Of a stretch of DNA of 64,000 bases, positions 1-64,000 are shown piece by piece. A program made the position numbers and the translations under genes. The first letter of the stretch is position 1, and the number at the start of each line of letters is the position of its first letter. Under the pieces are notes generated by a model. It was not told where the DNA came from. It was given only the letters and a program-made list of their open reading frames with translations, and searched no databases. Origin of the DNA: Leptonemataceae bacterium (lineage in GTDB: Bacteria > Spirochaetota > Leptospiria > Leptospirales > Leptonemataceae); assembly GCA_965227295.1 (NCBI GenBank), contig OZ245742.1, positions 4,544,001 through 4,608,000 on the forward strand. Reading direction: 5' to 3'.

Positions 1-998
1 TCCGGAATCTTAGAGAAGATCGCATCTTAGAAGCAACTCAGATGCGGAAGATTATCTACTCCCATGACGAACTAAAGCTCTTTTCCCCAAATACTTGCCC
101 CTACTGCCTTCGAGAAATCGACAGAAACGCCGGTGCGTGCGTCTGTGGGAAGCCTATCAATGAAGAGGACTACGAAAAATTCTTTTACGATCGCGAGGAA
201 TATCTGGATATCTTGAAGGCGAAGCAAAAGTCCATAGAAACAATTGAGATAGCGATCGAATCAGTATCAAAGGACCTGAAAGCGACGGAGGGGCAACTAA
301 GAAACATAGATGAATTAATAAAAGGAAGCTCAACCGAAATCGAAAACTTGTCACGAGACATCGAAACGGGAATTGACCTATCTGCATTCAATGAGATTGA
401 AAACAAGCTTCTGGGAGTCCGCTCTGAAATACAAGACCTACAAAAGGACTTAGAACTCAGAACACAGCAGGACATCATCGAGAAAGAACACGAGGAAAAT
501 GAAAATGAGTATAAACGACTGCTCGCCGCAAGCAAGAGTTTAGAACTAGAGGCAGCACAGGCCATGGAAGAAATACTTGAAATATTTTCCAAAAAATACA
601 AGGAACTGATCCGCTCATCTCTGCCAGAAGTAAATACGGCCGCAATTCAAGAGGATTACATGCCTGTCATAGATGGCGGAATATATAAACAAGCAAGCTC
701 GGCCGTACCACGCCGACTCCTCTATTACTTCGCCCTACTTCACATTTCGCTACAGCATCCTACCGTGCTCTTCCCACGTTTACTGATTATCGACACACCA
801 GAGAACCTCGGGATAGACTATGACGTATTTATGGACACGCTTCAGGCACTAGAGGCTGTCATCCCCGCCGGCAAAGAAGAACAATATCAAGTAATTCTGT
901 CCACAGGAGTTAATAAATATCCAGAGTCATATGCAGAGTATGTCTTCGAGAGTCTGTCCACGGACAATCGCCTACTTAAAGAAGTAGGGCCTGAATAG
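1..998 (+). CDS. C-terminal part of an SMC/Rad50-like coiled-coil ABC ATPase (Lamassu LmuB / ABC three-component type); 5' end lies outside the window
   Basis: Frame is open upstream of ATG 42 back to the window start. CPYC...CVCG zinc-hook-like motif, long coiled coil, SSA signature-like motif, Walker B LLIIDTP, QVILSTG. Lower GC than the host genes. Confidence 0.65.
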   Translation, partial: RNLREDRILEATQMRKIIYSHDELKLFSPNTCPYCLREIDRNAGACVCGKPINEEDYEKFFYDREEYLDILKAKQKSIETIEIAIESVSKDLKATEGQLRNIDELIKGSSTEIENLSRDIETGIDLSAFNEIENKLLGVRSEIQDLQKDLELRTQQDIIEKEHEENENEYKRLLAASKSLELEAAQAMEEILEIFSKKYKELIRSSLPEVNTAAIQEDYMPVIDGGIYKQASSAVPRRLLYYFALLHISLQHPTVLFPRLLIIDTPENLGIDYDVFMDTLQALEAVIPAGKEEQYQVILSTGVNKYPESYAEYVFESLSTDNRLLKEVGPE

Positions 999-1005
999 AA
1001 TCAAG

Positions 1006-1746
1006 GTGTGTACCCGTCTTATCGAAGCGATCGACGGCGCCGTGGCTACGCTTCAATTTACCGGAGCCTACGCCGAACGTCTCGGCCGCCTCTTCGAGGG
1101 GGCGATGACTCAGCAAGCGTCGAATTTCAAATCGGACCAGAAGTATATCCGGTTGAAGTGCGAAAGCCTGGATCAGCAGATCCGGCGGTTATACAGAGAA
1201 TACGCGGCCAGCGAACCAGCCGCCGCGCGGCAGATCATGGAAACCATCCGCGAAATGCAGGATGAAATCAAGACGCTGGAGAAAAAAGGCCAGAGCCTGC
1301 GCGCGGAAGACTTCGAGATCAACAACACCATCCTGCGATACATTGAAGAACTGCGGACGATTCCGGAAAAGTATCTGGCGGCGCGGACCACTGCGGAGAA
1401 AGCGAAACTTCTGCGAAACATGGTGCGCGCGATCTACGTGGACGGCGACGAGGTCATTTTCGACTGGCAAGAGCCGTATGCCTTCCTGGCGGACGAAGGC
1501 ATCTATCTGGCACTCACGAAACCGCGCGGGGGCTGGAAGAGCGGTGGTAAGCTCGCGGCGCAGCGCGCCGCCGCGAGCTTACCACCGCACACCCCGCAAA
1601 TGTCAGGGTGTTCGATTCCGTTTACTTCTGCGGAGCCAGCGAAACGCAGATCGAAAAAGCTGTCCGTGGAAGCGGAGATCGCCGCGCATATCCGGCTGAT
1701 GTTTCGGTTCTGGATGGCCGGCAAGAAACTTGCTGCCCACGGCTGA
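1006..1746 (+). pseudogene. Probable C-terminal fragment of a large serine recombinase, fused to the repeat-arm terminus
   Basis: Coiled coil followed by EKAKLLRNMVRAIYVDGDEVIFDW resembles serine integrase C-termini. No catalytic N-terminal domain. The last ~40 codons come from the repeated arm that starts at 1626. Confidence 0.5.
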
Positions 1747-2329
1747 ATTTGTGGCCACAAAGGCGGAGCATTTGTCGAGGCGCGTGGTGCGGTCGGCGGG
1801 AGTTTACCATGGTAAAATCTTTGGCTGACCCGGGCGTGGATCTCGTACCGGTACGGGGCGTGGGGTTGTGGTGGCCTCGCGCTACGCGCGAGTCTTCGAA
1901 GGTAGGTCCGCGGAAATCAGCCTGCCGGCGAGCGCCGCGCGCCTCGACAAATGCGTGGGGCGTGTGGCCACAGAGAACGGACGCGATCAGCGGAGCGATC
2001 ACGGAAAGAACTCACGGAAAGAACTCACGGAAAGAGGGCAAACATCACATGAGATATTGTTAGAGATTAAAGCACCAGGTGCCGCTGAAATCGAGTCCAC
2101 CTGGCAAGAACCCAACTGGATTATATATACGTCAATCGCGGCGACCAAAGACGTCCACGCTAACATATCTCGGCCGAACTCTAACCCCCGCCGCCCAGGT
2201 CGTGTCGTTTTTCTGGACAATCAAGGGAGTTCGAATTTCACGGCCAGCGCCGAGATCCCGCCGCGCACATCGTCGGTAATGCATCTGTGTATTTTGTGTG
2301 CGACGTCACGAAACCGCCGTACATAAATA

Positions 2330-2373
2330 GCGCGTGCAGGCGAAAACCCACCGGGTCTTCGCCTGCACGCGCG
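2330..2373. terminator. Strong GC hairpin after the three-gene arm operon (mirror copy near 7980-8022)
   Basis: GCGCGTGCAGGCGAA...TTCGCCTGCACGCGC, directly after the stop codon. Confidence 0.65.
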
Positions 2374-2379
2374 CGAACG

Positions 2380-2712
2380 TCACCAGCTCCAGCCGATTTC
2401 CTTTAACTGCTCCTTTTCTTCGGCTACGTCTTCTAACAGGTGGTCGGCGATCCGTTGCCAGTCCACTTTTTCGATGGCCCCCTGGAGTAACTCGCGCAAC
2501 AGTTCGGGAAGTTCGAGCCTGTGCAGATACTCCCGGTGACGATCTCTCAAGTGCGTGGCGAGTTGTTCTTCCTCGCCGTCACGAACACAATCGCAGGCAA
2601 TGCCCATAAACAAATCGTTGGTCGCCGTGTCTTTGTACATGCGCTCAGACACACACCACGTTTCGTAGTTGCCCCAACCGCAATAGTATTCGTTACTCCT
2701 TCCAGCCGTCAT
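2380..2712 (-). CDS. Phage/plasmid-type hypothetical protein (YxGWxNYETW motif), left-arm copy
   Basis: 110 aa with YCGWGNYETW and VDWQRIADHL motifs typical of small phage/plasmid proteins. Confidence 0.65.
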   Translation of the reverse strand: MTAGRSNEYYCGWGNYETWCVSERMYKDTATNDLFMGIACDCVRDGEEEQLATHLRDRHREYLHRLELPELLRELLQGAIEKVDWQRIADHLLEDVAEEKEQLKEIGWSW

Positions 2713-2896
2713 CGCAGAGGACCTTCTCCGGCTCTTTGCCGATCAATTCCCGGAGCGGCGGACGCTTACGCAGGTCCGCCGCAATGAGATTGCGAATGTG
2801 CTGTGCCGTGTTCGCGAAGCGCGTGCGCAATTCGTAGCGCATGTCTTCGCTGATGCCGACCAGATACTGAACTGATTTTCTTCCCGGGTCTTTCAT
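2693..2896 (-). CDS. Small protein, possibly ribbon-helix-helix DNA-binding, left-arm copy
   Basis: MKDPGRKSVQYLVGISEDMRYELRTRFANTAQHIRNLIAADL; ATGA overlap with the upstream stop; AGGAGG SD. Confidence 0.55.
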   Translation of the reverse strand: MKDPGRKSVQYLVGISEDMRYELRTRFANTAQHIRNLIAADLRKRPPLRELIGKEPEKVLCDDGWKE

Positions 2897-3366
2897 GCTT
2901 CGGCCTCCTGGTCCAGGTCGTCGAAGAGCGGGTAGAAACGAGTGCTTTTCGGCGCTCCCAGGTAACACGCGCGGCGGAGTTCCTGGTCCCACTCGCAAGC
3001 GACCTGTTGAAGTTCGAGAAACACTTCTCGATTTACTTTTAAGAGGGAATTCAGCCGGGACGGCTGCGGTACCTTCACCGGGGTGTAGACCTCTTTGAAT
3101 TCACCGGTAGTTTCACTGGCGAGCAGAAACGGAAACCACTCATTGTCCGCCGTGATTTCGAACTGCATTTCGCGAGCGCACAGCCAGCGGCCGTTTGCTT
3201 GCTTGATGAACTGCGAAACGCCCAGGGCGGGGCGAGCGGTTGGACCCTCTCCCAGAAACTCGATGACGAGCAGCGGGTATTCTTCGTGCTCCACGCGGAT
3301 GGACTCGCACTGCTTGAGCGCTTCCATGCCTTCGTGACTGACGATGATTTTCTGAATTGTTTCCAT
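2893..3366 (-). CDS. Hypothetical mobile-element protein (DUF6908-like), left-arm copy
   Basis: 157 aa, GGAGG Shine-Dalgarno, LVIEFLGEGP...EMQFEI pattern; identical to 6986-7459. Confidence 0.7.
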   Translation of the reverse strand: METIQKIIVSHEGMEALKQCESIRVEHEEYPLLVIEFLGEGPTARPALGVSQFIKQANGRWLCAREMQFEITADNEWFPFLLASETTGEFKEVYTPVKVPQPSRLNSLLKVNREVFLELQQVACEWDQELRRACYLGAPKSTRFYPLFDDLDQEAEA

Positions 3367-3527
3367 GTGATAGATTCCTCCGGGGGAAGGCTAAACACAC
3401 GGCGGCATACTGCAAGTTTAAACTCAAGGAAAGTTAATTTTTTGCTGACAAAAGCCCGGAGACATGCTAACATCACGAAATGTTACTCTAGTAAATGTCG
3501 ATGCACGAGGTCGCCCGCTTCTCTCTT

Positions 3528-3600
3528 TCAGGGGTGCGGGATTCGAACCCACTTCCCGGGGGACACAGTCCCGGATGTTAGCCGCATACACCAACCCCTA
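3528..3600 (-). tRNA. tRNA-His(GTG), atypical (no G-1/C73)
   Basis: Cloverleaf with anticodon loop CTGTGTC and GGTTCGAATCC T-arm. Confidence 0.75.
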
Positions 3601-3605
3601 TTGAA

Positions 3606-3679
3606 AATCCCGGCGAGGACTCGAACCCCGATCGACGGGGATAGAAGCCCCGTGCTTTTTCCCGTTAAGCTACCGGGAT
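3606..3679 (-). tRNA. tRNA-Arg(TCT)
   Basis: Anticodon arm CGGGG-CTTCTAT-CCCCG; T-loop TTCGAGT. Confidence 0.85.
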
Positions 3680-3682
3680 ACT

Positions 3683-3755
3683 TCGAAGCGGCTGGAATCG
3701 AACCAACACCAACGGCATATCAGAGCGTCGTTCTCAACCGTTAAACTACGCTTCG
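3683..3755 (-). tRNA. tRNA-Ile(GAT)
   Basis: Loop CTGATAT; acceptor CGAAGCG/CGCTTCG; one mismatch in the anticodon stem. Confidence 0.8.
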
Positions 3756-3759
3756 TATG

Positions 3760-3830
3760 CACCACGTAGGGGAGTCGAACCCCTGCTACTCGATCGACAA
3801 TCGGGCGTTCTACCGTTAAACTAATGCGGC
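3760..3830 (-). tRNA. tRNA-Asp(GTC)
   Basis: Loop TTGTCGA; T-loop TTCGACT; G discriminator. Confidence 0.8.
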
Positions 3831-3836
3831 AAACTG

Positions 3837-3910
3837 TAGGGCCCGCGGGACTCGAACCCGCAATCTCCAGATTCGTAATCTGATGCCTTGATCCATTTGG
3901 CCAGGGCCCT
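3837..3910 (-). tRNA. tRNA-Arg(ACG)
   Basis: TCAGA-TTACGAA-TCTGG arm. Confidence 0.88.
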
Positions 3911-3913
3911 GTG

Positions 3914-3987
3914 TTGGACTTGCAGGACTCGAACCTGCGGCCTTCCGCCTCGGAAGCGGGTGCTCTTTCCCTCTGAGCTAAAGTCCA
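3914..3987 (-). tRNA. tRNA-Arg(CCG)
   Basis: CCGC-TTCCGAG-GCGG arm. Confidence 0.85.
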
Positions 3988-3990
3988 GTG

Positions 3991-4061
3991 TGGAGCCGGT
4001 GGGAATCGAACCCACATCTGTTGCTTGCAAAACAAAGATTCTCCCGTTAAACTACGGCCCC
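3991..4061 (-). tRNA. tRNA-Ala(TGC)
   Basis: Loop TTTGCAA; G3:U70 alanine identity pair present. Confidence 0.85.
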
Positions 4062-4064
4062 GTG

Positions 4065-4138
4065 TACGGGCTGCTGGATTCGAACCAGCGATCTCCTGTT
4101 TGTAAGACAGGCGTTCTGACCTGCTAAACTAAGCCCGT
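4065..4138 (-). tRNA. tRNA-Val(TAC)
   Basis: CCTGT-CTTACAA-ACAGG arm. Confidence 0.9.
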
Positions 4139-4141
4139 GTG

Positions 4142-4213
4142 TTGCGGCGAAAGGAATTGAACCTCCGTAGGACGGGTTATGAGCCCGTTGCATCGCCACT
4201 ATGCTACACCGCA
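4142..4213 (-). tRNA. tRNA-Met(CAT), initiator-like
   Basis: ACGGG-CTCATAA-CCCGT with three consecutive G-C pairs; weak U1-A72 pair. Confidence 0.8.
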
Positions 4214-4219
4214 ATGTTT

Positions 4220-4294
4220 TGCCCGGTGCATGGATTCGAACCTGCAACCAGCGGTTTACAAAACCGCCGCTCTAACCATTGGAGCTAACCGGGC
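4220..4294 (-). tRNA. tRNA-Thr(TGT)
   Basis: GCGGT-TTTGTAA-ACCGC arm. Confidence 0.9.
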
Positions 4295-4297
4295 GTG

Positions 4298-4369
4298 TGC
4301 ATCAGCAGGGAATCGAACCCTGATGATCTGCTTGGAAGACAGACATGTTGGCCGTTACATCACTGATGC
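4298..4369 (-). tRNA. tRNA-Gly(TCC)
   Basis: TCTGT-CTTCCAA-GCAGA arm. Confidence 0.88.
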
Positions 4370-4373
4370 GTAT

Positions 4374-4447
4374 TCGTCGGGTTCGGGATCGAACCGAATT
4401 CTCTCGCTTTTCAGGCGAGCGCTCATGACCACACCTGCTCCCCGACG
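4374..4447 (-). tRNA. tRNA-Phe(GAA)
   Basis: CTCGC-CTGAAAA-GCGAG arm; weak D-arm. Confidence 0.8.
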
Positions 4448-4504
4448 TTCGTCTTGTTCTTCTTAAAGTCACTTTCGCTCATATTTACTCCTTAGTGCGA
4501 AATG

Positions 4505-4576
4505 TGGGTCCGGTGGGATTCGAACCCACGGCCATCCGATTAAAAGTCGGATGCTCTACCCCCGAGCTCCGGACCC
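4505..4576 (-). tRNA. tRNA-Lys(TTT)
   Basis: TCCGA-CTTTTAA-TCGGA arm. Confidence 0.9.
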
Positions 4577-4641
4577 GCTATTCTCTAAATGTCTTCTTGT
4601 CATCTTCGCTCTTCATGGCGTATCTCCTGTTGCTTATGATG

Positions 4642-4714
4642 TGCACCGCAAGAGACTCGAACTCTTCCCTGCTGCATGGCACACAGCTATGCTTGCCACT
4701 AACACCAGCGATGC
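4642..4714 (-). tRNA. tRNA-Gly(GCC)
   Basis: GCTGT-GTGCCAT-GCAGC arm. Confidence 0.8.
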
Positions 4715-4723
4715 GTTTAAACG

Positions 4724-4757
4724 AAAAAACCCTCCAGGGAGTCGGCCGGGGAGGGTT
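4724..4757 (-). terminator. Attenuator terminator of tRNA block 4
   Basis: AACCCTCC...GGAGGGTT followed by TTTT on the minus strand, directly before tRNA-Gly. Confidence 0.85.
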
Positions 4758-4784
4758 CTTCATGAATGCGTTTGCAGATTCTTC

Positions 4785-4901
4785 TCAGCAACGCATGCGC
4801 AGAACTCCTCCGGCGATCCGGCCGTCCTTATGGCCCGCATCGATCCGCATCCCGATAAATCGGGCGGTTCTCACAACCGTTGCTGTTACTGTTAAGCTCA
4901 T
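4785..4901 (-). CDS. Leader peptide of block 4, MSLTVTATVVRTARFIGMRIDAGHKDGRIAGGVLRMRC
   Basis: Codons 4-33 use only the 11 amino acids of the downstream tRNAs. Only synonymous changes in copy B (13977-14093). Confidence 0.85.
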   Translation of the reverse strand: MSLTVTATVVRTARFIGMRIDAGHKDGRIAGGVLRMRC

Positions 4902-4951
4902 GATAGAATACTCAGACGAATCCCTTGTTAAATTTCTTATAAAAATATCTT

Positions 4952-5023
4952 TGCCGACGCAGGGAATCGAAACCTGATTACCGCAGTGAAAGTGCGAGGT
5001 CCTTGCCTTTAGACGACGCCGGC
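4952..5023 (-). tRNA. tRNA-Glu(TTC)
   Basis: Loop CTTTCAC; T-stem imperfect in copy A and intact in copy B. Confidence 0.8.
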
Positions 5024-5119
5024 GATTTGAGTTGAAACGTAGTTAGGTCCACGTTCCCGTTCTCGCGGCATCGCTCCAGCTGACACGTATGTACGTCCTG
5101 CGCGGTTCATTATACTATG

Positions 5120-5190
5120 AGACATGGGTGGGATTCGAACCCACGTAAACGGCTTTGCAGACCGCCCGCTGGCCTCTCGCGCACCATGTC
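5120..5190 (-). tRNA. tRNA-Cys(GCA)
   Basis: GCGGT-CTGCAAA-GCCGT arm; U discriminator. Confidence 0.88.
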
Positions 5191-5285
5191 GGGTTTACTC
5201 TGGCTTGCGGCGGTCGGTAACATCGTTCTCTGTCTTCCATATCTCCCTCATAACACTTGAAAAATAAGCAAAATGCCCATAAACG

Positions 5286-5319
5286 AAAAAAGGCGAGCCG
5301 TTGATCCGGGCTCGCCTTT
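5286..5319 (-). terminator. Attenuator terminator of tRNA block 3
   Basis: AAAGGCGAGCC...GGCTCGCCTTTTTT. Confidence 0.88.
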
Positions 5320-5343
5320 CGCATCCAGCAGGTTACACTGAAT

Positions 5344-5451
5344 CTAAGACGAGCGCATGACTCCCTGAAACACATCACGCTCACAACCCGCATGAATCAT
5401 GCCGGCCTTCGCGAGGTCTCGTTCCGTTCTATGTTGGCGCTTCGGCGACAT
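5344..5451 (-). CDS. Leader peptide of block 3, MSPKRQHRTERDLAKAGMIHAGCERDVFQGVMRSS (alternative start 5400)
   Basis: Adjacent Cys-Glu codons; the stop overlaps GCTCGTCTT, which complements the terminator 5' arm; frame conserved in copy B (13375-13482). Confidence 0.65.
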   Translation of the reverse strand: MSPKRQHRTERDLAKAGMIHAGCERDVFQGVMRSS

Positions 5452-5531
5452 TCCGTTTCCTGAATACTTACTTGGTATTCGACGTCAACAACTTCATAAA
5501 GATTTAAATATTTTTTTCATGGAACTCAATG

Positions 5532-5604
5532 TTCCGGGAGATGGATTCGAACCATCAACCCCCGACTTCAAAGGCCGGTGTTCTACCCGTTGAACTACCC
5601 CGGA
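5532..5604 (-). tRNA. tRNA-Gln(TTG)
   Basis: CCGGC-CTTTGAA-GTCGG arm. Confidence 0.88.
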
Positions 5605-5612
5605 ATGAGTTG

Positions 5613-5684
5613 CACCGGAGGCAGGACTCGAACCTGCATAGAACGCATTAACATTGCGTCGCCTTACCATTAGGCTACTCCGGT
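5613..5684 (-). tRNA. tRNA-Asn(GTT)
   Basis: ACGCA-ATGTTAA-TGCGT arm. Confidence 0.88.
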
Positions 5685-5688
5685 ATTC

Positions 5689-5766
5689 TGGCAGAGGGAA
5701 CAGGATTCGAACCTGTGAACATCGGATTTGGAGTCCGACAGCTTGGACCGCTCGACTCATCCCTCT
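5689..5766 (-). tRNA. tRNA-Trp(CCA), with encoded 3' CCA
   Basis: TCGGA-CTCCAAA-TCCGA arm. Confidence 0.88.
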
Positions 5767-5769
5767 ATG

Positions 5770-5842
5770 TCGGCGTGGTGGGACTTGAACCCACGACCCC
5801 CGGTTCCCGAAACCGGTGCTCTACACCCTGAGCTATACGCCG
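5770..5842 (-). tRNA. tRNA-Pro(CGG)
   Basis: CCGGT-TTCGGGA-ACCGG arm; C1-G72, A73. Confidence 0.9.
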
Positions 5843-5845
5843 GAT

Positions 5846-5882
5846 AATAAAAAACCCCCTCAAGCTTCCGCCGGAGGGGGTT
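5846..5882 (-). terminator. Attenuator terminator of tRNA block 2
   Basis: AACCCCCTC...GAGGGGGTTTTTTATT. Confidence 0.88.
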
Positions 5883-5911
5883 CTCGCGCAAACGCGCTGT
5901 TGCTCAGAGCA

Positions 5912-5983
5912 CTACACGACCACCTCCAGGCAGATGCCGGGATTCTGTTGGGGCCAGTTGCTCTGTGGGAAAAACATGCTCAT
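5912..5983 (-). CDS. Leader peptide of block 2, MSMFFPQSNWPQQNPGICLEVVV
   Basis: PQSNWPQQNP control run matches the Pro/Trp/Asn/Gln tRNAs. Copy B (12689-12754) is 6 nt shorter at the 5' end with the frame preserved. Confidence 0.88.
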   Translation of the reverse strand: MSMFFPQSNWPQQNPGICLEVVV

Positions 5984-6087
5984 CACGTTTACCTGAAGTT
6001 AAGAGACGACGGTTTTCGAGAAATCCTTAACGAAAATATATTTTTTGGAACGAAAGCTTCGCTTTGCCTCGTCTCATCTACCGTATC

Positions 6088-6156
6088 ATGAACGGTATGT
6101 TACTATCATCGCTGTATCTTCTCAGCTCCGGCGGCATGCGGGAGGCGGCGATGTAG
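6088..6156 (+). CDS. Leader peptide of block 1, MNGMLLSSLYLLSSGGMREAAM (alternative start 6097)
   Basis: Ten consecutive Leu/Ser/Tyr codons, all different; identical in copy B (12516-12584, minus strand). Confidence 0.9.
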   Translation: MNGMLLSSLYLLSSGGMREAAM

Positions 6157-6184
6157 TACGCGCAGACAGTTTTCTGTCTTCGAG

Positions 6185-6224
6185 AAGCCCCTCCCGGTGA
6201 ACCCGCGAGGGGCTTTTTGTTTTT
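6185..6224 (+). terminator. Attenuator terminator of tRNA block 1
   Basis: AAGCCCCTC...GAGGGGCTT followed by TTTGTTTTT. Confidence 0.88.
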
Positions 6225-6228
6225 AAAC

Positions 6229-6315
6229 GCGCTGCTTTCCTCCTGCCGGTCTGTAAAGCCGGGGTCGTTAAACGAGGAGGTCGGGAGACGAGAGGTTCAA
6301 ATCCTCGGCAGCGCA
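6229..6315 (+). tRNA. tRNA-Tyr(GTA)-like RNA lacking a normal D-arm
   Basis: Acceptor GCGCTGCT/GGCAGCGC; arm CCGGT-CTGTAAA-GCCGG; T-arm GAGG-TTCAAAT-CCTC. Confidence 0.65.
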
Positions 6316-6319
6316 TACT

Positions 6320-6403
6320 GGATAGATGCCCGAGTGGTAAGGGACCCGTTTCGAAAACGGAGGTCGGCGGTTCGTCGCGTGGGTTCGATTCCTACTCTAT
6401 CCG
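6320..6403 (+). tRNA. tRNA-Ser(CGA)
   Basis: Loop TTCGAAA, long variable arm, G73. Confidence 0.88.
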
Positions 6404-6409
6404 CATTAC

Positions 6410-6493
6410 GGAGGGATGACCGAGTGGTAAGGTATCCGGTTGGAAGCCGGTGGTCATCGATGAGATGCGAAGGTTCGATTCCTTCTCCCTCCG
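6410..6493 (+). tRNA. tRNA-Ser(GGA)
   Basis: Loop TTGGAAG, long variable arm, G73. Confidence 0.88.
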
Positions 6494-6499
6494 AGAAAT

Positions 6500-6584
6500 G
6501 GAACAGTGGCCGAGAGGTAAGGCAGCGGTCCGCTAAACCGTGGTCGTCGTAACAGACGCGGAGGTTCGATTCCTCCCTGTTCCG
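6500..6584 (+). tRNA. tRNA-Ser(GCT)
   Basis: GCGGT-CCGCTAA-ACCGT arm (C33), long variable arm. Confidence 0.85.
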
Positions 6585-6587
6585 CAG

Positions 6588-6662
6588 CGAGCGATAGCCC
6601 AATCAGGCAGAGGCAGTCGACTTAAAATCGGCAGAGTGCGGGTTCGATTCCCGCTCGCTCAA
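6588..6662 (+). tRNA. tRNA-Leu(TAA), short variable loop
   Basis: GTCGA-CTTAAAA-TCGGC arm. Confidence 0.82.
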
Positions 6663-6665
6663 AAC

Positions 6666-6738
6666 GCATCCGTAGCCCAACGGTAGAGGCACCAGGTCGA
6701 GAGCCTGGTCAGTGCAGGTTCGAATCCGGCCGGATGCA
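6666..6738 (+). tRNA. tRNA-Leu(GAG), short variable loop
   Basis: CCAGG-TCGAGAG-CCTGG arm (C33). Confidence 0.75.
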
Positions 6739-6741
6739 CAC

Positions 6742-6814
6742 GGGGACGTAGCCCAACGGCAGAGGCAGCACGCTCAGAACGTGTCCAGTGTGAGTTCGAA
6801 TCTCGCCGCCCCCA
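6742..6814 (+). tRNA. tRNA-Leu(CAG), short variable loop
   Basis: GCACG-CTCAGAA-CGTGT arm. Confidence 0.82.
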
Positions 6815-6985
6815 TAGAGTCTCCACTGAAGAGATTTGCGACCTCGTGCATCGACATTTACTAGAGTAACATTTCGTGATGTTAGCATGTCTCCGGGCTT
6901 TTGTCAGCAAAAAATTAACTTTCCTTGAGTTTAAACTTGCAGTATGCCGCCGTGTGTTTAGCCTTCCCCCGGAGGAATCTATCAC

Positions 6986-7459
6986 ATGGAAACAATTCAG
7001 AAAATCATCGTCAGTCACGAAGGCATGGAAGCGCTCAAGCAGTGCGAGTCCATCCGCGTGGAGCACGAAGAATACCCGCTGCTCGTCATCGAGTTTCTGG
7101 GAGAGGGTCCAACCGCTCGCCCCGCCCTGGGCGTTTCGCAGTTCATCAAGCAAGCAAACGGCCGCTGGCTGTGCGCTCGCGAAATGCAGTTCGAAATCAC
7201 GGCGGACAATGAGTGGTTTCCGTTTCTGCTCGCCAGTGAAACTACCGGTGAATTCAAAGAGGTCTACACCCCGGTGAAGGTACCGCAGCCGTCCCGGCTG
7301 AATTCCCTCTTAAAAGTAAATCGAGAAGTGTTTCTCGAACTTCAACAGGTCGCTTGCGAGTGGGACCAGGAACTCCGCCGCGCGTGTTACCTGGGAGCGC
7401 CGAAAAGCACTCGTTTCTACCCGCTCTTCGACGACCTGGACCAGGAGGCCGAAGCATGA
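6986..7459 (+). CDS. Hypothetical protein (DUF6908-like), right-arm copy
   Basis: Identical to 2893-3366. Confidence 0.7.
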   Translation: METIQKIIVSHEGMEALKQCESIRVEHEEYPLLVIEFLGEGPTARPALGVSQFIKQANGRWLCAREMQFEITADNEWFPFLLASETTGEFKEVYTPVKVPQPSRLNSLLKVNREVFLELQQVACEWDQELRRACYLGAPKSTRFYPLFDDLDQEAEA

Positions 7460-7659
7460 AAGACCCGGGAAGAAAATCAGTTCAGTATCTGGTCGGCATC
7501 AGCGAAGACATGCGCTACGAATTGCGCACGCGCTTCGCGAACACGGCACAGCACATTCGCAATCTCATTGCGGCGGACCTGCGTAAGCGTCCGCCGCTCC
7601 GGGAATTGATCGGCAAAGAGCCGGAGAAGGTCCTCTGCGATGACGGCTGGAAGGAGTAA
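7456..7659 (+). CDS. Small putative RHH DNA-binding protein, right-arm copy
   Basis: ATGA coupling to the upstream gene; AGGAGG SD. Confidence 0.55.
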   Translation: MKDPGRKSVQYLVGISEDMRYELRTRFANTAQHIRNLIAADLRKRPPLRELIGKEPEKVLCDDGWKE

Positions 7660-7972
7660 CGAATACTATTGCGGTTGGGGCAACTACGAAACGTGGTGTG
7701 TGTCTGAGCGCATGTACAAAGACACGGCGACCAACGATTTGTTTATGGGCATTGCCTGCGATTGTGTTCGTGACGGCGAGGAAGAACAACTCGCCACGCA
7801 CTTGAGAGATCGTCACCGGGAGTATCTGCACAGGCTCGAACTTCCCGAACTGTTGCGCGAGTTACTCCAGGGGGCCATCGAAAAAGTGGACTGGCAACGG
7901 ATCGCCGACCACCTGTTAGAAGACGTAGCCGAAGAAAAGGAGCAGTTAAAGGAAATCGGCTGGAGCTGGTGA
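7640..7972 (+). CDS. Phage/plasmid-type hypothetical protein, right-arm copy
   Basis: Identical to 2380-2712. Confidence 0.65.
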   Translation: MTAGRSNEYYCGWGNYETWCVSERMYKDTATNDLFMGIACDCVRDGEEEQLATHLRDRHREYLHRLELPELLRELLQGAIEKVDWQRIADHLLEDVAEEKEQLKEIGWSW

Positions 7973-8316
7973 CGTTCGCGCGCGTGCAGGCGAAGACCCG
8001 GTGGGTTTTCGCCTGCACGCGCTATTTATGTACGGCGGTTTCGTGACGTCGCACACAAAATACACAGATGCATTACCGACGATGTGCGCGGCGGGATCTC
8101 GGCGCTGGCCGTGAAATTCGAACTCCCTTGATTGTCCAGAAAAACGACACGACCTGGGCGGCGGGGGTTAGAGTTCGGCCGAGATATGTTAGCGTGGACG
8201 TCTTTGGTCGCCGCGATTGACGTATATATAATCCAGTTGGGTTCTTGCCAGGTGGACTCGATTTCAGCGGCACCTGGTGCTTTAATCTCTAACAATATCT
8301 CATGTGATGTTTGCCC

Positions 8317-9328
8317 TCTTTCCGTGAGTTCTTTCCGTGAGTTCTTTCCGTGAGTTCTTTCCGTGAGTTCTTTCCGTGAGTTCTTTCCGTGAGTTCTTTC
8401 CGTGAGTTCTTTCCGTGAGTTCTTTCCGTGAGTTCTTTCCGTGAGTTCTTTCCGTGAGTTCTTTCCGTGAGTTCTTTCCGTGAGTTCTTTCCGTGAGTTC
8501 TTTCCGTGAGTTCTTTCCGTGAGTTCTTTCCGTGAGTTCTTTCCGTGAGTTCTTTCCGTGAGTTCTTTCCGTGAGTTCTTTCCGTGAGTTCTTTCCGTGA
8601 GTTCTTTCCGTGAGTTCTTTCCGTGAGTTCTTTCCGTGAGTTCTTTCCGTGAGTTCTTTCCGTGAGTTCTTTCCGTGAGTTCTTTCCGTGAGTTCTTTCC
8701 GTGAGTTCTTTCCGTGAGTTCTTTCCGTGAGTTCTTTCCGTGAGTTCTTTCCGTGAGTTCTTTCCGTGAGTTCTTTCCGTGAGTTCTTTCCGTGAGTTCT
8801 TTCCGTGAGTTCTTTCCGTGAGTTCTTTCCGTGAGTTCTTTCCGTGAGTTCTTTCCGTGAGTTCTTTCCGTGAGTTCTTTCCGTGAGTTCTTTCCGTGAG
8901 TTCTTTCCGTGAGTTCTTTCCGTGAGTTCTTTCCGTGAGTTCTTTCCGTGAGTTCTTTCCGTGAGTTCTTTCCGTGAGTTCTTTCCGTGAGTTCTTTCCG
9001 TGAGTTCTTTCCGTGAGTTCTTTCCGTGAGTTCTTTCCGTGAGTTCTTTCCGTGAGTTCTTTCCGTGAGTTCTTTCCGTGAGTTCTTTCCGTGAGTTCTT
9101 TCCGTGAGTTCTTTCCGTGAGTTCTTTCCGTGAGTTCTTTCCGTGAGTTCTTTCCGTGAGTTCTTTCCGTGAGTTCTTTCCGTGAGTTCTTTCCGTGAGT
9201 TCTTTCCGTGAGTTCTTTCCGTGAGTTCTTTCCGTGAGTTCTTTCCGTGAGTTCTTTCCGTGAGTTCTTTCCGTGAGTTCTTTCCGTGAGTTCTTTCCGT
9301 GAGTTCTTTCCGTGAGTTCTTTCCGTGA
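8317..9328. repeat. Perfect 13-bp tandem repeat (TCTTTCCGTGAGT), ~78 copies
   Basis: 1012 bp of invariant units; the mirror site 1999-2035 has ~2.8 units. Confidence 0.97.
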
Positions 9329-9356
9329 TCGCTCCGCTGATCGCGTCCGTTCTCTG

Positions 9357-11340
9357 GTCGCGGTAGAACGGCCGGTTGCCCGGCCGCCCCCGCACAGATC
9401 CCGGCGTGCGGTATTCTCGCACCGGGCTCTTCGAAAGCACTCGCTTCCACATAAAGTCAATTCAGAGTAAGTCGCAACTGAGATACTGGTCGTTCCATGA
9501 TGCGCGGTTTTTCGATCCGGTAGTGCGCCATCAGATCCCTCAGCCCCTGCCAGTCCAGACTCCGGCGCTGACTGCGCCGATTGAGCCACTTGTACAGATT
9601 CATTTCCACCTGATAGTAGAAGCTTCGTATACTCTTGTAGTTGCATTGGACGCCATAATAGTTATAGTATCCACGCAGCCGGGAGTTCAGAAGATTGAAG
9701 AACCTGCGCATGGGTAGATGCCGATTCGCTTTAATCCACTGCTTCACATTCTGGATCGACGCATGCAATCGCTTTGGAGCGGTGCGACGCGGAACCCACC
9801 AGAACCCCTTTCGAGAACGAGCCCAGCGGTATTCAAAGCCTAGAAATACGAACGCCTCACGCCCGGTATTGAACTTCGCGCGGAAGCCCGGGCGCTCGAA
9901 ACTTTTCACTCCTGACTTTTCCGGCGCCAGTTCCAGACCAAACTTTCGCAAACGTTTTCCAAGCGTCGCATAGAATTTCAGCGCATCGTCTTTGGATTCA
10001 AAGGCGCAAACAAAATCGTCCGCGTATCGACACATATAGGCCGGTCTCTTGCAGTGCTTCTTCACCACTTTCTCGAACCAGAGGTCCAGTACGTAATGAA
10101 GATAGACGTTCGCCAGAACCGGACTGATCACGCCGCCTTGAGGAGTCCCAGCGGTCGGGCGCGAGACCTGACCGTTTACCTCCAGCACGCCTGCTTTCAG
10201 CCACTTGCGAATCAGACCGAGAAAGGCCCGATCATCGATTCGTTGCTCCAGCATTCGCATCAACCAATCATGGTCAATGTTGTCGAAGAAACCCTTGATG
10301 TCGGCTTCCACAATCCAGCCGAGCTTCCCCGGACTCAAAGTTGAACTCAGAGTCTTCGAAGCCTCACGCGGACCGGTGTTCGGCCGATAACCATACGAAC
10401 ACGACAGGAAGTCTTGCTCATAGATCGCTTCAAGGATACGCGTCGCGCATGTTTGTACCAGTTTGTCTTCGAGGGCCGGCAATCCAAGCGGACGTTGTTT
10501 TCCGTCCGCTTTCGGGATAAAGACCCTGCGAATCAGTTTTGTTCGGTATCGTTTCTGTTTTAAGCGTTCCACCAGATCCCCGACATTTTCCGTAAGGTTC
10601 GCTTCGTAGTCGCGAAACGTTTCACGGTCCACGCCCGGAGCCGCCCGGCGATTCATTCCTGCGAACGAATCTTCGAGATTCATCTGGTTGAGCATCCCAT
10701 ACAGATTACGAAACAGATGTTTCTTACTCCTCCTCGCTTTATTTGCTATTGCCCGTAGTGAGGTTTGCATCAGTTGTTCCGATCCTGCCGTCCGGCTGAT
10801 GTTGACTCTGCGAGCTGCGTACTTTCGTCAGCCCCTTCCCCGATCATCGCGCATCGCACGCGAAGACCGAACCCGTCGAAACTCCATTCGAGTTTCATTC
10901 GATTCTGTGGACGGCTCTCCCGCCCTCTGAGTACTATGGGCTGATCCGACTCCCCGTTGATCATCATTCTTCCTTGTTCATTCGGTCAGAATTACCTTCG
11001 CTATCGTCGAAGGAACCAACGGGGTCTCCCGGGTTCCACGATGTTTCTCTGCATACATGCCGCGCTCAAGCGACCCCGACAGACCTCCAGAATCTCGCTA
11101 AAACGATTCCTTTGTGCTGGTTTCCATCTGACCAATGATGTCACCGTCTGCATCTATGGCATTTTACGAGGCTCAACAGCTTCCGGGAGTGTGGACTCCC
11201 CTACGGCCTGCATGCTTCCCTGTGTACGCTTCGTGTGGCGGTTACCCGCTTCCACGCAACACTCGGTAGAAGTTGTTCGCTAAACTTTACTTCATATGGA
11301 CTTTCACCTTATCAGAAACATCGGGCTTTGCCCGGCGCAC
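9357..11340 (-). mobile_element. Group II intron (~1984 nt), probably bacterial class E
   Basis: 5' GTGCG at 11340; domain V/VI GAGCCCGGTGCGAGAATACCGCACGCCGGGATCTGTGCGGGGGCGG...CTACCGCGAC; the exons rejoin to the intact left-arm site at 1970/1971. Confidence 0.93.
9457..10770 (-). CDS. ltrA: Group II intron reverse transcriptase/maturase without endonuclease domain
   Basis: RPLGLP, SYGYRP, DIKGFFD, GTPQGG and YADD motifs, followed by maturase domain X. Confidence 0.95.
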   Translation of the reverse strand: MQTSLRAIANKARRSKKHLFRNLYGMLNQMNLEDSFAGMNRRAAPGVDRETFRDYEANLTENVGDLVERLKQKRYRTKLIRRVFIPKADGKQRPLGLPALEDKLVQTCATRILEAIYEQDFLSCSYGYRPNTGPREASKTLSSTLSPGKLGWIVEADIKGFFDNIDHDWLMRMLEQRIDDRAFLGLIRKWLKAGVLEVNGQVSRPTAGTPQGGVISPVLANVYLHYVLDLWFEKVVKKHCKRPAYMCRYADDFVCAFESKDDALKFYATLGKRLRKFGLELAPEKSGVKSFERPGFRAKFNTGREAFVFLGFEYRWARSRKGFWWVPRRTAPKRLHASIQNVKQWIKANRHLPMRRFFNLLNSRLRGYYNYYGVQCNYKSIRSFYYQVEMNLYKWLNRRSQRRSLDWQGLRDLMAHYRIEKPRIMERPVSQLRLTLN

Positions 11341-11499
11341 TGGCCACACGCCCCACGCATTTGTGGCCACAAATTCAGCCGTGGGCAGCAAGTTTCTTGC
11401 CGGCCATCCAGAACCGAAACATCAGCCGGATATGCGCGGCGATCTCCGCTTCCACGGACAGCTTTTTCGATCTGCGTTTCGCTGGCTCCGCAGAAAAAT

Positions 11500-11680
11500 T
11501 GATCCATGACCTACTTCGACCACTGCATAACCAACGCCGGCTCGGAAGGGATGAATTCACGAATCCAGGCGATCAAAACTCGCGCCCGGGGCTTCCGAAA
11601 CTTCGCCCATTACCGGGCCTCGATCCTCTCTCATTGCGGGGATTTAGAGCTTTATCCGTGAAAATTCCTGAAGATGGACG
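11500..11680 (+). pseudogene. ISL3-family transposase C-terminal remnant
   Basis: Reads YFDHCITNAGSEGMNSRIQAIKTRARGFRNF...CG, then LELYP* after a frameshift, followed by an IR-like AAATTCCTGAAGA. Confidence 0.75.
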
Positions 11681-11799
11681 CACATGGCGGCATATTACAA
11701 GTTTAAACTCAAGGAAAGTTAATTTTTTGCTGACAAAATCCTGGAGACATGCTAACATCACGCAATGTTACTCTAGTAAATGTCGATGCACGAGATCGC
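11681..11799. repeat. Truncated left arm of tRNA array B
   Basis: Diverged copy of ~3396-3514. Confidence 0.9.
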
Positions 11800-11822
11800 A
11801 AATCTCTTCAATGGAGACTATA

Positions 11823-12443
11823 TGGGGACGGTGAGACTCGAACTCACACTAGACACGTTCTGAGCGTGCTGCCTCTACCGCGAATGTAAGCAGTTGCTCC
11901 CGGGTGGTCGCAACTGCGGCGGTTCAGACTGCTTCGCAGTCTGGGCTACGGATGCGTTTCGAGCGAGCGGGAATCGAACCCGCACTCTGCCGATTTTAAG
12001 TCGACTGCCTCTGCCTGATTGGGCTATCGCTCGCTGCGGAACAGGGAGGAATCGAACCTCCGCGTCTGTTACGACGACCACGGTTTAGCGGACCGCTGCC
12101 TTACCTCTCGGCCACTGTTCCAATTTCCGGAGGGAGAAGGAATCGAACCTTCGCGCCTGTTAAGACGACCGCCGGCTTCCAACCGGATACCTTACCACTC
12201 GGTCATCCCTCCACGCTGCGGATAGAGTAGGAATCGAACCCACGCGACGAACCGCCGACCTCCGTTTTCGAAACGGGTCCCTTACCACTCGGGCATCTAT
12301 CCAGTATGCGCTGCCGAGGATTTGAACCTCTCGTCACCCGACCTCCTCGTTTAACGAGTAAACTGTACCTTGCTGCGCAAGCCTTGACTTACTACCGCCT
12401 TTCAGTTGCTGGCGTTTACAGACCGGCAGGAGGAAAGCAGCGC
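11823..12443 (-). tRNA. Array B block 1: Tyr-like (insertion), Ser CGA, Ser GGA, Ser GCT, Leu TAA, chimeric Leu GAG/CAG (insertion)
   Basis: Homologous to 6229-6814 in inverted orientation; leader at 12516-12584 and terminator retained. Confidence 0.88.
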
Positions 12444-12823
12444 GTTTAAAAAGAAAAAGCCCCTCGCGGGTTTACCGGGAGGGGCTTCTCGAAGACAGAG
12501 AACTGTCCGCGCGTACTACATCGCCGCCTCCCGCATGCCGCCGGAGCTGAGAAGATACAGCGATGATAGTAACATACCGTTCATGATACGGTACATGAGA
12601 CGAGGCAAAGCGAAGCTTTCGTTCCAAAAAATATATTTTCGTTAAGAATTTCTCGAAAACCGTCGTCTCTTAACTTCAGGTAAACGTGATGCACTTCCCA
12701 CAGAGCAACTGGCCCCAACAGAATCCCGGCATCTGCCTGGAGGTGGTCGTGTAGTGCTCTGAGCAACAGCGCGTTTGCGCGAGAACCCCCTCCGGCGGAA
12801 GCTTGAGGGGGTTTTTTATTATC

Positions 12824-13294
12824 CGGCGTGTAGCTCAGGGTGTAGAGCACCGGTATCGGGAACCGGGGGTCGTGGGTTCAAGTCCCACCACGCCGACATA
12901 GAGGGATGAGTCGAGCGGTCCAGGCTGTCGGACTCCAAATCCGATGTTCACAGGTTTTTGTGCATGGATGCACTTATGCCGCGGAGGACAGGAAGTCCGG
13001 GAGCGGCCGAATCCTGAAAGAGGAAGATGCTACGCATCTTTCATCTTACTGACGCGCTGCGCTTGTCCCTCTGCCAGAATACCGGAGTAGCCTAATGGTA
13101 AGGCGACGCACTGTTAATGCGTTCTATGCAGGTTCGAGTCCTGCCTCCGGTGCAACTCATTCCGGGGTAGTTCAACGGGTAGAACACCGGCCTTTGAAGT
13201 CGGGGGCGCAAATAGACTTTTGCCTTATGGCAAAAGTCGGCGGTTCGGAGTTGTGCGGCAACGCACAACTCCGGGTCCTCACCATCTCCCGGAG
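12824..13294 (+). tRNA. Array B block 2: Pro CGG, Trp CCA (two insertions), Asn GTT, Gln TTG (T-arm replaced by an insertion)
   Basis: Homologous to 5532-5842; leader at 12689-12754 and terminator retained. Confidence 0.88.
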
Positions 13295-13635
13295 CATTGA
13301 GTTCTATGAAAAAAATATTTAAATCTTTATGAAGTTGTTGACGTCGAATACCGAGTAAGTAATCAGGAAACGGAATGTCGCAGAAGCGCCTACAGACAAC
13401 GGAACGAGACCTCGCGAAGGCCGGCATGATTCATGCGGGTTGTGAGCGTGATGTGTTTCAGGGAGTCATGCGCTCGTCTTAGATTCAGTGTAACCTGCTG
13501 GATGCGAAAGGCGAGCCCGGATCAACGGCTCGCCTTTTTTCGTTTATGGGCATTTTGCTTATTTTTCAAGTGTTATGAGGGAGATATGGAAGACAGAGAA
13601 CGATGTTACCGACCGCCGCAAGCCAGAGTAAACCC

Positions 13636-13926
13636 GACATGGTGCGCGAGAGGCCAGCGGGCGGTCTGCAAAGCCGTTTAACGTGGGTTTGTGTGCAGGG
13701 ATGCACTTATGCCGCGAAGGACAGGATGTCCGGGAGCGGCCGAATCCCACCCATGTCTCATAGTACAATGAACCGCGCAGGACGTACATATGTATCAGCC
13801 GGAGCGATGCCGCGAGAGCGGGAACGTGGATCAAGCTACGTTTCAACTCAAATCGCCGGCGTCGTCTAACGGCAAGGACGCTGCACTTTCACTGCGGTAA
13901 TCGGGGTTCGATTCCCCGCGTCGGCA
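13636..13926 (+). tRNA. Array B block 3: Cys GCA (51-nt insertion), Glu TTC
   Basis: Homologous to 4952-5190; leader at 13375-13482 and terminator retained. Confidence 0.88.
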
Positions 13927-14163
13927 AAGGTATTTTCATAAGAAATTTAACAATGGATTCGTCTGAGTATTCTATCATGAGCTTAACAGTAACAGCAACG
14001 GTTGTAAGGACCGCCCGATTTATCGGGATGCGGATCGATGCGGGCCATAAGGACGGCCGGATCGCCGGAGGAGTTCTGCGCATGCGTTGCTGAGAAGAAT
14101 CTACAGACGCATTCATGAAGAACCCTCCCCGGCCGACGCCCTGGAGGGTTTTTTCGTTTATAC

Positions 14164-15529
14164 GCATCGCTGGTGTCAGTGGCAAGCATAGCTGTGTGCC
14201 ATGCAGCAGGGAAGAGTTCGAGTCTCTTGCGGTGCACATTACAGAAAACAGGAGGTACGCCATGAAGAGCGAAGATGACAAGAAGACGTTTAGAGAATAG
14301 CGGGTCCGGAGCTCGGGGGTAGAGCATCCGACTTTTAATCGGATGGCGATCGGTTGAGTGCTTCGCACTCTCATCTTACTCCCGCCTTTCAGTTGGGGGT
14401 TCGAATCCCACCGGACCCACATTTCAAGTAGCGAGGTTAATATGAACGAAAGTGACTTTAAGAATAATAAGACGGAACGTCGGGGAGCAGGTGTGGTCAT
14501 TGCATCCGGTTGAAGCCCGGAGGAATTCGGTTCGATCCCGAGCCCGACGAATACGCATCAGTGATGTAACGGTCAACATGTCTGTCTTCCAAACAGATCA
14601 TCAGGGTTTTTGGCCATGGATGGCCTTATGCCGCGGAGGACAGGAGGTCCGAGAGCGGCCGATTCCCTGCTGATGCACACGCCCGGTTAGCTCCAATGGT
14701 TAGAGCGGCGGTTTTGTGAACCGCTGGTTGCAGGTTCGAATCCGTGCACCGGGCAAAACATTGCGGTGTAGCATAGTGGCGATGCAGCGGGCTCATAACC
14801 CGTCCTACGGAGGTTCAATTCCTTCCGCCGCAACATACGGGCTTAGGACGCAATATAAACGCCTGTCTTACAAACAGGAGATCGCTGGTTTTTGTGCATG
14901 GATGCACTTATGCCGCGGAGGCCAGGAGGGCCGAGAGCGGCCGAATCCGGCAGCCCGTACATGGGGCCGTAGTTTAACGGGAGAATCTTTGTTTTGCAAA
15001 CAAGGGACGTCGGTTCGATTCCGACCGGTTCCACAAATTGGACTTTAGCTCAGAGGGACAGAGCGCCCGTTTCCGAAGCGGTAGGCCGCAGGTTTTTGGC
15101 CACGGATGGCCTTATGCCGCGAAGGACAGGAGGTCCGAGAGCGGCCGAGTCCTGCAAGTCCAACACAGGGCCCTGGCCAAATGGATCAAGGCATCAGATT
15201 ACGAATCTGAAGATTGCGGGTTCGAGTCCCGCGGGCTCTACATGCCGCGTTAGTTTAATGGTAGAACTCCTGATTGTCTCTCAGGGGGCGAGGGTTCGAT
15301 TCCCTCACGTGGTGCATACGAAGCGTAGTTTAACGGTTGAGAACGACGGTCTGATATGCCGTTGGTTAAAGACGAAGATTCAGCGTTATGCGTGAACGCA
15401 TAACGCTGGGTTCGATTCCAGCCGCTTCGAAGCATCCCGGTAATCGGGATTTTCATAAGGGGTTGGTGTATGTGGCTAACATCCGGGATTGTGTCTCCCG
15501 GGCAGTGGGTTCGAATCCCGCACCCCTGA
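14164..15529 (+). tRNA. Array B block 4: Gly GCC, Lys*, Phe, Gly TCC*, Thr, Met, Val*, Ala, Arg CCG*, Arg ACG, Asp, Ile*, (Arg TCT internally deleted), His; * = insertion
   Basis: Homologous to 3528-4714; leader at 13977-14093 and terminator retained. Confidence 0.88.
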
Positions 15530-15542
15530 AAGAGAGAAGCGG

Positions 15543-15943
15543 GCGATCTCATGCATCGATATTTACTAGAGTAACATTGCATGATGTTAGCATGTCGCCA
15601 GGTTTTTGTCAGCAAAAAATTAACTTTCCTTGAGTTTAAACTTGTAATATGCCGCCATGTATTTAGCCTTCCCCCGGAGGAAACTATCACATGGAAACAA
15701 TTCAGAAAATCATCGTCAGTCACGAAGGCATGGAAGCGCTCAAACTGTGCGAGTCCATCCGCGTGGAACACGAAGAATACCCTCTGCTCGTCATAGAGTT
15801 TCTGGGACAGGGGCCCACCGCTCGCCCCGCCGTGGGCGTTTCGCAGTTCATCAAGCAAGCGGGTAAACATCAGCCGGATATGCGCGGCAATCTCCCCTTC
15901 CACAGACAACTTTTTCGATCTACGTTTCGCTGGCTCCGCAGAA
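15543..15943. repeat. Internally deleted right arm of array B
   Basis: 15543-15860 matches 6838-~7155; 15865-15943 matches 11417-11495. Confidence 0.9.
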
Positions 15944-16542
15944 ATAAATGCGAGAAACCGGCGGACGTCCGCGAGGCCTGCGTCCGCGAGGCGCTGAAGA
16001 TCATTGAAAAACACGGCGTGGAAAATCTGAGCCTGCGCCAGGTCGCCCGGCGCCTGAAGCTTTCTCATCAGGCCCCGTACAAACACTTCGCGAGCAAAGA
16101 TCATCTGCTCGCGGAAATCATTGAGCGCGGTTTTGTCACGTTCGCGGAGTATCTCGAACGCGACGCAAAATCGAAGCAGGCCAATCGCAACCTGCGCAGC
16201 CTCGGCAAGGCTTACATCCGCTTCGCCCTGGACTATCCGCTCTACTACCGGCTCATGTTCTCGTCGCCGCATCCGCCGGCGAAAGAACATCCCGGCATGG
16301 CAGCCCGCAGCAAGGCCACCTTCGAGATCTTACGCGATCGCGTCCGCGACATGCAGTCCATGACCGGAGCGCGGCGCGACGTGGACGCGGAGGCCCTGTT
16401 CATCTGGTCGACCATGCACGGCCTTGCTTCGATTCTTTCCTGGGAACACGTAAACGGACTGCCGATCGGCGGCCGGGACCGCCGACGGTACATTACGCAC
16501 GTATTGAATCGCATCGGGGATGCGTTGCGATTCAATGATTGA
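15691..16542 (+). CDS. Chimeric ORF: arm-protein N-terminus plus arm terminus, in frame with a TetR/AcrR regulator (TetR part ~15950-16542)
   Basis: TetR HTH LSLRQVARRLKLSHQAPYKHFASKDHLL and WSTMHG motif; native TetR start not visible. Confidence 0.75.
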   Translation: METIQKIIVSHEGMEALKLCESIRVEHEEYPLLVIEFLGQGPTARPAVGVSQFIKQAGKHQPDMRGNLPFHRQLFRSTFRWLRRNKCEKPADVREACVREALKIIEKHGVENLSLRQVARRLKLSHQAPYKHFASKDHLLAEIIERGFVTFAEYLERDAKSKQANRNLRSLGKAYIRFALDYPLYYRLMFSSPHPPAKEHPGMAARSKATFEILRDRVRDMQSMTGARRDVDAEALFIWSTMHGLASILSWEHVNGLPIGGRDRRRYITHVLNRIGDALRFND

Positions 16543-16549
16543 GCTCTAT

Positions 16550-17803
16550 CAGGCTGCTGAAAAAGTCATTCGAAAGCGGAATCTGTGAAATTCATTTGGG
16601 CGTTGCGCCCGGCCGGGCCGCACACAAGTCGCGGTCGTAGCGACTTGTGAACCCGACGAGGCGCAAGGCGCGTCGCTCCATTCCGCCGACCGGGCGCCGG
16701 GCTGCTCCGGGCTCCGCGTTCGCTTCGGTCCTCCGTGCTTCGCACTCCGGACTGCCGCTGCGCGGCACCCTGCACATCCCTAACGCTTGTATTTCGCAAG
16801 TTAGCATTCGCGATCATGCTGCTGCCTCCTGTAGGTTTCTGATTCGCAGCAAGTTGTAGACGGCAACAGCGAAACGGAAAATCCATTGAGCGGTGCGGTG
16901 ATCGACGGCACTGGAGCGGCTCTTCTGTGCGATGTGCGGCACAATCCGGTTCGCTTTAAGTTCTTCTACGAAAGCTTTAGTATCGTAGCCTTTGTCGGCG
17001 CCCGGAGTGATGCGGCGGCGATCTTTGCTTCGGCGTAGTTCCTTCATGAAGATGGCTGCCGCATCGCGTTCCGCCGTTCCGGTCGCGTGTGTCACGCCGG
17101 CCATCACGGCGAGGCCGTGACGATTTTCCATAAGGACATGCCCCATATACACCAGCCGGGCCTCTTTGCCGTTGCCTTTGCGAAACAGCTTCGCATCCGG
17201 ATCGGTAGTGGATTCGTGCGTATCGTTGCGGCGTTTTTCACCGTGAAAACTTACGGACGGATTGCCCGGGTCACAGGCTCGCTGCGGCTTCCAGCAACGT
17301 GGCATCCACGGTGAAATGTTCGTCGCTGATCAGCCCGCGATCATCCGCCACTTCCAGAACGCCGCGAAAGAATTCGTCGGCGATGCCGCCTTCCATCAGA
17401 CGGTCGCGATTCTTTGAAGAGACGCTCGCATCCCAGACGGGATCGTCGGCGCTCAACCCGATGAACCAACGATACAGCAGATTGTAGTTCGTTTGCTCCA
17501 TCAACTGACGTTCGCTGCGGACGCTGAACAACACTTGCAGCAACAGAGCGCGCAACAGGTACTCCGGCGGAATCGAGGGCCACCCGAAAGCCGGATACAT
17601 TTCATCAAATCGATCGCTAAGATTCGCGAGGACCGCATCCGTCAACTTGCGAATGTCACGCAACGGATGGTTGGCCGGAATCCGGTCCTCCATCGAAACG
17701 TGACTCCAGATACTCGGTTGCTTTTCTTCTTCGCCGCGCATGCGACGAAATCTGAACAAGCACCGCTAAATCGCCAGGAGATTTCGACTTTTTCAGCAGC
17801 CTG
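16550..17803 (-). mobile_element. IS5-family insertion sequence with a disrupted transposase
   Basis: 18-bp terminal IR CAGGCTGCTGAAAAAGTC / GACTTTTTCAGCAGCCTG; CTAT direct repeat on both flanks. Confidence 0.9.
16814..17741 (-). pseudogene. IS5-family transposase, frameshifted and C-terminally deleted
   Basis: Two frames: IPANHPLR...SVRSERQL...HFTVDAT and HESTTDPDA...ADKGYD. Confidence 0.85.
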
Positions 17804-17822
17804 CTATTCGATTCTCCCGAAC

Positions 17823-18767
17823 TCAGGCCGCGGGAATTTGCCGCGAGGTCTGCATGATCCAGGACGTGTAGAAGATTCCCAGGCTTCTTAACAGAAACAA
17901 ATCTGAATCTAAGGGTTCGCCGCTGTCCGGGGTGTAGTCCCGCAGCGAACGAACCGCGTCCCGATAGCTGGCGCGGAACTTCCAGAAACCCGTCTCGAAC
18001 GGAATGTACTGGGCCACGCGCATCATGTGTTCCGGGCCGAGGCCGTATTCCTTCAGCCACTCCACGAGCAGAGTATCGCACTTGAACTTCTTCGAAAGAA
18101 TGACCTGGGCCACCAGGGAACGATAGGCGCGGTCGAGAAAGATGAGCGAAACCTCGGGATGGTCGCGGTAGGCGTTCACGATGATCTCGTCCTGGCTCTC
18201 CAGTGCGGCCCGCATGTTGCGCATGCGAGCCAGGCGGCGCGCAAGATAGATGTAGGCCCGGAACGAACGCATGAGCCGACCGCGGTCCTGCTCCGAAAGA
18301 GCCGTGTGATGGGCCCGCCGGCCCATCTGCATAATGGTCTGCTCCGCGCTTTCCCGCGTGGGGTTGAGCGCCAGGATCTGGATGGTTTGAAATAGAATGT
18401 CGAAGGAGATTTGCCCGGCGGTGTCACCCACCGACATAATTTCTTTGCGATAGGCCGAGGCCACTTCCAGGGCCACCCGCGCAAGTTGGTCGACACGCGT
18501 CCGCCCGGCGGATTCGAGGAGCTTCTTGATGTTGCCGACCAGGGACGGATTGTACTCGGTGAAGTCGTCCTCCGAATCGCGAATGTGAGCGAGGAAGGTC
18601 TTTTTCAGGACCTGGAGACGCCCGTCCTGTACTTCCTGCCGCGCCTGCACGATGCGCCAGAGCAGCAAAGGCCGGGATGAACCTTTCGGCAGGCGTACCG
18701 AGCCAGTATAATAGAAGGAATCGCGATTTGCAGCCTTTTCGGGGGGCGCGGTTTCGGGGGAGGTCAT
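17823..18767 (-). CDS. Hypothetical protein
   Basis: 314-aa ORF with host-like codon usage. Confidence 0.75.
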   Translation of the reverse strand: MTSPETAPPEKAANRDSFYYTGSVRLPKGSSRPLLLWRIVQARQEVQDGRLQVLKKTFLAHIRDSEDDFTEYNPSLVGNIKKLLESAGRTRVDQLARVALEVASAYRKEIMSVGDTAGQISFDILFQTIQILALNPTRESAEQTIMQMGRRAHHTALSEQDRGRLMRSFRAYIYLARRLARMRNMRAALESQDEIIVNAYRDHPEVSLIFLDRAYRSLVAQVILSKKFKCDTLLVEWLKEYGLGPEHMMRVAQYIPFETGFWKFRASYRDAVRSLRDYTPDSGEPLDSDLFLLRSLGIFYTSWIMQTSRQIPAA

Positions 18768-18924
18768 GGGATCACCATTTTCGCATGAAATGTTAGTTTT
18801 ATGTTAGCCGGATTGTACACATAAATGAAACAATGTCTACTACTTTTAGCTCGCCCGGTAAAATGCGCGGCGAGCTCCCCCGGTTCATCGTTGATTCCGT
18901 TCCGGGAATCATTCTCCATGGCCC

Positions 18925-21900
18925 ATGCCCGTCACGAAACTGCTCATCGCCAACCGCGGGGAAATTGCCGTACGCATCGCCCGGGCCGCCGCTGATCTCG
19001 AGCTGCCCTGCGTGGCCGTATTTTCGGAGGACGATGCCGGCGCCGGTCACCTGCGCCACGCGGATGCATCCCGGCCCCTGCCCGGCACCGGTCCCGCCGC
19101 CTACCTCAATCCCGCCGCGCTGATGGAAGCCGCGCGATCCGCCGGCTGCGATGCAGTCCACCCCGGCTACGGTTTCCTCAGTGAAAACGCCGGCTTCGCC
19201 CGGGCCTGCCGGGAAGCCGGCCTCGTCTTCGTGGGGCCGGAGCCCGAACACCTGGAACTCTTCGGCGACAAGATGCGAGCCCGCGCCCTCGCTCTCGAAC
19301 ACGGCGTGCCCGTACTCACCGGGAGTTCCGGTCCGGCCTCATTAACAGACGCTCGGCAATTGTTAATGGACGGCCCGATCATCCTAAAGGCCGTGGCCGG
19401 AGGCGGCGGACGCGGCACCCGCATCGTGCGCCGGCCCGAAGAACTGGAGCCGGCCTTCGAACGCTGCTCTTCCGAGGCCCGCCTGGCCTTCGGCAACGGC
19501 GCTCTCTACGCCGAACGTTTGCTGGAACGGGCGCGCCACGTCGAGGTGCAAATCGTCGGCGACGGGGAACGAATCACGCACTTCCACGAACGCGAATGCA
19601 GCGTGCAACGCCGGCGGCAGAAGCTCATCGAAATCGCCCCGGCCCCGGAATTGAGCCCGGCCCTGCGCGAACCATTGATCGAGGCCGCCGTAAAACTGGC
19701 CCGGGCCGTGCGCTACCGCAGCCTGGGTACGTTTGAGTTTCTCGTGGATACGCGAGCCGGTGCGTTTTATTTCCTGGAAACGAATCCGCGGGTTCAGGTG
19801 GAGCATACCGTCACCGAGGCGGCGTGCGGCGTAGATCTCGTTCAGTTACAGTTAAGGCTTGCCGGGGGTGAAAGCCTGAACGCGGCCGGCTTCGAAGATG
19901 CCGGGCCGAAGCCTTCGGGATACGCCGTGCAACTCCGCATCAACACCGAGACCATGGACGTGAGCGGCGAGGCCCGGCCCGCCGGAGACGTTACACTGGC
20001 TCGCTTCGATCTACCCGGCGGGCCCGGCGTGCGCGTGGATACCGCCGCGCGCCAGGGCGACAGCACCAACGGCAACTTCGATTCCCTGCTCGCCAAACTC
20101 ATCGTCCATCACCGCGGAACGTTTGCGCGGACTGTCGATCGTTTGCGTCGCTCCCTGGCGGAGCTCCAGGTCTCCGCGACGGACGGGCGGCCCTGTAGCA
20201 ACGCAAACTTCCTCGCCGCGATTCTTGCGCGCCCGGAGTTTGTTCAGTACGATCTCGATACCGGCTTCGTCGATGATCACGTCGAGGAACTCGTGGCCGC
20301 GACGCCAGGCGCTACTCCGGAGGGGGGCACCGCAACCGCCGCCTCGCCGACGAACTCACTCGCAGCCCCGCCGGGAACGGAGGCGATCGCATCTCCCATG
20401 CGCGGTCGGTTGATCGAAGTCAGCGTGAGTCCGGGGGAAAACGTGAGTCGCGGCGCGCAGCTTGCCGTACTCGAAGCCATGAAGATGGAACACGTCATCC
20501 AGGCGCCGTGCGCCGGCTTCGTAGAACGGCTGTTCGCATCGGCCGGAGACGCCGTGAGCGACGGACAACCGTTGCTGTTTCTGCGTCCGGGCGCGGACGA
20601 CGGGCCCGAGGCCGGCGACGAAAACGAAGCCGCGGATTTGAATGCGATTAGACCGGACTTGCAAGAAGTTATCGATCGACACTTTGCAATTTCCGACGAG
20701 GGGCGACCCCGGGCCGCGGCAAAGCGTCACAAGCGCGGCCAGCGCACGGCCCGGGAAAACCTGGCCGATCTCTGCGATCCCGGCACGTTCAAAGAGTACG
20801 GGGCCATGGCCCTGGCGGCCCAACGCTCCCGGCGTTCGTTGGATGATCTCATTCGCCTGAGTCCCGCGGATGGACTGGTGGCCGGCCTGGCCGCGGTCAA
20901 CGGTGATCGCTTTCAAGAAGAACGCTCACGCTGCGCCGTGATGTCCTACGATTATACCGTCTTCGCCGGTACCCAGGGCATGATGAATCACAAAAAGACC
21001 GATCGCCTGCTGCAAGTCGTCGAAGAGTTGCAGTTACCGATGGTCGTCTTTACCGAGGGCGGCGGCGGCCGTCCCGGTGACGTGGACGCGGTGGCCGTGG
21101 GCGCTCTCGACCTGCATACGTTTACAGCCTACGCGAAATTGAGCGGCCTCGTCCCGCGCATCGCCGTGGCCTCGGGACGTTGTTTCGCGGGCAACGCCGC
21201 GTTCTTCGGTGCCAGCGACATTACCATCGCGACGCAGGACGCGACGATCGGTATGGGCGGGCCGGTAATGATCCAGGGCGCGGGCCTGGGCCGTATCGAC
21301 GCCGAAGACGTCGGCCCGGCCGCCATGCACGCGCGGAGCGGCGTGGTGGATGTCCTGGTCCGGGACGAGGTCGAAGCCGTGCGCGCCGCAAAGCACGCCC
21401 TGTCGTTTTTCCAGGGCCCGCTACAGAACTACGAGCACGCCGATCAACGCCTCCTGCGTACCGCGGTACCGGACAATCGCCTGCGGGCCTACGACGTGCG
21501 TCGCATCATTCGACTCTTAGCTGACACTGATTCAATGTTAGAGCTGCGGCCGCTTTTCGCCCCCGGCATGATCACGGCCCTGATTCGCATCGGTGGCCGA
21601 CCGCTCGGTTTGATCGCCAACCATCCCGGCTACCTGGCCGGGGCCATCGACGCCGACGGCGCCGACAAGGCCGCGCGTTTTTTACAGCTTTGCGACGCCT
21701 TTGCTCTGCCCGTCCTCAGCCTGGTGGACACGCCGGGCATCATGGTCGGCGCGGATGCGGAACGCACCGCCCTGGTCCGTCACGCGGCCAGGCTCTTTCT
21801 CACCGGCGCGTCCGTCAACATACCGATCTTCGCCATCGTCCTGCGCAAGGGCTACGGACTGGGCGCCATGGCCATGACGGGCGGCAGCTTTCATCGATCT

Positions 21901-22212
21901 ATTTTCACCGCCGCCTGGCCGTCGGGAGAATTCGGCGCCATGGGACTCGAAGGCGCCGTGAGTGTGGGCTTCCAGAAGGAGCTGGCCGAAATCAAGGACT
22001 GGGACCAACGCGACGCGCGCTTTCGCGAACTCGTGGAAGAAGCCTACCAGCACGGCAAGGCCCTGAACATGGCCTCGTACCTGGAGATTGATGCCGTCAT
22101 AGACCCGGCGGAATCCCGGGAATGGGTTCTGCGCGGCCTGGCCTCGTTGCCACCGACGACGTACAGCCCTCAAGAATACAAAAAACGACGCCCCTGCGTG
22201 GATTCCTGGTAG
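18925..22212 (+). CDS. Fused acyl-CoA carboxylase (biotin carboxylase + biotin carrier + carboxyltransferase)
   Basis: LLIANRGEIA, HPGYGFLSEN, GGGGRG, EAMKM biotinylation motif, C-terminal CT domain. Confidence 0.95.
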   Translation: MPVTKLLIANRGEIAVRIARAAADLELPCVAVFSEDDAGAGHLRHADASRPLPGTGPAAYLNPAALMEAARSAGCDAVHPGYGFLSENAGFARACREAGLVFVGPEPEHLELFGDKMRARALALEHGVPVLTGSSGPASLTDARQLLMDGPIILKAVAGGGGRGTRIVRRPEELEPAFERCSSEARLAFGNGALYAERLLERARHVEVQIVGDGERITHFHERECSVQRRRQKLIEIAPAPELSPALREPLIEAAVKLARAVRYRSLGTFEFLVDTRAGAFYFLETNPRVQVEHTVTEAACGVDLVQLQLRLAGGESLNAAGFEDAGPKPSGYAVQLRINTETMDVSGEARPAGDVTLARFDLPGGPGVRVDTAARQGDSTNGNFDSLLAKLIVHHRGTFARTVDRLRRSLAELQVSATDGRPCSNANFLAAILARPEFVQYDLDTGFVDDHVEELVAATPGATPEGGTATAASPTNSLAAPPGTEAIASPMRGRLIEVSVSPGENVSRGAQLAVLEAMKMEHVIQAPCAGFVERLFASAGDAVSDGQPLLFLRPGADDGPEAGDENEAADLNAIRPDLQEVIDRHFAISDEGRPRAAAKRHKRGQRTARENLADLCDPGTFKEYGAMALAAQRSRRSLDDLIRLSPADGLVAGLAAVNGDRFQEERSRCAVMSYDYTVFAGTQGMMNHKKTDRLLQVVEELQLPMVVFTEGGGGRPGDVDAVAVGALDLHTFTAYAKLSGLVPRIAVASGRCFAGNAAFFGASDITIATQDATIGMGGPVMIQGAGLGRIDAEDVGPAAMHARSGVVDVLVRDEVEAVRAAKHALSFFQGPLQNYEHADQRLLRTAVPDNRLRAYDVRRIIRLLADTDSMLELRPLFAPGMITALIRIGGRPLGLIANHPGYLAGAIDADGADKAARFLQLCDAFALPVLSLVDTPGIMVGADAERTALVRHAARLFLTGASVNIPIFAIVLRKGYGLGAMAMTGGSFHRSIFTAAWPSGEFGAMGLEGAVSVGFQKELAEIKDWDQRDARFRELVEEAYQHGKALNMASYLEIDAVIDPAESREWVLRGLASLPPTTYSPQEYKKRRPCVDSW

Positions 22213-22349
22213 TTTTCGCCGGGATTTTCCTAACGAAAAAATAACATTCGGTTAACAGAACCCTAGCAACTTACTACATCATTGTATTGCCTGATTTGAC
22301 CGTTCGCCCATAATTGGGTCTAAGGCTCCATGAGCAGGAAGGTCCCAAG

Positions 22350-25300
22350 ATGACACTACGACGTACAGGTTCTCGATCCTTCATTCGAAGTCTCACCGCT
22401 GCTGCGCTGTGTGGCGCAATCTCGCTGTCCAACTGCGCGAACGGCGAAGGCGGGTCCGATCCCCTGCTCTTCGGCTTTACCAGCGATCTACTCCTCGCGG
22501 CCATCACGCCGACGACGGACGAAGGCACCCAGACCTATACCACCGGCGTCACGATTCGTACTCTCGACGGCGGCTACATCATCCCGGAAAACCAGGCGAA
22601 CGGAACGCTGGACCTGACCATCGTCCTGAACAGCCCGCCCACGGCGGATGTCGTCATCCCGCTGAGCATGGCGAATCCCGCGGAATCGGCCGTGTCGCCC
22701 GAAAGCGTCACGTTCACGCCGGACAACTGGAATGTGCCGCAGAATCTCGTCATCACCGGCGTGATTGAACCGGACATCGACGGCAACCAGATCACCTCCC
22801 TGGTCTTCGGTGCCGCGGAGTCCGACGACCCGGAGTACGGCGGCCTGGTGGCTCCGTCCATTACGGGCATCATCGCCGTCGACGACGACGCGCCGAGCAT
22901 CATCGTGTCTGCGCCGCCGGCAGGTCTGGTGACCACGGAAACCGGCACCGCCGACGTCTTCGCCGTTGTACTCTCGCACGAGCCGACCGCAAACGTCGTC
23001 GTACCGGCCACCATCGTATCTTCCGATACCACCGAAGGACTGCCGGACATGACCACGCTCACGTTTACACCCGCGAACTGGAGCACACCGCAGATCGTAA
23101 CCGTCACCGGTGTCGACGACGTCTTCCTGGACGGCAACGTTAACTACACGGTGGATCTCCCGAACAGCACGAGTGCGGACGGGGATTTCAACAACCTGCA
23201 GTACTTTTCGTATCATAACACCGTGCCGTCCTCGTCGACGAACTCGGTCCAGGCCACGAATATCGACAACGAAACACCGGTCATCAACGTAACCCCCACT
23301 GTCTTAAACTTAACGGAGAACGGTGCCAACGGTACGTTCAACGTGTCGCTCGGCACGCAACCTCCCGGCAACGTAACCATCTCGGTGACGAACCCGCAGC
23401 CAGGCCGCGCGAACGTTACGCCGACGCTCCTCACGTTTACGACCGGCAACTTCAGTACCCCGCAAACGGTGACCGTCGATCCCATCGACAACGACCTGGC
23501 GGACGGCAACGTCTCGTTCGTCGTAGACCTCGGAACGGCCACGAACTATCAGAACACCGAACCGGACGACGTCACGGTCAACATCACCGACAACGAAACC
23601 GCGTCCATTGTCGTCTCGACCCTGTCACGGAACACCACCGAGGCTGGCCAGAACGCCAACTTCACGGTGGTCCTCACGTCCGAGCCCACCGCAAACGTGG
23701 ACGTAACGCTGAGCGATACCAGCGACTCGAAGAACGCGGGCAACTCCGAGGGCACCATCGACAAATACTCGCTCACGTTTACGCCGGCGAACTGGGACAC
23801 GCCCCAGACCGTTACGGTGACGCCGACGAACGAAGACATCTTTGACGGCAACGTACAATGGCTGGTCTCCGTGAGTAACGCCACCAGTGCGGACCCGGAC
23901 TACTCCGGCCTGGCGCCGACGCCGAACTTCGTTACGGTCAACAACGTGGACGACGACATCGGCGGTTTTACGATCGTCGCCAACGGGCAGACCACGAACA
24001 CCGCGGGCTCCGCGGGCACCATCAGTGGCCTGGCAACGGACGATTCGAATCAGCTCAGCAACAGTACTTACTCAAGCTTCACGATCCGCCTGCGTTCGGA
24101 GCCCACGGCGAATGTCGTACTGAACTTCACCGCCAACGGACCGAACAACGACGGCCGCTTCACGGATACGCTGACGACAACCACGTCGCGCACGTTCACG
24201 CCGGCGAACTGGGCGACGCCGCAGACCGTAACGCTCTACGGCGCCTCGGACGGCAGCAACGAGGGCAACCAGGACTACTCGGTCAGCGTCACTCCGGTGA
24301 CCACGGACGATAAGTACTCGAACACGGCTTTCGTTGCGCGCCCGTCGTTCTCGCTGCACAGTTGCGATAACGACGTCGCGAACGTCATTGTCGGTTGTCG
24401 GCGTTCCGGCAGCTTCGGCACTACGGAATCCGGCGGCACGGCGACACTGTGGATGATCACCCAGTCCGATCCGGGCGGCACGGTAACCGTCGCAGCTTCC
24501 AGTTCGGATACGACGGAGGGTGTCGTTACGACGAGCCCGGCCACGGTAACCTCGGGCAACTGGAACACCATGGGCGCCGCGGGCAGCAACCGTCTGATCA
24601 TGACCGGCCAGTCGGACGCGCTCTTCGATAACAACATTCTCTACACGTTCATCATCGATCCGCCGACCACGGGCGGGGCCATCTACACCTCGTTCAATCC
24701 GCCGGACTTTCAGCTCTATAACACCGACGACGAACAGTTGTTTGAGTTCGATACCTCCGGCTCCGCGAACACGTCGGAGGCGCTGGAAAACTCGTCGACC
24801 TTCCTCGTTCGTCTGCGGACGGCCCCGGCGGCCGACGTAACCGTCAGCATTTCGTGCGGCAACAGCGAGTGTAAGAACGTTAGTCCCACGAGCGTGACGT
24901 ATACGACCGGCAACTGGAACGTATATCAGACCGTGACTTACACCGGTAAGGACGACAACCGCGCCGACGGACCGCAGGGTCTGAGCGTGAGTTTCGGCGC
25001 GGCATCCAGTACGGACCTGACCATCAACGGCATTACGCCGCCGGCCATCACACCGGCGCAGAACCTCGACGACGACAAGGTCGTCTGGACGACGAACGCG
25101 AACTCCGGCACGGGTCTGCGCGGTAACTTCAACGCCGGACTGGGCGTCGCGGATACGTTCTGCAACGACGGCACGGACCTGAACAAACCGAACGGCTACT
25201 TCGACGGCGTGACCTACAAGGCGCTGCTGGTCGACAGCGGCACCCGCGTGGCCACCACCAGTGGCACGGACGGCACCGGTCAGTTGAACTGGGTGCTCAC

Positions 25301-25607
25301 CGCGAACACCAGCTACTACCTGGGCACCGGCGGAAGCCCGCCGTATACGTCCCTGGTGTTCACGACGAACTCCTACGGCACGTTTACGTTCGGCACGCTT
25401 ACGACTGCGTTCAGCGGCAGCGGCACCTTCTGGACGGGCCTGAATACCGACTGGACGACGAATGCGGATAACTGCTCGAACTGGACCAACGATACGGCCG
25501 GCTTCAACGGACGCTACGGCGTCGGCGGGGCCACCGGCGCCACGTCCATCAGCTCGACGACGGACACCTGTGCGACCCAGAGGCAGTTGATCTGTGTGCA
25601 ACAGTAG
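22350..25607 (+). CDS. Large surface lipoprotein with repeated Calx-beta/Ig-like modules and a C-terminal DUF1554 (Len/endostatin-like) domain
   Basis: Signal peptide ending LSNC; repeated LTFTPANWxTPQTVTV; C-terminal YKALLVD...WVL...WTGL...C..W...LICVQQ. Confidence 0.8.
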   Translation: MTLRRTGSRSFIRSLTAAALCGAISLSNCANGEGGSDPLLFGFTSDLLLAAITPTTDEGTQTYTTGVTIRTLDGGYIIPENQANGTLDLTIVLNSPPTADVVIPLSMANPAESAVSPESVTFTPDNWNVPQNLVITGVIEPDIDGNQITSLVFGAAESDDPEYGGLVAPSITGIIAVDDDAPSIIVSAPPAGLVTTETGTADVFAVVLSHEPTANVVVPATIVSSDTTEGLPDMTTLTFTPANWSTPQIVTVTGVDDVFLDGNVNYTVDLPNSTSADGDFNNLQYFSYHNTVPSSSTNSVQATNIDNETPVINVTPTVLNLTENGANGTFNVSLGTQPPGNVTISVTNPQPGRANVTPTLLTFTTGNFSTPQTVTVDPIDNDLADGNVSFVVDLGTATNYQNTEPDDVTVNITDNETASIVVSTLSRNTTEAGQNANFTVVLTSEPTANVDVTLSDTSDSKNAGNSEGTIDKYSLTFTPANWDTPQTVTVTPTNEDIFDGNVQWLVSVSNATSADPDYSGLAPTPNFVTVNNVDDDIGGFTIVANGQTTNTAGSAGTISGLATDDSNQLSNSTYSSFTIRLRSEPTANVVLNFTANGPNNDGRFTDTLTTTTSRTFTPANWATPQTVTLYGASDGSNEGNQDYSVSVTPVTTDDKYSNTAFVARPSFSLHSCDNDVANVIVGCRRSGSFGTTESGGTATLWMITQSDPGGTVTVAASSSDTTEGVVTTSPATVTSGNWNTMGAAGSNRLIMTGQSDALFDNNILYTFIIDPPTTGGAIYTSFNPPDFQLYNTDDEQLFEFDTSGSANTSEALENSSTFLVRLRTAPAADVTVSISCGNSECKNVSPTSVTYTTGNWNVYQTVTYTGKDDNRADGPQGLSVSFGAASSTDLTINGITPPAITPAQNLDDDKVVWTTNANSGTGLRGNFNAGLGVADTFCNDGTDLNKPNGYFDGVTYKALLVDSGTRVATTSGTDGTGQLNWVLTANTSYYLGTGGSPPYTSLVFTTNSYGTFTFGTLTTAFSGSGTFWTGLNTDWTTNADNCSNWTNDTAGFNGRYGVGGATGATSISSTTDTCATQRQLICVQQ

Positions 25608-25629
25608 AAGGAGATTGCTGACTATTAAT

Positions 25630-26349
25630 ATGCGAAACTCACGCACCTTCGGCCTTGCCGCCGCCCTGTTCGGGGCGGCGGTGCTCGTGCACTGCGAAAG
25701 CCTGGCCAACAGCAAAACCATGCAGGCCGTCACCGGCTGTCCGCCCTATCAAACCGAAGTGGCCTTCCCTTCGGTCCGCTGGATCGACGGCCTGGATCCC
25801 TTCCTGCTGGATAAGCTCTACACGAAGGTGAAAGAGGACTTCGAGGAAACCGGCGTAGAGCTGGACGAGGTCGCCAACGGCTTCCGCGCAAAGGGCATTG
25901 AGCTCAAGAAAGACGTGGGTCCCGAGGGCAACACGAAAGAGCTCATAGTCTCCCTGGACGGGGACATCGCCTTCGCCACGGGTAGTTCGCGACTCACGCC
26001 CAAGGCCAAAGAGCTCGTTTCGAAACTCGGTGCGGCGATGCTGGAGTATAAGGACACCCTGGCGAAAATCGGCGGGCACACGGACTCCGTGGGCACGTTC
26101 GCCAGCAACATCAAGCTGAGCTTTCGGCGCGCCGAAGCCGTTAAGAAAGAACTCATCGAGAATATGGGTATCGTGGAAAAGCGCATCATCGAGGTCGAAG
26201 GCTTCGCCGATACGCAGAAAGTCGTGGATACCAACGGACCGGAAGTCCGGAACCGCCGGGTGGAAATCCGACTCACGCCGGGTAAGGTCACCATCGAAGA
26301 ACCTCCGGGCGAGGCCTCGTTCCTGGAAAGGACGCGGCCGTGCGCCTGA
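25630..26349 (+). CDS. OmpA-family lipoprotein
   Basis: FATGSS, GHTDSVG, NIKLSFRRAEAV and NRRVEI motifs. Confidence 0.9.
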   Translation: MRNSRTFGLAAALFGAAVLVHCESLANSKTMQAVTGCPPYQTEVAFPSVRWIDGLDPFLLDKLYTKVKEDFEETGVELDEVANGFRAKGIELKKDVGPEGNTKELIVSLDGDIAFATGSSRLTPKAKELVSKLGAAMLEYKDTLAKIGGHTDSVGTFASNIKLSFRRAEAVKKELIENMGIVEKRIIEVEGFADTQKVVDTNGPEVRNRRVEIRLTPGKVTIEEPPGEASFLERTRPCA

Positions 26350-27662
26350 GCCGGCTGAATTCATATTATCTCATGTTACAAAAAAACAGCGCTCCTCTCC
26401 GGAAAACCACCGTCTCAATTTCTAAGCGGGTCGATTTGTGCTCCATAAGCGGCCCAATTGCCGTCTTAACATTATCTTTCTTAGCATTAGCAACCCCGCT
26501 TTTTCCCCAGGAGCCCGAGAAGACTCCGCAAGAACAACCGGCCGATGAAACTGCCCCGGCCGGAGAAGCAACGGAAGGCACCGGCGACACCACGACAGAC
26601 ACCACCGGCGAAGGCACTCCGACACCGACCGCGGACGAACCGCGGGAAAACCTGGGAAACGGATTCGCGAATCGCTTTCGGTTCCTCTTAGGATTCGGTC
26701 GCGCCACGTTTACGCCGGCGATCCTGCGCGAAGCCGGGCCGTCCTGGCAATTGAACTCGTTCTTGATTTCGGCGGTGGACGCGAATACTTCGCCGGTCGT
26801 GCAACTATCCGAGCCGGGTTCTTTACGTTCCTGGCCGCTGTATGCCGAGGGCGAGTGGACTTACAATGACCGCCTCACCGTCGGCCTGCGCTACTACGGG
26901 ATGAACCAGAGCTTCAGCCGCGACGCGCCGGCCACAGTGGATTTTTTCCATCCCGCCGGAGCCACGAAACGCTGGTCCTACTTCGAAGGTGTCCGCCTGG
27001 CAAAGTACAAAGAGCAGCATCATACCCTCGACGTGCAGTACCTCTACCCGGTTTGGCTGCGCGGATTAAAGGCCGGCGTTTACTTTGCCCGGGAATGGTA
27101 CTTCGAACGCGACGAAGTGAGCTTCGGTTCCTACGTCGCCACGAATCTCAGCGACACGGTAGCCCCCGGAACGTTGAACTGGTCTCAGGGCGCCGTTACG
27201 CCGGTGGACGTTCGTGCAAAGGGTCTGGTGTTCGGTCCGGCCCTGCGCTATCAAATCTTCGACTGGCTCGGTGTGAACTACAAGCTCACCCTGGTGAATC
27301 GCCAGGGGACACTCTCCTACTTCGGTGTGCGCACGATCCAGCAGTCCGACGAAGTCAACGGTACCTTCAACGTGTCCGCACTGATTCCGTCGGCGTTTGC
27401 AGAGTTTTCCGAAACCGGCATTCGCCATAATCTCGAAACGGTCTTTCAATTCTATTGTCGCTATTCCGTCCACCTGGGCGTACTTAAAGAGGACATCGAT
27501 CGCTCCTACAGCACGTACTTCAGCGGTACCCTCCCGCTGAATCCGACGATTCCCTTTCAACAAAAGACACCCACCGGCCTTGGAATCGGCGAGACCTCAC
27601 AAAGTTTCAAGAGCGACAAGTTAGAGATCTACATGAAATTCGGCGTGGCCTTCTTCCTGTAG
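26340..27662 (+). CDS. Putative outer-membrane beta-barrel protein (start uncertain)
   Basis: Hydrophobic signal segment, acidic linker, alternating aromatic beta-strands, aromatic C-terminus. Confidence 0.65.
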   Translation: MRLSRLNSYYLMLQKNSAPLRKTTVSISKRVDLCSISGPIAVLTLSFLALATPLFPQEPEKTPQEQPADETAPAGEATEGTGDTTTDTTGEGTPTPTADEPRENLGNGFANRFRFLLGFGRATFTPAILREAGPSWQLNSFLISAVDANTSPVVQLSEPGSLRSWPLYAEGEWTYNDRLTVGLRYYGMNQSFSRDAPATVDFFHPAGATKRWSYFEGVRLAKYKEQHHTLDVQYLYPVWLRGLKAGVYFAREWYFERDEVSFGSYVATNLSDTVAPGTLNWSQGAVTPVDVRAKGLVFGPALRYQIFDWLGVNYKLTLVNRQGTLSYFGVRTIQQSDEVNGTFNVSALIPSAFAEFSETGIRHNLETVFQFYCRYSVHLGVLKEDIDRSYSTYFSGTLPLNPTIPFQQKTPTGLGIGETSQSFKSDKLEIYMKFGVAFFL

Positions 27663-27678
27663 TCCGCGCCGCGCCGGT

Positions 27679-28593
27679 CTAAATCCGCCGTTCCTGCAAC
27701 AACGCATATTGCTTCGGGGAGACGTCGTAACGTTTCTTGAACTCGCGAATGAAGTGCGAGATGTTCTCGTATCCGATCTCGTAGGCCGCCTCGGTGACCG
27801 AGGTGCGGCCGTCTTTGAGCAGTTCCCGGGCCTTTTCGATGCGGCGATCCGTGAGCCAGCGCCGGGGGGTCGACTGAAACTGCCGTTTGAAGTCGCGCAG
27901 GAAGGTCGACGGGCTGCGTCCGGTTAAGTCGGCGTAATCTTCGACACTCAGCGGCTTGTCGTAGTAGCGTTCCATGAAGGATCTGAGATCGCGCTCCCGA
28001 CGTTGACCGCGGTTCGCCAGGCAGAGCAAACGATGCACGAAGTCGTCCGTGGCCTCGGCGGCTTCGACGAGCATGAGCAGTTCCAGAAGTTTGTGTTTCA
28101 GGAGGTTGCGGCGGATCTTTGCGTCCTGCACACCGGCGAAGACGGCCCGTAAGTTCTGCGCAAAAGAAGTCAGCGTGCGGCCCCAGGTGCCGCGGTGAAC
28201 GGCGAGATCGTCCGGCACCGCCTCCGCTGAGCGTCGGCGACTTACGTCCCGGGCCGCGCAGAACTCGTCGAGCAACGCGTCCGAGAAAAAAAAGATGTAG
28301 GAATCAAAGCTGTGCCCCTCTGCGGGCAAGAGATCCGAGATCATGTACAGATCGCGCGGGAGAAAGACGAACCCGTTCTCGCCCACGGTCAGGCTCACGC
28401 CGTCCGGATCGGCGATGCGTTTTTCGCCGCGTAGAATCACGCTCAACGAATGCGCCTGGGCGAAAACCTCGTCATGCACCAACGGCACGTCGAGACTTTT
28501 ATGCAGGATCGCCAGCCCCGCGTCGACGTCCGCGGCAAGGACCCGCACGCCCTTGCGCGGATTCTGCACGAGCGCGCGCGGAACAATCTTCAC
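27679..28593 (-). CDS. AraC-family transcriptional regulator
   Basis: GRSPSTFLRDFK and SVTEAAYEIGYENISHFIREFK HTH motifs. Confidence 0.92.
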   Translation of the reverse strand: MKIVPRALVQNPRKGVRVLAADVDAGLAILHKSLDVPLVHDEVFAQAHSLSVILRGEKRIADPDGVSLTVGENGFVFLPRDLYMISDLLPAEGHSFDSYIFFFSDALLDEFCAARDVSRRRSAEAVPDDLAVHRGTWGRTLTSFAQNLRAVFAGVQDAKIRRNLLKHKLLELLMLVEAAEATDDFVHRLLCLANRGQRRERDLRSFMERYYDKPLSVEDYADLTGRSPSTFLRDFKRQFQSTPRRWLTDRRIEKARELLKDGRTSVTEAAYEIGYENISHFIREFKKRYDVSPKQYALLQERRI

Positions 28594-29495
28594 GACTGCG
28601 CCCCGCCGCCGCTTCCGTTGACCACCCGAAAGACGGCGGAAAAATCACCGTCGCCCAGTCCGGCGTTCAGCGCACGATCGTAGAGGGCGCCCGCGGTTTC
28701 GCCCAGGGCGAGTTGTAAATTCTCTGCCGCCGCGGATTCCACCGCCAGGCGCAGATCCTTGCGCATATGCTTCAATGGAAAGTGCGTCGAGGTATCGCCG
28801 GACTCAAGGCGTTGCCGGACGAGTTGCAGCATGGGCGCGGCCACCGGCGTGGCGAGCAGTACGTTCTGCATGAGTTCATCGTTCAAACCAAGACTGCGTC
28901 CCAGTGCGCACGCCTCGGCGTATGCGGCCACGGCCTGGCCCAGCATGAAGTTCACAACGAGCTTGAGCGATGAGCCCGCCCCGTTTTCCAGGCCGGCATG
29001 CACGGTCTTCTTGCCCATGATCGCTAACATATCTTCAACACGATTTAAGTGATCCTTCATACCGCCCACCAGGAAGACCAGTTCGCCGTTCGCCGCCGGT
29101 TCACGACTGCCCGCGACCGGGGCGTCCAGAAAATCCGCGCCGGCCGCCCGGGCCGCGCCGCCCAGTTCCCGGCTGAACGCCGGGTCCACCGTCGACGCAT
29201 CGACCCACAGCTTGCCCCGGGCTCCGACCAAAAGACCGCCTTCCGGCTCCAGGGCCACCGCGCGCACCGCCGCCGGATCCGAGAGCATGGTGAAAATGAT
29301 GTCCGCCTCGCGGGCGACTTCCGCCGCCGAAACCGCGGACCGCGCGCCCTCGTGGTCTTGCCGGAACTCTTCGACGGCCGCCGTGGAGCGATTGTAAACG
29401 ATGAGTTCGTAACCCGCATCGCAGAGCCGACCGGCCATGCGACGCCCCATGATGCCCAGGCCGATCCAGCCGATTTTTGCTTTGTTTGCTGACAT
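28590..29495 (-). CDS. NAD(P)-dependent oxidoreductase, 3-hydroxyisobutyrate dehydrogenase family
   Basis: IGWIGLGIMG, DAPVAGS, LKLVVN, KDL motifs. Confidence 0.92.
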   Translation of the reverse strand: MSANKAKIGWIGLGIMGRRMAGRLCDAGYELIVYNRSTAAVEEFRQDHEGARSAVSAAEVAREADIIFTMLSDPAAVRAVALEPEGGLLVGARGKLWVDASTVDPAFSRELGGAARAAGADFLDAPVAGSREPAANGELVFLVGGMKDHLNRVEDMLAIMGKKTVHAGLENGAGSSLKLVVNFMLGQAVAAYAEACALGRSLGLNDELMQNVLLATPVAAPMLQLVRQRLESGDTSTHFPLKHMRKDLRLAVESAAAENLQLALGETAGALYDRALNAGLGDGDFSAVFRVVNGSGGGAQS

Positions 29496-29639
29496 AGATT
29501 TATTCCCCCTGGCGCCGCGGCGCCGGTCTCCGATGGTTTCCGCAGTGTAAGCGAAAACCAGGATCCGCGCTAATCGGCTCCAGGCAAAAGTAGTCGAAAT
29601 CCGTCACGGCGAAAGTTTTTTTCGCGGATTGGCGGTGAC

Positions 29640-30122
29640 TCAAGCCCTGGCATGGCGCCGGAGTGCGTCGCCGGTCAGACGATAGATCGTCCACTCCTTC
29701 TGCGGCAGGGCGCCCAGAGACTCGTAGAACCGAATGGAAGGTTCGTTCCAGTTCAGCACCGACCACTCCATGCGACCGCAACCGCGTTCCACGGCCAGGG
29801 CGGCGACGTGCAACAGCAACGCCTTGCCGTAACCACACCCGCGGTGCTCCGGATTCACAAAAAGATCTTCGAGGTATATGCCCGGCCGCCCCAGAAACGT
29901 CGAGAAGGTATGAAAAAACAGGGCGAAACCCACCGGCGTGGATCCGGCTTCCGCAATCACGGCTTCCGCGTAATGTTCTTCGAAAAGATGTTTGCGAACG
30001 AGTGCGGCATCCGCCGTGACCTGGTGTTCCAGGCGCTCGTACTCTGCCAGGGCTCGCACGAATTCTAAGATCAGATCGGTGTCGGTTTCCAGGGCAGGAC
30101 GGATGCGAAGTTCCACGGGCAT
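29640..30122 (-). CDS. GNAT N-acetyltransferase (diamine acetyltransferase-like)
   Basis: GIYLEDLFVNPEHRGCGYGK and WSVLNWNEPSIRFY. Confidence 0.92.
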   Translation of the reverse strand: MPVELRIRPALETDTDLILEFVRALAEYERLEHQVTADAALVRKHLFEEHYAEAVIAEAGSTPVGFALFFHTFSTFLGRPGIYLEDLFVNPEHRGCGYGKALLLHVAALAVERGCGRMEWSVLNWNEPSIRFYESLGALPQKEWTIYRLTGDALRRHARA

Positions 30123-30237
30123 AAGGTTACACAGTTTGCGTAAGCCTTCATGTGTGCAAGCAGGAGTGTGCGTTTCGGCGCAGACACGTCGCGTACGCGA
30201 CACCGGCGAAGCCCGGGACGCAGTTCGCGCCGCATAC

Positions 30238-31005
30238 TCAGAGAGCCGCGGAGACTTCCGGCTGGTCCGGCACGACATCCAGGTCGTCCACGACCAGGCC
30301 GTCCACGCCGATCACACCCATGGCCGCATCGAAGACGGCGTTGCGCTTCCGCACGCTGTCGACATCGCCCGTTAATGTGATTTTAGAATTACTTACGCGC
30401 ACGGTGACTTCGTCGGCGTCCACCAGCTTGCGGCTGCGCAGGGCGGACATGACGTTGTCGGCCAGGGTTTCATCGGCTACGGCCTCGGTGGGCACCACGG
30501 TAAGATGGTCCTCCACGAGGACGACGCCGTAGATATCTGCCGCGAGTTCTTCGGCCAACGTCTTACTCCAGAGCGTATCCGTACTGCCGCGCAGGTCCAC
30601 CACACCGGCGTTCACTTCCACCTGGATGTCCGCGGCCTCGATACCCGGATCCCAGGCGAAAAGCGCGGTAATGCGTTCTTCCAGTTCCGCGTCGGTGGGC
30701 AAACCTGCGACGGGATACTCGACGCGCAGATCGTTCTCGACACCGTATACGCCCGGGGCGAGCCAGGCTTCGTCGGCGGCCGCGTTCAGTTCCAGATAAC
30801 TGCCCACCTCGCCGCTCAGAGTGACATAGCCGTCGTCCACTTCAATTTGGACGTCCTCTCGATCCACGAGGCTCGACCAGTGTAAACGCGCCGCGATGTC
30901 GTTCTTCATGCGTTCTTCCTCCGGCGTCGGGCCGCAGCCGACGGCCAATAACAGCGCCGCGCCGAGGACGGCAAATTGCCGGTAGTTCGTTAATGCGTAT
31001 TTCAT
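30238..31005 (-). CDS. BON-domain lipoprotein (three BON repeats)
   Basis: Lipobox AVGC; VTLSGEV...GVYGVENDL repeats. Confidence 0.88.
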   Translation of the reverse strand: MKYALTNYRQFAVLGAALLLAVGCGPTPEEERMKNDIAARLHWSSLVDREDVQIEVDDGYVTLSGEVGSYLELNAAADEAWLAPGVYGVENDLRVEYPVAGLPTDAELEERITALFAWDPGIEAADIQVEVNAGVVDLRGSTDTLWSKTLAEELAADIYGVVLVEDHLTVVPTEAVADETLADNVMSALRSRKLVDADEVTVRVSNSKITLTGDVDSVRKRNAVFDAAMGVIGVDGLVVDDLDVVPDQPEVSAAL

Positions 31006-31036
31006 ATATACCTCCTTTAAGTTTTCGATGCTTGAG

Positions 31037-31777
31037 TTATTGCGTGCCCGTTGTCTGTCGCAGAAGATTGTTCACGCCGGTTACGCCGAGCGTATTACGG
31101 GCCGCACGAGCCGCCGCGTAGCGGGCTTCCCAATCCGCGACGGTACCGCTTAGTTCCACGATGCCGTCCTGTACGCTGACTGTGACGTATTCGGCACGCA
31201 CCGCGGAGTCTCGCTCGATCGCGGCGATGACATCTTCCGCGATCAACTCGTCCGAACGTTGTTCCGTAGGTACGACGGCTATGCGATTCTCCACGAATAA
31301 CACACCGTCCGTCCGAGCGGCCGTTTCTTCGGCGCGCGTTTTTTCCCAGTAGGTGTCCGTGTTACCGCTCAGCCGCACCGTTCCGTTTTCCACGGTGACG
31401 TCGATGTCGCTCGCGTCCACGCTGGCGGTCCAGTCCAGGCTGCGTTCCACGGCATTGCGAATCTCGGTGTCTTCCAGCAGACCGGCTTCTCCGTAATAAG
31501 AGACACGTAAATCGTTGATGACGTAGGCCGTGCCGGGGGTCTGCCAGGCAATTCGGTCCGCCGCCTGCAGGGCGTAGTAGTCCGGAACGGTTCCCGCTAG
31601 CTTCACTTGACCGTCAGTTACTTTCACACTGACGTCGTCGGCGTCGATCCGAAAGTCGTTGCGGTATTGTTCCTTAATGTCTTCGCGCACGGAGTCGTCG
31701 ATCGGCAGGGCTACCAGGGGCAGAGCCAGACCGAAAGCGATCACTCCGATACAGAATCGATTCAATAGTTTTGTCAT
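31037..31777 (-). CDS. BON-domain periplasmic protein (three BON repeats)
   Basis: Signal peptide and BON repeats; paralogue of the neighbouring gene. Confidence 0.88.
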   Translation of the reverse strand: MTKLLNRFCIGVIAFGLALPLVALPIDDSVREDIKEQYRNDFRIDADDVSVKVTDGQVKLAGTVPDYYALQAADRIAWQTPGTAYVINDLRVSYYGEAGLLEDTEIRNAVERSLDWTASVDASDIDVTVENGTVRLSGNTDTYWEKTRAEETAARTDGVLFVENRIAVVPTEQRSDELIAEDVIAAIERDSAVRAEYVTVSVQDGIVELSGTVADWEARYAAARAARNTLGVTGVNNLLRQTTGTQ

Positions 31778-31927
31778 GAATGATCTTCTCCTTAATATTT
31801 ATAGTTTCAGTTGTACTGCTGTCGTACTGCCGCGTAAAACACGGCCACCTGCGAAGTACTAAAACCCGATGGCATCGACCAGGGAGCGGCCTGGACGGCG
31901 GCCCGGATCGTTCGTATGCTGTCCCAA

Positions 31928-33271
31928 ATGGGCGATTCCGATTCCTCCAACGAACAGTACGACGCTTTCCACCGTGACGAAGACCGGCGACGCGTCGTCA
32001 TCATCGGCGGCGGCTTCGCCGGACTCGCGACCGCCCGGGGCTTGAAGAATGCGGACGTGCACGTAACCCTCATCGATCGTAACAACTATCATTTGTTTCA
32101 ACCGCTGCTGTACCAGGTGGCCTCCGCGGCCCTTGCCCCCGCGAACATCGCCGAACCGATTCGCCGCATCTTAAAAAATCAAACAAACACTGATGTGATA
32201 TTAGGAGAAGCCGCGGCTATCGATACGAACAATCGGCACGTCCGTCTCAAAGACGACGATCGTTCCGTGCCGTACGATCTTTTGGTCGTCGCCACCGGCA
32301 GCCGACACACGTATTTCGGGAACGACGATTGGGAAGAACACGCCCCCGGCTTAAAGACCCTCGACGACGCATTGCGCATTCGCGAAAAGATTCTGCTGGC
32401 CTTCGAACGCGCGGAGCAACTGCCCGAGGACCGCGAAGCCGAACGCACGGCACAACTTACGTTCGTCGTCATCGGCGGCGGCCCCACGGGAGTCGAGATG
32501 GCCGGAGCGATCGCCGAAATTGCGAGTCGCACGATCCGCCGGGATTTTCGGAACATCGATCCGGCGTCGGCCCGCGTGATACTGGCCGAGGGCATGGATC
32601 GCATCCTGCCCCCGTATCCGGAAGAGTTATCGCAAAAAGCCCGGCGACAGTTGGAGCACCTGGGCGTGGAAGTTCGCACCGGCGCCCTGGCCGAAGAGGT
32701 CAATGCCGGCGGGGTCCGCGTCGGCAAAGACTGGATCGAAAGCCGCACGGTCCTGTGGGCCGCGGGTAACGCCTGCCGGAGCGTCGTCGACAGCCTGGGC
32801 GCCGAACGCGGGAGCGGCGGACGTATTGTCGTCGGCCCGGACCTGGCGCTGCGCGATCACCCCGAGATTTTCGTAATCGGCGACACCGCCGCGGCGGTCC
32901 ACCCGGGCGCCAGCGACCCCGGTGCGCCGGAGTTGTTGCCGGCCCTCGCCCCGGTGGCGATCCAGCAGGGTCAATACGTAGCACGTTTAATCAAAAAAAG
33001 ATACAACCCGCATGAACGACCGCCCTTTCGGTACCGGGATCGCGGCAGCATGGCCACCATCGGCCGGGCCCGCGCGGTGGCGCAAATCTACGGCCGTAAC
33101 TTTTCGGGCTGGTTCGCGTGGTTGCTCTGGTCGGTCGTGCACGTCTTCTTTTTGATCGGCTTTCGCAATCGGCTCAGCGTGATGCTCGAATGGATCTGGC
33201 ATTACTGCACGTTTCAGCGTTCGTCACGGCTCATCACCTGGCGCGACCGCGGGGAGGACCGAAACGAGTAG
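31928..33271 (+). CDS. ndh: Type II NADH:quinone oxidoreductase
   Basis: GGGFAG, FQPLLYQVA, GGGPTGVEMAG, DRGSMATIG. Confidence 0.92.
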   Translation: MGDSDSSNEQYDAFHRDEDRRRVVIIGGGFAGLATARGLKNADVHVTLIDRNNYHLFQPLLYQVASAALAPANIAEPIRRILKNQTNTDVILGEAAAIDTNNRHVRLKDDDRSVPYDLLVVATGSRHTYFGNDDWEEHAPGLKTLDDALRIREKILLAFERAEQLPEDREAERTAQLTFVVIGGGPTGVEMAGAIAEIASRTIRRDFRNIDPASARVILAEGMDRILPPYPEELSQKARRQLEHLGVEVRTGALAEEVNAGGVRVGKDWIESRTVLWAAGNACRSVVDSLGAERGSGGRIVVGPDLALRDHPEIFVIGDTAAAVHPGASDPGAPELLPALAPVAIQQGQYVARLIKKRYNPHERPPFRYRDRGSMATIGRARAVAQIYGRNFSGWFAWLLWSVVHVFFLIGFRNRLSVMLEWIWHYCTFQRSSRLITWRDRGEDRNE

Positions 33272-33303
33272 ACAGGATTCGCGCTGCAAAGATTCATACA
33301 ACT

Positions 33304-34515
33304 ATGCCCGAATTCGCGACGTCGTCTCGCCTGCGCACAATCATCATTATCGCCGTCCTCCTGATCATGAGTTCGTTCACGGTGATGGCCGGTGCCACCA
33401 TCGCCCCGGCCCTGCCCGCCATGCGCCTGGCGTTCACGGATCAAGCCTACGCCGACGAGTTGATTCAGTTCGTACTCACGGCGCCGGCCCTCTTCATCGC
33501 CCTGGGGGCCGGCTTTGCGGGCTTGATCGTCGACCGCTTCGGCCGCAAACCTCCACTCATCGCAGGTTTAGTCCTGTACGGCCTGGCCGGAACCTCGGGC
33601 CTCTTCCTCGACGATATCTACGCCATCCTGGTCGGCCGGGCGTTGCTGGGCGTCGCGGTGGCGGCGATCATGACGGTCTGCACGACGCTGATCGCGGACT
33701 ACTTCGAGGGTGATCAGCGCCAGCGCATTATGGGTTTTCAGGGCGCGTTCATGGCCTTCGGCGGCGTCTTTTTTCTTACGGGCGGCGGCGCCCTGGCCGA
33801 CATCAGCTGGCGCGCGCCGTTCATCATTTACGCCGCGGCCTTCCTGGTGTTGATTCCGGCCGTGATCTTCATCTACGAACCGCCGCAGCACGAACGCAGC
33901 GAGGACGATCCCGGGGAACCGATCATTGCACATCTGAATCCGGAGCAGACCAGCCAGGTACGATTGCTCTATGCCACGGCCCTCGTCTCGATGATTTGTT
34001 TTTATCTCGTGCCGGTGCAGTTTCCGTTTTACATCAAAGCCCTGGGCGTAACGGCCAACGTCTACACCGGCATCGCCATGGCGTCCATGACCATGACGAG
34101 CGCCATCGTTGCCAGTCAGTACCAGAAGATCAGAGCGCGGCTCAGCTTCCGCGCAATCTTCGCGCTTCTGTTCGCCGCGCAGGGCGCGGGTTTCGTGCTG
34201 CTGTACTTTGCCGAGACCTACGCCGTCGCCGTCGCGGCGTTGGTCCTGGCCGGGGCGGGGTTGGGTCTGCTTATGCCGAACCTGAGCGTGTATCTCGTGT
34301 CGTTTATGCCGGAGTCCGTGCGCGGACGCGCCGTGGGCGGTCTCACCGCGTCGGTCTTTGCCGGACAGTTTCTCTCACCGTTTCCGGCGCAATTGCTGCG
34401 GGGCACCACCGGCCTGGGCGGCGTCTTCGCGTTGGCCGGTGGTGTATTGTTCTTGATGGCGGCGTTGTATGCCGGCGGAACGGGCACGCCGAAAGCGCCG
34501 GTGCCTCCGGCTTAG
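33304..34515 (+). CDS. MFS transporter
   Basis: Multiple TM helices; motif A GLIVDRFGRK. Confidence 0.9.
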   Translation: MPEFATSSRLRTIIIIAVLLIMSSFTVMAGATIAPALPAMRLAFTDQAYADELIQFVLTAPALFIALGAGFAGLIVDRFGRKPPLIAGLVLYGLAGTSGLFLDDIYAILVGRALLGVAVAAIMTVCTTLIADYFEGDQRQRIMGFQGAFMAFGGVFFLTGGGALADISWRAPFIIYAAAFLVLIPAVIFIYEPPQHERSEDDPGEPIIAHLNPEQTSQVRLLYATALVSMICFYLVPVQFPFYIKALGVTANVYTGIAMASMTMTSAIVASQYQKIRARLSFRAIFALLFAAQGAGFVLLYFAETYAVAVAALVLAGAGLGLLMPNLSVYLVSFMPESVRGRAVGGLTASVFAGQFLSPFPAQLLRGTTGLGGVFALAGGVLFLMAALYAGGTGTPKAPVPPA

Positions 34516-34537
34516 TGTTGGCCGGTCCGCCGCCGGT

Positions 34538-35545
34538 TTAATGTACACCCATAATATCTTTGCGAATCTTCTCGATCGCGGCCAGGCGTTCCTGCGGATC
34601 CATGTCGGGATGTTCGGCGATGAACGCCTGCTCTTTCGCAAGAAACTCTTCGAGCTTTTCGTTCTGTTCGGCAAACTCCGCCGCGGCGGCGGCTTCGGAT
34701 TTGCGCATGGACTCCGCGCCGTCTTCGCCGAAGTGTTTGACGCGCAGGCTGTGGACCATACGCGCATGTTCTTCCGGTGAGGCCTGGCTCAGCTCCGGAC
34801 CGCGGACGATCATTTCGACGGCGTAGCCCGCGCCGGCCGGTTCACGGTCCAGCAGCGTCTCGTAGTACGGGCCGAAGATGCGGCCGCGCTGTTCTTCGAA
34901 GGCGGCCAGGCGTTGTTGCACGGAGCCGCGGGCGAACACACCCTCCCCGGCGCTCGCCGCACGAATGAGATCCTGGTAATCGAAGTTCGCCTCTTCGAGA
35001 CCGAAGATGAGCTGCGCATCTTCTTCGCCGAAGATGTTTCGACGTTGCTCGCGCACGGCGGCGTAGCGATCACCGAGACTCATGCCCGGTTCGAGCCGTA
35101 GTTCACCGTTCGCTCGTTTGCTCTCGTATTGTACATAGTCGTCGAAGAGCTGGACGAGTTTCCCGCCGTCCGGCTCCGGTAGTTGGTTGAGAAAATCCAG
35201 GACGAGGCCGCGGCACTGTTCCGGAGTGTACTCCTCGCCGAAATGTCGCGGGCATTGAGAGCGCAGCTGGCGGAGCTCCGCGAGCAGGTTGATGCGACCG
35301 GAGCGCACGTCTTCGAGTATGCCGGCCTCGCTGATGCGGTCGGGATCGATGACGTCCGTGGGATACAGACCGCCCTGGCGCTGGTGTTCGCCGGCCAGGT
35401 AACCCTCCGGGTCCGGGTCGGTGCCGCTTAAATCGATGGTGCCGTTCGGATCGGCGTCGCTTAACATCCACAGAATAGAAGTCAGCACGAGGGCGCTGAC
35501 GGCGAAGGCGGAGAAGATTAAGGTCCGTGATGATTTCGTTTTCAT
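34538..35545 (-). CDS. Lipase-foldase (Lif)-like membrane-anchored chaperone
   Basis: N-terminal TM helix; LFDDYVQYE, RRNIFGEEDAQLIFG and LRVKHFGED helical motifs. Confidence 0.6.
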   Translation of the reverse strand: MKTKSSRTLIFSAFAVSALVLTSILWMLSDADPNGTIDLSGTDPDPEGYLAGEHQRQGGLYPTDVIDPDRISEAGILEDVRSGRINLLAELRQLRSQCPRHFGEEYTPEQCRGLVLDFLNQLPEPDGGKLVQLFDDYVQYESKRANGELRLEPGMSLGDRYAAVREQRRNIFGEEDAQLIFGLEEANFDYQDLIRAASAGEGVFARGSVQQRLAAFEEQRGRIFGPYYETLLDREPAGAGYAVEMIVRGPELSQASPEEHARMVHSLRVKHFGEDGAESMRKSEAAAAAEFAEQNEKLEEFLAKEQAFIAEHPDMDPQERLAAIEKIRKDIMGVH

Positions 35546-35648
35546 AAAGCCGTCCTCCAAAAAGAGGCCGCCGGCGGTATGGAACCGGCGGCCGTGCAAG
35601 CGGTACCGCCGGCAAGCATAGCGGCGGTACCAATGGGTTCAGATGATC

Positions 35649-36968
35649 TTACTGCTGCCAGGTACCTTCCTGGTTGCGATCGTGATAGCGAATCCAGGCG
35701 TCGCTCACGCCCTTCGCCTGTTTGGCTTCGAGCAGCTTCTGGTTATCGTAGCCGTCGATGGGGACCGCGAAGGAGAACGCCCCGCCGGTCTCGGATGAGC
35801 AGTAATGATGGCCCATGTGCCACTGTCCCGACGCGTTCGTAACGTACCATTCGCCGGCCGCGTTCTTGCACGCGAAACGATAGTTGACTTCACAGCGATT
35901 GTCGTTCCAGCGTCCGTTGCCCCACTGGTGCGCGCAGTCTTCCCGACCGCCCCAGTCGTTCGGTTCGCTCCGATCCCAGGACCATACCGCGGCCGCCAGT
36001 CGACCGTCCGTCGGGTTGATCTTATCGTAACCGGGCAGGTTGACGCCGCACTTCATCATCTCGGGTACGTTCTGGGTCGTGGTCTTGCCGGAGCCGCCGC
36101 CGAACCAGTCGGTCAGATTCGTGCGATCTTCATAGTAGCGAATGAGCTTCGTGTCGTACTCGCTGCGGGAACGCGTGCAGTTCGGATAGTTCTTAAACGA
36201 AGCGACGTTCGACTCGGGTACGTTGCGGTCTTTGCGGAAGACCCAGCGGCCCCATTCGCCGCCCTTGCATCCGCCGGTCCACAGGATGATGTTCTTGCCG
36301 GCGTTCAGCACGGTGCGTTTTGAAATCGTCGTCGGCACGTCCATGCAGGTGGACGAGGCATTGATCATGGCCGGACGATAAATTAAATCGCCGACGTAGC
36401 TCTTGATCACGTTCAGCGCGTCGTTCTGCCGTCCGTCGAGATGATCTTCGATATAGAGAATCACCACCTCGCCGCGGTTGCCGCGAATGAACGAGTTCAA
36501 TTCGGACATGCCTTCTTTCAGGTGACGATCATAGCTGCTGCAGCCCAGGTGATTGGACTGGCCGTGGCAGAGCAGCGGGCGCTTGCCCCATTCCCAGGGC
36601 CAGCCGTCCATGCTGAAGTACCAGTGCACGTCGAACTCGATGGCCCGAATGTCCATGCGCAGTTGGTCTTTGATCGTATGCTCGTGATTCGGATCGAGAT
36701 AGCGAACGGCCGTCCGGTACTCGGAGCTGTTGTAGGTATTGTGGGAGTGCAGAAAGGTCGTCCGCGCGAGCGGCGAGTCGATCTGCAGCGCGCTCTGCAG
36801 GCCCAGGGCCTTGTGCTCCCAGGAGCGCTGGTATTTGTCCACCGGGCTCTCCGGCGGCGGAGACGGCGACTTGAAGGCCACCGTGCTGGTCGCAAACAGA
36901 GCGATCAGCGCTGCGGCAATCGGAAGGGCGTGTTTCCGGCGCCGCTCTGAATTAGAAAGATGTTGCAT
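35649..36968 (-). CDS. Secreted PI-PLC-like phosphodiesterase with a C-terminal C-type lectin-like domain
   Basis: HSHNTYN, QLRMDIRAIEFDVH, LLCHG; EPND...EDC...WND...C. Confidence 0.8.
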   Translation of the reverse strand: MQHLSNSERRRKHALPIAAALIALFATSTVAFKSPSPPPESPVDKYQRSWEHKALGLQSALQIDSPLARTTFLHSHNTYNSSEYRTAVRYLDPNHEHTIKDQLRMDIRAIEFDVHWYFSMDGWPWEWGKRPLLCHGQSNHLGCSSYDRHLKEGMSELNSFIRGNRGEVVILYIEDHLDGRQNDALNVIKSYVGDLIYRPAMINASSTCMDVPTTISKRTVLNAGKNIILWTGGCKGGEWGRWVFRKDRNVPESNVASFKNYPNCTRSRSEYDTKLIRYYEDRTNLTDWFGGGSGKTTTQNVPEMMKCGVNLPGYDKINPTDGRLAAAVWSWDRSEPNDWGGREDCAHQWGNGRWNDNRCEVNYRFACKNAAGEWYVTNASGQWHMGHHYCSSETGGAFSFAVPIDGYDNQKLLEAKQAKGVSDAWIRYHDRNQEGTWQQ

Positions 36969-37387
36969 CGGTTCTCTCCTGTATGTTCCGCGCCGGCCCG
37001 AGGCAGACCGGCGCGGTTTCGCATGATCTTTGTGGGCAGCGGGCCTCGCAGGCTCGCTTACACCCTGTCAGTGTTTTGACAGTTCGTATAGCAATGACCG
37101 TGCCTAACGTTGTTTTTCAGGAGATTCCGGCTCCGGGAAGGCCCTGGACAATTGAAAACGATGTTAGATTGGACAGGCCCTGGAATGGCCAACAGGTTGA
37201 TTCAAATGAACGCCTCTCGTTGGTGCGTTCTGCCAAACTCTCACCTGGCTTTAAATCAAGCATGCCCTGGAATAGTGCATCTGGCCCTGTAGGAACTTCT
37301 ACAGCAGGCCGCGGCGGCTGTTTCGGCCCAATTGCTCTTCGAAAAGATCTTAGACAGCATCACCCTGCAGTGAGATTCGTCGTGTAG

Positions 37388-38422
37388 ATGATCTTTGATC
37401 TTTCGCAGCCGGTGCCGGCCTTCCTGGCGTTCCTGGCGAGCGCGTTGGCCATCGTCATCGCCGGCTCCAGGCTCAGCCGCAACGCGGACATTCTGGCGGA
37501 TCGCACCGGACTCGGCGAGGCCCTGATGGGCGCGCTCTTCCTCGGGGCGTGCACGTCGTTGCCCGGCCTCACCGCATCGATCACCGCGGCCCTGCACGAT
37601 CGTCCGGCCCTGGCCCTGTCCAACTGCATCGGCGGCATCGCAGTGCAGACCGTATTCCTGGCCTTCGCGGACATCTCTTACCGACGCGCGAATCTGGAAC
37701 ACGCCGGCGCATCGCTGCCGAATCTCATCAGCGGTTCGTTGTTGATCAGCCTGCTCGGTCTGTTGCTCTGCGCCATGACCGGGCCGGACCTCTCGCTCTT
37801 CGGCATTCATCCTGCAACCCCGCTGATGATCGGCGGCTACATCCTGGGACTGCACCTGGTGTACCGATCGCATAAATACCCGATGTGGGTACCGCGGTTG
37901 ACGCCGCAGACCAGGACCGACGAGCCCGACGAAGAAGAACACGATGCCCCGTCGACCACGCGCATCGGCATCGAGTTTGCCGTCGGCGCGATGATCGTCC
38001 TGTACGCGGGCTGGCTGTTGACCCATGCGGTGGAGTCCATCGCCGCTTTGACGGGGATCGGCGACAGCACGGCGGGCTTTCTGTTGATTGCGATTACGAC
38101 GTCGCTTCCGGAGATGGTTACGAGCATCGCCGCGGTCCGGCGCAACGCCCTGACCCTGGCTGTGGGCGGCATCCTCGGCGGCAACGCCTTCGATACGCTC
38201 TTCGCCGCCGTGGCGGACGTCGCCTATCGGCCGGGCTCGTTGTATCATTCCGTAACTGCGACCGAAACGTTCTTAGTATCCTCGACGGTCCTGATGACCG
38301 CCGTCCTGCTGCTCGGCCTCCTGCATCGCCAGCGCAGCGGCCTTGCGAACATCGGCTTCGAAAGCGTGCTGATCCTTCTGATCTACGCCCTGGTCGTACT
38401 GACGTTGAGTTTCGGCGCCTGA
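37388..38422 (+). CDS. Sodium:calcium antiporter (CaCA family)
   Basis: Two alpha-repeats (CTSLPGL, TTSLPEM) and GGNAFD. Confidence 0.88.
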   Translation: MIFDLSQPVPAFLAFLASALAIVIAGSRLSRNADILADRTGLGEALMGALFLGACTSLPGLTASITAALHDRPALALSNCIGGIAVQTVFLAFADISYRRANLEHAGASLPNLISGSLLISLLGLLLCAMTGPDLSLFGIHPATPLMIGGYILGLHLVYRSHKYPMWVPRLTPQTRTDEPDEEEHDAPSTTRIGIEFAVGAMIVLYAGWLLTHAVESIAALTGIGDSTAGFLLIAITTSLPEMVTSIAAVRRNALTLAVGGILGGNAFDTLFAAVADVAYRPGSLYHSVTATETFLVSSTVLMTAVLLLGLLHRQRSGLANIGFESVLILLIYALVVLTLSFGA

Positions 38423-41400
38423 CCCGGCTCTTCGGCTTTAGTTTTTACGGAACGAACATTAGCCAACAACACCCCGGCCTTTGCATGCCCGGGTTCGTGT
38501 TCCAGGGCCCGTTCCAGCATCGTCTCCGCCCGTCCGAAGAGCCGCATCTTCGCGTAGATCCGTCCGAGATTCACCAGGTTCCGCACGTGGCCGTGATCGC
38601 GCAGGCGGACCCGTTCGCCGTAGTCCGCCGCGGACTCGAGGCGATTGCACTTCCGGTAGCACACCGAGGTAAGATACAGCATCTCCGTGTCCACGGGACG
38701 CAGCCGGGCATATTCCTCACCGACGGCGGCGGCCTGGCGATAGGCCTTCTTCTGCTGATAGGCGATGGCCAGGGAACGCAGGACGCCGGGATCGGCCGCG
38801 TCCAGGGAGCGCGCCTCTTTCAGCGCGGTCACCGCCCCCGCGGGATCGCCGCGCCCCAGGGCCTCGCGCCCGGTTTCGCGCAGACGATGAATCTCCGCCG
38901 CTCGCTCCGGTTCTTCCGCCGGCAGCGGCAAATCTTCTTTGTAGGCGATGCGCAGCAGAGACAGATCGTCCGTCAGTTCGCCGCGGTCTTTGATGCCGTG
39001 GACGATGCGCTCAAGGACGCCGTCGGCCTCTTCCACGCGATGCAGAAACTGCGTCTCATCTTCCTGCATGACATCGACGCCCTCTTTCGTTGCCAGACGG
39101 ATGTCGTCACGACCGTCGGAGCCCGCGATAAAGACGTCCCCGGGTTCCAACTGCAACGTGTGGATCGTGATCTGCCCCTCCACGCCCAGGGTCCCGAGCT
39201 TGCGAAAGTGAGTATCCTTTTCAATGAAGCGCGCCTGCCCTCCGCGATATAATACGCTCCAGGGATGTTCGGCGTTGATGTAATAAATGAGGCCGGCCTC
39301 GTCGTCCACGAGGCCCAGAACCAGAGACACTAACATACTTCCATCGAATGTTTCGAAAACCTTATGGAGCTCCACGAACGAGTTTTTCATCCAGCGCTCA
39401 GGAAAACGACGGCGGGTCTCACCGGACAAGTGCGTGCGCTCGATCAAGGCCTCGAACACCGCGCCGAGGACGAGCACGCCACCGGCCCCCTGCATGGACT
39501 TGCCCATGGCGTCGGCATTGATGAAGGCAATGTAGCGGCGGCCCACGAGTTCGATGGTATGAGCGATGCACACGTCTCCGCCGAGTTCATCCGCCCAGCG
39601 ACGAAAGCGGAACTTCTTCTTTTGTTCCAGGTAAAAATCCACATCCGTAAAGCGCCCCTCGGCGTGGTTCGTACTGAGCGGACGAATCAACAACGAGGTG
39701 AGAAAGTAGTCGCCGTCCTGTTGCGTCTTTAATTGCTGCACACGTCCGAGGGACTGCTCCAGCTCCGCCGTACGTTCGCGGACTTTATCCTCCAATTGCC
39801 CGGCGTATTCTTCGAGCTTCGCCCGGGCGTCTCGAATCGAAGACACCATGCCGTTGAACGAGTGCGCGAGAAAACCGATCTCGTCTTCGACCTTAACGGG
39901 CACCTCGACGTCCAGATCGCCCTCGTTGACCTGCCGCACGCCGGCCAGCAGCGCATTCAGCGGGCTCACGAGCGCCCCGTGAAAGAAGAAGCGAAACAGG
40001 ATCAACACCACGAACAACACCACGCCGAGCAACACGGCAAAGCGCGCCGCGGCAACGTCCGCGTAGCTGCGATAACTTCGATACGCAAAGCCCGCCTCGT
40101 AGACCACGGGCCTGCCGTCGGCGCGGCCCACGTACTGGAACGCCGCGTAATGTTTGTTTTGCTCCGCATCGGTGCGATAGCGGCGATCCTCCGGGGCGAG
40201 CATGGGCGTGAAGTAGGCGGCGAGGGCTGACTTCAGTTCGGCGCCGTCGCGGGAATCCTGGCTCAGATGATCCGACACCGCCCGGCCGAACGGGTGAAAG
40301 GCTTCCCCGGCATCGCCGGTTTGCCCGGCGACGTATGCCTTCACGGCCGGGCGGAAGTTCTCGTCCGGCAGTCGGCGGATCTTGTTCCAGTGATAACGCA
40401 CGGGCCGCGCCGCGGCGCGAACGCGTTCGATCAGAGCGGCCGGACTTCCGGTGGCCTGCTCCCGGATCAAACCGGCCCAGCCTGCAAAGTGTCGCGGAGT
40501 AGCAGTTAAGAAATCTTCGACGGCGGCCGCATCTTCCGCGGCGCGAACCCGCTGAAACGCGAACCCGTTGTACGCCTCCCGGGACTGCTCCGCCCGATCG
40601 TCTTCACTGAATCGAATCTCGCTCTCTCGATTCGCGTAGATTCCCCGCACACCGGCCACGTTCGCGTCGATCTCCACTCGATGCAGATACTCCAGGTCCT
40701 CCGGCCGCGCGTTCCGGAAGAGCGCGAGCTCCATCCGCTCCCGCCGCAGTTCATCGTAGGCCTCGTCGCGATCGCGCAAAGAGTAATAGCTGATTCCCTG
40801 GAGCAACAGCAGCAGCGTCACGAGGGAGATGCCGATGATCTTCGCCATGAAACTCGTGCGGTCCCGGGTGTTGTTGATGTAAATGACGACGACGGCGAAA
40901 AATCCGACGATGACGGTGATGCTGTAAGTCGTCTGAAAGGCGTCCCGGCCGATCAGTCCCTCCCGGCTCAGCGAGTTCGTAACGCCCTGGGCGAGCCCCG
41001 CGCAACCCAATACCAGAAGCATTGCGAGCGCGCTCCAGCGACCGCGCCCGCTCGTCCGGACGACCTGGTAGATACCGCTGAACAGCATGACGAAGGTATT
41101 CACCAGGATCATGAGGCCGACCAGGCGCGTGCCCGTGTCGGCGCGAAAATCCCAGTAGTGGCCCGCAAAGAAGTAGCGGTAGCCCGAGCCCAGGGTGTCT
41201 CCGTAAAAGACGGCACCCACCACGGAGACGAGCACCAACTGCACGATCAACAGCCAGCCGGTCAGTCGCGGATGCAGGACGCGCGGATAGTGCAGCAGGA
41301 ACTGAGTGATGGCCGGCGTAAGCAGGAGACCGCCGAAAACCGTGAGCCAGCGATGGTAGGCGGCGTAGGGATGATACAACGACGAGCCGAAGATGTAACC

Positions 41401-41589
41401 GAAACTCATGCAGGCGATCATCAGAAAGGCGATGCCGAGGTACAACGTCGCCCGGGACTTCGACGGCAGCGCCACGAAGTATACCCCGTAGGCCGTCGAC
41501 ATGGAAAACGAGATCATCGCGCTGACGGAAAAGAAATTGAAATAGATATCAGAAGTGAAAATAGAATAAATACTATGCATAAGCCGCAC
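38383..41589 (-). CDS. Membrane sensor with HAMP, SpoIIE/PP2C phosphatase and TPR domains
   Basis: N-terminal TM helices, DEIGFLAHSFNGM, GGD, DAMGKS, NAEHP, SDG, DDLS, C-terminal TPR-like helices. Confidence 0.9.
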   Translation of the reverse strand: MRLMHSIYSIFTSDIYFNFFSVSAMISFSMSTAYGVYFVALPSKSRATLYLGIAFLMIACMSFGYIFGSSLYHPYAAYHRWLTVFGGLLLTPAITQFLLHYPRVLHPRLTGWLLIVQLVLVSVVGAVFYGDTLGSGYRYFFAGHYWDFRADTGTRLVGLMILVNTFVMLFSGIYQVVRTSGRGRWSALAMLLVLGCAGLAQGVTNSLSREGLIGRDAFQTTYSITVIVGFFAVVVIYINNTRDRTSFMAKIIGISLVTLLLLLQGISYYSLRDRDEAYDELRRERMELALFRNARPEDLEYLHRVEIDANVAGVRGIYANRESEIRFSEDDRAEQSREAYNGFAFQRVRAAEDAAAVEDFLTATPRHFAGWAGLIREQATGSPAALIERVRAAARPVRYHWNKIRRLPDENFRPAVKAYVAGQTGDAGEAFHPFGRAVSDHLSQDSRDGAELKSALAAYFTPMLAPEDRRYRTDAEQNKHYAAFQYVGRADGRPVVYEAGFAYRSYRSYADVAAARFAVLLGVVLFVVLILFRFFFHGALVSPLNALLAGVRQVNEGDLDVEVPVKVEDEIGFLAHSFNGMVSSIRDARAKLEEYAGQLEDKVRERTAELEQSLGRVQQLKTQQDGDYFLTSLLIRPLSTNHAEGRFTDVDFYLEQKKKFRFRRWADELGGDVCIAHTIELVGRRYIAFINADAMGKSMQGAGGVLVLGAVFEALIERTHLSGETRRRFPERWMKNSFVELHKVFETFDGSMLVSLVLGLVDDEAGLIYYINAEHPWSVLYRGGQARFIEKDTHFRKLGTLGVEGQITIHTLQLEPGDVFIAGSDGRDDIRLATKEGVDVMQEDETQFLHRVEEADGVLERIVHGIKDRGELTDDLSLLRIAYKEDLPLPAEEPERAAEIHRLRETGREALGRGDPAGAVTALKEARSLDAADPGVLRSLAIAYQQKKAYRQAAAVGEEYARLRPVDTEMLYLTSVCYRKCNRLESAADYGERVRLRDHGHVRNLVNLGRIYAKMRLFGRAETMLERALEHEPGHAKAGVLLANVRSVKTKAEEPGQAPKLNVSTTRA

Positions 41590-41683
41590 GAAAAGCGAGA
41601 CGCAAAGTCATTCTACGGTTTCCCGGCAGATGTCAAGCCGGACGCGAACTTTCTCTAATGATACTCAGACGCCGCAGACGCCC

Positions 41684-42814
41684 ATGAATCACACCCGCCT
41701 TCATCCACCGCCGTCCACCGGCCCTTCGATCCTGGACTATGCCGCACGCCTCACCGGCTGGTTGGCGATCAACACGGTCCTGGGCATCATGAACGCGCTG
41801 TTGATAACGTTCTACAGCGCCGAACCGCTCACCCGGGTCTTCGCAGCGGCACAGTTGAACACGCATACGATTTGCATCATCGTCGAGATCGCCATCTACG
41901 TGGGCGGCATTCGCATATACGAGTACGGGCGACGCGCGGGGCGACCGATCATCGCCTTCGTGCTCGTCCTGCTGCTCGCCGTACTCGCCGCGTTTGCCGG
42001 CGTCTATGCCGGCGCGCATCTTACGGAGCTGTTGCTGGACTTCGATCCGCTGCAGTACGAAACGTTTTTCAGCGTCATCTACGGATCGATCCTGGCGGCC
42101 ATCGTCGTCACCGCGGTGGATCGCTGGGGTCGCCATCTCGCGCGGCGCCGTCTGGAACTGGAAAGCGCGTACCACGAGGCGCGCCTCAAGTCGCTGCAGT
42201 ACCGCATGCGCCCGCACTTTCTCTTTAACGCTCTCAACACGATCCACGCCACGCTGCGCCGCGATCCGGAGGGCGCCGGCCGCGCGCTCTTCATGCTCGC
42301 GGAGAACTATCGTTTTATTCTGGAAACCGCCGACAACACGTTGATCGACTTCGCCGAAGAATGGGAGTTTACCCGCAATTACATCGAACTGGAACGCCTG
42401 CGTTTCGCCGATCGCCTGACGGTGCAACTCGAACAGTTGCCGGACGCGGAAGCCTTCCAGGGCATTCGACTCCCGCCGCTTACCATCCAACCGCTGATCG
42501 AAAACGCCTGCGTGCACGGCATCCGTAATTTGCGCGAAGATGCGCGCATCACGCTGCGCGCGGAACGGAGGGGCACCCAGATCACAGTTGAGGTTCAGGA
42601 CAACGGACCGGGTTTTCAAAATCCGGCCGAGGAGGAAACGGGCGGCACCTTCGCGCACATCCGCCAGCGCCTGGAATTCCACTTCCCCGGCGTAGAATTG
42701 TACCGGCGTAACTTAAGCGAGGGCGAGAAAACCGGCGCCGTCGCCGGATTCCGCTTTGACGTACCGCCGGCCCCCGCAGAAAACGCAAGCGTCGCAGCGC
42801 GCACCGTCTCATGA
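41684..42814 (+). CDS. LytS/YehU-family sensor histidine kinase
   Basis: PHFLFNALNTI, IQPLIENACVHG, DNGPG. Confidence 0.92.
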   Translation: MNHTRLHPPPSTGPSILDYAARLTGWLAINTVLGIMNALLITFYSAEPLTRVFAAAQLNTHTICIIVEIAIYVGGIRIYEYGRRAGRPIIAFVLVLLLAVLAAFAGVYAGAHLTELLLDFDPLQYETFFSVIYGSILAAIVVTAVDRWGRHLARRRLELESAYHEARLKSLQYRMRPHFLFNALNTIHATLRRDPEGAGRALFMLAENYRFILETADNTLIDFAEEWEFTRNYIELERLRFADRLTVQLEQLPDAEAFQGIRLPPLTIQPLIENACVHGIRNLREDARITLRAERRGTQITVEVQDNGPGFQNPAEEETGGTFAHIRQRLEFHFPGVELYRRNLSEGEKTGAVAGFRFDVPPAPAENASVAARTVS

Positions 42815-43551
42815 AAACCCCGGACAACACGGACGCCCTCAACGCCTTCATCGTGGAGGACGAATTTCCCGCCCGGGAACTCATGGTGGACTACGTCACC
42901 GCGCGGCCGGAGCTGAAACTGGTCGGTTTCGCCCGGGACGCCGCCGAGGCCGTCGAAAAACTCCGCGACCGCGACATAGACCTGCTCTTTCTCGATGTAC
43001 AGCTGCCGGATCGCAACGGCATCGAACTACTCGGCGATCTACAACGCGTACGCCATGTCGTGTTCACCACGGCCCACGACGGTCACGCCATCCGCGCGTT
43101 CGAAATCGGGGCGGTGGACTATCTGCTGAAACCCATCTCCGAAGAACGCTTTCACCAGGCGGTGGACCGTGTGCTCGCCGTGGCCGGGGCCCGGGATCGC
43201 TGGTTCCAGCCGTCGAAACTGGGGCTCTCCATCAAAGAAGGGGACAATCACTTTCTGATCCCGCACAACGAAATCGTGTATCTCGCATCCCACGGCAAAC
43301 GCACGATCATTCACGGAACGCGCCGGGACCACGAATCCGCGCGGCTCTTAAAGGACGTCGAGGCCGATCTGCCCGGCGAGTTGTTTCAGCGCGTGCACAA
43401 GCAGTACGTCGTGAACCTGGGCTACCTTTCGCACATCCAACACCTCATCGGCGGGCGCTACGAAGCCTACTTAAAGGACGAAGACGAGTCGGTCCTGCCG
43501 GTGGGCCGCCAGTACGCCGACGCGTTGAAATCGAAGATGAACATTAAGTAG
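42811..43551 (+). CDS. LytTR-family response regulator
   Basis: LFLDVQLP, FTTAHD, DYLLKP, FQRVHKQYVVN. Confidence 0.93.
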   Translation: MKTPDNTDALNAFIVEDEFPARELMVDYVTARPELKLVGFARDAAEAVEKLRDRDIDLLFLDVQLPDRNGIELLGDLQRVRHVVFTTAHDGHAIRAFEIGAVDYLLKPISEERFHQAVDRVLAVAGARDRWFQPSKLGLSIKEGDNHFLIPHNEIVYLASHGKRTIIHGTRRDHESARLLKDVEADLPGELFQRVHKQYVVNLGYLSHIQHLIGGRYEAYLKDEDESVLPVGRQYADALKSKMNIK

Positions 43552-43574
43552 CGCGATTCTATTCTTCGCGCGAG

Positions 43575-43680
43575 GGATACGCAGGGTGGCGCGCAGCGCC
43601 AGTCCGGAGCGCGCAGCGCGGAGGACCGCAGCGAAGCGGAGCCCGGAGTAGCCCGGTCGCCGCAGGCGACGCGCCCATAA
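43575..43680 (+). repeat. Intergenic palindromic repeat family member (other copies ~16596-16773, ~52229-52337, ~57548-57664)
   Basis: Shared core GACCG(A/C)AGCGAAGCGGAGCC..G.AGCCCG...GCGCCCA. Confidence 0.8.
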
Positions 43681-43849
43681 GATTTTCGCGTTCTCCCCCG
43701 CTTTCTTCTAAATCGCCAACACGAGGAACTGCACCGTTCATTCCGGTCCACCCGTCGTTCATTCCGGCCCCGCACCGTACATGCGCAATCGCTTGCGCCG
43801 GACGCACCCGTGTGCTAAAACCACTGCAACATCCCGCAGAGGAACAGCA

Positions 43850-44581
43850 ATGAAACAGACTCAGCACAAGCACATTCGATTCGCGGCCGTGGCCGCGGCA
43901 TTGATCATCCTGGCCGGTCTCGGCTACCAGCACGACCTGTTCGCCGATCGCAGCACGGCCCTGGTCGTCCGTCTGGTCGGTAAGGCCCGGGCCAAAAGCG
44001 AGGGCGGCGACTGGAAGGCCCTCAAGAAAGGTTCCACCGTAACGGACGGCGACATGATCCAGACCGGCGACGCGTCGCAAATGGTAATCCGCTACAAGGC
44101 CGTGGAGATTCGTCTCGGACCGAACACGAAAGCCCGCGTGGCCGCCCTGCTGAATACGAACAAACCCGCGAAGGTTCAAGTCCAGGAAGGTTACAGTTGG
44201 TTCAAGATGGATAAAAACAACCCGGGCCGGCACAAGCGCTTCGAAGTCCACACGCCGACGGCGGTGGCCGGGGTCCGCGGCACGGCGTTCTCGGTCATCG
44301 AAGACGGCGACGGCGCCCTCACCTGCACCTGTGAAGGAACCGTGGAAACCAGTCAGGTCGGCGAATCTGAAAAACACACCGCGGCAACCGGGGCCTCGCA
44401 CAGCTACACCGAAGACGGCAAACGCGTCGAAAAGGATTTTACAAAATACTTCAAGGGCCTCAAAGTCGATAACAGCTTCCAGGCTTTGATCGACAAAGAC
44501 GATCGCCTCGCATCCTGCAAGTCCTGCCATCGCATGACGGACATCGCCAACGATCGCACGCCGGATCCGGAGAATTACTGA
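43850..44581 (+). CDS. FecR-domain exported protein with C-terminal CxxCH
   Basis: GDMIQTG, TPTAVAGVRGT, CTCEG, CKSCH. Confidence 0.8.
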   Translation: MKQTQHKHIRFAAVAAALIILAGLGYQHDLFADRSTALVVRLVGKARAKSEGGDWKALKKGSTVTDGDMIQTGDASQMVIRYKAVEIRLGPNTKARVAALLNTNKPAKVQVQEGYSWFKMDKNNPGRHKRFEVHTPTAVAGVRGTAFSVIEDGDGALTCTCEGTVETSQVGESEKHTAATGASHSYTEDGKRVEKDFTKYFKGLKVDNSFQALIDKDDRLASCKSCHRMTDIANDRTPDPENY

Positions 44582-44584
44582 ACG

Positions 44585-45355
44585 ATGAGTACATCACCCA
44601 CGCAGCTTACGCGCCGACGTTTTCCGGCGCGCCTCCTGTCCCTCCTCGTCGCCGCTACGGCGGCGGGGAGTTTCTTGAGTACGGACGCTCCGCTCTTCGA
44701 GTCCGGCGTCTACGCCCAGAACGGGCCGGTGGCCGCCCGGGTCGCGCGGCTCATCGGCCAGGCGCGCATTCGCGGCGCCGACGACAGTGCCTGGCGCCCC
44801 CTGCGCATCGGTTCAGCGGTCACCGACGGGGACAGCATCGAAACCGGCAAGAGTTCGCAGTTGATCATCGTGCATCGCGGCGTGCAGATTCGCCTCGGCC
44901 CGCGCACGCGCAGTCGCGTGGACACGTTGCTGGAAGCGTCTCGTCCGGGCAAGGTGCGCATTGAACGCGGTTACGGTTGGTTCAAGGTCAACGGCAAGAA
45001 ACGCCAGAACGGATTTTCCGTACAAACTCCCACGGCCGTGGCGGGAGTCCGTGGTACAATGTTCGCCATTACTCAGAACGAACGCGGCATGCTCTCATGC
45101 GTTTGCGAAGGCAGCGTGGAAACGGCCACGCAGGGCAGCGAGAATCGTAAGATCGTAGAGACCGGCGGCTCGCTTGCGTATGCGCCGGACGGCGAAACGG
45201 CGCAGAAAGATCTCAGCGAGTACTTCCGCGGCCTCAAGGCCGATCGATCGTTTCAGTCACAAATTCTCAAGGACGGGCGATTGAACTACTGCAAGTCCTG
45301 CCATCGCATGACGAACCTGGCGACGGACGACAGCCCGGACCCCGAGACGTACTGA
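44585..45355 (+). CDS. FecR-domain exported protein with C-terminal CxxCH (paralogue)
   Basis: TPTAVAGVRGT, CVCEG, CKSCH; twin-arginine-like TRRRF N-terminus. Confidence 0.8.
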   Translation: MSTSPTQLTRRRFPARLLSLLVAATAAGSFLSTDAPLFESGVYAQNGPVAARVARLIGQARIRGADDSAWRPLRIGSAVTDGDSIETGKSSQLIIVHRGVQIRLGPRTRSRVDTLLEASRPGKVRIERGYGWFKVNGKKRQNGFSVQTPTAVAGVRGTMFAITQNERGMLSCVCEGSVETATQGSENRKIVETGGSLAYAPDGETAQKDLSEYFRGLKADRSFQSQILKDGRLNYCKSCHRMTNLATDDSPDPETY

Positions 45356-45402
45356 AACGTTTTTCGCTTTATGCAAGAGACCGCGCCGGGCGCATTGCAT
45401 GT

Positions 45403-45900
45403 ATGATGAATGCATTTTTTCCTCCGTGGCGCGGGCGTTGCGCATATGTGGCGCATTCCGGCATTCTCGCCGTCCTCTTCGCCCTCCTCACCTGCGGCGC
45501 CGACTATCCCGACGTGCCGAAGACCGGCCGCCTGGAAGTCAAGGACGCGATCGTACGGGCCAATCGCCCGAACGTGAGCATGACCGCCGGTTATCTCACC
45601 ATTGAAAACGGCACCGAGAACGACGATCGTCTGCTCTCCGCAACGATCTCCGGCGCCGGCATAGACGGCGCCCGCGTGGAACTCCACGACATGTATCACG
45701 AGGGCGGCGTCATGCGTATGAACGCCGTGGAATCGATGGACGTGCCGGCCCTGTCCCGCCTGCGCTTCGCGTCGGGCAACAAACACCTTATGATCCTCGG
45801 CCTCGAAGGGGTCCTGAGTGCGGATGAAGACGTGACCCTCGAACTCCACTTCGAAAAGGCCGGCGTGGTACAGGTTACGGCGAAAGTCCAGGAGGAGTGA
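45403..45900 (+). CDS. Copper chaperone PCu(A)C
   Basis: ELHDM...MRM...HLMI motif. Confidence 0.9.
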   Translation: MMNAFFPPWRGRCAYVAHSGILAVLFALLTCGADYPDVPKTGRLEVKDAIVRANRPNVSMTAGYLTIENGTENDDRLLSATISGAGIDGARVELHDMYHEGGVMRMNAVESMDVPALSRLRFASGNKHLMILGLEGVLSADEDVTLELHFEKAGVVQVTAKVQEE

Positions 45901-46475
45901 TGCGAATGCGGTACGTTGCACTCTGTGCGCTCGTGTTCTTTTCTATGATGGGCCTGCGCTGTGGAAGCGAGCTGCGCGACTACGAAATGGACACGGCCTT
46001 CACGCTGCACAATACGAGCGGCGAAAAGTTCGCCTTTGCCGAAGAACTGCACGGCCGGGTCGTTCTACTCTACTTCGGCTTCACGCACTGCCCGGACTTC
46101 TGTCCGGCCACGCTCTCAAAAATCCGGCGAGCCTATCGTATTCTGGGCGCCCGGGCCGGGCGCGTAAGCACCGTCATGGTCACGGTGGACCCGGAGCGGG
46201 ACAGCCCGCAACGCCTCAAAGAGTACCTCGCGTCCTTCGAGGTCGACGCCATCGGCTTAACCGGCAGTAAAGATGAGTTAACGGCCGTTGCCAGACGATT
46301 CGGCGCCACGTTCCAACAACGGCCGCTGGAAAACTCGGAACTGGACTACACCGTCGACCACTCCACGTATCTGTACCTGATCGACCCCGACGGCCGCGTG
46401 CGCCACGTCTTCAAACACGACGACAGCCCGCAGTTGATCGCCGAAAAGGTCCAGGCCGTGCTGCCGTTGTTTTGA
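45897..46475 (+). CDS. SCO1/SenC family protein
   Basis: FGFTHCPDFCP, TVDPERD, VDHS. Confidence 0.95.
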   Translation: MMRMRYVALCALVFFSMMGLRCGSELRDYEMDTAFTLHNTSGEKFAFAEELHGRVVLLYFGFTHCPDFCPATLSKIRRAYRILGARAGRVSTVMVTVDPERDSPQRLKEYLASFEVDAIGLTGSKDELTAVARRFGATFQQRPLENSELDYTVDHSTYLYLIDPDGRVRHVFKHDDSPQLIAEKVQAVLPLF

Positions 46476-46552
46476 ACCACCGGGCCTCCGTACACAAAAA
46501 CGGCGCCCCGTTGCCGGTAGCGCCGTTTCGCGAGTCGCAGTCGGTTTGCTGA

Positions 46553-47167
46553 TTACAGGCGCTGCGCGTAGTATTCGACGACGAGCTGCTCGTCTACCTG
46601 GATCGGAACGTCGTCCCGGGTGGGCAGGTATTCCAGTTTGCCCTTCATCTCGCCAGGCTCGAAGGAAAGATAACCGGCCAAACGCAGCGTCGGCATTTCG
46701 ATGCTGTTCTGGATGTGCTCAATTTTCTTGCTCTTTTCGCGGACGCCCACCTCGTCGCCCGGTTCCACCCGGTAGGACGCGATGTCCACGCGGTGGCCGT
46801 TGACTTCGATGTGACCGTGGTTTACGAGCTGGCGCGCAGCCGGGATGGTCGCGGCGATGCCCAGACGAAATACGATGTTATCGAGACGTTGTTCGAGGAG
46901 GCGCAGCAGTACGAGGCCGGTCGGCTCGTGCGCGTTCTTCGCCTCGGTCATGAGGCGGCGCAACTGGCGCTCGCCCACGCCGTAGTTGTAGCGGAGCTTT
47001 TGTTTTTCGTACAGCTTCTTCTTGTATTCGCTGAACTTCTGGCGGCGGCTTTGCGCGCCCTGTCCCGGCGGATACGGGCGTTTCTGAGTGGATTTGCGGG
47101 TAAGCCCCAGCAGCGGCACACCCAATCGCCGCACCATGCGGAGTCTCGGTCCTGAATATCTTGCCAT
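46553..47167 (-). CDS. rpsD: 30S ribosomal protein S4
   Basis: MARYSGPR, EKQKLRYNYG, LEQRLDNIVFRLG, ARQLVNHGH, LVVEYY. Confidence 0.96.
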   Translation of the reverse strand: MARYSGPRLRMVRRLGVPLLGLTRKSTQKRPYPPGQGAQSRRQKFSEYKKKLYEKQKLRYNYGVGERQLRRLMTEAKNAHEPTGLVLLRLLEQRLDNIVFRLGIAATIPAARQLVNHGHIEVNGHRVDIASYRVEPGDEVGVREKSKKIEHIQNSIEMPTLRLAGYLSFEPGEMKGKLEYLPTRDDVPIQVDEQLVVEYYAQRL

Positions 47168-47309
47168 TTGAATGGCTACAAATTTACACCCGCGCGCACT
47201 GTAAAGCGTTTCCCTCTCGAAAACGCCGCGATTGCCGGTTTCCGCGCATTTTTCTCTTTGCACTTCCAGGATCGGTGGGCTAAGATCCCGATAATGGACG
47301 GGACTGCCC

Positions 47310-47897
47310 ATGAATGATTCTGACATCGATCTCCAGTACGACGCGGTTCTGCGCCGCTACGCCGAGGAGCGCCGCAGGGGCGAGGCCCTGAGCGTGGGCG
47401 GCTGGGTCCTGCTCCTCGCCGTGGCCGGCGCCGGCCTGGGTGGCCTGTTTCTCCTCGTCCACGGTCTGCGCGACGGCAGTCCCCTCCTGGTCCTGGCCGA
47501 TTTTGCCCTGCTGGGCACGCTCTTCGTCGGCCTGGTCTTTATTGTGAAGTCCCTCGTCGCCTACCCGGCGGATCGCCAGGTCCTCACCCTCGGCGGAGCC
47601 CGGGGCGGAGAACGTGTGGTCCGCGAGTTTTCCCAGGCCCTGCACGCCCGCGGCCGCACCAACCGGGAGCGCCGCTTTGATCTCATGATTGCCGGCTGGT
47701 CCCTGGCCGTCGCCGTGTTCTTCGGCACCGTCGCCGTCCTCGCCCACTTCGGCCCGACGTCCAATCCCGGTCCCGTGGCCCGCGAGTACCGCGAACGTCC
47801 GGCACCGCGGGCTCCGGTTAAACCGGCGGCGGAGCTGGAACTGGAATCGGTGGGCCCCGTCGAAACGTTTCAATTCGAAGATCGCAACCTGCGATGA
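47310..47897 (+). CDS. Membrane hypothetical protein
   Basis: Three predicted TM segments. Confidence 0.65.
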   Translation: MNDSDIDLQYDAVLRRYAEERRRGEALSVGGWVLLLAVAGAGLGGLFLLVHGLRDGSPLLVLADFALLGTLFVGLVFIVKSLVAYPADRQVLTLGGARGGERVVREFSQALHARGRTNRERRFDLMIAGWSLAVAVFFGTVAVLAHFGPTSNPGPVAREYRERPAPRAPVKPAAELELESVGPVETFQFEDRNLR

Positions 47898-48117
47898 TAA
47901 ACTCCGCCCCGCCTGAGAATGCAGGAACTCCTACAATTCGATCTTGCAATAGTTTCCAAAACTCTTCGCGCCGGGACGACCGCTGCCGAAGGCGGCGGGG
48001 GAGCCCAAACAGATTTTGTAAGAGTTCCTACATTTTGATTCGGGCCGGTCGCGGGCCGGAGATATCTATTGACCCGCTCCGGTTTCCTATGAATCTGGTA
48101 GACATTCTGATTCTGGC

Positions 48118-49110
48118 ATGGGCATTTTTCAAGACAACACGCTGGCCATCGGCCGCACGCCGCTGGTCCGGTTGAATCGCATCACCGAGGGCGCGAGAGC
48201 GACCGTGCTCGCGAAGGTCGAAGGGCGAAACCCGGCCTATTCAGTGAAGTGCCGCATCGGCGCAGCGATGATCTGGGACGCGGAAAAGCGCGGGCAGCTC
48301 AAGCCGGGCATGGAAATCGTCGAGCCCACCTCGGGCAACACCGGCATTGCCCTGGCCTTCGTGGCGGCGGCGCGGGGCTATGCACTCACGCTGACCATGC
48401 CGGAAAGCATGTCCATCGAACGGCGCAAGGTGCTCAAGGCCTTCGGTGCGAAGCTGGTGCTCACCGAGGCCGCGCGGGGCATGTCCGGCGCCATCCGGGC
48501 CGCGGAGGATCTCTGCCGCGAAGAGCCCGAGCGTTACTTCATGCCGCAGCAGTTCGACAATCCCGCCAATCCGCGCATTCACGAGACCACCACCGGCCCG
48601 GAGATCTGGGACGATACGGACGGCCAGGTCGATGTACTCGTGGCCGGCGTGGGGACCGGGGGGACCATCACCGGGCTCTCCCGCTTCTTCAAGAACACAA
48701 AACAGCGCCCGATCGAATCCGTGGCGGTAGAACCCGAGGCCTCGCCCGTCATTACCCAGACCCGGAACGGAGAACCCATGCGCCCGGGCCCGCACAAGAT
48801 TCAGGGCATCGGCGCAGGATTTCTGCCGGCCATCCTGGACGTGGATCTGATTGACCGGGTCGAGCTGGTCAGCGACGAAGAGGCCATCGTCATGGCCCGG
48901 CGCCTGGCCTCCGAGGAAGGCATCCTCTCCGGCATCTCCTGCGGGGCCGCGGTGACTGCGGCGCTGCGCCTGGCCTGTGATCCGGCCTATGCCGGCAAAA
49001 CCATCGTCGTCATCCTGCCCGACGCCGGGGAGCGTTATCTCACCACGGACCTCTACGACGCCACCTACGCCAGTCTGGAAACCGCCGGAGCCTCCCGGCA
49101 CACACTCTGA
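48118..49110 (+). CDS. cysK: Cysteine synthase A
   Basis: [37 protein letters not shown]. Confidence 0.96.
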
Positions 49111-49163
49111 AAACCGGCAATTGTGCTTTATATTTTCGCCCGTGGGTATACGAAGATAATACT

Positions 49164-50048
49164 ATGCCGCTTTTTCCGGCCGTATCGCCCGTCCTGGTCC
49201 GCTCCGAGGACGACATCCGCGAATGTCTGCGGGAGACCGAGCTCAGACTGCCGGCCCCCCTTTTAAACGAGTACATCGCGTATCTGGAACGCATCGAGGA
49301 CGGCGGCGTAAAGCTCGGTTCCTTCGGGCGCTGGTATCTGCACCAGTACTGCCTGAACGGCGGTTTCCTCCAGGCAACGTTCCAGTACGACGGCAAGGCC
49401 GTCTTCACCTTCGGCGCCGAGATCGTCCCATGGGAATCCGCGGACGTCCCCTTGCTCCCGGATTCCCTCATTGAAGAAGGCCCGGGCGCCCTGACCCTGG
49501 TCTACCGCGAACTGCGGCACCGGGACCACCGCCTGAATATCGAGGTGGTCCTGCCGGCAAAGCTCTCGAAGACCGGGCAAAACCTTCTCGACCACGAGAT
49601 CCTGCCCTTCGCGCGGAACTTCTTTTTTTACCAGCCCGGCCTCGGCGATCCGCGACACATCGATCACCTGGACGTCCTCGATCAGAGCGCCCTGGAAATT
49701 CTCACCGAACACGTAAAGCACGGACGGCACGTAACTGTCAGTCACTTTAAGTTTCAGGATTTGCACATTTACCTGGAGATGTCGGGCGAACACCGGACGC
49801 GGGATCTCATGTCCGCCATCATCGAGTACATCCTTTCGAACTTAAAGTACGCCGACATGCTCGTACAGATCTCGCCGCTTTCGTACATCGTGCTTTCGCC
49901 GGGTGCCAACGAGGAGCAGATCCTCGAACGTTTTAAGAACATATACTTTCAGGTGCGCAGTCTCGTGCTGGAGTACGAAATCCATCTCACCACCGTACGC
50001 AAGCTGCCCATTCGTCTTCCGGAAATCTGGCGGGAGCTGAAGCTCTGA
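49164..50048 (+). CDS. Hypothetical protein
   Basis: 294-aa ORF ending 2 nt before the argH start. Confidence 0.75.
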   Translation: MPLFPAVSPVLVRSEDDIRECLRETELRLPAPLLNEYIAYLERIEDGGVKLGSFGRWYLHQYCLNGGFLQATFQYDGKAVFTFGAEIVPWESADVPLLPDSLIEEGPGALTLVYRELRHRDHRLNIEVVLPAKLSKTGQNLLDHEILPFARNFFFYQPGLGDPRHIDHLDVLDQSALEILTEHVKHGRHVTVSHFKFQDLHIYLEMSGEHRTRDLMSAIIEYILSNLKYADMLVQISPLSYIVLSPGANEEQILERFKNIYFQVRSLVLEYEIHLTTVRKLPIRLPEIWRELKL

Positions 50049-50050
50049 GC

Positions 50051-51493
50051 ATGGGCACAGGCAACTCCCAGCTCTGGGCCGGCCGCTCCTCCGGCGGTGT
50101 GGCGGACATCATGGTCCGCATGGGCGAATCGATCTTCCTGGACGTGGAACTCTTTCGCGAGGACATTCGCGGCTCGGTGGCCCACGCGCGCATGTTGCAA
50201 CGCATCGGCGTACTCTCCGCGGAAGATCTGCGCAACATCGAAGACGGACTGCGTAAAATTCGCGCGGAAATCGAAGCGGGGGAATTGCAGCTCCGGCCGG
50301 AACTCGAAGACATCCATACGCACGTGGAGAACCGGCTCACCGAACTCATCGGAGACGCCGGCAAACGCCTGCACACGGCGCGCTCGCGCAACGACCAGGT
50401 GGCCGTTGACACGCATCTCTTTGTACGCCGCGCCGCCGCCGAAGCCGGCACTGCGCTCTTAGCTTTATGCGAAGCGCTCTTAGCGCGTGCAAAACAGGAG
50501 ATCGAAGCCGGCACGGTGCTGCCCGGTTATACGCATCTCCAGGTGGCGCAACCGGTGTATCTCGGTCATCACCTGCTCGCGCATTTCTGGTCCTTTTCCC
50601 GGGACATCGAACGCTTCGCCCGGGCGAACGAAACGGCTCTGCGTCTGCCCCTGGGCTCCGGCGCCATGGCGGGTGTGAACTACGGGACCGACCGTGAGTT
50701 TCTGCGCCAGGAACTGGGCTTCCGTTCGATCTACGAAAACTCCATGGACGCCGTCTCCACCCGGGACCACATTCTGGACTTTCTGTTTGCGGCGGCGGGT
50801 TTCTTTGCCCACGCTTCGCGCATCTCCGAGGAACTGATCCTCTGGAACTCGGTGGAGTTCGGTTTTCTTTCGCTGCCGGATGAGTTGACCACGGGCTCGT
50901 CGATCATGCCGCAAAAGAAGAACCCGGACCTGGCCGAACTCAGCCGCGGCAAAAGCGGCCGGGTCACGGCGAACTTAATGAACGTTCTTGTGAACTTAAA
51001 GTCCCTGCCCCTTACGTACAATCGTGATCTGCAGGAAGATCGTTTTCCCCTGCTGGACTCGCATCGTCAGACTCACCTGGCCTTAGAAGCGCTCACGGCC
51101 ATGACGGCCGGCGCGGAGTTTCACCGCGAGCGCATGAGCGCTTCCCTGGAGCGAGGTTTCGCTACCGCCACGGACCTGGCCGACGCCCTGGTCGCCGAAA
51201 AGAACGTGCCCTTTCGCGAAGCCCATCATTTCGTGGGCGCACTTGTCCGACTTTGCTCCGACAACGGGGCAACCCTCGCCAACGTCGCCGCCGCGGAACG
51301 CGCGAAGATCAGCGAACACTTCGCGGACGAAGAGTTCTACCGGCGCGCCGTGGACCTGAACGCCAGCGCGGATAAAAAGATCAGCCGCGGCGGCACGGCC
51401 CGCACGGCGCTTGAGTTTCAGCTGGACGAAGCGGATCATCTCGTGCAAAGGTGGCGCGACTTCGCCTGGCACACGCCGGATCTGAATTTCTAA
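50051..51493 (+). CDS. argH: Argininosuccinate lyase
   Basis: LHTARSRNDQV, GYTHLQVAQP, GSSIMPQKKNPD. Confidence 0.97.
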   Translation: MGTGNSQLWAGRSSGGVADIMVRMGESIFLDVELFREDIRGSVAHARMLQRIGVLSAEDLRNIEDGLRKIRAEIEAGELQLRPELEDIHTHVENRLTELIGDAGKRLHTARSRNDQVAVDTHLFVRRAAAEAGTALLALCEALLARAKQEIEAGTVLPGYTHLQVAQPVYLGHHLLAHFWSFSRDIERFARANETALRLPLGSGAMAGVNYGTDREFLRQELGFRSIYENSMDAVSTRDHILDFLFAAAGFFAHASRISEELILWNSVEFGFLSLPDELTTGSSIMPQKKNPDLAELSRGKSGRVTANLMNVLVNLKSLPLTYNRDLQEDRFPLLDSHRQTHLALEALTAMTAGAEFHRERMSASLERGFATATDLADALVAEKNVPFREAHHFVGALVRLCSDNGATLANVAAAERAKISEHFADEEFYRRAVDLNASADKKISRGGTARTALEFQLDEADHLVQRWRDFAWHTPDLNF

Positions 51494-51502
51494 GAGAGTA
51501 TC

Positions 51503-52111
51503 GTGAAGCACGACGCGCTGACAGAAAAACTGAGCCACGAGTACAACCGTACGCTCCACGACCTGGCGAATGTCATTACGAACGAGCAGTTGCCCATGCT
51601 GCTCGGCGTCCTGGAACGCATCCCCGACGAGGCCGCCGATCTCCGCGCGCAGTTCGCGGCGGATCCGAACAACCTGCGCTATCCGAAGACCTGGTTGGAC
51701 TTCGTGCGTTTGTTGCGTTTCAGTCTGCTGCTCAAGGCTCCCCTCGCCGAACAGTACGACAATTTCGTGCAGGCCTACCAGGTTCTGAGTTCCCGGTCGG
51801 ATATGGGGCCCGACCAACAGAAGCTGCTCGGTGAGATCGGCGACCTTATGTACAACATCGACGACCTGGCCGGCGATCACGAACGCCTGGCCGTGAAGAT
51901 CATCACCGAACTCTCCCGGGACCTCAAAGAAACCTACGGCATGTTAATGGAACCGCGGCATACGCTGTTCTCCGAAACGGTGCATGAAGATCATGTATTT
52001 CGCCTGGCGCCGTTGATCAAAGACCTGCTGCGTTTGTGCGAAGGCATGATGAAGCAGCTCGGTGTGATGAAGGCGTTGTTACGAATGCGGAAGTTGATTG
52101 TGGGGTTGTAG
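51503..52111 (+). CDS. Hypothetical helical protein
   Basis: 202-aa ORF downstream of argH. Confidence 0.7.
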   Translation: MKHDALTEKLSHEYNRTLHDLANVITNEQLPMLLGVLERIPDEAADLRAQFAADPNNLRYPKTWLDFVRLLRFSLLLKAPLAEQYDNFVQAYQVLSSRSDMGPDQQKLLGEIGDLMYNIDDLAGDHERLAVKIITELSRDLKETYGMLMEPRHTLFSETVHEDHVFRLAPLIKDLLRLCEGMMKQLGVMKALLRMRKLIVGL

Positions 52112-52404
52112 GATTCGTATACGACTTTGTGGAAGGTTGTATCGTACTGGCCGTTGCAGAAATTGAGAAGAAAGAACGAGAGATAGAAAACGCTAAGACT
52201 GGAAAGAGTCGGAAGAAAACTGCCTGACTTTTTGGGCGCCTCGGCGCTACGCGCCGACCGGGCTTTCCAGGGCTCCGCCTTCGGCTCCGGTCCCCGCTTC
52301 GCGGCGACTCGCGACTTCGTCGCGACCACCCTGGCGCAAGAAATAAGAAAGCCTCGTTTCCCGCTGCTCCCTACTCCAACCCCGGCCCGAAAACCCGGCC
52401 GGCC

Positions 52405-53274
52405 CTACAACACCGCTCGCCGCAACACGGTCTCCGTCCCCGCGAATTCTTCCAGCAACATCTCCTCGATCACCCGCAGCTCCGGCAAGATCGCCGGCCC
52501 CTCCGCGCTGAGTTCCAGCAAACGAAAGCGCGGTACCGGTGCCCGTACCAGACCGCCGTCCCGGGCGACCAGCATGCCCACGGGGACGCTCTGTGCTAAC
52601 TTACGATTTGCAGCGGCTAAGATTCGGCCAAACATATCCGGCCCTCCGGAGCGCGCGGCCGGCAACGCCGCAAGGCCCGTCCGCAGTTCGAATAACGATC
52701 CCGCCGCCTGTCCCGCCGCATCCTGCGAAAACGGACACACATCCCGCAACCGCTGCGTCAAGAACCGAAACAATCGCGTGCTCGCCTCATCCCACGCAAG
52801 CCCCGCACCTTCCACTAACAACCAGCGTTCCGCGCTCAATCGCGCATCGAATGCGTCGGCGCCGATCATGCTGCGCTGCTGCACGCTCTCGCGATGCCGA
52901 CGGACCACCGCCTCCAGGCGATGCAACAACTCCCGGCCGAAGAACGGCTTCGTTACGAAATCATCGAGACCGGTTTCGAAACCCGTCACCCGCGCGTCGG
53001 GCGTATCGTGGGCGGTCAGCAATAACACCGGCAAACGCGCCGTTCGGCGCGCGGCTCGCAATTGTGCGAGTACCTGAAAGCCGCTCCGGTCCGGCATGTC
53101 CAGATCCAGCAAAACGGCGTCCGGTTCCAGGCGGCGCAGAAACCGAAACGCCAGGTTCGGGCGATGGCAGAGAAAGGTCTCGCAACCGCAGGCCCCCAGA
53201 ACCGCGGCGGTGTTTTCGAGGAATTCCACGTCGTCGTCGACGAGTGCGATGCTTAACTTACGTTGAGTTGACAT
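52405..53274 (-). CDS. Response regulator (receiver domain plus unidentified output domain)
   Basis: LVDDD, LLDLDMP, LTA, DDFVTKPF. Confidence 0.85.
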   Translation of the reverse strand: MSTQRKLSIALVDDDVEFLENTAAVLGACGCETFLCHRPNLAFRFLRRLEPDAVLLDLDMPDRSGFQVLAQLRAARRTARLPVLLLTAHDTPDARVTGFETGLDDFVTKPFFGRELLHRLEAVVRRHRESVQQRSMIGADAFDARLSAERWLLVEGAGLAWDEASTRLFRFLTQRLRDVCPFSQDAAGQAAGSLFELRTGLAALPAARSGGPDMFGRILAAANRKLAQSVPVGMLVARDGGLVRAPVPRFRLLELSAEGPAILPELRVIEEMLLEEFAGTETVLRRAVL

Positions 53275-53286
53275 GAACGCGGACGC

Positions 53287-53994
53287 TCAGGCCAGAGACT
53301 CAAGGGCATGCAGGGCCAGGTCCAGCACCTTAATGCGCGCGAAACGTTTATCGTTCGCCTCTACAAGATGCCACGGTGCATGATCACGATGCGTACGTTC
53401 GATCATCTCTTCCACGGCCGCGGCGTACTGCGGCCACTTCTCGCGATTGCGCAGATCTTCTTCGGTCAGCTTCCACTGCTTGAGCGGAGACTTCGCCCGC
53501 TCTTCGAAGCGCTGGAGTTGTTCGTTCTGATCAATGTGCAACCAGAACTTCGCCACGGCGAAACCGGCCTCGTGCCAGGAACGTTCCATGTCCGCGATTT
53601 CACGATAAGCGCGGCGCCAGGCATCCTCCGGGGCGAATCCCTCCACGCGCTCCACCAGCACGCGCCCGTACCAGGAGCGATCGAAGATCGCAATGCGCCC
53701 GGGAGCCGGCAATCGGTTCCAGAAACGCCAGAGATAATGATGACGTTTTTCCCGCGGTGACGGAGCGCCGATGGGAATCACTCGAAACAGTTCCGGCGGC
53801 AGCGCCCCCGTGAGCCGGCGGATGGCCCCGCCCTTGCCGGCGGCATCCTTGCCCTCGAAGACCAAAATCGCCGTACGCCGGCGTTCGTAAACACGCACTG
53901 CCGCTTTCGCCAGGTCCTTCTGCAATTCTTTCAGCCGCTTTCGATAGACCTCGTCTTCGAGGCTCATGCTCAGGTCCAGGGAGTCCAGCAGCAT
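53287..53994 (-). CDS. ppk2: Polyphosphate kinase 2
   Basis: FEGKDAAGKGG, FDRSWYGRVLVERVEG. Confidence 0.93.
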   Translation of the reverse strand: MLLDSLDLSMSLEDEVYRKRLKELQKDLAKAAVRVYERRRTAILVFEGKDAAGKGGAIRRLTGALPPELFRVIPIGAPSPREKRHHYLWRFWNRLPAPGRIAIFDRSWYGRVLVERVEGFAPEDAWRRAYREIADMERSWHEAGFAVAKFWLHIDQNEQLQRFEERAKSPLKQWKLTEEDLRNREKWPQYAAAVEEMIERTHRDHAPWHLVEANDKRFARIKVLDLALHALESLA

Positions 53995-54788
53995 CAGGCG
54001 TCCTCCGTAACTTCTGTCGACGGAACGTTAGCAGGCTTCGTTTTTCCGCTTGCGCCGGCTTTGCGCATGCGGCGCAGCAGGTCCATGGCCTCGTCGAAGT
54101 CCGCGACCAGGCGACGGGAATCCAGGGAGAGCCGCTCTTCCATGCGTGCGATGATGTAGTCAAAGACCGCACCGGCGATTTCTTTGCCGCTGCCCTCGTC
54201 GGGCACGAACCAGGGAGCCACGGCGGTGTCCGTTTTCTTTGCCGTGGAGCGCAGGGCCTTTTTGTAATCGTCGAAGTGCTTCAGCAATCGTTTGGCACGC
54301 TGTTTGCTGAGCGATCGGCGGATGACGTGTTTCTCGTCTTTCTTAAGTTCCTTTTCGAGATCCTTACGCCGCCGGGGGATGCGAACCTTGATCACCAGGT
54401 AACCGTTATCGTCCAGGGAGCGCTCGAAGTCGTTCACGATGTCGATGAGCTGCCGCCGCTGCTTCTTGCCCAGGCGATCGTGGACGATGCCCGCCGCCAG
54501 ATCGTGATAGTAGGCGCCGTCGAAGACGGCCAGATCGCCCAGCGCGGGGAGATCGCACCAGTACTTGTGCAGGAAAGCACGGTCGCGATCCCGCGGGGCG
54601 GCGTTGTCCGGAAAATGGTGGACCGTGAAATGCCGCGGGTCCAGAATTCGCGACAACCGCGTGATCGTATGCAGGATGCCGGTGATGCCGACGCCCTCGA
54701 AGATGAGCACCACGCCGAGGCCGCGCTCCGCCGCCTCGCGAAACAAGAGGGCGACGCGGTCTTTCTGCTCGAGAGAGGCGCTTTTCAA
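53994..54788 (-). CDS. Degenerate PPK2-like protein
   Basis: LIFEG...LDPRHF...FLHKYW...VFDGAYY...FERSL, with Walker A lost. Confidence 0.75.
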   Translation of the reverse strand: MKSASLEQKDRVALLFREAAERGLGVVLIFEGVGITGILHTITRLSRILDPRHFTVHHFPDNAAPRDRDRAFLHKYWCDLPALGDLAVFDGAYYHDLAAGIVHDRLGKKQRRQLIDIVNDFERSLDDNGYLVIKVRIPRRRKDLEKELKKDEKHVIRRSLSKQRAKRLLKHFDDYKKALRSTAKKTDTAVAPWFVPDEGSGKEIAGAVFDYIIARMEERLSLDSRRLVADFDEAMDLLRRMRKAGASGKTKPANVPSTEVTEDA

Positions 54789-54932
54789 CTTAGGGGTCCT
54801 GAGGGAAAGATTGACTCCGAGGACCGAGGGTACGAGGAAAGAAACGGGAGAGTGATCATACTTTGCACGCGATCAGGCTAAAATTACTCTCCGGAAAAAT
54901 CTCGGTACCTCGGTCCTCGTTGTAAAAATTCT

Positions 54933-56354
54933 TCAACTCTTCCGCGAACGACGCCGGCCTCGGCTCCGGTTGCCGCCGCTCTGACGGTTGCCGCCACGGT
55001 TGCCGCCGCGACGAACCGGGAAGAGACTCACGATCTTATGCGTTTCCGGCGGACGCTCCCGCGGCCCGATCTCCCAGAACATGGCCTTCTGAATGTCCTC
55101 GTCGTTTTCTTCGGCCAGAGAGTTGATCTTAAACACCATGAAAGCTTCGTAAAAGAACACCTTCTTGCGAAAGACTTCCGGCTTGAAGCGGCGCGTGCGT
55201 TCGGTTTGATGAAAGCGGCCCTGGGCCATGAAGATCTGCACCAGACGATCACGGTCGGCGTTCGCCAGTTGCATGCGCGCACAGATGGGCAGGATCCGCG
55301 ACTTCACGTACTCCATGACGCGGTCGTGGCCGCCATCTTCGAAGACATCGCGCACCACGTCGGTCAGCAGCAGCGCCATGAAAATGTTCACGGTGAGTTC
55401 TTCGCGTTCGGTCAGCGTACGATCGGCGACGATCAGTCGTTTGCCGATGCCCGATTCGGTGAAGTCTCTCACTTTGCCGATGTCCGAAGCGGCGTGCCCT
55501 TCCGGAAACATGGCTTTGAACAGACCGCACTCGTCGAACGAGGCGAAGATGGTTGCCGACTTGCCCGTGCGAAAGATCTTCGCGTACTCATCGAGCAAAC
55601 GCGCGGGACTGGCTTTGGCGATTTCGCCCCGATTGCGTTTGATGGCCTTGAGTGTGCGCCCTTCGATTCTCATGCCCAGCAGACCCGCGAACTTTGCCGC
55701 GCGCAACATGCGCACCGGATCTTCTTTGTACGAGATGTCCGGATCGCCGATGACCGTAATGCGTTTGTTCTGGATATCGTCGAAGCCGCCGACGTAATCG
55801 ATGAGGCTCTCATTGCGCGGGTCGAAAAACAACGCATTCATGGAAAAATCCCGGCGCGCCGCATCTTCTCGCGGCGAGCCGTAGATGTTGTCCCGCTTGA
55901 GCATGTAGTCCTTGTCTTTGTCGTCCGACTCCAGGCGATGGGACGGCAGGCTGCGAAACGTGGCGACCTCGATGATCTTGCCGCCCTGGAAAATGACGTG
56001 CACGATCTTGAAGCGACGGCCGATGGAACGACTGTTCGAAAAGATTTTACGAATTTGCGTGGGGGTGGCCGTGGTAACGACGTCGAAGTCTTTGGGACGT
56101 TTGCCGAGCAGCATGTCGCGGACGCAGCCGCCGACGAGGTAGGAGCGATGACCGTGACGGTTCAGACGGTTGATGACCTTGAGCGCGTCCTGATCCATCT
56201 GTTCGCGGCGCAACTCATGGAACTCCCGGTAAATGCGTTTGCCTTCCGGGAAGCGCAACATTCCCTCAATCGTACGAGGGCCGGAAGAGAAAATCCGCAG
56301 GAATTTACGTAACATTTTTTGGGTATAGGTATCCTGTAGCGGCCCCTGCATCAA
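54933..56354 (-). CDS. pcnB: Poly(A) polymerase (start uncertain)
   Basis: LVGGCVRD, PKDFD, IGRRFKIVHV signature, RRDF, EDPVRMLRA. Confidence 0.9.
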   Translation of the reverse strand: MMQGPLQDTYTQKMLRKFLRIFSSGPRTIEGMLRFPEGKRIYREFHELRREQMDQDALKVINRLNRHGHRSYLVGGCVRDMLLGKRPKDFDVVTTATPTQIRKIFSNSRSIGRRFKIVHVIFQGGKIIEVATFRSLPSHRLESDDKDKDYMLKRDNIYGSPREDAARRDFSMNALFFDPRNESLIDYVGGFDDIQNKRITVIGDPDISYKEDPVRMLRAAKFAGLLGMRIEGRTLKAIKRNRGEIAKASPARLLDEYAKIFRTGKSATIFASFDECGLFKAMFPEGHAASDIGKVRDFTESGIGKRLIVADRTLTEREELTVNIFMALLLTDVVRDVFEDGGHDRVMEYVKSRILPICARMQLANADRDRLVQIFMAQGRFHQTERTRRFKPEVFRKKVFFYEAFMVFKINSLAEENDEDIQKAMFWEIGPRERPPETHKIVSLFPVRRGGNRGGNRQSGGNRSRGRRRSRKS

Positions 56355-56462
56355 GCGAAAATTGTACTACGAACAGCCGCCGCGCGCGGTGCATCCGGCG
56401 TCGTCCGGGCCGCGCAGGCACCGCCGAATTCTCGTTGCCGTGCGCGGAATCCGGGAAATTCT

Positions 56463-57443
56463 GTGAGCGTGCACTGGCGTGATCGCATCCGTCTCTTTCG
56501 AGACCGCTATCGCCGCCGCTTCGACCGTACCCGGAGCGGAGGCTGGCGCGGCCTGTCCGTCCTCATCTTTAAGGAGGATGCGGCCGACCATCCTGTGCGC
56601 TTGCGCATCAACTACTACGTCGTGGCATTCAGCGCCCTGCTCGTCCTGGGCATTCCCCTGGCCGGCGCCGTCCTGGTCATGCAGGAAAGCCTGACCGCCG
56701 CCGACGCCTCCCGCATGATCGAAAGCCGACGCTCGCTCCTGCATCTCATGCGCCTGCTCACGGAAGAGAAGGAGCAGCTGCTCCTGCGCGCCGCCGATCA
56801 CGTCGATCGCTTCGGCGAGCTCAGCCGCGCCGATGGAACCGTCCTGCGCACGGCCTCCCTGCCGGAGAACCTCGACGCCGTCGATCCCGATCCCGGCCTG
56901 GATCGTATGAACTACGACCTGGCGAAACTGGAGACCCTGCACCGGCGTTCCCGCCTGGTTTTACGTGACAACGCCTATCACTCTTTGCAGCTAGTCTGGA
57001 CGCGCATGTCCGTGCATCACGTCATGCCCCGGGGCCGGCCGCTTCCGGCGGGGGTCGGCTTTCTGACATCGATCTTCGGCAATCGGCCGAATCCCTTCGG
57101 CGTAACCTCCGAGGGCTCGCGGGAAACACACTCGGGCATCGACTTCGCGTCGGCGCCGGGTACGCCGCTCATCGCCACGGCCCCGGGCCTGGTCATCCGC
57201 GCCGTACGCGGCACGTCCCAGGGCTACGGCAAGCACATCCGCATCCATCACGGCTTCGGCTACACCACGCTCTACGGCCACTGCAAGGAACTGGCCGTGG
57301 ACACCGGCGAATTCGTGCGCCGCGGACAGGTCATCGGTTATCTCGGTCGCACCGGCCGCGCCACGGGCAACCACGTGCACTACGAGGTCCAACTCGGCAC
57401 GGACCTGGCAATCGATCCCATGGAGTACGTGCAGTTGAAGTAA
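56463..57443 (+). CDS. M23 family metallopeptidase
   Basis: HSGID, YGH, TGNHVHYEV. Confidence 0.92.
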   Translation: MSVHWRDRIRLFRDRYRRRFDRTRSGGWRGLSVLIFKEDAADHPVRLRINYYVVAFSALLVLGIPLAGAVLVMQESLTAADASRMIESRRSLLHLMRLLTEEKEQLLLRAADHVDRFGELSRADGTVLRTASLPENLDAVDPDPGLDRMNYDLAKLETLHRRSRLVLRDNAYHSLQLVWTRMSVHHVMPRGRPLPAGVGFLTSIFGNRPNPFGVTSEGSRETHSGIDFASAPGTPLIATAPGLVIRAVRGTSQGYGKHIRIHHGFGYTTLYGHCKELAVDTGEFVRRGQVIGYLGRTGRATGNHVHYEVQLGTDLAIDPMEYVQLK

Positions 57444-57717
57444 TCGAGGACGCCTCGACTATAAGTGCAGGTGAGTGTAAGTTAAGAATTTTTCGGGCGT
57501 CCCGGCGGCTACGCCGCCGGGACGCGAAGAGCTCTGGATACGGGACTCTTCGCGCCAGGGATGCGCAAGGTCGCGCGCCAGCGCGAGTCTTCGCGTAGCG
57601 AAGACCGAAGCGAAGCGGAGCCTGTAGCAGCCCGACCGCCGCGAAGCGGCGGGGGCGCCCAAAACATATGCACGCGATGCACTACTTTGTTTTCCGGGGC
57701 GAGTGGGAATAGATACT

Positions 57718-58458
57718 ATGCATAAAGTCACCATCATCGGCAGCGGGAATGCGTTCAACTCGAACGGCCGTGCCCACGCCTGTTACCTGCTGGAAAACGA
57801 CGCCGGCGAGGCGATGCTCCTGGACATCGGCGCAACGTCGCTGTATCGCCTGCAACAGGAAGGCACCGATCTCAATGCAATCCCGTTCTTACTGCTCACA
57901 CACTTTCACGGCGATCACATCGGCGGTCTGCCGTTCTTGTTGATCGAGCTGGACATCGTGCGGCAGCGAAAGAGCCCGCTTACGATCCTCGGGCCCGCCG
58001 GTGTTCAGGCGGCCTGCGAGGCGTTGATCGAGATCTGTTATCCCGGCTTCGATTTTCACTTTCCCATTGAATATCGCGAGGTACCGGCCCGCGGCACGAC
58101 CCGGGCCGGGGAGTTTCGCATCGAATCGTTTCCGATCACGCACAAAGATGAGAGCACCGGTTATAGAGTGAGCGGGTCGTCGGGAAAAACGTTCGCGTTC
58201 TCCGGGGATGCGGCCTTCGACGAACGCCTGGTAGAACTCGTGGACGGTGTGGACGTGGCAGCGATCGAACTCTCCATGGAAACGCAAAGCGATCCGCCGA
58301 CGAAACACGTGGCGCTGGACGAGGTCCGCGCGCGCCGCGACGAACTGCGACCGCGGCGCTTGATCTTCACGCACATCTACGACGATCTGGCGGCGAAAGT
58401 GGAACACGAGGGACTGGGGGAAGCGGCGTACGATGGGATGGTGGTGTCGTTCGACTAA
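57718..58458 (+). CDS. MBL-fold metallo-hydrolase (RNase Z/BN-like)
   Basis: THFHGDH, SGD, FTH. Confidence 0.9.
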   Translation: MHKVTIIGSGNAFNSNGRAHACYLLENDAGEAMLLDIGATSLYRLQQEGTDLNAIPFLLLTHFHGDHIGGLPFLLIELDIVRQRKSPLTILGPAGVQAACEALIEICYPGFDFHFPIEYREVPARGTTRAGEFRIESFPITHKDESTGYRVSGSSGKTFAFSGDAAFDERLVELVDGVDVAAIELSMETQSDPPTKHVALDEVRARRDELRPRRLIFTHIYDDLAAKVEHEGLGEAAYDGMVVSFD

Positions 58459-60170
58459 CGCAGCGCCCCGGCCATCAACTCCGCGTATACCGGGGTCATC
58501 TCCAGCATGCCGTCGTACGAAAGATGGTGCGTATCCAGGAAACGATTCGCCGGCAACGCGCGATGCACGTCCGCGAAACGCACGCGCCCACCGGACGAGG
58601 CCGCCCATTCGCGCATGTACTCCTGGTAGCCGCGATACCAACCGTTATCGTCATAGGCCAGGAGGGCCAGCGGGTTCTCGGGGTTGTTTACCACTAACAC
58701 GCGCGTATCATCACTTAACCCTTCGACGAACTTGCGCAAATCCCGCACCTCGTAAATTTCCGAAAACCCGTGAAAGTTCGTCAGGTACTTCGCGAGACGA
58801 ATGCGATTCAGTTGCAGAAAGGCCAGGTGCTCCGGCGCTTCCCAGTCCGCCGGATGGATGCGCGCCTGGAAGTCCTCCGCGTAGCGGTCGGCGTTCATGA
58901 GGCTGAGGCGCCGGTCTTCCCACGCCGGCCGGCGGACGAAGTGCTGATCCACGGGCAGCGATGCGAGACCGAAGTTGCCGGGCAAACGCACCCCCCGCCC
59001 CGGTCGCCGGTCGTCGTTCGGCGCATCCACCCGCACGGCCTTGCCGCTGCGAATGTCCTCCACGTAGTTCAGGCGCGCAAAGATCACACGATCTTCTGTT
59101 AACGATTCGGGCAGGGGCACGCTGCGCCAGCCCGCGCGTTTCGGCGTGAACGTATACACCGGTTCTCCCGCGGGCGGCGCGCACTTCGGCAACTTCGCCG
59201 GGAACAGAGCGGCGCTCTTCAGTTCTACGTTGTCCCGATCGTGGACCCAGTCGGGCCGCCAGGCGTCCTCGAAGTCGGACAGATGCTCGTGCTGCGCCGC
59301 CGCCGTCGCAAAATCGCCGAGATCGTAGAAGTCGATGCGAAAGTCCCCGGCCGCAAAGAGTGGCTTCGTTACCTGTAGGTTCAGTTCCCCGGCGCGACGA
59401 ACGGCGCTCATGGGAAACGTGAAACAACCGATGGAATTGCCTTCGCGCCAGGTTCCCTCCGGAACGGGAATGCCCTGATAGTTCAGGTACCTGGTCAGCG
59501 GCGCAGCGCCCGCCCGCATTAAGTTGAAGTACACGGGATCCCACCATTCGTCGCGAAAGCGCAGGGCCGCGAACAGGCCGCGCCCGTTCAAACTCAGGAA
59601 ACGTTCGAAGTCCACGTACCTGGAACCGTAGTGATCCCGGGCATACGCGGCGGGATAGAACAACAACAGCGGATGCCGGTGCGCCATGAACCGCTCCGCC
59701 GAACGATCGATGTATCCGTCCTCGGCCCCGCTGAGTTCGTACGGGGCCGCATAACGTTCCAGGTCCAGGTCCGCCGGGCCGGTGAGATAGACGACGAGGT
59801 CCGGCCGCAACTCGCGAATGCGCGGGGCGTAGTAACGCAGATCCGTCGGCACCATGGCCGCGTGCATGAAGAACTCGACCCGCGCGTTCAGGCCGTGGCG
59901 TTCGCGCAGTTCACGCTCGAGCTGTCGCTGCTGCACCGAGTACCGGGAGATGCTCGAACCGACGACCAGGATGTACGGTCGCCCCTCGTTTTCAGAGCGC
60001 CGCGACTGTAACTGCCGGGCGTGATACTCGAAGGTATACCAGAAAAAGGACTCCCAGCCCCCGCGATGGGCCGGCGCGAAGATCAACGCGTCGTAGATCG
60101 CCCGGTCCACGGCGAAGACCGCCGCAACAATCAGGCATATCGTTCCCAGAAAACGAAGGACAGCAAACAT
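58455..60170 (-). CDS. Membrane-anchored hypothetical protein, possibly SGNH-like
   Basis: VGSS near the N-terminus and DTHH near the C-terminus; N-terminal TM helix. Confidence 0.6.
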   Translation of the reverse strand: MFAVLRFLGTICLIVAAVFAVDRAIYDALIFAPAHRGGWESFFWYTFEYHARQLQSRRSENEGRPYILVVGSSISRYSVQQRQLERELRERHGLNARVEFFMHAAMVPTDLRYYAPRIRELRPDLVVYLTGPADLDLERYAAPYELSGAEDGYIDRSAERFMAHRHPLLLFYPAAYARDHYGSRYVDFERFLSLNGRGLFAALRFRDEWWDPVYFNLMRAGAAPLTRYLNYQGIPVPEGTWREGNSIGCFTFPMSAVRRAGELNLQVTKPLFAAGDFRIDFYDLGDFATAAAQHEHLSDFEDAWRPDWVHDRDNVELKSAALFPAKLPKCAPPAGEPVYTFTPKRAGWRSVPLPESLTEDRVIFARLNYVEDIRSGKAVRVDAPNDDRRPGRGVRLPGNFGLASLPVDQHFVRRPAWEDRRLSLMNADRYAEDFQARIHPADWEAPEHLAFLQLNRIRLAKYLTNFHGFSEIYEVRDLRKFVEGLSDDTRVLVVNNPENPLALLAYDDNGWYRGYQEYMREWAASSGGRVRFADVHRALPANRFLDTHHLSYDGMLEMTPVYAELMAGALR

Positions 60171-60201
60171 ACGTAAAAATAAAGTTAACGATTCTGCGCA
60201 C

Positions 60202-61545
60202 TCAGCGAGCGCGCGAAACGAACAGGGCCCGACCGCGCAGGCGATAATCCAGCCACGCCGAGAGCAGGTCCGCCAGGGCCTCGACGCCGCCGTCCGTCCC
60301 GGCCTTCCCGCTTTCCCGGGCCCGGCGAAAACGTTCCGCGAGCTCCCGTCGCTCGGCAACCGTAAAACCGCCGGGGACGATCAACAAACCGTCGCCGGCA
60401 TGGAAGCGACCTTCCACAATCTTCACGGTGTCCTCGCCTTCCGGGGTACTGTCGGGGAGCAAATACAGCCGCCCGTTTTTTTCGCGAAAGAACGCCGGCT
60501 GCATCCCCGAGGCGATGCAGCGAAACGAACCGCGCATGCGCAGTTCCAAACTGAGGCTGGTGTACCCGCTCTCCGCGCCGGAGGGCGTACTGCGCAGCAA
60601 TTCCCGATGCTCGCGGATGCAGTCCGGGGCAAACTGGAGCCGATCAAAAAAAGCGAGGGCGTAGTCCGGCGAAAGCTTGCGCTTCGATGCGAGCATCGAA
60701 ATCTTTAGGAGATCCCCGTCCCGGCGCAGGCAGTAGCGCCGGTACATGCCGCCCCGGGTGGAACCGGCAATGCGATAGTGCAACACGCCGGCCTGGTGGA
60801 CCTCGGCTCTGGTCGCGCCGGCAGCATGCGCCGCGTTTGCCGCATTCGTGCTTCCGGGTGCTCCCAGTTGCCGACGGTCCGCGGGCGACGGCATGTGGGC
60901 CGGCCGCGCCTGGCCTGGATCTTCCTCGACCACGTGCGGCGCGCGGGCCCGAACAACCGAAGGGACGGCCGTGGCGGTTTCCGCGGGCAGCATCAATCGT
61001 TCCGCCTTCGACGGACGCGGACTCAACCAGCGTTCCAGCGGCGAACGCTCCGCCGCCCAGACGACGAAACACACCGGCTCGAACTGCGACTGCCGCATCT
61101 TCGCGAGGATTTCCTGCTCGGGGATGGTAAGCACGCGGGCATGGCCGGCGTCACGGCCGGATGTTGCGAGCCACTCGGCCAGGCGATCCTGTAAACTCTC
61201 GGCGGCGTACGGTGAACGGCGACCGGATACGATCAGGCCGGCGCGGAACGGGCTGCGATCATAGAGAAAAAAGTTCTGATCCCGGGGCCCGGCGTCGATG
61301 CCGCGCGCACGCAGGTAGCGCAAATACGCCGGCGGCAGATGCACGTCTTCGATGAAACGATACGAACGATCTTCGGGAAGATTTTCGAGAAAGGAGCGCA
61401 CGATGAGCGGCACGGGCGTATGCCGCAAAAGAAAACGAGTGAACCAGCCGGGACTCCGGACCTCGGGAAGTTCGCGGCTGCCGTCATCCCGGAGCGGCGC
61501 CAGGCTGTGCATGGGCAGCGCGGCGGGAGCTTCAACGACCGCCAT
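60202..61545 (-). CDS. Hypothetical protein
   Basis: 447-aa ORF overlapping the upstream gene in operon fashion. Confidence 0.6.
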   Translation of the reverse strand: MAVVEAPAALPMHSLAPLRDDGSRELPEVRSPGWFTRFLLRHTPVPLIVRSFLENLPEDRSYRFIEDVHLPPAYLRYLRARGIDAGPRDQNFFLYDRSPFRAGLIVSGRRSPYAAESLQDRLAEWLATSGRDAGHARVLTIPEQEILAKMRQSQFEPVCFVVWAAERSPLERWLSPRPSKAERLMLPAETATAVPSVVRARAPHVVEEDPGQARPAHMPSPADRRQLGAPGSTNAANAAHAAGATRAEVHQAGVLHYRIAGSTRGGMYRRYCLRRDGDLLKISMLASKRKLSPDYALAFFDRLQFAPDCIREHRELLRSTPSGAESGYTSLSLELRMRGSFRCIASGMQPAFFREKNGRLYLLPDSTPEGEDTVKIVEGRFHAGDGLLIVPGGFTVAERRELAERFRRARESGKAGTDGGVEALADLLSAWLDYRLRGRALFVSRAR

Positions 61546-61981
61546 AGTGCGCCTCCACGACTTCGAAGGCCCCCTGGATGCGCCGGCCGAGGGCGGTCAA
61601 AATCTTAAACGCCCAGCGCGGATGGCTCTGCAAAATCATGGCGAAGCTGCTTTCTTTCAGCGCGAGCAACTTCGTGGGCGCCGCCGCGATCAACGTGGCA
61701 CTGCGCGGCGCGTTTTCAATGAGGGCCATCTCGCCGAAGATCTCTCCCGGCCCCAGGGAGTTGAGAATCTTGTAGCTGCCGCGATCGACCTTCTCCGTAA
61801 CCACCACGCGACCGCTGATGATCAAATACACCTCGCGGCCGAACTCCCCTTCGCGGATGATGATCTGCTTTTGTTCGTAGGCCTGGCCGTACTTCGCGTA
61901 CAGTTCCGCGGTGATCGCCTGCTCGCCTTCGAAGCCGAGCTTGATCAAATCGAAGTCGTGGTGTTCGGCGAACTGTTGCAT
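61532..61981 (-). CDS. Cyclic nucleotide-binding domain protein
   Basis: GEIFGEMAL...PRSAT. Confidence 0.92.
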   Translation of the reverse strand: MQQFAEHHDFDLIKLGFEGEQAITAELYAKYGQAYEQKQIIIREGEFGREVYLIISGRVVVTEKVDRGSYKILNSLGPGEIFGEMALIENAPRSATLIAAAPTKLLALKESSFAMILQSHPRWAFKILTALGRRIQGAFEVVEAHYGGR

Positions 61982-62361
61982 CAGTCGAGCTTCTTAATCC
62001 CGGCGTTGATCTGTCGCAGCATGGCACTGAGATTGCGGATGGCCAGCAGGGCGAACTTCAAATTGCCCATCATGTTCTTTTCGAGTTCCTGGCGAGAGAA
62101 GCCCATGGCCTGGACCTCGGTCTTCGCCCGGGCCATCGTCAGCCGTTCGGTGCCGGTATAAACCTCCAGCATGCCGAAGAGATCGCCCTGGGTGTACTCG
62201 AACAGTTCCTTCTTCAGCGGCGTATAGCTGCGGCTGAGTTCCACTTCGCCGCTCAGAATCAGAAACACGCACGGCTCCGTGACGAGGTAGTCCGCCTTGT
62301 ATATGACGTCGTCCGGCTGAAAGCTGCACGGCGTCCCCTGTTCGGTAAGCTGGAAGGCCAT
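61981..62361 (-). CDS. Cyclic nucleotide-binding domain protein
   Basis: LILSGEVEL, GDLFG...RLTMA. Confidence 0.8.
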   Translation of the reverse strand: MAFQLTEQGTPCSFQPDDVIYKADYLVTEPCVFLILSGEVELSRSYTPLKKELFEYTQGDLFGMLEVYTGTERLTMARAKTEVQAMGFSRQELEKNMMGNLKFALLAIRNLSAMLRQINAGIKKLD

Positions 62362-62460
62362 ATGGGTGATGAGACGAATCGATCTACTATATAGAGTATC
62401 GGATTCGTATAAAACAATGCTTTACCGCACACAAGCCGTTTTCACACAGTCAGGAGCCGC

Positions 62461-63456
62461 ATGAAAGTCTCGTTCGACGAATGTTTCCAGACATTCCCGG
62501 CCATCCAGGCGCCCGAGGACCTCGATAAGTTCTGGCAAAAAGCCCTGCTGGCCCTGAAAAAAATCCCCCTCGACCCGAAGCAGCGCCTGGTGCTCTCGAA
62601 GTCCCTGGGCCGTGAGTCCCGCAGCGAGGTCTCGTTCCAGAGCTTCGGATCCCACCGGCTCCAGGGTCTGCTGTCGATCCCCCGTCGCCGGGGCAAGATC
62701 CCCATCGTCATTTCCTTTCACGATTACCACCAACCTCCGCTGGAGATGGACCGGGCCTTCACGGCCGAGGGCCTCGCGCACCTGGCAGTCCGCCTCCGGG
62801 GCCACGAGGTTGTGGCTCCGACGCCGCCTCCCGCGGGAACGCCAGGCGCACCCACGGACCGTCCCCCCGGCACCGAGTCCACGGCCGGGTTTCCGTCGTC
62901 TCTCTACGAGACCGGCCTGGATCCGGTAGAAACCTCTTACCCGTTCGCGTGTTATCTGGATGCCCTGCGTTGCGTGGACTTTCTCCGGCTACAGAAGGGA
63001 TTGGATTCCGGGCGCATCGGCCTGCTGGGCCGTGGTTTCGGCGCGGCCCAGGCGGTGTTTCTGGCCGCCCGGCTCAAGGACAGCGTACGGGCCGTGGCCC
63101 TGGAACGCCCTGGCTTTGTCTGGCTGCCGGGTTGGCTCGAAGACGCCGGGGGCGACCTCGGGGAAGAAGCGCGGGCCGTGCTCGGGAACGGCAGCGCCCG
63201 GGCCAAAGGCCGCGCGAAGAAGGCCCTCGCCTACGTCGATCCTCTCAACTGGGCCGAGGGAATCGAAAGCCCGGTGCTCACCGCTGTCTGTCTGGAAGAT
63301 GAGATCAACCCACCGCGTCCCGGTTTCGGTTTTTTCAATCGGCTGCAAACCGAAAAGGCCATGGAACTCTATCCCGACGAAAACGCCGACCCGGGCGGTC
63401 GCGAACAACAGAAGAAGTCACTGAAGTTTCTGGCCGAATTTCTCCAGAAACGCTGA
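62461..63456 (+). CDS. Acetylxylan esterase (AXE1/CE7)-like alpha/beta hydrolase, possibly inactive
   Basis: PEDLDKFWQ, YLDALRCVDFL, AYVDPLN, LEDEINPP; nucleophile elbow reads GRGFG. Confidence 0.8.
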   Translation: MKVSFDECFQTFPAIQAPEDLDKFWQKALLALKKIPLDPKQRLVLSKSLGRESRSEVSFQSFGSHRLQGLLSIPRRRGKIPIVISFHDYHQPPLEMDRAFTAEGLAHLAVRLRGHEVVAPTPPPAGTPGAPTDRPPGTESTAGFPSSLYETGLDPVETSYPFACYLDALRCVDFLRLQKGLDSGRIGLLGRGFGAAQAVFLAARLKDSVRAVALERPGFVWLPGWLEDAGGDLGEEARAVLGNGSARAKGRAKKALAYVDPLNWAEGIESPVLTAVCLEDEINPPRPGFGFFNRLQTEKAMELYPDENADPGGREQQKKSLKFLAEFLQKR

Positions 63457-63546
63457 TTCACGGCATTTTTTGCAGAATATCGCTTTACGCCCGCGGTGCC
63501 TCCCCCGATCTGTCCCTGATTAACGGAAAAGTATCGCACAGCAATC

Positions 63547-63885
63547 ATGAGTGAAGAAAACAAAACCAGCACCCAGCAATCATCCGGTCAGGGCGGAGAT
63601 CGCGAAAACCGCGGCGGCGACAACCGCGATAACCGTGACAATCGCGACAACCGTGGTGGGGATCGTCGCGGCGGCAAACGCCCGCGCTATCGCAAGAAGG
63701 TCCTCGATACCCGCAACCTGAAGATCGACTACAAACATCCTGAGGTGCTGGAACGCTTCATCTCGAAGACCGGCAAGATCCTGCCGCGCCGCATGACCGG
63801 CGCCACGGCTCGTGTGCAGCGCAAGATCGCCCGGGAAATCAAACGCGCCCGGCAGATCGGCCTCCTCCCCTTCACCCGACGCTGA
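63547..63885 (+). CDS. rpsR: 30S ribosomal protein S18 with a low-complexity RDN-repeat N-terminal extension
   Basis: IDYK...[18 protein letters not shown]...[12 protein letters not shown]. Confidence 0.95.
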
Positions 63886-64000
63886 TTCGCCTCCGGCGCA
63901 CAGCGTTCTCACTGGACGAAGTCCTCCTCCTCAGGAAAAAGGCTGTCGCTGGAGTCCCCTCGTCCTAATATGTAACGAGCAGGCCGCACCCCTACAACAA

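Follow-up and report, generated by a model that had tools for sequence, protein, structure and literature searches.

How is a tRNA array controlled when every one of its gene blocks is headed by a short open reading frame (ORF) and a terminator? The question is raised by positions 3528-6814 of a 64-kb window (the whole stretch analysed, 64,000 nucleotides of a Leptonemataceae bacterium), where 26-27 tRNA genes form a dense cluster of four blocks, one on the + strand and three on the - strand. ARAGORN called 26 genes (20 on the -, 6 on the + strand) for 19 amino acids. The Rfam tRNA model matched 24 of these 26 at the gathering score and 25 at E<=1; Gly-GCC (4641-4714) had no match to it even at E<=1, and the scores of tRNA-Phe (30.2 bits) and tRNA-His (34.3 bits) were weak. 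The initial annotation had counted 27 tRNA-like genes covering all 20 amino acids. The 26 called genes bear this out for 19 amino acids, but the 27th, a tRNA-Tyr-like element with anticodon GTA (about 6231..6315, +), was called neither by ARAGORN, even with relaxed settings, nor by Rfam. Its predicted fold includes the acceptor stem, anticodon arm and T arm but no D arm; a Tyr gene of similar build at another locus, L003, is called by ARAGORN. As some of the array tRNAs are of atypical build, their function is not assured.

The remainder of block 1 (6320..6814, +; ARAGORN, Rfam) consists of three tRNA-Ser genes (CGA, GGA, GCT) and three short tRNA-Leu genes (TAA, GAG, CAG). The other blocks are on the - strand: block 2 (5531..5842; ARAGORN) carries tRNA-Pro(CGG), Trp, Asn and Gln, block 3 (4952..5190; ARAGORN) tRNA-Cys and tRNA-Glu, and block 4 (3528..4714; ARAGORN, Rfam) 14 tRNA genes, transcribed in the order Gly-GCC, Lys, Phe, Gly-TCC, Thr, Met, Val, Ala, Arg-CCG, Arg-ACG, Asp, Ile, Arg-TCT and His. 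By the ARAGORN calls the amino-acid sets of the four blocks are disjoint, as had been annotated.

A 22- to 38-codon ORF followed by an intrinsic terminator was indeed found ahead of every block (4/4; ORF and terminator scans). On the + strand, leader 1 (L1; 6088..6156, 22 codons plus stop) is followed by a terminator at 6182..6225 (-21.2 to -24.0 kcal/mol), 5 nt before the Tyr-like element. The three remaining cassettes are on the - strand. Leader 2 (L2; 5912..5983, 23 codons plus stop) has its terminator at 5844..5884 (-21.7 to -23.2 kcal/mol), adjoining tRNA-Pro; leader 3 (L3; 5344..5451, 35 codons plus stop) has one at 5281..5320 (-19.4 to -20.7 kcal/mol), ∼90 nt upstream of tRNA-Cys; and leader 4 (L4; 4785..4901, 38 codons plus stop) has one at 4719..4759 (-14.3 to -15.8 kcal/mol), 5 nt before the first block-4 tRNA. 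All four terminators are a hairpin (-14 to -24 kcal/mol) with a U tract, 3' of the leader ORF. A custom scan covering the entire 64-kb window on both strands returned 22 terminator-like sites, eight of which are the four cassettes in the two copies of the array described below; the four strongest of the 22 fall within the array cassettes. A consensus terminator scan missed all four because it allowed loops of only 3-8. Between the divergent leaders 2 and 1 lies an AT-rich spacer (5987..6087), which is taken as a putative promoter region; a consensus promoter scan made no call in it.

The array just described (copy A) is flanked by the arms of a perfect 1516-nt inverted repeat (left, 1999..3514; right, 6838-8353), each with a DUF6908 gene facing outward, and the cassettes sit in the unique segment outside this repeat. 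Sequence comparison and ARAGORN located an inverted second copy, copy B, at 11681..15860, with leaders at 12516-12584(-), 12689-12754(+), 13375-13482(+) and 13977-14093(+). It had been proposed that the cassettes survive in copy B while its tRNAs decay. All four cassettes are kept, but the tRNAs are broken by insertions rather than by point decay, and survival carries little weight because the copies are only 1-7% diverged (93-99% identity); they are too alike for conservation to be judged from them. Within these limits, no leader has acquired a stop or a frameshift between the copies: leader 2 shows a 6-nt indel that keeps the frame, and leader 4 two changes, both synonymous. At and near the terminators, the differences fall mostly in loops or tails. 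Three further short ORFs are also retained in copy B, despite diverged upstream sequence. Two are led by Shine-Dalgarno sequences and occupy long spacers of block 4 on the - strand, one ending at tRNA-Lys (4578-4616) and the other inside tRNA-Phe (4423-4482); the third (5115-5240) starts before tRNA-Cys and reads through it.

Each leader had been described as enriched for the amino acids of its own block. This was observed for L1, L2 and L4, but not for L3. In L1, codons 5-14 are all Leu, Ser or Tyr (10/10), with none among the other 11 codons, and the ORF samples 7/7 block-1 tRNAs. L2 has nine codons for Pro, Gln, Asn or Trp within a stretch of ten. Of the 37 residues of L4, 33 are in the amino-acid set of block 4, and cognate codons are present for 14/14 block tRNAs. 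When 191 other small ORFs from the window served as background, none reached the best 10-codon window of L1 or L2, or the fraction or tRNA coverage of L4. Depending on the null model (200,000 simulated ORFs each), P for the best 10-codon window ranged from 0 to 1e-5 in L1 and from 0 to 5e-6 in L2; for L4, fraction and coverage taken jointly gave a P of 0, i.e. <5e-6, under both models. Overall, P for the three matched leaders lay between about 1e-3 and <5e-6. By contrast, L3 has only 3 of 34 residues in its Cys/Glu set (P about 0.4, simulated ORFs). Its composition fits block 4 instead (24/34 residues in the set, 13/14 tRNAs sampled), the one enrichment seen when leaders were paired with blocks other than their own. 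As the three - strand cassettes stand in series, leader 3 would also gate block 4.

The match does not extend to codons. The leaders had been called codon-matched; however, given the peptide, codons readable by the block tRNAs are no commoner than synonymous usage predicts (observed versus expected: 8 versus 9.7 in L1, 6 versus 8.0 in L2, 28 versus 26.9 in L4). None of the three Pro codons of L2 is readable by the Pro-CGG of its block, and two codons of L1 are unreadable by any block-1 tRNA. The leader-block match is thus at the level of the amino acid and not of the anticodon.

As annotated, the 3' end of each ORF is complementary to the 5' arm of its terminator (4/4 cassettes, 10-13 predicted pairs). 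The leader folds also predict the geometry of ribosome-mediated attenuation, with 1:2, 2:3 and 3:4 alternatives in all four cassettes; the predicted antiterminator strands of leaders 1, 2 and 4 lie at 6137-6149 (+), 5920-5931 (-) and 4802-4821 (-). Before the terminator is synthesized, the control codons (region 1) are predicted to pair with the 3' end of the ORF. A ribosome-footprint model gave a probability of 0.71-1.00 for sequestration of the terminator 5' arm when the A site was on early codons. With the ribosome on the last third, the probability was 0.07-0.25 in L1, L2 and L4, and 0.57 in L3. The terminator is therefore predicted to form only after the ribosome reaches the end of the ORF. 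The model is thermodynamic, not kinetic, and shuffling gave only a moderate control of the switch (7/60, 0/60, 4/60 and 5/60 shuffles reached the observed contrast).

We consider it likely that every tRNA block is under ribosome-mediated, leader-peptide transcription attenuation of the following kind. Transcription would start upstream of the short leader ORF. Smooth translation to the ORF end would leave the ribosome covering the 3' segment of the ORF (region 2), so that the terminator (3:4) forms directly ahead of the first tRNA and transcription stops. A ribosome stalled on the early control codons would leave region 2 free to pair with the terminator 5' arm, blocking the terminator and allowing the tRNA block to be transcribed. 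With control codons for the amino acids of its own tRNAs, a block would be switched on when the matching tRNAs are scarce. Because the leaders carry one to few codons for each of many tRNAs, the design would suit a sensor that responds when any single charged tRNA becomes severely scarce. The observation made in the initial annotation is thus confirmed in part and largely real, and its interpretation as attenuation is partly supported. What the in silico analysis shows is the presence of the ORFs and terminators, their alternative pairings and the match in amino acids; that the leaders are translated, and that a stall leads to read-through, is inferred.

An alternative, which we regard as unlikely, is that the cassettes sense any slowing or absence of ribosomes, triggered for example by antibiotics, ribosome damage or a block to initiation, with the amino-acid match secondary or historical. 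At equilibrium and with no ribosome, the model gives the antiterminator for L2, L3 and L4 (0.73-0.99), as such a general translation-stress switch would predict, but termination for L1 (0.12), and in each of the four cassettes 1:2 pairing would, kinetically, tip an untranslated leader towards termination. The unspecific composition of leader 3 and the absence of a match at the anticodon level are also in its favour, as is the induction of a long array in Anabaena by impaired translation (PMC8421152). However, a generic sensor needs neither compact block-specific runs (10/10 and 9/10) with none elsewhere in the same ORFs nor complete sampling of 7/7 and 14/14 tRNAs.

Considerably less probable is a sensor of amino-acid starvation, in which stalling reports lack of the amino acid and uncharged tRNA feeds, for example, stringent signalling, or in which the sign of control is reversed. 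A match at the amino-acid level only, and the many synonymous and rare codons used by the leaders, would fit it. Against it, extra tRNA gives no relief of amino-acid starvation, the predicted sign is read-through upon stalling, and the array sits in a mobile or defence island rather than in a biosynthetic operon.

We give still less credence to the idea that the terminators simply insulate independent tRNA operons from one another and that the ORFs upstream of them are untranslated chance frames. No Shine-Dalgarno sequence is visible by eye before L1 and L4, the consensus scan called a promoter upstream of none of the four leaders, and none of ten exact look-ups matched a leader ORF in the protein collection, all of which speaks for it. 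The composition statistics, from background ORFs and simulations alike, argue otherwise, as do the in-frame indel between copies, the complementarity of ORF and terminator arm in all four cassettes and the small number of alternative ORFs, at most three per leader region. A terminator directly upstream of the genes that it insulates would also be senseless without control of read-through. Finally, it is barely credible that the ORFs code for small peptides that are functional in their own right, which leaves terminators and alternative pairings unexplained, or that the locus is an assembly artefact, as the 100% identity of the 1516-nt inverted repeat and a 100% matching 78-copy 13-nt tandem repeat might suggest, since the cassettes lie in unique sequence and recur in copy B at less than full identity.

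Leader-peptide attenuators are established in amino-acid operons (trp, his, leu, thr, ilvGMEDA, pheA; PMC1183508), and some of these classical leaders (thr, ilv) respond to several amino acids. The pheST attenuator, with its pheM leader, controls phenylalanyl-tRNA synthetase and so resembles the present cassettes in acting on a component of translation according to the supply of charged tRNA, but its target is a synthetase and it serves one amino acid. With the classical attenuators, the cassettes share a short ORF with regulatory codons, 1:2, 2:3 and 3:4 helices and a terminator before the genes. They differ in regulating tRNA genes rather than biosynthetic enzymes, in having leaders that cover as many as 11 amino acids and 14 tRNA species, each by one to a few codons, and in comprising four units in one array, three of them in series. 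T-box riboswitches sense uncharged tRNA and likewise choose between terminator and antiterminator, but they have a specifier loop and a T-box motif and need no translation; Rfam gave no T-box match at E<=1 within 3400-7000.

Long tRNA arrays (L-arrays) resemble this one: they are supernumerary sets of >20 tRNA genes that were acquired by horizontal transfer and probably stay silent until translation runs into difficulty (PMC8421152). The Anabaena trn operon, an L-array, is controlled by a protein repressor, TrcR, at the promoter and induced by translational stress (PMC8421152); the terms 'leader', 'attenuat-' and 'terminator' were absent from the searched text of PMC8421152 and PMC10272220. 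Such cassettes were also absent from the other long arrays L001, L030, L032, L046, L047, L078 and L080; in L032, of the cyanobacterial or Chloroflexi type, the spacers are heptamer-repeat hairpins without ORFs. No relatives of the array were found.

A leader at the head of a tRNA array was, however, found on two Pseudomonas megaplasmids, pMPPla107 (NZ_CP031226.1) and the plasmid of strain FeN3W (CP136011.1). There an 18-codon Ser-rich ORF heads an array in which Ser, Pro, Thr, Leu and Met genes abound; 15 of 17 residues, including six Ser, are amino acids of the array behind it on one plasmid and 14 of 17 on the other. By eye, the ORF is preceded by a consensus promoter and, on pMPPla107, by a clear Shine-Dalgarno sequence. 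The ORF DNA has diverged between the plasmids; downstream of it are near-invariant switch strands and then, 18-25 nt ahead of the first tRNA, a terminator. The two systems share a short ORF matching the array amino acids, helices that form a switch and a terminator close in front of the first tRNA, but the Pseudomonas leaders are of unrelated sequence, with one cassette per array and a five-strand switch. They are an independent parallel and as such support the attenuation reading. The searched text of the megaplasmid paper (PMC6482414) does not mention the leader.

Attenuation of tRNA gene blocks by leader peptides was not found in the literature searched. The best reading is that the mechanism, ribosome-mediated attenuation, is a known one and that its target, blocks of tRNA genes, would be new. 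The backup set induced by tRNA loss, as initially proposed, may then be what the array provides: its purpose would be to supply spare tRNAs on demand from within a mobile or defence island.

The tRNA cluster at 3528–6814 (array A) is one of two in the 64-kb window, the other being an inverted second copy (array B, hereafter copy B; 11681–15860). ARAGORN called 41 tRNA genes in the window, 26 at 3528–6814 and 15 at 11959–15530. In array A, 20 genes lie on the minus strand (3528–5842) and six on the plus strand (6320–6814), on either side of an AT-rich spacer at 5987–6087, and the array is therefore organized as two divergent transcription units. Its 26 genes in 3287 nt have the number and density of a tRNA array unit, defined in the available text of Tran et al. 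(PMC4758250) as at least 20 tRNA genes at two or more per kb; the available text of PMC8421152 deals with long arrays. The ARAGORN calls agree with the initial annotation in dividing the genes into four blocks with disjoint amino-acid sets: block 1 on the plus strand (Tyr/Ser/Leu), and blocks 2 (Pro/Trp/Asn/Gln), 3 (Cys/Glu) and 4 (14 tRNAs for 11 amino acids) on the minus strand. The Rfam tRNA model recognized 24 of the 26 genes at the gathering score and 25 at E ≤ 1; Gly-GCC had no match, and Phe (30.2 bits) and His (34.3 bits) were weak.

A count of 27 genes covering all 20 amino acids had been proposed. The 27th is a Tyr-like element at ∼6231–6315(+), with an acceptor stem, an anticodon arm bearing GTA and a T arm; it lacks a D arm and was called by neither of the programs tried (ARAGORN and the Rfam tRNA model). 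Full amino-acid coverage consequently depends on this one non-canonical element. A Tyr gene of equally odd build was called by ARAGORN in a Planctomycetota contig (locus L003, 3813–3912); the D-armless build, in which a 5' segment pairs with a long variable region, is common to both. Short tRNA-Leu genes (73–77 nt, without the long variable arm) are common as housekeeping genes in Actinomycetota among the matches listed (loci L004–L123), which means that short Leu genes in the array are no aberration.

As had been described, every block is preceded by a short ORF followed by an intrinsic terminator. Four ATG-started ORFs, the leaders L1–L4, lie upstream of blocks 1–4 on the same strand as the genes that they would regulate: L1 at 6088–6156(+), 22 codons; L2 at 5912–5983(−), 23 codons; L3 at 5344–5451(−), 35 codons; and L4 at 4785–4901(−), 38 codons. 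There was little choice in picking them, since no leader region offers more than three alternative ORFs of at least 20 codons. By eye, weak ribosome-binding sites (AGG/AGGA) lie 8–10 nt before L2 and L3 and none is seen before L1 and L4, which, lacking a visible Shine–Dalgarno sequence, may be leaderless. In all four cassettes (leader ORF plus terminator), a hairpin of −14 to −24 kcal/mol followed by a U tract separates ORF and block. The U tract ends 1–5 nt before the first tRNA in L1, L2 and L4, and ∼90 nt before tRNA-Cys in L3. A consensus terminator scan reported none of the four because it allows loops of 3–8 nt only. A dedicated scan of both strands of the whole window found 22 sites, eight of which are the four cassettes in A and B; the cassette terminators include the four strongest of the 22.

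The amino-acid composition of three leaders follows that of their blocks. In L1, codons 5–14 all specify Leu, Ser or Tyr, as do none of the remaining 11, and a cognate codon is present for each of the seven block tRNAs. In L2, nine of ten codons in one run specify Pro, Gln, Asn or Trp, with none outside the run. In L4, 33 of 37 residues fall within the 11 amino acids of the block and all 14 tRNAs are sampled, including all three Arg and both Gly isoacceptors. None of the 191 background small ORFs of the window matched the best ten-codon window of L1 or L2, nor the fraction or coverage of L4. Among 200,000 simulated ORFs under two null models, P for the best window was 0 to 1e-5 for L1 and 0 to 5e-6 for L2, and no simulated ORF reached the joint fraction and coverage of L4. 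In a leader-by-block matrix the diagonal was highest for L1, L2 and L4. L3 is the exception: only 3 of its 34 residues are Cys or Glu (P ∼0.4). The claim that each ORF is enriched for its own block thus stands for L1, L2 and L4, whose regulatory codons are cognate to the operon's supply, and falls for L3. Of the 14 tRNAs of block 4, L3 does sample 13; that block follows L3 on the same strand, and no terminator intervenes. A Cys-rich alternative frame for L3 was rejected, as it reads across the terminator and would reverse the sign of control.

The correspondence does not extend to codons. With each peptide held fixed and synonymous codon usage taken from nine long window genes, the count of codons that the tRNAs of the block can read was 8 versus 9.7 expected in L1, 6 versus 8.0 in L2 and 28 versus 26.9 in L4. 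Codon-to-anticodon tuning was rejected on these values, which are not raised above expectation. The block's sole Pro tRNA (anticodon CGG) can read none of the Pro codons of L2, three in number. Rare codons are numerous in the leaders. The description of the leaders as ‘codon-matched’ was for these reasons too strong, the match being at the level of amino acids.

Folding of the leaders for alternative states predicted an architecture like that of the trp and his attenuators, in keeping with the attenuation geometry first proposed. In the transcript before the terminator, region 1, which holds the control codons, is predicted to pair with region 2, the 3' end of the ORF, in L1, L2 and L4; in L3 a short early segment takes this role. 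The alternative partner of region 2 is the 5' arm of the terminator, with 10–13 predicted pairs in all four cassettes, bearing out the complementarity that had been noted there. The effect of a ribosome was modelled by masking a 30-nt footprint at each codon and computing sequestration of the terminator 5' arm. With the A site on early codons, the modelled probability of sequestration was 0.71–1.00; with the ribosome on the last third of L1, L2 and L4 it dropped to 0.07–0.25, and in L3 it went from 0.84 to 0.57. Dinucleotide shuffles of the upstream part reached the observed contrast in 7, 0, 4 and 5 of 60 trials for L1–L4, respectively, giving moderate backing to a switch in each cassette and stronger backing to all cassettes together. 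In silico, the leaders form an exclusive antiterminator that depends on ribosome position.

The best-supported reading is that the four cassettes are ribosome-mediated attenuators and that the three on the minus strand stand in series. Its observed basis is computational: ORFs, terminators, alternative helices and the amino-acid correspondence. If the leader ORFs are translated, a ribosome stalling on control codons would lead to read-through, the predicted sign, and the purpose would be a supply of spare tRNAs upon depletion of one species. The main rival is that the cassettes act as a generic translation-stress sensor instead of being tuned to tRNAs. The leaders are mixed, with one to few codons per tRNA, and their strongest response would be to the severe depletion of one tRNA species. 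Strict codon-for-anticodon replacement is a less well placed design, because the match is at the amino-acid level and the Pro codons are mismatched, both of which argue against it. The covariance model of T-box riboswitches had no match at E ≤ 1 within 3400–7000. Overall, ribosome-mediated attenuation of the array is a plausible mechanism; the pattern on which it was proposed is real and striking in three of the four cassettes, and its details were overstated.

Copy B is inverted and 93–99% identical to array A, and all four of its leaders are intact. L1 is identical in the two copies. L2 differs by an in-frame 6-nt indel near its start, L3 by four clustered non-synonymous changes within codons 3–8, and L4 by two changes, both synonymous. 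Of the A/B differences in the terminators or following them, most are located in loops or tails. The initial annotation had set survival of the four cassettes in copy B against decay of its tRNAs; the survival is as described, but at 93–99% identity it is no evidence of selection, and the decay is not random. A ∼51-nt element occupies the same T-loop position in five copy B tRNAs (Trp, Cys, Gly-TCC, Val and Arg-CCG), at 12973–13023, 13706–13756, 14609–14659, 14907–14957 and 15111–15161 (ends approximate), and in one copy the hairpin of the element shows a compensatory double change. The element was found nowhere else in the window, nor in plasmids, phages, the compared loci from other genomes or Rfam; its appearance is that of a miniature insertion element specific to the T loop or of an intron-like insert. 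Further inserts are present in the copy B Tyr, Gln and Trp genes, and three genes are lost. In tRNA-Ile (15319–15430) and tRNA-Lys (14302–14419), inserts of 39 and 46 nt, respectively, lie in the variable region and fold as an extra arm; both genes are still recognized by the Rfam tRNA model (48.6 and 49.4 bits). The Lys and Tyr inserts have an 18-nt motif in common.

The only long spacers of blocks 3 and 4 hold strong Shine–Dalgarno sequences and short ORFs, at 4578–4616(−), 4423–4482(−) and 5115–5240(−), each stopping at the following tRNA or extending into it (Lys, Phe and Cys); two of them are paralogous. All are retained in copy B (14262–14300, 14442–14513 and 13586–13681) despite diverged sequence just upstream. 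Their role may be to load ribosomes or to serve as a second checkpoint.

Array A is flanked by perfect 1516-nt inverted repeats (1999–3514 and 6838–8353), each with an outward-facing DUF6908 gene. The segment between them could be inverted by recombination, and the identity of the repeats may stem from recent conversion or from assembly. The outer ends of the inverted repeat carry a perfect 13-nt tandem repeat, of 77.8 copies (a 78-copy array) at 8317–9328 and 2.8 copies at 1999–2035. In its N-terminal part the DUF6908 protein has a match to a phage protein family whose function is unknown, and the confidently predicted fold of the protein (pLDDT 91) had no match in PDB or BFVD. Three close forms of the protein are present, all on one 5.94-Mb contig, which implies further array copies beside the two other DUF6908 paralogues in the genome; only distant relatives were found among 1.84 billion representatives, and none by tblastn in plasmids or phages. 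A chimeric ORF adjoins copy B only (15691–16542, plus strand), with residues 1–58 93% identical to the DUF6908 protein and the rest a TetR-family regulator.

The G+C content is 0.50–0.55 in the first 16 kb versus ∼0.61 in the remainder of the window. The neighbours of the arrays include a phage-like gene, a group II intron with a reverse transcriptase/maturase ORF between the two copies (9457–11304, minus strand) and a split IS5-family transposase (16814–17759). At the window edge, 3–998(+) encodes the C-terminal part of a Lamassu LmuB-like SMC ATPase (PADLOC E 3e-25), followed by an ORF without family (1006–1746). We interpret the first 16 kb as a bacterial chromosomal island of mobile or defence type.

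No relative of the array was retrieved by searches of plasmids, phages, genome contigs or proteins. Blastn with the whole array against plasmid and phage collections gave single-tRNA matches only, a DUF6908-alignment profile search of genome contigs retrieved no relative, exact look-up of ten ORFs of the array region in a protein collection matched none of the ten, and the codon-aligned antisense ORFs over L4 and L2, used as queries, found nothing. A short tRNA-Leu pattern search of genome contigs returned at least 121 loci, mostly Actinomycetota housekeeping short tRNA-Leu genes, with few arrays among the matches listed.

Ten of the compared loci held at least four tRNAs. A terminator-like site lay within 150 nt upstream of a same-strand tRNA in six of these, one being a false match inside a tRNA. 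The cassettes have parallels in three cases, the first on Pseudomonas megaplasmids, where 18-codon Ser-rich leaders stand before arrays of 15–19 tRNA genes. On the FeN3W megaplasmid (CP136011.1; L002, 14873–15110, minus strand), a consensus promoter, identified by eye, is followed by the 18-codon ORF, a pair of hairpins whose arms are interchangeable, and a terminator 18 nt ahead of the first array gene. The 17 codons after the start include six Ser, two Pro, two Arg, two Leu, one Thr and one Met; the array runs Ser, Ser, Pro, Ser, Ser, Pro, then Thr, Leu, Val, Gly, Arg and Met genes. The homologous cassette heading the array of pMPPla107 (NZ_CP031226.1; L124, 5860–6098, plus strand) has a different 18-codon ORF, with six Ser, three Leu, two Thr, two Pro and two Met, before Ser, Thr, Pro, Leu, Gly, Met and Arg genes. 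By hand arithmetic rather than simulation, at least 15 of 17 residues from a set filling 31 of 61 codons has P ∼1.5e-3. The two plasmids have nearly invariant switch strands but diverged ORF DNA. The predicted consensus fold of the switch has the segment immediately after the stop codon pairing with strand 1, and strand 2 pairing with strand 3 as the antiterminator; masking a ribosome at the stop codon lowered the modelled antiterminator probability from 0.87 to 0.55 and 0.68. No report of this Ser-rich leader and switch was found in the literature.

In a Myxococcota contig (L038), a 53-codon ORF with cognate codons for all ten downstream tRNAs (by eye) is followed by a terminator 34 nt before the first of them, and the modelled switch at the stop codon is sharp, going from 0.92 to 0.22. 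At the Planctomycetota locus L003, three Leu genes clustered with a Tyr gene are preceded by a terminator and a Leu-rich ORF; the folding model gave no ribosome-dependent switch, leaving a weak hint of a parallel. Leader-type cassettes were absent from arrays L032, L078, L030, L046, L047 and L080. Of these, L032 (7017–12341 of a Chloroflexaceae contig) has 33 tRNA genes and, unlike array A, ∼90-nt spacers of inverted heptamer repeats without ORFs. The principle extends beyond the window, yet it is far from universal among arrays.

Bacterial tRNA gene expression is usually explained by promoter strength and by growth-rate and stringent control, with a repressor in one case. Full-text literature searching, with subscription journals outside its coverage, found no description of tRNA genes or arrays controlled by leader-peptide attenuation. 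Neither the available text of the main array papers (PMC8421152, PMC4758250 and PMC10272220) nor that of the pMPPla107 family paper (PMC6482414) contains the words leader, attenuat- or terminator. The array cassettes would be a variant of a known mechanism, attenuation, applied to a new class of genes.

We tentatively propose, judging it slightly less probable than its contrary, that leader-peptide attenuation is a recurrent and so far unrecognized form of self-regulation of tRNA arrays, in which every block tRNA is sampled by codons and any loss switches on the spare set. It would have arisen at least twice, in the island beside the Lamassu-type gene and in the Pseudomonas megaplasmids, as a general tRNA-homeostasis or counter-defence module of mobile elements. 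Anticodon nucleases, toxins that target tRNA or phage-defence systems could be behind the loss that triggers the spare set. If this is true, the ribosome reads the supply of each tRNA and opens the matching genes in a direct feedback loop, a new regulatory logic for stable RNA, and synthetic biology would gain compact and modular sensors for the abundance or charging of selected tRNAs. It would also tie such arrays to conflicts over tRNA, with anticodon nucleases and tRNA-depleting defence, and would explain how silent, horizontally acquired tRNA arrays stay cheap yet useful.

Follow-up and report, generated by a model that had tools for sequence, protein, structure and literature searches.

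Leader-peptide attenuators include trpL, hisL, leuL, thrL, the multivalent ilv leaders and pheST, and T-box riboswitches control tRNA genes in clostridia. The mechanism of leader attenuation in amino-acid operons is described in the accessible part of PMC1183508. In the whiB7/wblC system, the shortage that is sensed depends on the composition of an upstream ORF (uORF); the M. smegmatis whiB7 uORF holds all amino acids except Cys, and the WblC regulon includes six tRNA genes and tuf3 (accessible parts of PMC10274678 and PMC7157823). The Anabaena trn operon, an L-array of about 26 supernumerary tRNA genes beyond the housekeeping set, is induced under translational stress, and an RNA ligase is co-regulated with it (PMC8421152, PMC10272220). 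Mechanisms of differential tRNA gene regulation are largely unknown (PMC8421152, Discussion). The terms 'attenuat-', 'leader' and 'terminator' do not occur in the main texts of PMC8421152 and PMC10272220, and no description of leader-peptide attenuation of tRNA genes was found in the literature searched.

The locus described here is a tRNA array in a window of 64,000 nt (the whole stretch of DNA analysed) from a Leptonemataceae bacterium. Like amino-acid operon attenuators, its cassettes combine a short ORF carrying putative regulatory codons, a predicted antiterminator/terminator pair, a U tract and several amino acids per leader. Unlike them, the cassettes would control tRNA genes instead of biosynthetic enzymes or synthetases, a single leader is matched to as many as 11 amino acids, and a whole decoding set would be split among parallel attenuators. 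As in a T-box, tRNA charging would be sensed through terminator/antiterminator choice; however, a T-box binds uncharged tRNA directly, whereas a translated ORF would be the sensor here, and Rfam matched neither a T-box nor any other cis-regulatory family (window positions 1-20000; loci L021-L025). The array resembles the Anabaena trn operon in being supernumerary and in its ~26 tRNA genes, and would resemble it in being induced by translational stress and in its link to an RNA ligase. In contrast to that single operon under the DNA-binding repressor TrcR, it is divided between both strands into four transcription units that carry putative block-specific RNA switches, and its two strands and internal terminators set it apart from the single-orientation, one-operon usage of PMC8421152. 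The broad amino-acid content of its Cys/Glu leader recalls the M. smegmatis whiB7 uORF. As the accessible parts of the whiB7/wblC papers describe that system, one attenuator governs a transcription factor that activates tRNA genes in trans, whereas here each block and an EF-Tu paralogue would have an attenuator of their own in cis.

Array layout, copies and neighbourhood

Between positions 3528 and 6814, ARAGORN called 26 tRNA genes, and an atypical Tyr-like RNA missed by both ARAGORN and Rfam completes the 27 tRNA-like genes of the preliminary description. The genes span all 20 amino acids and form four blocks. No amino acid is common to two blocks in the window, as had been noted, but this is ruled out as a rule by G008, a genome of another genus in which blocks share Gly, Lys and Arg. 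With 26-27 genes in 3.3 kb, the array falls within the definition of a tRNA array (L-array) in the accessible part of PMC4758250, at least 20 tRNA genes at a density of at least 2 per kb. The features of the locus are:

1999..3514, minus strand: left arm of a perfect inverted repeat of 1516 nt, with a DUF6908 gene downstream of block 4 (sequence comparison)
3528..4714, minus strand: block 4, 14 tRNA genes (Gly x2, Lys, Phe, Thr, Met, Val, Ala, Arg x3, Asp, Ile, His; ARAGORN, Rfam)
4724..4757, minus strand: predicted block 4 terminator hairpin and U tract, 9 nt ahead of tRNA-Gly(GCC) (RNAfold)
4785..4901, minus strand: block 4 leader, 38 codons (enrichment, folding, codon reading)
4952..5190, minus strand: block 3, tRNA-Cys(GCA) and tRNA-Glu(TTC) (ARAGORN)
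5286..5318, minus strand: predicted block 3 terminator hairpin and U tract (RNAfold)
5344..5451, minus strand: block 3 leader, 35 codons (enrichment, folding, conservation)
5531..5842, minus strand: block 2, tRNA-Pro(CGG), Trp, Asn and Gln (ARAGORN)
5849..5882, minus strand: predicted block 2 terminator hairpin and U tract, 6 nt ahead of tRNA-Pro (RNAfold)
5912..5983, minus strand: block 2 leader, 23 codons (enrichment, folding)
5984..6087, no strand assigned: putative divergent promoter region of blocks 1 and 2 (promoter-like motif)
6088..6156, plus strand: block 1 leader, 22 codons (enrichment, codon reading)
6185..6218, plus strand: predicted block 1 terminator hairpin and U tract (RNAfold)
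6229..6315, plus strand: tRNA-Tyr-like RNA, anticodon GTA (structure and conservation)
6320..6814, plus strand: block 1, tRNA-Ser x3 (CGA, GGA, GCT) and tRNA-Leu x3 (TAA, GAG, CAG) (ARAGORN)
6838..8353, plus strand: right arm of the inverted repeat, with a second DUF6908 gene downstream of block 1 (sequence comparison)
11797..15556, no strand assigned: inverted copy B of the array, 81-99% identical to copy A

Outside the arrays, the host has 45 tRNA calls representing all 20 amino acids, a full housekeeping set to which the array is supernumerary; tRNA-Pro(CGG) is the only array tRNA without a counterpart among them. In a genome scan, a terminator and a short ORF lie upstream of one of these 45. 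The Tyr-like RNA has acceptor and T arms, a helix enclosing the anticodon arm replaces the ordinary D arm, and G001 and G008 share the structure, with compensatory pairs. Among genomes, its T-arm pattern matches only G001, G002 and G008; three matches in metagenomes and one in viruses included none of this array, one lying without tRNAs nearby and three at other tRNA loci.

The array is not an assembly artefact. Contigs from two studies cover it, and the inverted junction 3514/6837 is present in runs X1 and X2, both of one study that may be the assembly's source. In both the host and G001, inverted DUF6908 genes bracket the array. Copy B keeps four intact cassettes and only 15 ARAGORN tRNAs, with hairpin insertions of roughly 50-60 nt splitting many of its tRNAs. 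The earlier observation that cassettes outlive tRNAs in this copy is correct, but it is weak evidence because the copies are so similar and much of the decay is due to hairpin repeats inserted in tRNA T-loops, a target absent from the leaders.

Leader peptides and predicted RNA switches

Each of the four blocks is preceded by one leader ORF (22, 23, 35 or 38 codons) and then a terminator, in agreement with the preliminary description. The enrichment of each leader for the amino acids of its block, also claimed there, holds for three leaders (p 0.003 to 0.0002 against the genome amino-acid background) but not for the Cys/Glu leader of block 3. In the block 4 leader, 33 of 37 residues belong to the block's 11 amino acids (p 0.00017), all 14 anticodons of the block are served, and the 3' end forms the predicted antiterminator strand. 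The block 2 leader contains a Pro/Gln/Asn/Trp run, with block residues at 9 of 22 positions (p 0.00075), and the block 1 leader has ten Leu/Ser/Tyr codons in succession, each codon different (10/21 residues, p 0.0026). Of 14,194 short genomic ORFs, 83, 26 and 0 are at least as enriched as the block 1, 2 and 4 leaders, respectively, and hold every amino acid of the block. Matched codons of the block 1 and block 2 leaders are confined to the permissive zone (10/14 and 9/15), and the tails hold 0/7 each. G001, G002 and copy B preserve the leader frames; an ungapped codon comparison gave no usable dN/dS signal, and a Shine-Dalgarno sequence was not obvious by eye at most leaders.

The Cys/Glu leader shows no Cys/Glu enrichment (3/34, p 0.47), a level matched or exceeded by 2,047 of the 14,194 short ORFs. 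It contains 17 different amino acids, among them every one of the 13 carried by the tRNAs of blocks 3 and 4; the range for the Cys/Glu leader is 16-18 of the 20. The frame and Cys-Glu-Arg are kept in G001 and G002, which retain the Cys codon although no tRNA-Cys was found in that block. Because of this breadth and the retained codon, it looks like a sampler of amino acids in general rather than a block-specific leader.

The leader-block match follows the amino acid more than the anticodon. Cognate codons occur in the own leader for 26 of the 27 window anticodons, the exception being tRNA-Pro(CGG), which cannot read the leader's CCA/CCC codons; under strict wobble, block tRNAs could not read 10 of 55 block-amino-acid codons in the window leaders. 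The G008 leaders lack a match for Lys-CTT and Leu-CAA, and 13 of 24 block codons in the Phe/Gly/Ala/Lys leader are unreadable (strict wobble). The term 'codon-matched' used previously is therefore right at the level of the amino acid, but strict codon-to-anticodon matching is ruled out as a rule, and the signal would be that charged tRNA of an isotype runs short, whatever the cause.

U-tailed hairpins are predicted in 4/4 window cassettes and in 21 of the 22 tRNA cassettes examined. The window terminators have RNAfold z values of -2.0 to -3.5 and carry internal loops, and a stock terminator scan listed 0/4 of them. Each window leader lies 58-63 nt from the end of its hairpin, and the distance from stop codon to U-tract end is 56-66 nt in 21/21 cassettes. 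The terminators of three window blocks stand 6-10 nt ahead of the first tRNA, a gap that leaves no room for a promoter. The leader 3' end (last 6-14 codons) is predicted to pair with the 5' arm of the terminator, as previously seen for all four window cassettes, and a mutually exclusive antiterminator is predicted in 21/21; its duplex energy is better than shuffles (p<=0.05) in 15/21 cassettes, including 2/4 in copy A.

The alternative folds were modelled by ribosome position in 21 cassettes, a set that leaves out the G008 Leu/Cys cassette, whose leader is followed by no clear U-tailed terminator. The antiterminator probability was 0.52-1.00 with the ribosome in the sensing zone and <=0.10 at the stop codon in 18/21; in the window's 38-codon cassette, antiterminator pairing returned at the stop (0.73). 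The ribosome-free state favoured the antiterminator (>0.5) in 15/21. In equilibrium folding, the full terminator wins at almost every ribosome position for the majority of cassettes; any switching must therefore be kinetic. On an ilvB-like control, the switch at the Val run was not reproduced by the model.

Reshuffled blocks in relatives and competing explanations

All four cassettes persist in G001 and G002, whose 38-codon leaders have widely diverged in sequence and are still 31/37 and 34/37 in-block, and the tRNAs of G002 are decaying. In G008, the spare tRNAs are grouped differently (Tyr/Asn/Gln; Gly/Thr/Val/Arg/Lys/His; Phe/Gly/Ala/Lys; Leu/Cys; Ser; Trp/Glu/Asp/Arg). All 6/6 leaders found there match their own new block (p 1.2e-3 to 1.2e-5), and the true leader-block pairing is the best of 720 assignments (25.0 vs 18.5). 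The Ser and the Trp/Glu/Asp/Arg leaders were located by RNA pattern alone, with block and peptide unseen beforehand. The independent arrangements number only two, genus g1 and G008. A G008 Ile/Arg/Lys/Met/Met cluster ahead of an rtcB-like gene has no leader or terminator within 350 nt, and G007 has only two Ser tRNAs, which are housekeeping-like. The terminator pattern is patchy (4/156 genomes of the order). A phylum-wide search gave 0/401 with a pattern that missed the host itself (G000), as did another RNA pattern. In viral contigs, the terminator pattern had 27 loci, none followed by a tRNA block on the same strand.

The same cassette type also lies ahead of a second EF-Tu (tuf2), an Rnl2-like ligase and a lone tRNA-Arg(TCT), with leaders of mixed composition; that of the tRNA-Arg has only 2 Arg codons, neither AGA. 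EF-Tu paralogues are preceded by it in two genera. In the same genome, a Val-rich leader and a similar terminator precede an acetolactate-synthase-like gene (named by eye).

A short ORF before the genes, a predicted upstream intrinsic terminator and a predicted overlapping antiterminator are thus all present, and control codons related to the product precede the antiterminator in 3/4 window and 6/6 G008 leaders, the Cys/Glu leader being the exception. On these sequence features, we consider it very probable that the cassettes represent ribosome-mediated attenuation of the trp/ilv type, applied to backup tRNA genes. The preliminary description had reached the same view, which the G008 reshuffling and the folding by ribosome position strengthen. 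A fast-reading ribosome would cover the antiterminator strand, allowing the terminator to form and leaving the tRNAs untranscribed; a ribosome stalled because charged tRNA of those isotypes is scarce would leave the antiterminator free, and RNA polymerase would enter the block. Each block would then respond to shortage of the tRNA class it supplies, a negative feedback. As most leaders match their own blocks and change with reshuffling, each tRNA set is probably made only when ribosomes stall on those codons. The Cys/Glu cassette and those at the second EF-Tu, the ligase and the lone tRNA-Arg probably sense translation slowdown generally. As physiological trigger, the least supported step, damage to tRNA or stress on translation is the likeliest, with nucleases, toxins, starvation and antibiotics as candidate causes. 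We give roughly even chances to a wider proposal, that the array is a complete replacement decoding set with isotype-resolved feedback, each block being transcribed only when ribosomes fail on its own amino acids; that one of its members is a functional tRNA-Tyr lacking a conventional D arm, its position tracking Tyr codons in leaders of two genera; and that the array, a spare EF-Tu and an RNA ligase together form part of a translation-repair regulon read by ribosomes.

The mixed leaders within the cassette family would also suit general sensors of translation stress or antibiotics in the style of ermC, lmo0919 or whiB7, with block matching minor in control. Ribosome-targeting antibiotics induce the Anabaena array (PMC8421152), and the antiterminator preference of most ribosome-free leaders means that any translation block could open the cassettes. 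Such sensors leave unexplained why leader composition tracks six rearranged G008 blocks and three window blocks, and we regard this account as unlikely. More improbable still are non-switching relics of a mobile element of phage or ICE origin, with the array silent or constitutive in the host: the bracketing DUF6908 genes, the partly viral clusters of DUF6908 look-alikes (a lead only), the tRNA decay in copy B and G002 and the patchy distribution would fit, but the G008 blocks lie on five contigs, several amid ordinary host genes, with leaders still matched, and EF-Tu paralogues of two genera carry the same cassette type. Geometry alone can arise by chance, as 44 of the genome's 1,590 terminator-like sites pass a loose ORF-plus-antiterminator filter; yet chance frames or small proteins ahead of ordinary insulating terminators would account for neither the leader enrichment and leader-block covariation, nor the fixed stop-to-U-tract spacing, nor the short terminator-to-tRNA gaps, and this explanation has very little probability.

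If ribosome-mediated attenuation operates here, the system would be a tRNA-gene counterpart of trp/ilv attenuation, located on a bacterial chromosome and spanning all 20 amino acids. Each leader sequence names the shortage that is expected to open its tRNA block, a direct test of the array's purpose, and the cassettes would serve as portable sensors for the depletion of single tRNA isotypes. Should the array be a replacement set, the leader peptides would form a sequence-readable record of the tRNA classes that the cell expects to lose together.

Further elements within the array

A CGTC-centred promoter-like motif, a putative promoter, lies 18 and 25 nt upstream of the two leader start codons that flank the region between blocks 1 and 2. 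It is present in 12 of 18 leaders by a pattern derived after inspecting those same leaders, and is a lead only. Four further mini-ORFs follow terminators on the minus strand (4423..5240; starts at 5240, 5110, 4616 and 4482). Each directly precedes or overlaps into one tRNA gene and has homologues in relatives, and a Shine-Dalgarno-like sequence is present at 3/4 of them.

The spare tRNA array and its setting

ARAGORN called 26 tRNAs in the array (3528-6814), and a tRNA-Tyr-like RNA at 6229-6315 brings the total to the 27 tRNA-like genes of the preliminary description. Outside the arrays, the host genome (5.94 Mb, single contig) yields 45 tRNA calls representing all 20 amino acids, so the array is supernumerary; Pro-CGG is the sole tRNA found in the array and not elsewhere in the host. 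Block 1 (Tyr/Ser/Leu) lies on the plus strand, and blocks 2 (Pro/Trp/Asn/Gln), 3 (Cys/Glu) and 4 (eleven amino acids) follow in tandem on the minus strand. As had been described, a short ORF and then a U-tract hairpin precede each of the four blocks (RNAfold z-scores -2.0 to -3.5); a stock terminator scan reported none of the four hairpins.

Perfect 1516-nt inverted repeats with DUF6908 genes flank the array, and an inverted, decaying duplicate (copy B) occupies 11797-15556. The array is covered by contigs from two studies, and the inverted junction is present in sequencing runs X1 and X2, both from one study that is possibly the source; the array with its leaders is a real feature. Neighbouring proteins include a DUF1554 match and a LIC_13029 match below the cut-off. 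There are nine DUF6908 matches in the host, and inverted DUF6908 pairs also flank the array of the same-genus relative G001 (L021 4653-10599) and, at host C1:21260-30130, other cargo (a 2184-codon ORF). Such pairs suggest a mobile cassette type. The stretch separating the two copies holds a long tandem repeat of a 13-nt unit (8300-9450) and a group II intron that carries its reverse transcriptase (9457-11304). Hairpin repeats of ~50-60 nt are inserted at an identical T-loop position in many array tRNAs of copy B (12956-15150) and of L022, with related repeats at four other host sites and in strain variants. Sigma-70-like sites at 3445-3473 (plus) and 6879-6907 (minus), one per inverted-repeat arm, point inward, antisense to the tRNA-block 3' ends; their count is near chance.

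Leader composition and its covariation with the blocks

Each leader had been described as enriched for its own block, which stood, against the genome background, for the Tyr/Ser/Leu leader (10/21 residues in-block, p 0.0026), the Pro/Trp/Asn/Gln leader (9/22, p 0.00075) and the 38-codon leader of block 4 (33/37, p 0.00017), but not for Cys/Glu (3/34, p 0.47). Of 24 ways to assign leaders to blocks, the true one ranks best. Among 14,194 short ORFs of the genome, 83, 26, 0 and 2,047 equal the leaders of blocks 1, 2, 4 and 3, respectively, with every block amino acid present. Ten consecutive codons of the Tyr/Ser/Leu leader are all different. The proposed codon matching held in part: a cognate leader codon exists for 26/27 anticodons (the exception being Pro-CGG), but under strict wobble 10/55 block-amino-acid codons are not readable by own-block tRNAs; the match is one of amino acid first. 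In four copies, the leader of the Cys/Glu block uses 16-18 of the amino acids; the window copy includes each of the 13 that blocks 3 and 4 serve (simulated P 0.009, a post hoc figure), which those of G001 and G002 do not. There seem to be two leader classes, block-specific and sampler.

Among 60 relatives, the array was detected in two of the same genus, G001 and G002, and in one of another genus, G008, and the terminator pattern matched 4/156 genomes of the order, namely these three and the host. All four cassettes are kept in G001 and G002; there, with block 2 inverted, the Cys/Glu cassette diverges from that block and must be served by a promoter of its own. The 38-codon leaders there share few codons with that of the window in an ungapped comparison and are nonetheless 31/37 (G001) and 34/37 (G002) in-block; the Cys/Glu leader keeps its Cys codon though the block there is without tRNA-Cys. 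The spare tRNAs of G008 are grouped otherwise and spread over five contigs, and the six leaders fit the regrouped blocks (p 1.2e-3 to 1.2e-5).

In-block residues of the G008 leaders
Tyr/Asn/Gln leader: 11/26
Gly/Thr/Val/Arg/Lys/His leader: 23/34
Phe/Gly/Ala/Lys leader: 24/41
Leu/Cys leader: 10/31
Ser leader: 8/29
Trp/Glu/Asp/Arg leader: 16/28

The true pairing in G008 is the best of 720, and codons for Tyr, Trp, Ser, Leu, Cys and Glu have shifted between leaders together with their tRNAs; the independent arrangements compared number two, not ten. The RNA pattern had picked out the Ser and Trp/Glu/Asp/Arg cassettes at a point when neither block nor peptide was known. Counting against the covariation, a further G008 cluster (Ile/Arg/Lys/Met/Met), followed by a gene that by eye is rtcB-like, has no cassette within 350 nt, and none was seen upstream of three other small loci; the check covered these four loci and not three further housekeeping-like clusters.

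Predicted switch and attenuation

The distance from stop codon to U-tract end is 56-66 nt in 21/21 cassettes. Folding was modelled with the ribosome footprint masked per codon and the transcript ending just inside the terminator 3' arm; the G008 Leu/Cys leader, which has no clear U-tailed terminator, was left out. The described complementarity was borne out: with an upstream ribosome, the leader 3' end is predicted to pair with the terminator 5' arm at a probability of 0.52-1.00, and in 15/21 cassettes the antiterminator duplex is stronger than in shuffled sequence (p<=0.05). In the model this pairing disappears 6-14 codons ahead of the stop, falling to <=0.10 with the ribosome at the stop in 18/21; the exceptions are the 38-codon cassette (0.73 in copy A, 0.62 in copy B) and the Tyr/Ser/Leu cassette of copy B (0.23). 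In the two short window leaders, matched codons make up 10/14 and 9/15 of the predicted permissive zone and 0/7 of each tail. No switch was given on an ilvB-like control.

Geometry, composition and covariation of the cassettes, all established at the sequence level, make it likely that these spare tRNA blocks are controlled by ribosome-mediated attenuation, as first proposed. If charged tRNA for the isotypes in a block ran short, the leader ribosome would stall, and RNA polymerase would then read into that block; leader translation, termination, induction and trigger are what we infer. Without a ribosome the antiterminator is predicted to be favoured in 15/21 cassettes, so most of them would also open if initiation failed. 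Once the whole transcript is folded, the terminator is usually the predicted winner; the choice must therefore be kinetic.

Of the published systems compared, the two closest are the TrcR-repressed Anabaena trn operon (PMC8421152) and the uORF of whiB7/wblC. What that uORF senses depends on its amino-acid content, and its regulon has six tRNA genes and tuf3 among its members, controlled in trans (PMC10274678, PMC7157823). Neighbouring literature also includes PMC10272220, PMC4758250, PMC2965389 and PMC1183508. The words 'attenuat' and 'terminator' have no occurrences in the main texts of three tRNA-array papers, including PMC8421152 and PMC10272220. No description of leader-peptide attenuation of tRNA genes was found in the open-licence full-text literature, as judged from search listings and abstract openings; within that scope, the array would represent a known mechanism acting on an undescribed target class.

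Related cassettes and accompanying RNAs

Cassettes of the same look precede several other genes. A genome-wide filter passed 44/1,590 terminator-like sites, and those upstream of the second EF-Tu, the Rnl2-like ligase and the acetolactate-synthase-like gene belong to these 44.

Cassettes of the same look outside the arrays
Host C1:2591608, minus: before a second EF-Tu (named by eye)
Host C1:3966036, minus: before an Rnl2-like ligase (NCBIfam E 0.0006, below cut-off)
Host C1:2606130, plus: Val-rich leader before an acetolactate-synthase-like gene (named by eye)
Host C1:286234, minus: mixed, unmatched leader before a lone tRNA-Arg(TCT)
G008 L060: before an EF-Tu paralogue

The tRNA-upstream scan overlooked the tRNA-Arg(TCT) leader and the 38-codon leader of the window. 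Given the ligase and the spare EF-Tu, the trigger of attenuation is better explained by tRNA damage or translation stress than by starvation for amino acids, but the leaders cannot distinguish them. A CGTC-centred motif lies upstream of 12/18 leaders (post hoc) and may resemble ECF sigma -10 elements.

The Tyr-like RNA is without a normal D arm; three genomes conserve it, with compensatory pairs. In a consensus fold built from four homologous copies, 8 of the 25 pairs are changed on both sides. Its location goes along with Tyr codons in the leader.

Copies of the tRNA-Tyr-like RNA
Window: 6229-6315
G001, L021: 8877-8963
G008, L023: 1610-1700
G008, L023: about 1296-1385

In G001 and G002, a structured RNA of ~267 nt separates tRNA-Gly from tRNA-Thr (L021 6489-6755, minus; L022 9240-9557, plus). 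Its 5' and T-arm ends are tRNA-like, and it contains many hairpins capped by GNRA loops; it has no Rfam match and is not present in the window.

Mini-ORFs after the terminators (minus strand)
Start 5240: directly before tRNA-Cys
Start 5110: directly before tRNA-Glu
Start 4616: directly before tRNA-Lys
Start 4482: directly before tRNA-Phe

Three of these four have a strong (Shine-Dalgarno-like) ribosome-binding site, and each carries an acidic stretch close to a codon for the next tRNA's amino acid. They may act as a second layer of control or as anti-Rho cover. Three are kept in G001 or G002, with synonymous changes in the one before tRNA-Glu.

Follow-up and report, generated by a model that had tools for sequence, protein, structure and literature searches.

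A leader open reading frame matched to the 14 tRNA genes that it precedes: a candidate attenuator in a long tRNA array

To our knowledge, the regulation of individual bacterial tRNA genes is largely unknown. A locus of a Leptonemataceae bacterium raises the question for a whole group of them: what would control the transcription of 14 tRNA genes that stand directly behind a terminator and a short open reading frame (ORF)? In the window, by which we mean the whole stretch of 64,000 nucleotides that we analysed, 26 tRNA genes lie within 3.3 kb (3528–6814) and are accompanied by a degraded second copy. Such a tandem series with short spacers greatly exceeds what the accretion of single genes would produce and is in keeping with a long tRNA array (L-array). 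The array consists of four blocks on two strands, among which the amino acids are split without overlap (11 + 4 + 2 + 2), with Tyr as a further amino acid if a tRNA-like gene is counted. Its GC content points to a foreign origin, being 0.50–0.55 over positions 1–16000 compared with 0.58–0.65 in the remaining window, and its neighbours (a group II intron, a transposase fragment, Lamassu LmuB and a phage-family protein) likewise mark it as probably acquired by horizontal transfer. For the flanking DUF6908 protein, relatives were found on the source contig only.

Block 4, the largest of the four, encodes tRNAs for Gly (gcc), Lys, Phe, Gly (tcc), Thr, Met, Val, Ala, Arg (ccg), Arg (acg), Asp, Ile, Arg (tct) and His, all of which are intact in copy 1 as judged by ARAGORN and Rfam. 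The coordinates of this block, of its leader and of the related features are given in Table 1.

Table 1. Features of the tRNA array and its leaders, in positions of the window.
Feature	Position	Strand	Details
Block 4, 14 tRNA genes	3528–4714	−	ARAGORN; Rfam tRNA matches
Intrinsic terminator of block 4 (3:4)	4724–4760	−	Hairpin of −16.8 kcal/mol followed by six U
Region 3	4736–4784	−	Post-stop spacer, terminator 5′ arm and 14-nt loop; 3′ arm of antiterminator
Region 2	4785–4826	−	Codons 26–39; pairs with region 1 or serves as 5′ arm of antiterminator
Block 4 leader ORF, copy 1	4785–4901	−	38 codons and TGA
30-codon in-set run	4803–4892	−	Codons 4–33; binomial p = 3.3e-7
Region 1	4863–4886	−	Codons 6–13; 5′ arm of 1:2 anti-antiterminator; minimum-energy fold and duplex energy; position calculated from codon numbers
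Cys/Glu block, tRNAs	4952–5190
Cys/Glu block, terminator	5286–5319
Cys/Glu leader, weak candidate	5344–5451	−	1 Cys and 2 Glu codons only
Pro/Trp/Asn/Gln block, tRNAs	5531–5842
Pro/Trp/Asn/Gln block, terminator	5849–5885
Pro/Trp/Asn/Gln leader	5912–5983	−	9 of 10 consecutive codons from P, Q, N and W; p = 2.3e-7
Ser/Leu leader	6088–6156	+	10-codon run of L, S and Y exclusively; p = 7.9e-7
Ser/Leu block, terminator	6182–6218
Tyr-like tRNA	6229–6314
Ser/Leu block, tRNAs	6320–6814
Block 4 leader ORF, copy 2	13977–14093	+	Identical peptide; two synonymous differences
Terminator of block 4, copy 2	14118–14154	+	One loop change gives extra pairs; more stable
Block 4, copy 2	14164–15530	+	8 tRNAs called intact, 5 with insertions, Arg-tct missing

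Codon content of the block 4 leader

A preliminary description of this locus had stated that 30 consecutive codons of the leader ORF draw only on the 11 amino acids of the 14 downstream tRNAs. The ARAGORN calls confirm this: codons 4–33 encode solely G, K, F, T, M, V, A, R, D, I and H, with all 11 represented, and 33/37 codons after the start belong to this set. Within codons 4–25 alone, each of the downstream tRNAs has at least one cognate codon (14/14). Five distinct Arg codons, also noted earlier, are indeed present among the six that the leader contains. Phe, His and Lys are each represented by a single codon, for which low sensitivity is expected, and Met has one within the sensing stretch. 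The idea that the codon order tracks the order of the tRNAs in the block was dropped, as no relation was apparent by eye.

The ORF begins with ATG. We found no clear Shine–Dalgarno (SD) sequence in front of it, and SD usage is patchy among the genes of the source genome; a sigma-70-like promoter ahead of the leader was neither returned by a promoter scan nor placeable by eye.

How easily could such a match arise by chance? Among 69,486 stop-free 30-codon windows from six frames of the whole window, two were fully in set, namely the leader ORF and its second copy, and the runner-up run, 26 codons long, is built from just 6 amino acids. All 14 tRNAs were matched by strict cognates in 10 of 80,384 stop-free 22-codon windows, every one of them within the two leader copies, the commonest coverage being 7/14 tRNAs. 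In simulations with host codon usage, the probability of at least 33/37 codons in set was 2e-4, that of covering all 14 tRNAs 4e-4 and the joint probability approximately 5e-6. With the peptide held fixed, all 14 tRNAs were covered with a probability of 0.08 under host usage and 0.30 under island usage, so that isoacceptor coverage is not significant and the many synonymous Arg and Gly codons do not amount to a signal; at least five Arg codons were obtained with a probability of 0.02 and 0.12, respectively. The codon-to-tRNA match is thus robust at the level of amino acids and not at that of isoacceptors.

An objective scan of 232 upstream ORFs, drawn from the window and 10 fetched loci, ranked the block 4 leader, the Pro/Trp/Asn/Gln leader and both copies of the Ser/Leu leader highest (p = 2e-7 to 8e-7), all four being followed by terminators. 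The fifth ORF (p = 2.6e-4) reads the copy-2 Ser/Leu leader region in a different frame.

The second copy of the block provides a limited view of how the leader evolves. Between the two 237-nt intergenic regions there are 9 differences, of which 3 precede the ORF, 2 fall inside it and 4 follow it; both changes inside the ORF are synonymous, as had been described (codon 10, GTG/GTA; codon 11, AGA/AGG). The neutral chance of 2/2 synonymous changes is approximately 0.07 (estimated from the share of synonymous sites), and the divergence of the ORF (2/117) is not significantly lower than that of its flanks (7/120). As no homologue was found beyond these two copies, conservation rests on two sequences with 96% identity. 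ARAGORN and Rfam agree with the earlier remark that tRNA-Arg(TCT) is missing from copy 2, in which the tRNAs carrying insertions are those for Lys, Gly (tcc), Val, Arg (ccg) and Ile. The further suggestion that the AGA codon was lost along with tRNA-Arg(TCT), and leader codons along with tRNAs in general, is not supported: AGG stays in the AGR box and is readable by the UCU anticodon, and copy 2 keeps the codons for its five interrupted tRNAs, hence there is no sign of co-loss.

Searches for homologues of the leader covered proteins, mobile elements and genomes. HMMER returned 0 matches for the peptide among 1.84 billion protein representatives, which do not include the leader itself either, and blastn of positions 3400–7000 against plasmid and phage collections gave generic tRNA matches only, none in the leader region. 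A degenerate 9-codon pattern, run against genome contigs in a collection without the source genome, matched 3 loci in Bacillota MAGs that we judged to be unrelated: tRNA genes are absent from L001 and L003 and number four at L002, approximately 2 kb from the match, and at L001, the one locus examined in this respect, the match is antisense to a long ORF.

Predicted alternative RNA structures

The leader is predicted to form three mutually exclusive structures. Pairing between the end of the ORF and the terminator arm had been proposed before; this pairing is well supported and longer than claimed, with codons 26–37 engaging the terminator loop as well as the 5′ arm. The resulting 2:3 antiterminator duplex has an energy of −41.0 kcal/mol, compared with a mean of −24.0 (s.d. 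4.1) for shuffled sequences, of which 0/1000 were as good. The competing 1:2 duplex, between codons 6–13 and codons 32–39, reaches −24.9 kcal/mol, which was equalled by 1/1000 shuffles. The terminator loop, at 14 nt, is unusually long and is complementary to codons 26–28, an arrangement that is intelligible only if the loop belongs to an antiterminator; it is also the reason why a simple terminator scan, whose rule allows loops of 3–8 nt, missed this hairpin. Between the end of the terminator and tRNA-Gly(gcc), the first tRNA of the block, lie 9 nt. This leaves no space for a promoter of its own, so block 4 would be expressed only by read-through.

We modelled the effect of a translating ribosome on both copies by equilibrium folding with a 30-nt ribosome mask. 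For copy 1, the probability of the terminator was 0.90 with the ribosome absent. It was 0.04–0.55 at 15/19 positions with the A site at codons 8–26, the remaining positions (codons 13, 14, 18 and 23) still favouring the terminator at 0.55–0.82, and it was at least 0.86 with the A site at codons 27–39. For copy 2, the model returned 0.99 at all positions, which would mean either that kinetics matter or that copy 2 is locked off.

The locus thus contains the parts of a classical attenuator, that is, a leader ORF, matching codons, a terminator, an antiterminator formed from the end of the ORF and a 1:2 arm among the regulatory codons. It departs from the classical case in what is regulated, which is not a set of biosynthesis or synthetase genes; block 4 holds 14 tRNA genes.

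Matched leaders of other tRNA blocks

Two further blocks of the array are preceded by short leaders with regulatory codons that sit in region 1 of the same 1:2, 2:3 and 3:4 layout. In the Ser/Leu leader, every one of the 6 Ser/Leu tRNAs of the block, and the Tyr-like tRNA too, has a strict cognate. In the Pro/Trp/Asn/Gln leader, the copies of which differ by an in-frame 6-nt indel, none of the three Pro codons (CCA, CCC and CCC; 0/3) is readable by the sole tRNA-Pro (CGG) of the block. The candidate Cys/Glu leader is weak, and its copies differ by 4 amino-acid changes in the first 8 codons. An ORF at 5009–5125 was rejected as a Glu leader; it begins within tRNA-Cys, shares sequence with tRNA-Glu and lacks a terminator.

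Similar arrangements occur on Pseudomonas megaplasmids. The plasmids pMPPla107, pBASL58 and pPL1 and that of FeN3W share a homologous promoter, SD sequence, short ORF and terminator before a tRNA array, the terminator lying 91–99 nt ahead of an array with Ser, Thr, Pro, Leu or Met tRNAs at its start. Their leader peptides, four in all, differ in sequence and keep their richness in S, T, P, L and M (in-set p = 1.5e-2, 1.3e-3, 1.2e-4 and 1.6e-6), and 13/17, 15/17, 11/16 and 16/18 of their codons, respectively, are readable by the downstream tRNAs. As in block 4, a short ORF mirrors the amino acids of the downstream tRNAs and is followed by a terminator. By contrast, these leaders are unrelated in sequence to the block 4 leader, number one per array, cover about five amino acids and have clear sigma-70 promoters and SD sequences. 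Their hairpins also differ, in that the start-codon region pairs with a post-stop segment, after which come two hairpins with identical stems. No further leaders were found in the internal spacers of the Pseudomonas arrays. Nor was a matched leader present at six other plasmid tRNA loci reached through tRNA matches (in Tsukamurella, Mycolicibacterium, Curtobacterium and Persicobacter, and at single tRNAs of Pseudarthrobacter and pBASL58). The Pseudomonas leaders suggest that the principle evolved on more than one occasion, and long tRNA arrays may commonly make use of it.

What the leader may sense

We consider it probable (at about 0.68) that the block 4 leader works by ribosome-mediated, leader-peptide transcription attenuation and in this way gates 14 tRNA genes in a horizontally acquired array. 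The preliminary description had ventured an 11-way multivalent attenuator of this type, and at the level of sequence the proposal gains support from attenuator parts that beat shuffles, a block accessible to read-through only, matched sister leaders and the unrelated Pseudomonas leader family with its similar logic. For this mechanism, we infer that the ORF is translated, that translation is coupled to transcription and that a physiological signal is read.

RNA polymerase would have to get past the terminator for the tRNAs to be transcribed. During fast translation, a ribosome at codons 27–39 would mask region 2, allowing the terminator hairpin to form and transcription to stop. A delay in about codons 3–26, caused by a reading tRNA that is scarce, uncharged or damaged, or by an overall slowing of translation, would leave region 1 covered or the ribosome lagging; the 2:3 antiterminator could then form, block the terminator and permit synthesis of the 14 tRNAs. 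If no translation took place at all, 1:2 pairing would free the terminator to form. The released tRNAs would in turn close the leader again. Because codons 4–25 cover all 14 tRNAs, the leader would act as a sensor of summed transit time for the tRNA species under its control. Most likely, then, it switches on putatively spare tRNAs when decoding of its own codons slows.

An unlikely alternative is that the leader senses translation stress generically, gauging ribosome movement under antibiotics or ribosome damage in the manner of drug-inducible leader peptides, with the amino-acid match being functionless. Any slowdown in codons 3–26 favours the antiterminator in our mask model, the lone Phe, His and Lys codons argue for low codon-specific sensitivity, and a long tRNA array of Anabaena is induced by any ribosome-targeting antibiotic according to the available part of PMC8421152. 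Left unexplained would be why three leaders of one array use the amino acids of their own blocks and few of the others, and why the Pseudomonas leaders have kept their composition despite sequence drift.

We also regard as improbable a classical sensor of amino-acid starvation, which would respond to the uncharged tRNA of any isoacceptor and so tie tRNA transcription to amino-acid supply instead of tRNA supply. The robustness of the match for amino acids and not isoacceptors is what such a sensor would show, as is the mismatch between the sister leader's Pro codons and tRNA-Pro(CGG). Its benefit is unclear, as extra tRNA does not relieve amino-acid starvation, and strict cognates both for 14/14 tRNAs within 22 codons of the block 4 leader and for every tRNA behind the Ser/Leu leader, the Tyr-like one included, speak against it.

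That the ORF arose by chance within a structured terminator region, or is a decaying and functionless relic, appears very unlikely: the lack of a recognisable ribosome-binding site, the empty homologue searches and the many interrupted tRNAs of copy 2 would be in keeping with it, whereas the empirical and simulated probabilities, the matched sister leaders, the structures beating shuffles, the intact copy 1 tRNAs and the parallel Pseudomonas leader family are not. Direct, translation-free binding of tRNA to the leader is scarcely credible even though it is tRNA genes that are controlled and the leader RNA has a high degree of structure, since neither a T-box nor any other Rfam family matched the block 4 leader (E ≤ 1 and E ≤ 10) or the other leaders, the T-box stem I with its specifier loop and the conserved T-box antiterminator were absent by the same search, the signal is frame-specific and codon-based, and one RNA would need fourteen different specifier sites, for which no precedent is known. 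With T-box riboswitches, which bind one tRNA directly and do not require translation, the leader shares the choice between terminator and antiterminator that reports on tRNA status.

Attenuation by leader peptides sensing more than one amino acid is familiar from biosynthetic operons, with Ile, Leu and Val for ilvGMEDA and Thr and Ile for thr. These attenuators share with block 4 a short ORF containing regulatory codons, the 1:2, 2:3 and 3:4 hairpins and an intrinsic terminator. They control biosynthetic enzymes instead of tRNAs, respond to 2–3 amino acids and not 11 (14 tRNA species), and concentrate their regulatory codons in tight runs, whereas those of block 4 are dispersed over about 22–30 codons, many of them single. 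Unlike theirs, the block 4 antiterminator additionally pairs with the terminator loop. Control of the translation apparatus itself is known from the pheST attenuator, in which the pheM leader senses one amino acid to control a synthetase. Both pheM–pheST and block 4 involve a leader peptide that steers genes of the translation apparatus through the decoding of cognate codons, the former acting on a synthetase through a single amino acid and the latter, as we propose, on tRNAs. The general principle of leader-peptide attenuation is described in PMC1183508, as far as the available part of that article goes; we found no description of a leader-gated tRNA system of this kind in the literature that we searched.

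The closest parallel on the side of the regulated genes is the long tRNA array (trn operon) of Anabaena, which, according to the accessible portion of PMC8421152, stays silent by default and is switched on by impaired translation. Both are long tRNA arrays that look foreign in their host (PMC8421152 and PMC10272220, in the sections available). That of Anabaena forms one operon under a promoter-level repressor, TrcR, as reported in the same portion of PMC8421152, whereas the array here comprises four blocks on two strands, each behind a leader (the Cys/Glu candidate being weak) and a terminator of its own. The word stems attenuat, leader and terminator do not occur in the available text of PMC8421152 and PMC10272220 on L-arrays of the Anabaena type.

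If the attenuator reading of block 4 is true, tRNA supply would be subject to direct, cis-encoded feedback through the decoding speed of the codons that it serves, and attenuation would extend from amino-acid biosynthesis to the decoding machinery, with multivalency rising from three to eleven amino acids. It would also offer a concrete and testable mechanism for the silence of long, horizontally transferred tRNA arrays until translation stress sets in. A broader proposal, which we put forward tentatively and at somewhat less than even odds, is that codon-resolved sensors of tRNA supply are built into mobile tRNA arrays, which would release exactly those tRNAs whose decoding fails and then shut off. 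The present array would then hold a near-complete set of putatively spare tRNAs (19 amino acids, or 20 with the Tyr-like gene) in four transcription units, at least three of which would be gated by leaders that spell the amino acids of their own tRNAs, and those of block 4 and Ser/Leu every isoacceptor. Possible triggers include anticodon nucleases, tRNA-depleting defence systems and toxins, with shut-off once supply is restored. The leader could further serve as a natural modular part for codon-specific or tRNA-specific sensors, and the parallel on the Pseudomonas megaplasmids is a good reason to survey tRNA arrays systematically.

A leader ORF matched to its tRNA block

Block 4, with 14 tRNA genes, is preceded on the same strand by a short ORF (Table). 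The preliminary description had noted 30 consecutive codons confined to the 11 amino acids that these tRNAs carry; codons 4–33 bear this out, with every one of the 11 present, and the five different Arg codons that it reported were counted among six Arg residues. Under strict wobble rules the ORF contains at least one cognate codon for each of the 14 tRNAs, the list being complete by codons 4–25. Block 4 tRNAs can read 28 of the 37 leader codons, and five more (ACC, GCC twice and GTT twice) become readable if U34 tRNAs decode whole Thr, Ala and Val boxes.

Across six frames of the whole window, only 2 of 69,486 stop-free 30-codon stretches were fully restricted to the set, one in each leader copy; the longest such run after them, of 26 codons, uses only 6 different amino acids. 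All 14 tRNAs were covered in 10 of 80,384 stop-free 22-codon stretches, every one of them inside the two leader copies, the commonest coverage being 7 of 14. In simulations with host codon usage (in-set frequency 0.62), the probability of at least 33 of 37 codons falling in the set was 2e-4 and that of covering all 14 tRNAs 4e-4; jointly, it was about 5e-6. Chance is not the source of this match. When the peptide was fixed and synonymous codons were redrawn, all 14 tRNAs were covered in 8% (host usage) or 30% (island usage) of draws, and at least five Arg codons appeared in 2% or 12%, respectively. Given these redraw frequencies, the match is only suggestive at the level of isoacceptors, whereas at the amino-acid level it is firm.

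Features of the tRNA arrays and their leaders, with Pseudomonas leaders in coordinates of the fetched loci
Feature	Position	Strand	Remarks
Lamassu LmuB-like SMC ATPase, C-terminal part	3–998	+	PADLOC E = 2.4e-25
ORF after LmuB-like gene	1006–1746	+	Marginal PADLOC matches only, E about 0.003–0.005
Inverted repeat around array 1	1999–3514 and 6838–8353		1,516 nt, 100% identity; brackets array 1 exactly
Array 1	3528–6814		26 tRNA genes, intact in every case (ARAGORN)
Block 4	3528–4714	-	Gly-gcc, Lys, Phe, Gly-tcc, Thr, Met, Val, Ala, Arg-ccg, Arg-acg, Asp, Ile, Arg-tct, His
Block 4 terminator (3:4)	4724–4760	-	Hairpin of -16.8 kcal/mol plus six U
Block 4 leader ORF, copy 1	4785–4901	-	38 codons; MSLTVTATVVRTARFIGMRIDAGHKDGRIAGGVLRMRC
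Block 4 leader ORF, copy 2	13977–14093	+	
Cys/Glu leader	5344–5451	-	Terminator present; copy near 13376–13483
Pro/Trp/Asn/Gln leader	5912–5983	-	Includes PQSNWPQQNP; copy near 12690–12755
Ser/Leu leader	6088–6156	+	Includes LLSSLYLLSS; copy near 12518–12586
tRNA-like gene, Tyr (GTA) anticodon loop	6229–6314	+	Between Ser/Leu terminator and first tRNA-Ser
Tandem repeat	8317–9328		13-nt unit, 77.8 copies, 100% matches
Group II intron	9357–11304	-	Rfam D1-D4 domain, 130.7 bits; between the two arrays
Group II intron ORF	9457–10770		Reverse-transcriptase and maturase domains
Array 2	11959–15530		Inverted copy of array 1, 87–99% identity (inverted-repeat arms)
51-nt insert sites	12950–13012, 13683–13745, 14602–14664, 14884–14946, 15088–15150		Trp, Cys, Gly-tcc, Val, Arg-ccg
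Other copy-2 inserts, about 37–60 nt (coordinates approximate)	14348–14393, 12972–13045, 12345–12400, 15367–15405, 13207–13280		Lys, Trp (second insert), Tyr-like (-), Ile, Gln
tRNA-Phe, copy 1	4374–4447	-	
tRNA-Phe, copy 2	14478–14550	+	
FeN3W plasmid leader (L004)	about 18970–19026	-	In-set binomial p 1.5e-2; 13/17 codons readable by downstream tRNAs
pMPPla107 leader (L011)	5943–5999		p 1.3e-3; 15/17 readable
pPL1 leader (L012)	5899–5952		p 1.2e-4; 11/16 readable
pBASL58 leader (L013)	5970–6029		p 1.6e-6; 16/18 readable

Mutually exclusive pairings in the leader RNA

The leader RNA has three mutually exclusive pairings, 1:2, 2:3 and 3:4, corresponding to an anti-antiterminator, an antiterminator and a terminator. 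In 1:2, which forms part of the lowest-energy structure predicted for the complete leader (-74.2 kcal/mol), codons 6–13 pair with codons 32–39 (duplex -24.9 kcal/mol; shuffles mean -12.8, s.d. 3.3, 1 of 1,000 as good). In 2:3, codons 26–37 pair with the post-stop spacer, the terminator 5' arm and the 14-nt terminator loop (duplex -41.0 kcal/mol; shuffles mean -24.0, s.d. 4.1, none of 1,000 as good). The pairing proposed earlier between the end of the ORF and the terminator arm is thus present, as the core of a duplex that reaches into the loop, an extension that accounts for the loop's length. Only 9 nt separate the terminator end from tRNA-Gly, leaving no room for a promoter, so the 14 tRNAs could be made only by read-through.

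We modelled the ribosome by masking 30 nt around the A site in an equilibrium fold of copy 1. The probability of the terminator was 0.90 without a ribosome. With the A site at codons 8–26 it was 0.04–0.55 at 15 of 19 positions, the others (codons 13, 14, 18 and 23) giving 0.55–0.82, and at codons 27–39 it was 0.86–0.98. The modelled profile is that expected of an attenuator, with a predicted sensing window of about codons 3–26, coinciding with the part of the ORF in which each of the 14 tRNAs finds a codon.

We propose that a ribosome would race RNA polymerase across a leader written in codons of the controlled tRNAs. Rapid decoding would lead to termination. Slow decoding of any such codon would instead cause antitermination, and the resulting burst of just these tRNAs would restore decoding and thereby shut the gate. 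The sequence features behind this proposal, their statistics and their thermodynamic plausibility are established here. From them we infer translation of the ORF, its coupling to transcription, a natural signal and a benefit.

Between the two copies, the 237-nt tRNA-Glu/tRNA-Gly interval carries 9 differences: 3 within the upstream 50 nt, 2 within the ORF itself (117 nt) and 4 within the downstream 70 nt. As described previously, the ORFs differ by synonymous changes alone (codon 10 GTG/GTA, codon 11 AGA/AGG), and we roughly estimate at about 0.07 the chance under neutrality that two of two changes are synonymous. Both fall within region 1, are not compensatory and lower the stability of 1:2 from -24.9 to -21.8 kcal/mol. 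The two Pro/Trp/Asn/Gln leaders are distinguished by a 6-nt indel that lies close to the start and keeps the frame. This comparison is compatible with a translated ORF, two copies being too few for dN/dS. The suggestion that AGA was lost along with tRNA-Arg(TCT) did not hold up: AGG stays within the box of the UCU anticodon, and copy 2 retains Lys, Gly-tcc, Val, Arg-ccg and Ile codons though those tRNA genes carry insertions. One terminator-loop change in copy 2 adds base pairs. Because the mask model gives a terminator probability of 0.99 at every position despite a strong antiterminator (-38.6 kcal/mol), copy 2 would either depend on co-transcriptional kinetics or be locked off.

Leaders of other tRNA blocks and of Pseudomonas megaplasmids

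We scanned ORFs of at least 10 codons within 450 nt upstream of tRNA blocks (ARAGORN tRNAs less than 110 nt apart), scoring each by a best-window binomial test against the block's own amino acids. The top four of 232 ORFs, drawn from the window and ten fetched loci, were leaders in the window, each with a terminator downstream: the Pro/Trp/Asn/Gln leader (p = 2.3e-7), the block 4 leader (3.3e-7) and both copies of the Ser/Leu leader (7.9e-7). The next match (2.6e-4) came again from the copy-2 Ser/Leu leader region, read in another frame. Among 102,145 10-codon stretches, only the Pro/Trp/Asn/Gln leader and its copy had at least nine residues from the P/Q/N/W set; its Pro codons (CCA, CCC and CCC) mismatch the CGG anticodon of the block's sole tRNA-Pro. 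Three 10-codon stretches consisted entirely of L, S and Y, two of them being the Ser/Leu leader copies. The Ser/Leu leader has five Leu and four Ser codons, with a cognate codon for each of three Ser and three Leu tRNAs. Both short leaders follow a 1:2, 2:3, 3:4 layout, with region 1 made up of the regulatory codons. The Cys/Glu ORF, with one Cys codon, two Glu codons and four amino-acid changes between copies in its first eight codons, is a weak candidate for a matched leader.

The Tyr-like gene has an acceptor stem, a T arm and a long variable arm, with an odd D region that lacks a normal D arm. It scored 21.6 bits (E = 0.25) against the Rfam tRNA-Sec model; ARAGORN misses it by default and in -mt mode gives a partial 47-nt mitochondrial-type tRNA-Tyr (gta). 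With this gene the array would reach the full 20 amino acids, and the Tyr codon of the Ser/Leu leader is consistent with it. If it is counted, the blocks of array 1 split the 20 amino acids 11, 4, 3 and 2, with zero overlap.

The block 4 leader peptide had no match among 1.84 billion protein representatives, and plasmid and phage collections returned generic tRNA matches only, with no leader relative. A degenerate 9-codon pattern retrieved three loci, judged unrelated, from genome_contigs, a collection outside which the source genome lies. At six further plasmid tRNA loci (L005–L010), reached through the plasmid tRNA matches, there was no matched leader; such leaders are therefore not universal.

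While screening plasmid-borne arrays, we met a leader ahead of the tRNA array on a Pseudomonas sp. FeN3W plasmid, with homologues on pMPPla107, pPL1 and pBASL58. All four have a near-consensus sigma-70 promoter, and three a GAGGA-type SD; the ORFs run for 16–18 codons after the start. In each, the start-codon region forms a hairpin with a segment just past the stop, and of two identical-stem hairpins the second is the terminator, lying 91–99 nt upstream of the first tRNA-Ser. The peptides (MSISSSLPRSTRLMPSQA, MNTLSLSSSMPTPSLMAS, MSSISSLTSLTPSSPAD and MNMPSMPSSLTMTLPSPMA) diverge in sequence and share a richness in S, T, P, L and M; the arrays begin Ser, Ser, then Thr, Pro, Leu, Met and further Ser tRNAs. 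Matching was scored against the same-strand tRNAs of each fetched locus (all nine for pPL1, the first nine of 14 for pBASL58). In pBASL58, tRNA-Met is third in the array and the leader has four internal Met codons (0–2 in the others); FeN3W has the sole array with tRNA-Arg(TCT) and the sole leader with AGA. These anecdotes (n = 4) point in the same direction as leader/array matching. No internal leaders were seen within the four arrays, and the leaders have no Rfam family; PMC6482414 does not mention them, nor does it contain the word stems attenuat or leader.

The mechanism itself belongs to a known kind; new are tRNAs as its targets, the extent of the multivalency and the division of a whole tRNA set block by block. 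The full-text literature searched, outside which most subscription journals lie, held no description of leader-peptide attenuators ahead of tRNA genes. The word stems attenuat, leader and terminator are absent from PMC8421152 and PMC10272220, as are 'tRNA gene' and 'tRNA operon' from PMC2965389.

Array surroundings and interrupted tRNA genes

ARAGORN places 41 tRNA genes in two arrays, both inside positions 1–16000, where GC is 0.50–0.55 versus 0.58–0.65 in the remaining window. Given the LmuB match, the arrays adjoin an anti-phage defence system. A DUF6908 (phrog_9098) protein, with relatives on the source contig only, is encoded on each side of array 1, one gene in each arm of the inverted repeat; this perfect repeat could allow the array to invert, stem from recent gene conversion or be an assembly effect. 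The tandem repeat sits between the right arm and the group II intron, and long ORFs listed at 8026–9646 are probably artefacts of it. A transposase fragment is also among the neighbours. The arrays look like long, horizontally acquired tRNA arrays of the kind described in PMC8421152. That paper reports induction of an Anabaena tRNA array by impaired translation, and phage tRNAs and tRNA-targeting defences are the subject of PMC10264068 and PMC11464382. From these and the defence-island context, we speculate on a role against tRNA depletion.

Many tRNA genes of array 2 are interrupted or absent. Five (Trp, Cys, Gly-tcc, Val and Arg-ccg) are interrupted at an identical T-loop position by a shared 51-nt insert. 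The inserts fold as two hairpins, with 3 of 14 predicted pairs preserved by two-sided changes, and may represent a structured mobile element that targets T-loops, or an insert resembling an intron; there was no match in Rfam and no relative in plasmids. The other inserts interrupt tRNA genes in the variable region or anticodon loop, those in Lys, Trp and the Tyr-like gene having a short motif in common. Copy-2 tRNA-Phe has an anticodon-arm sequence wholly different from that of copy 1, yet it has kept GAA as its anticodon and is still recognized as a tRNA.
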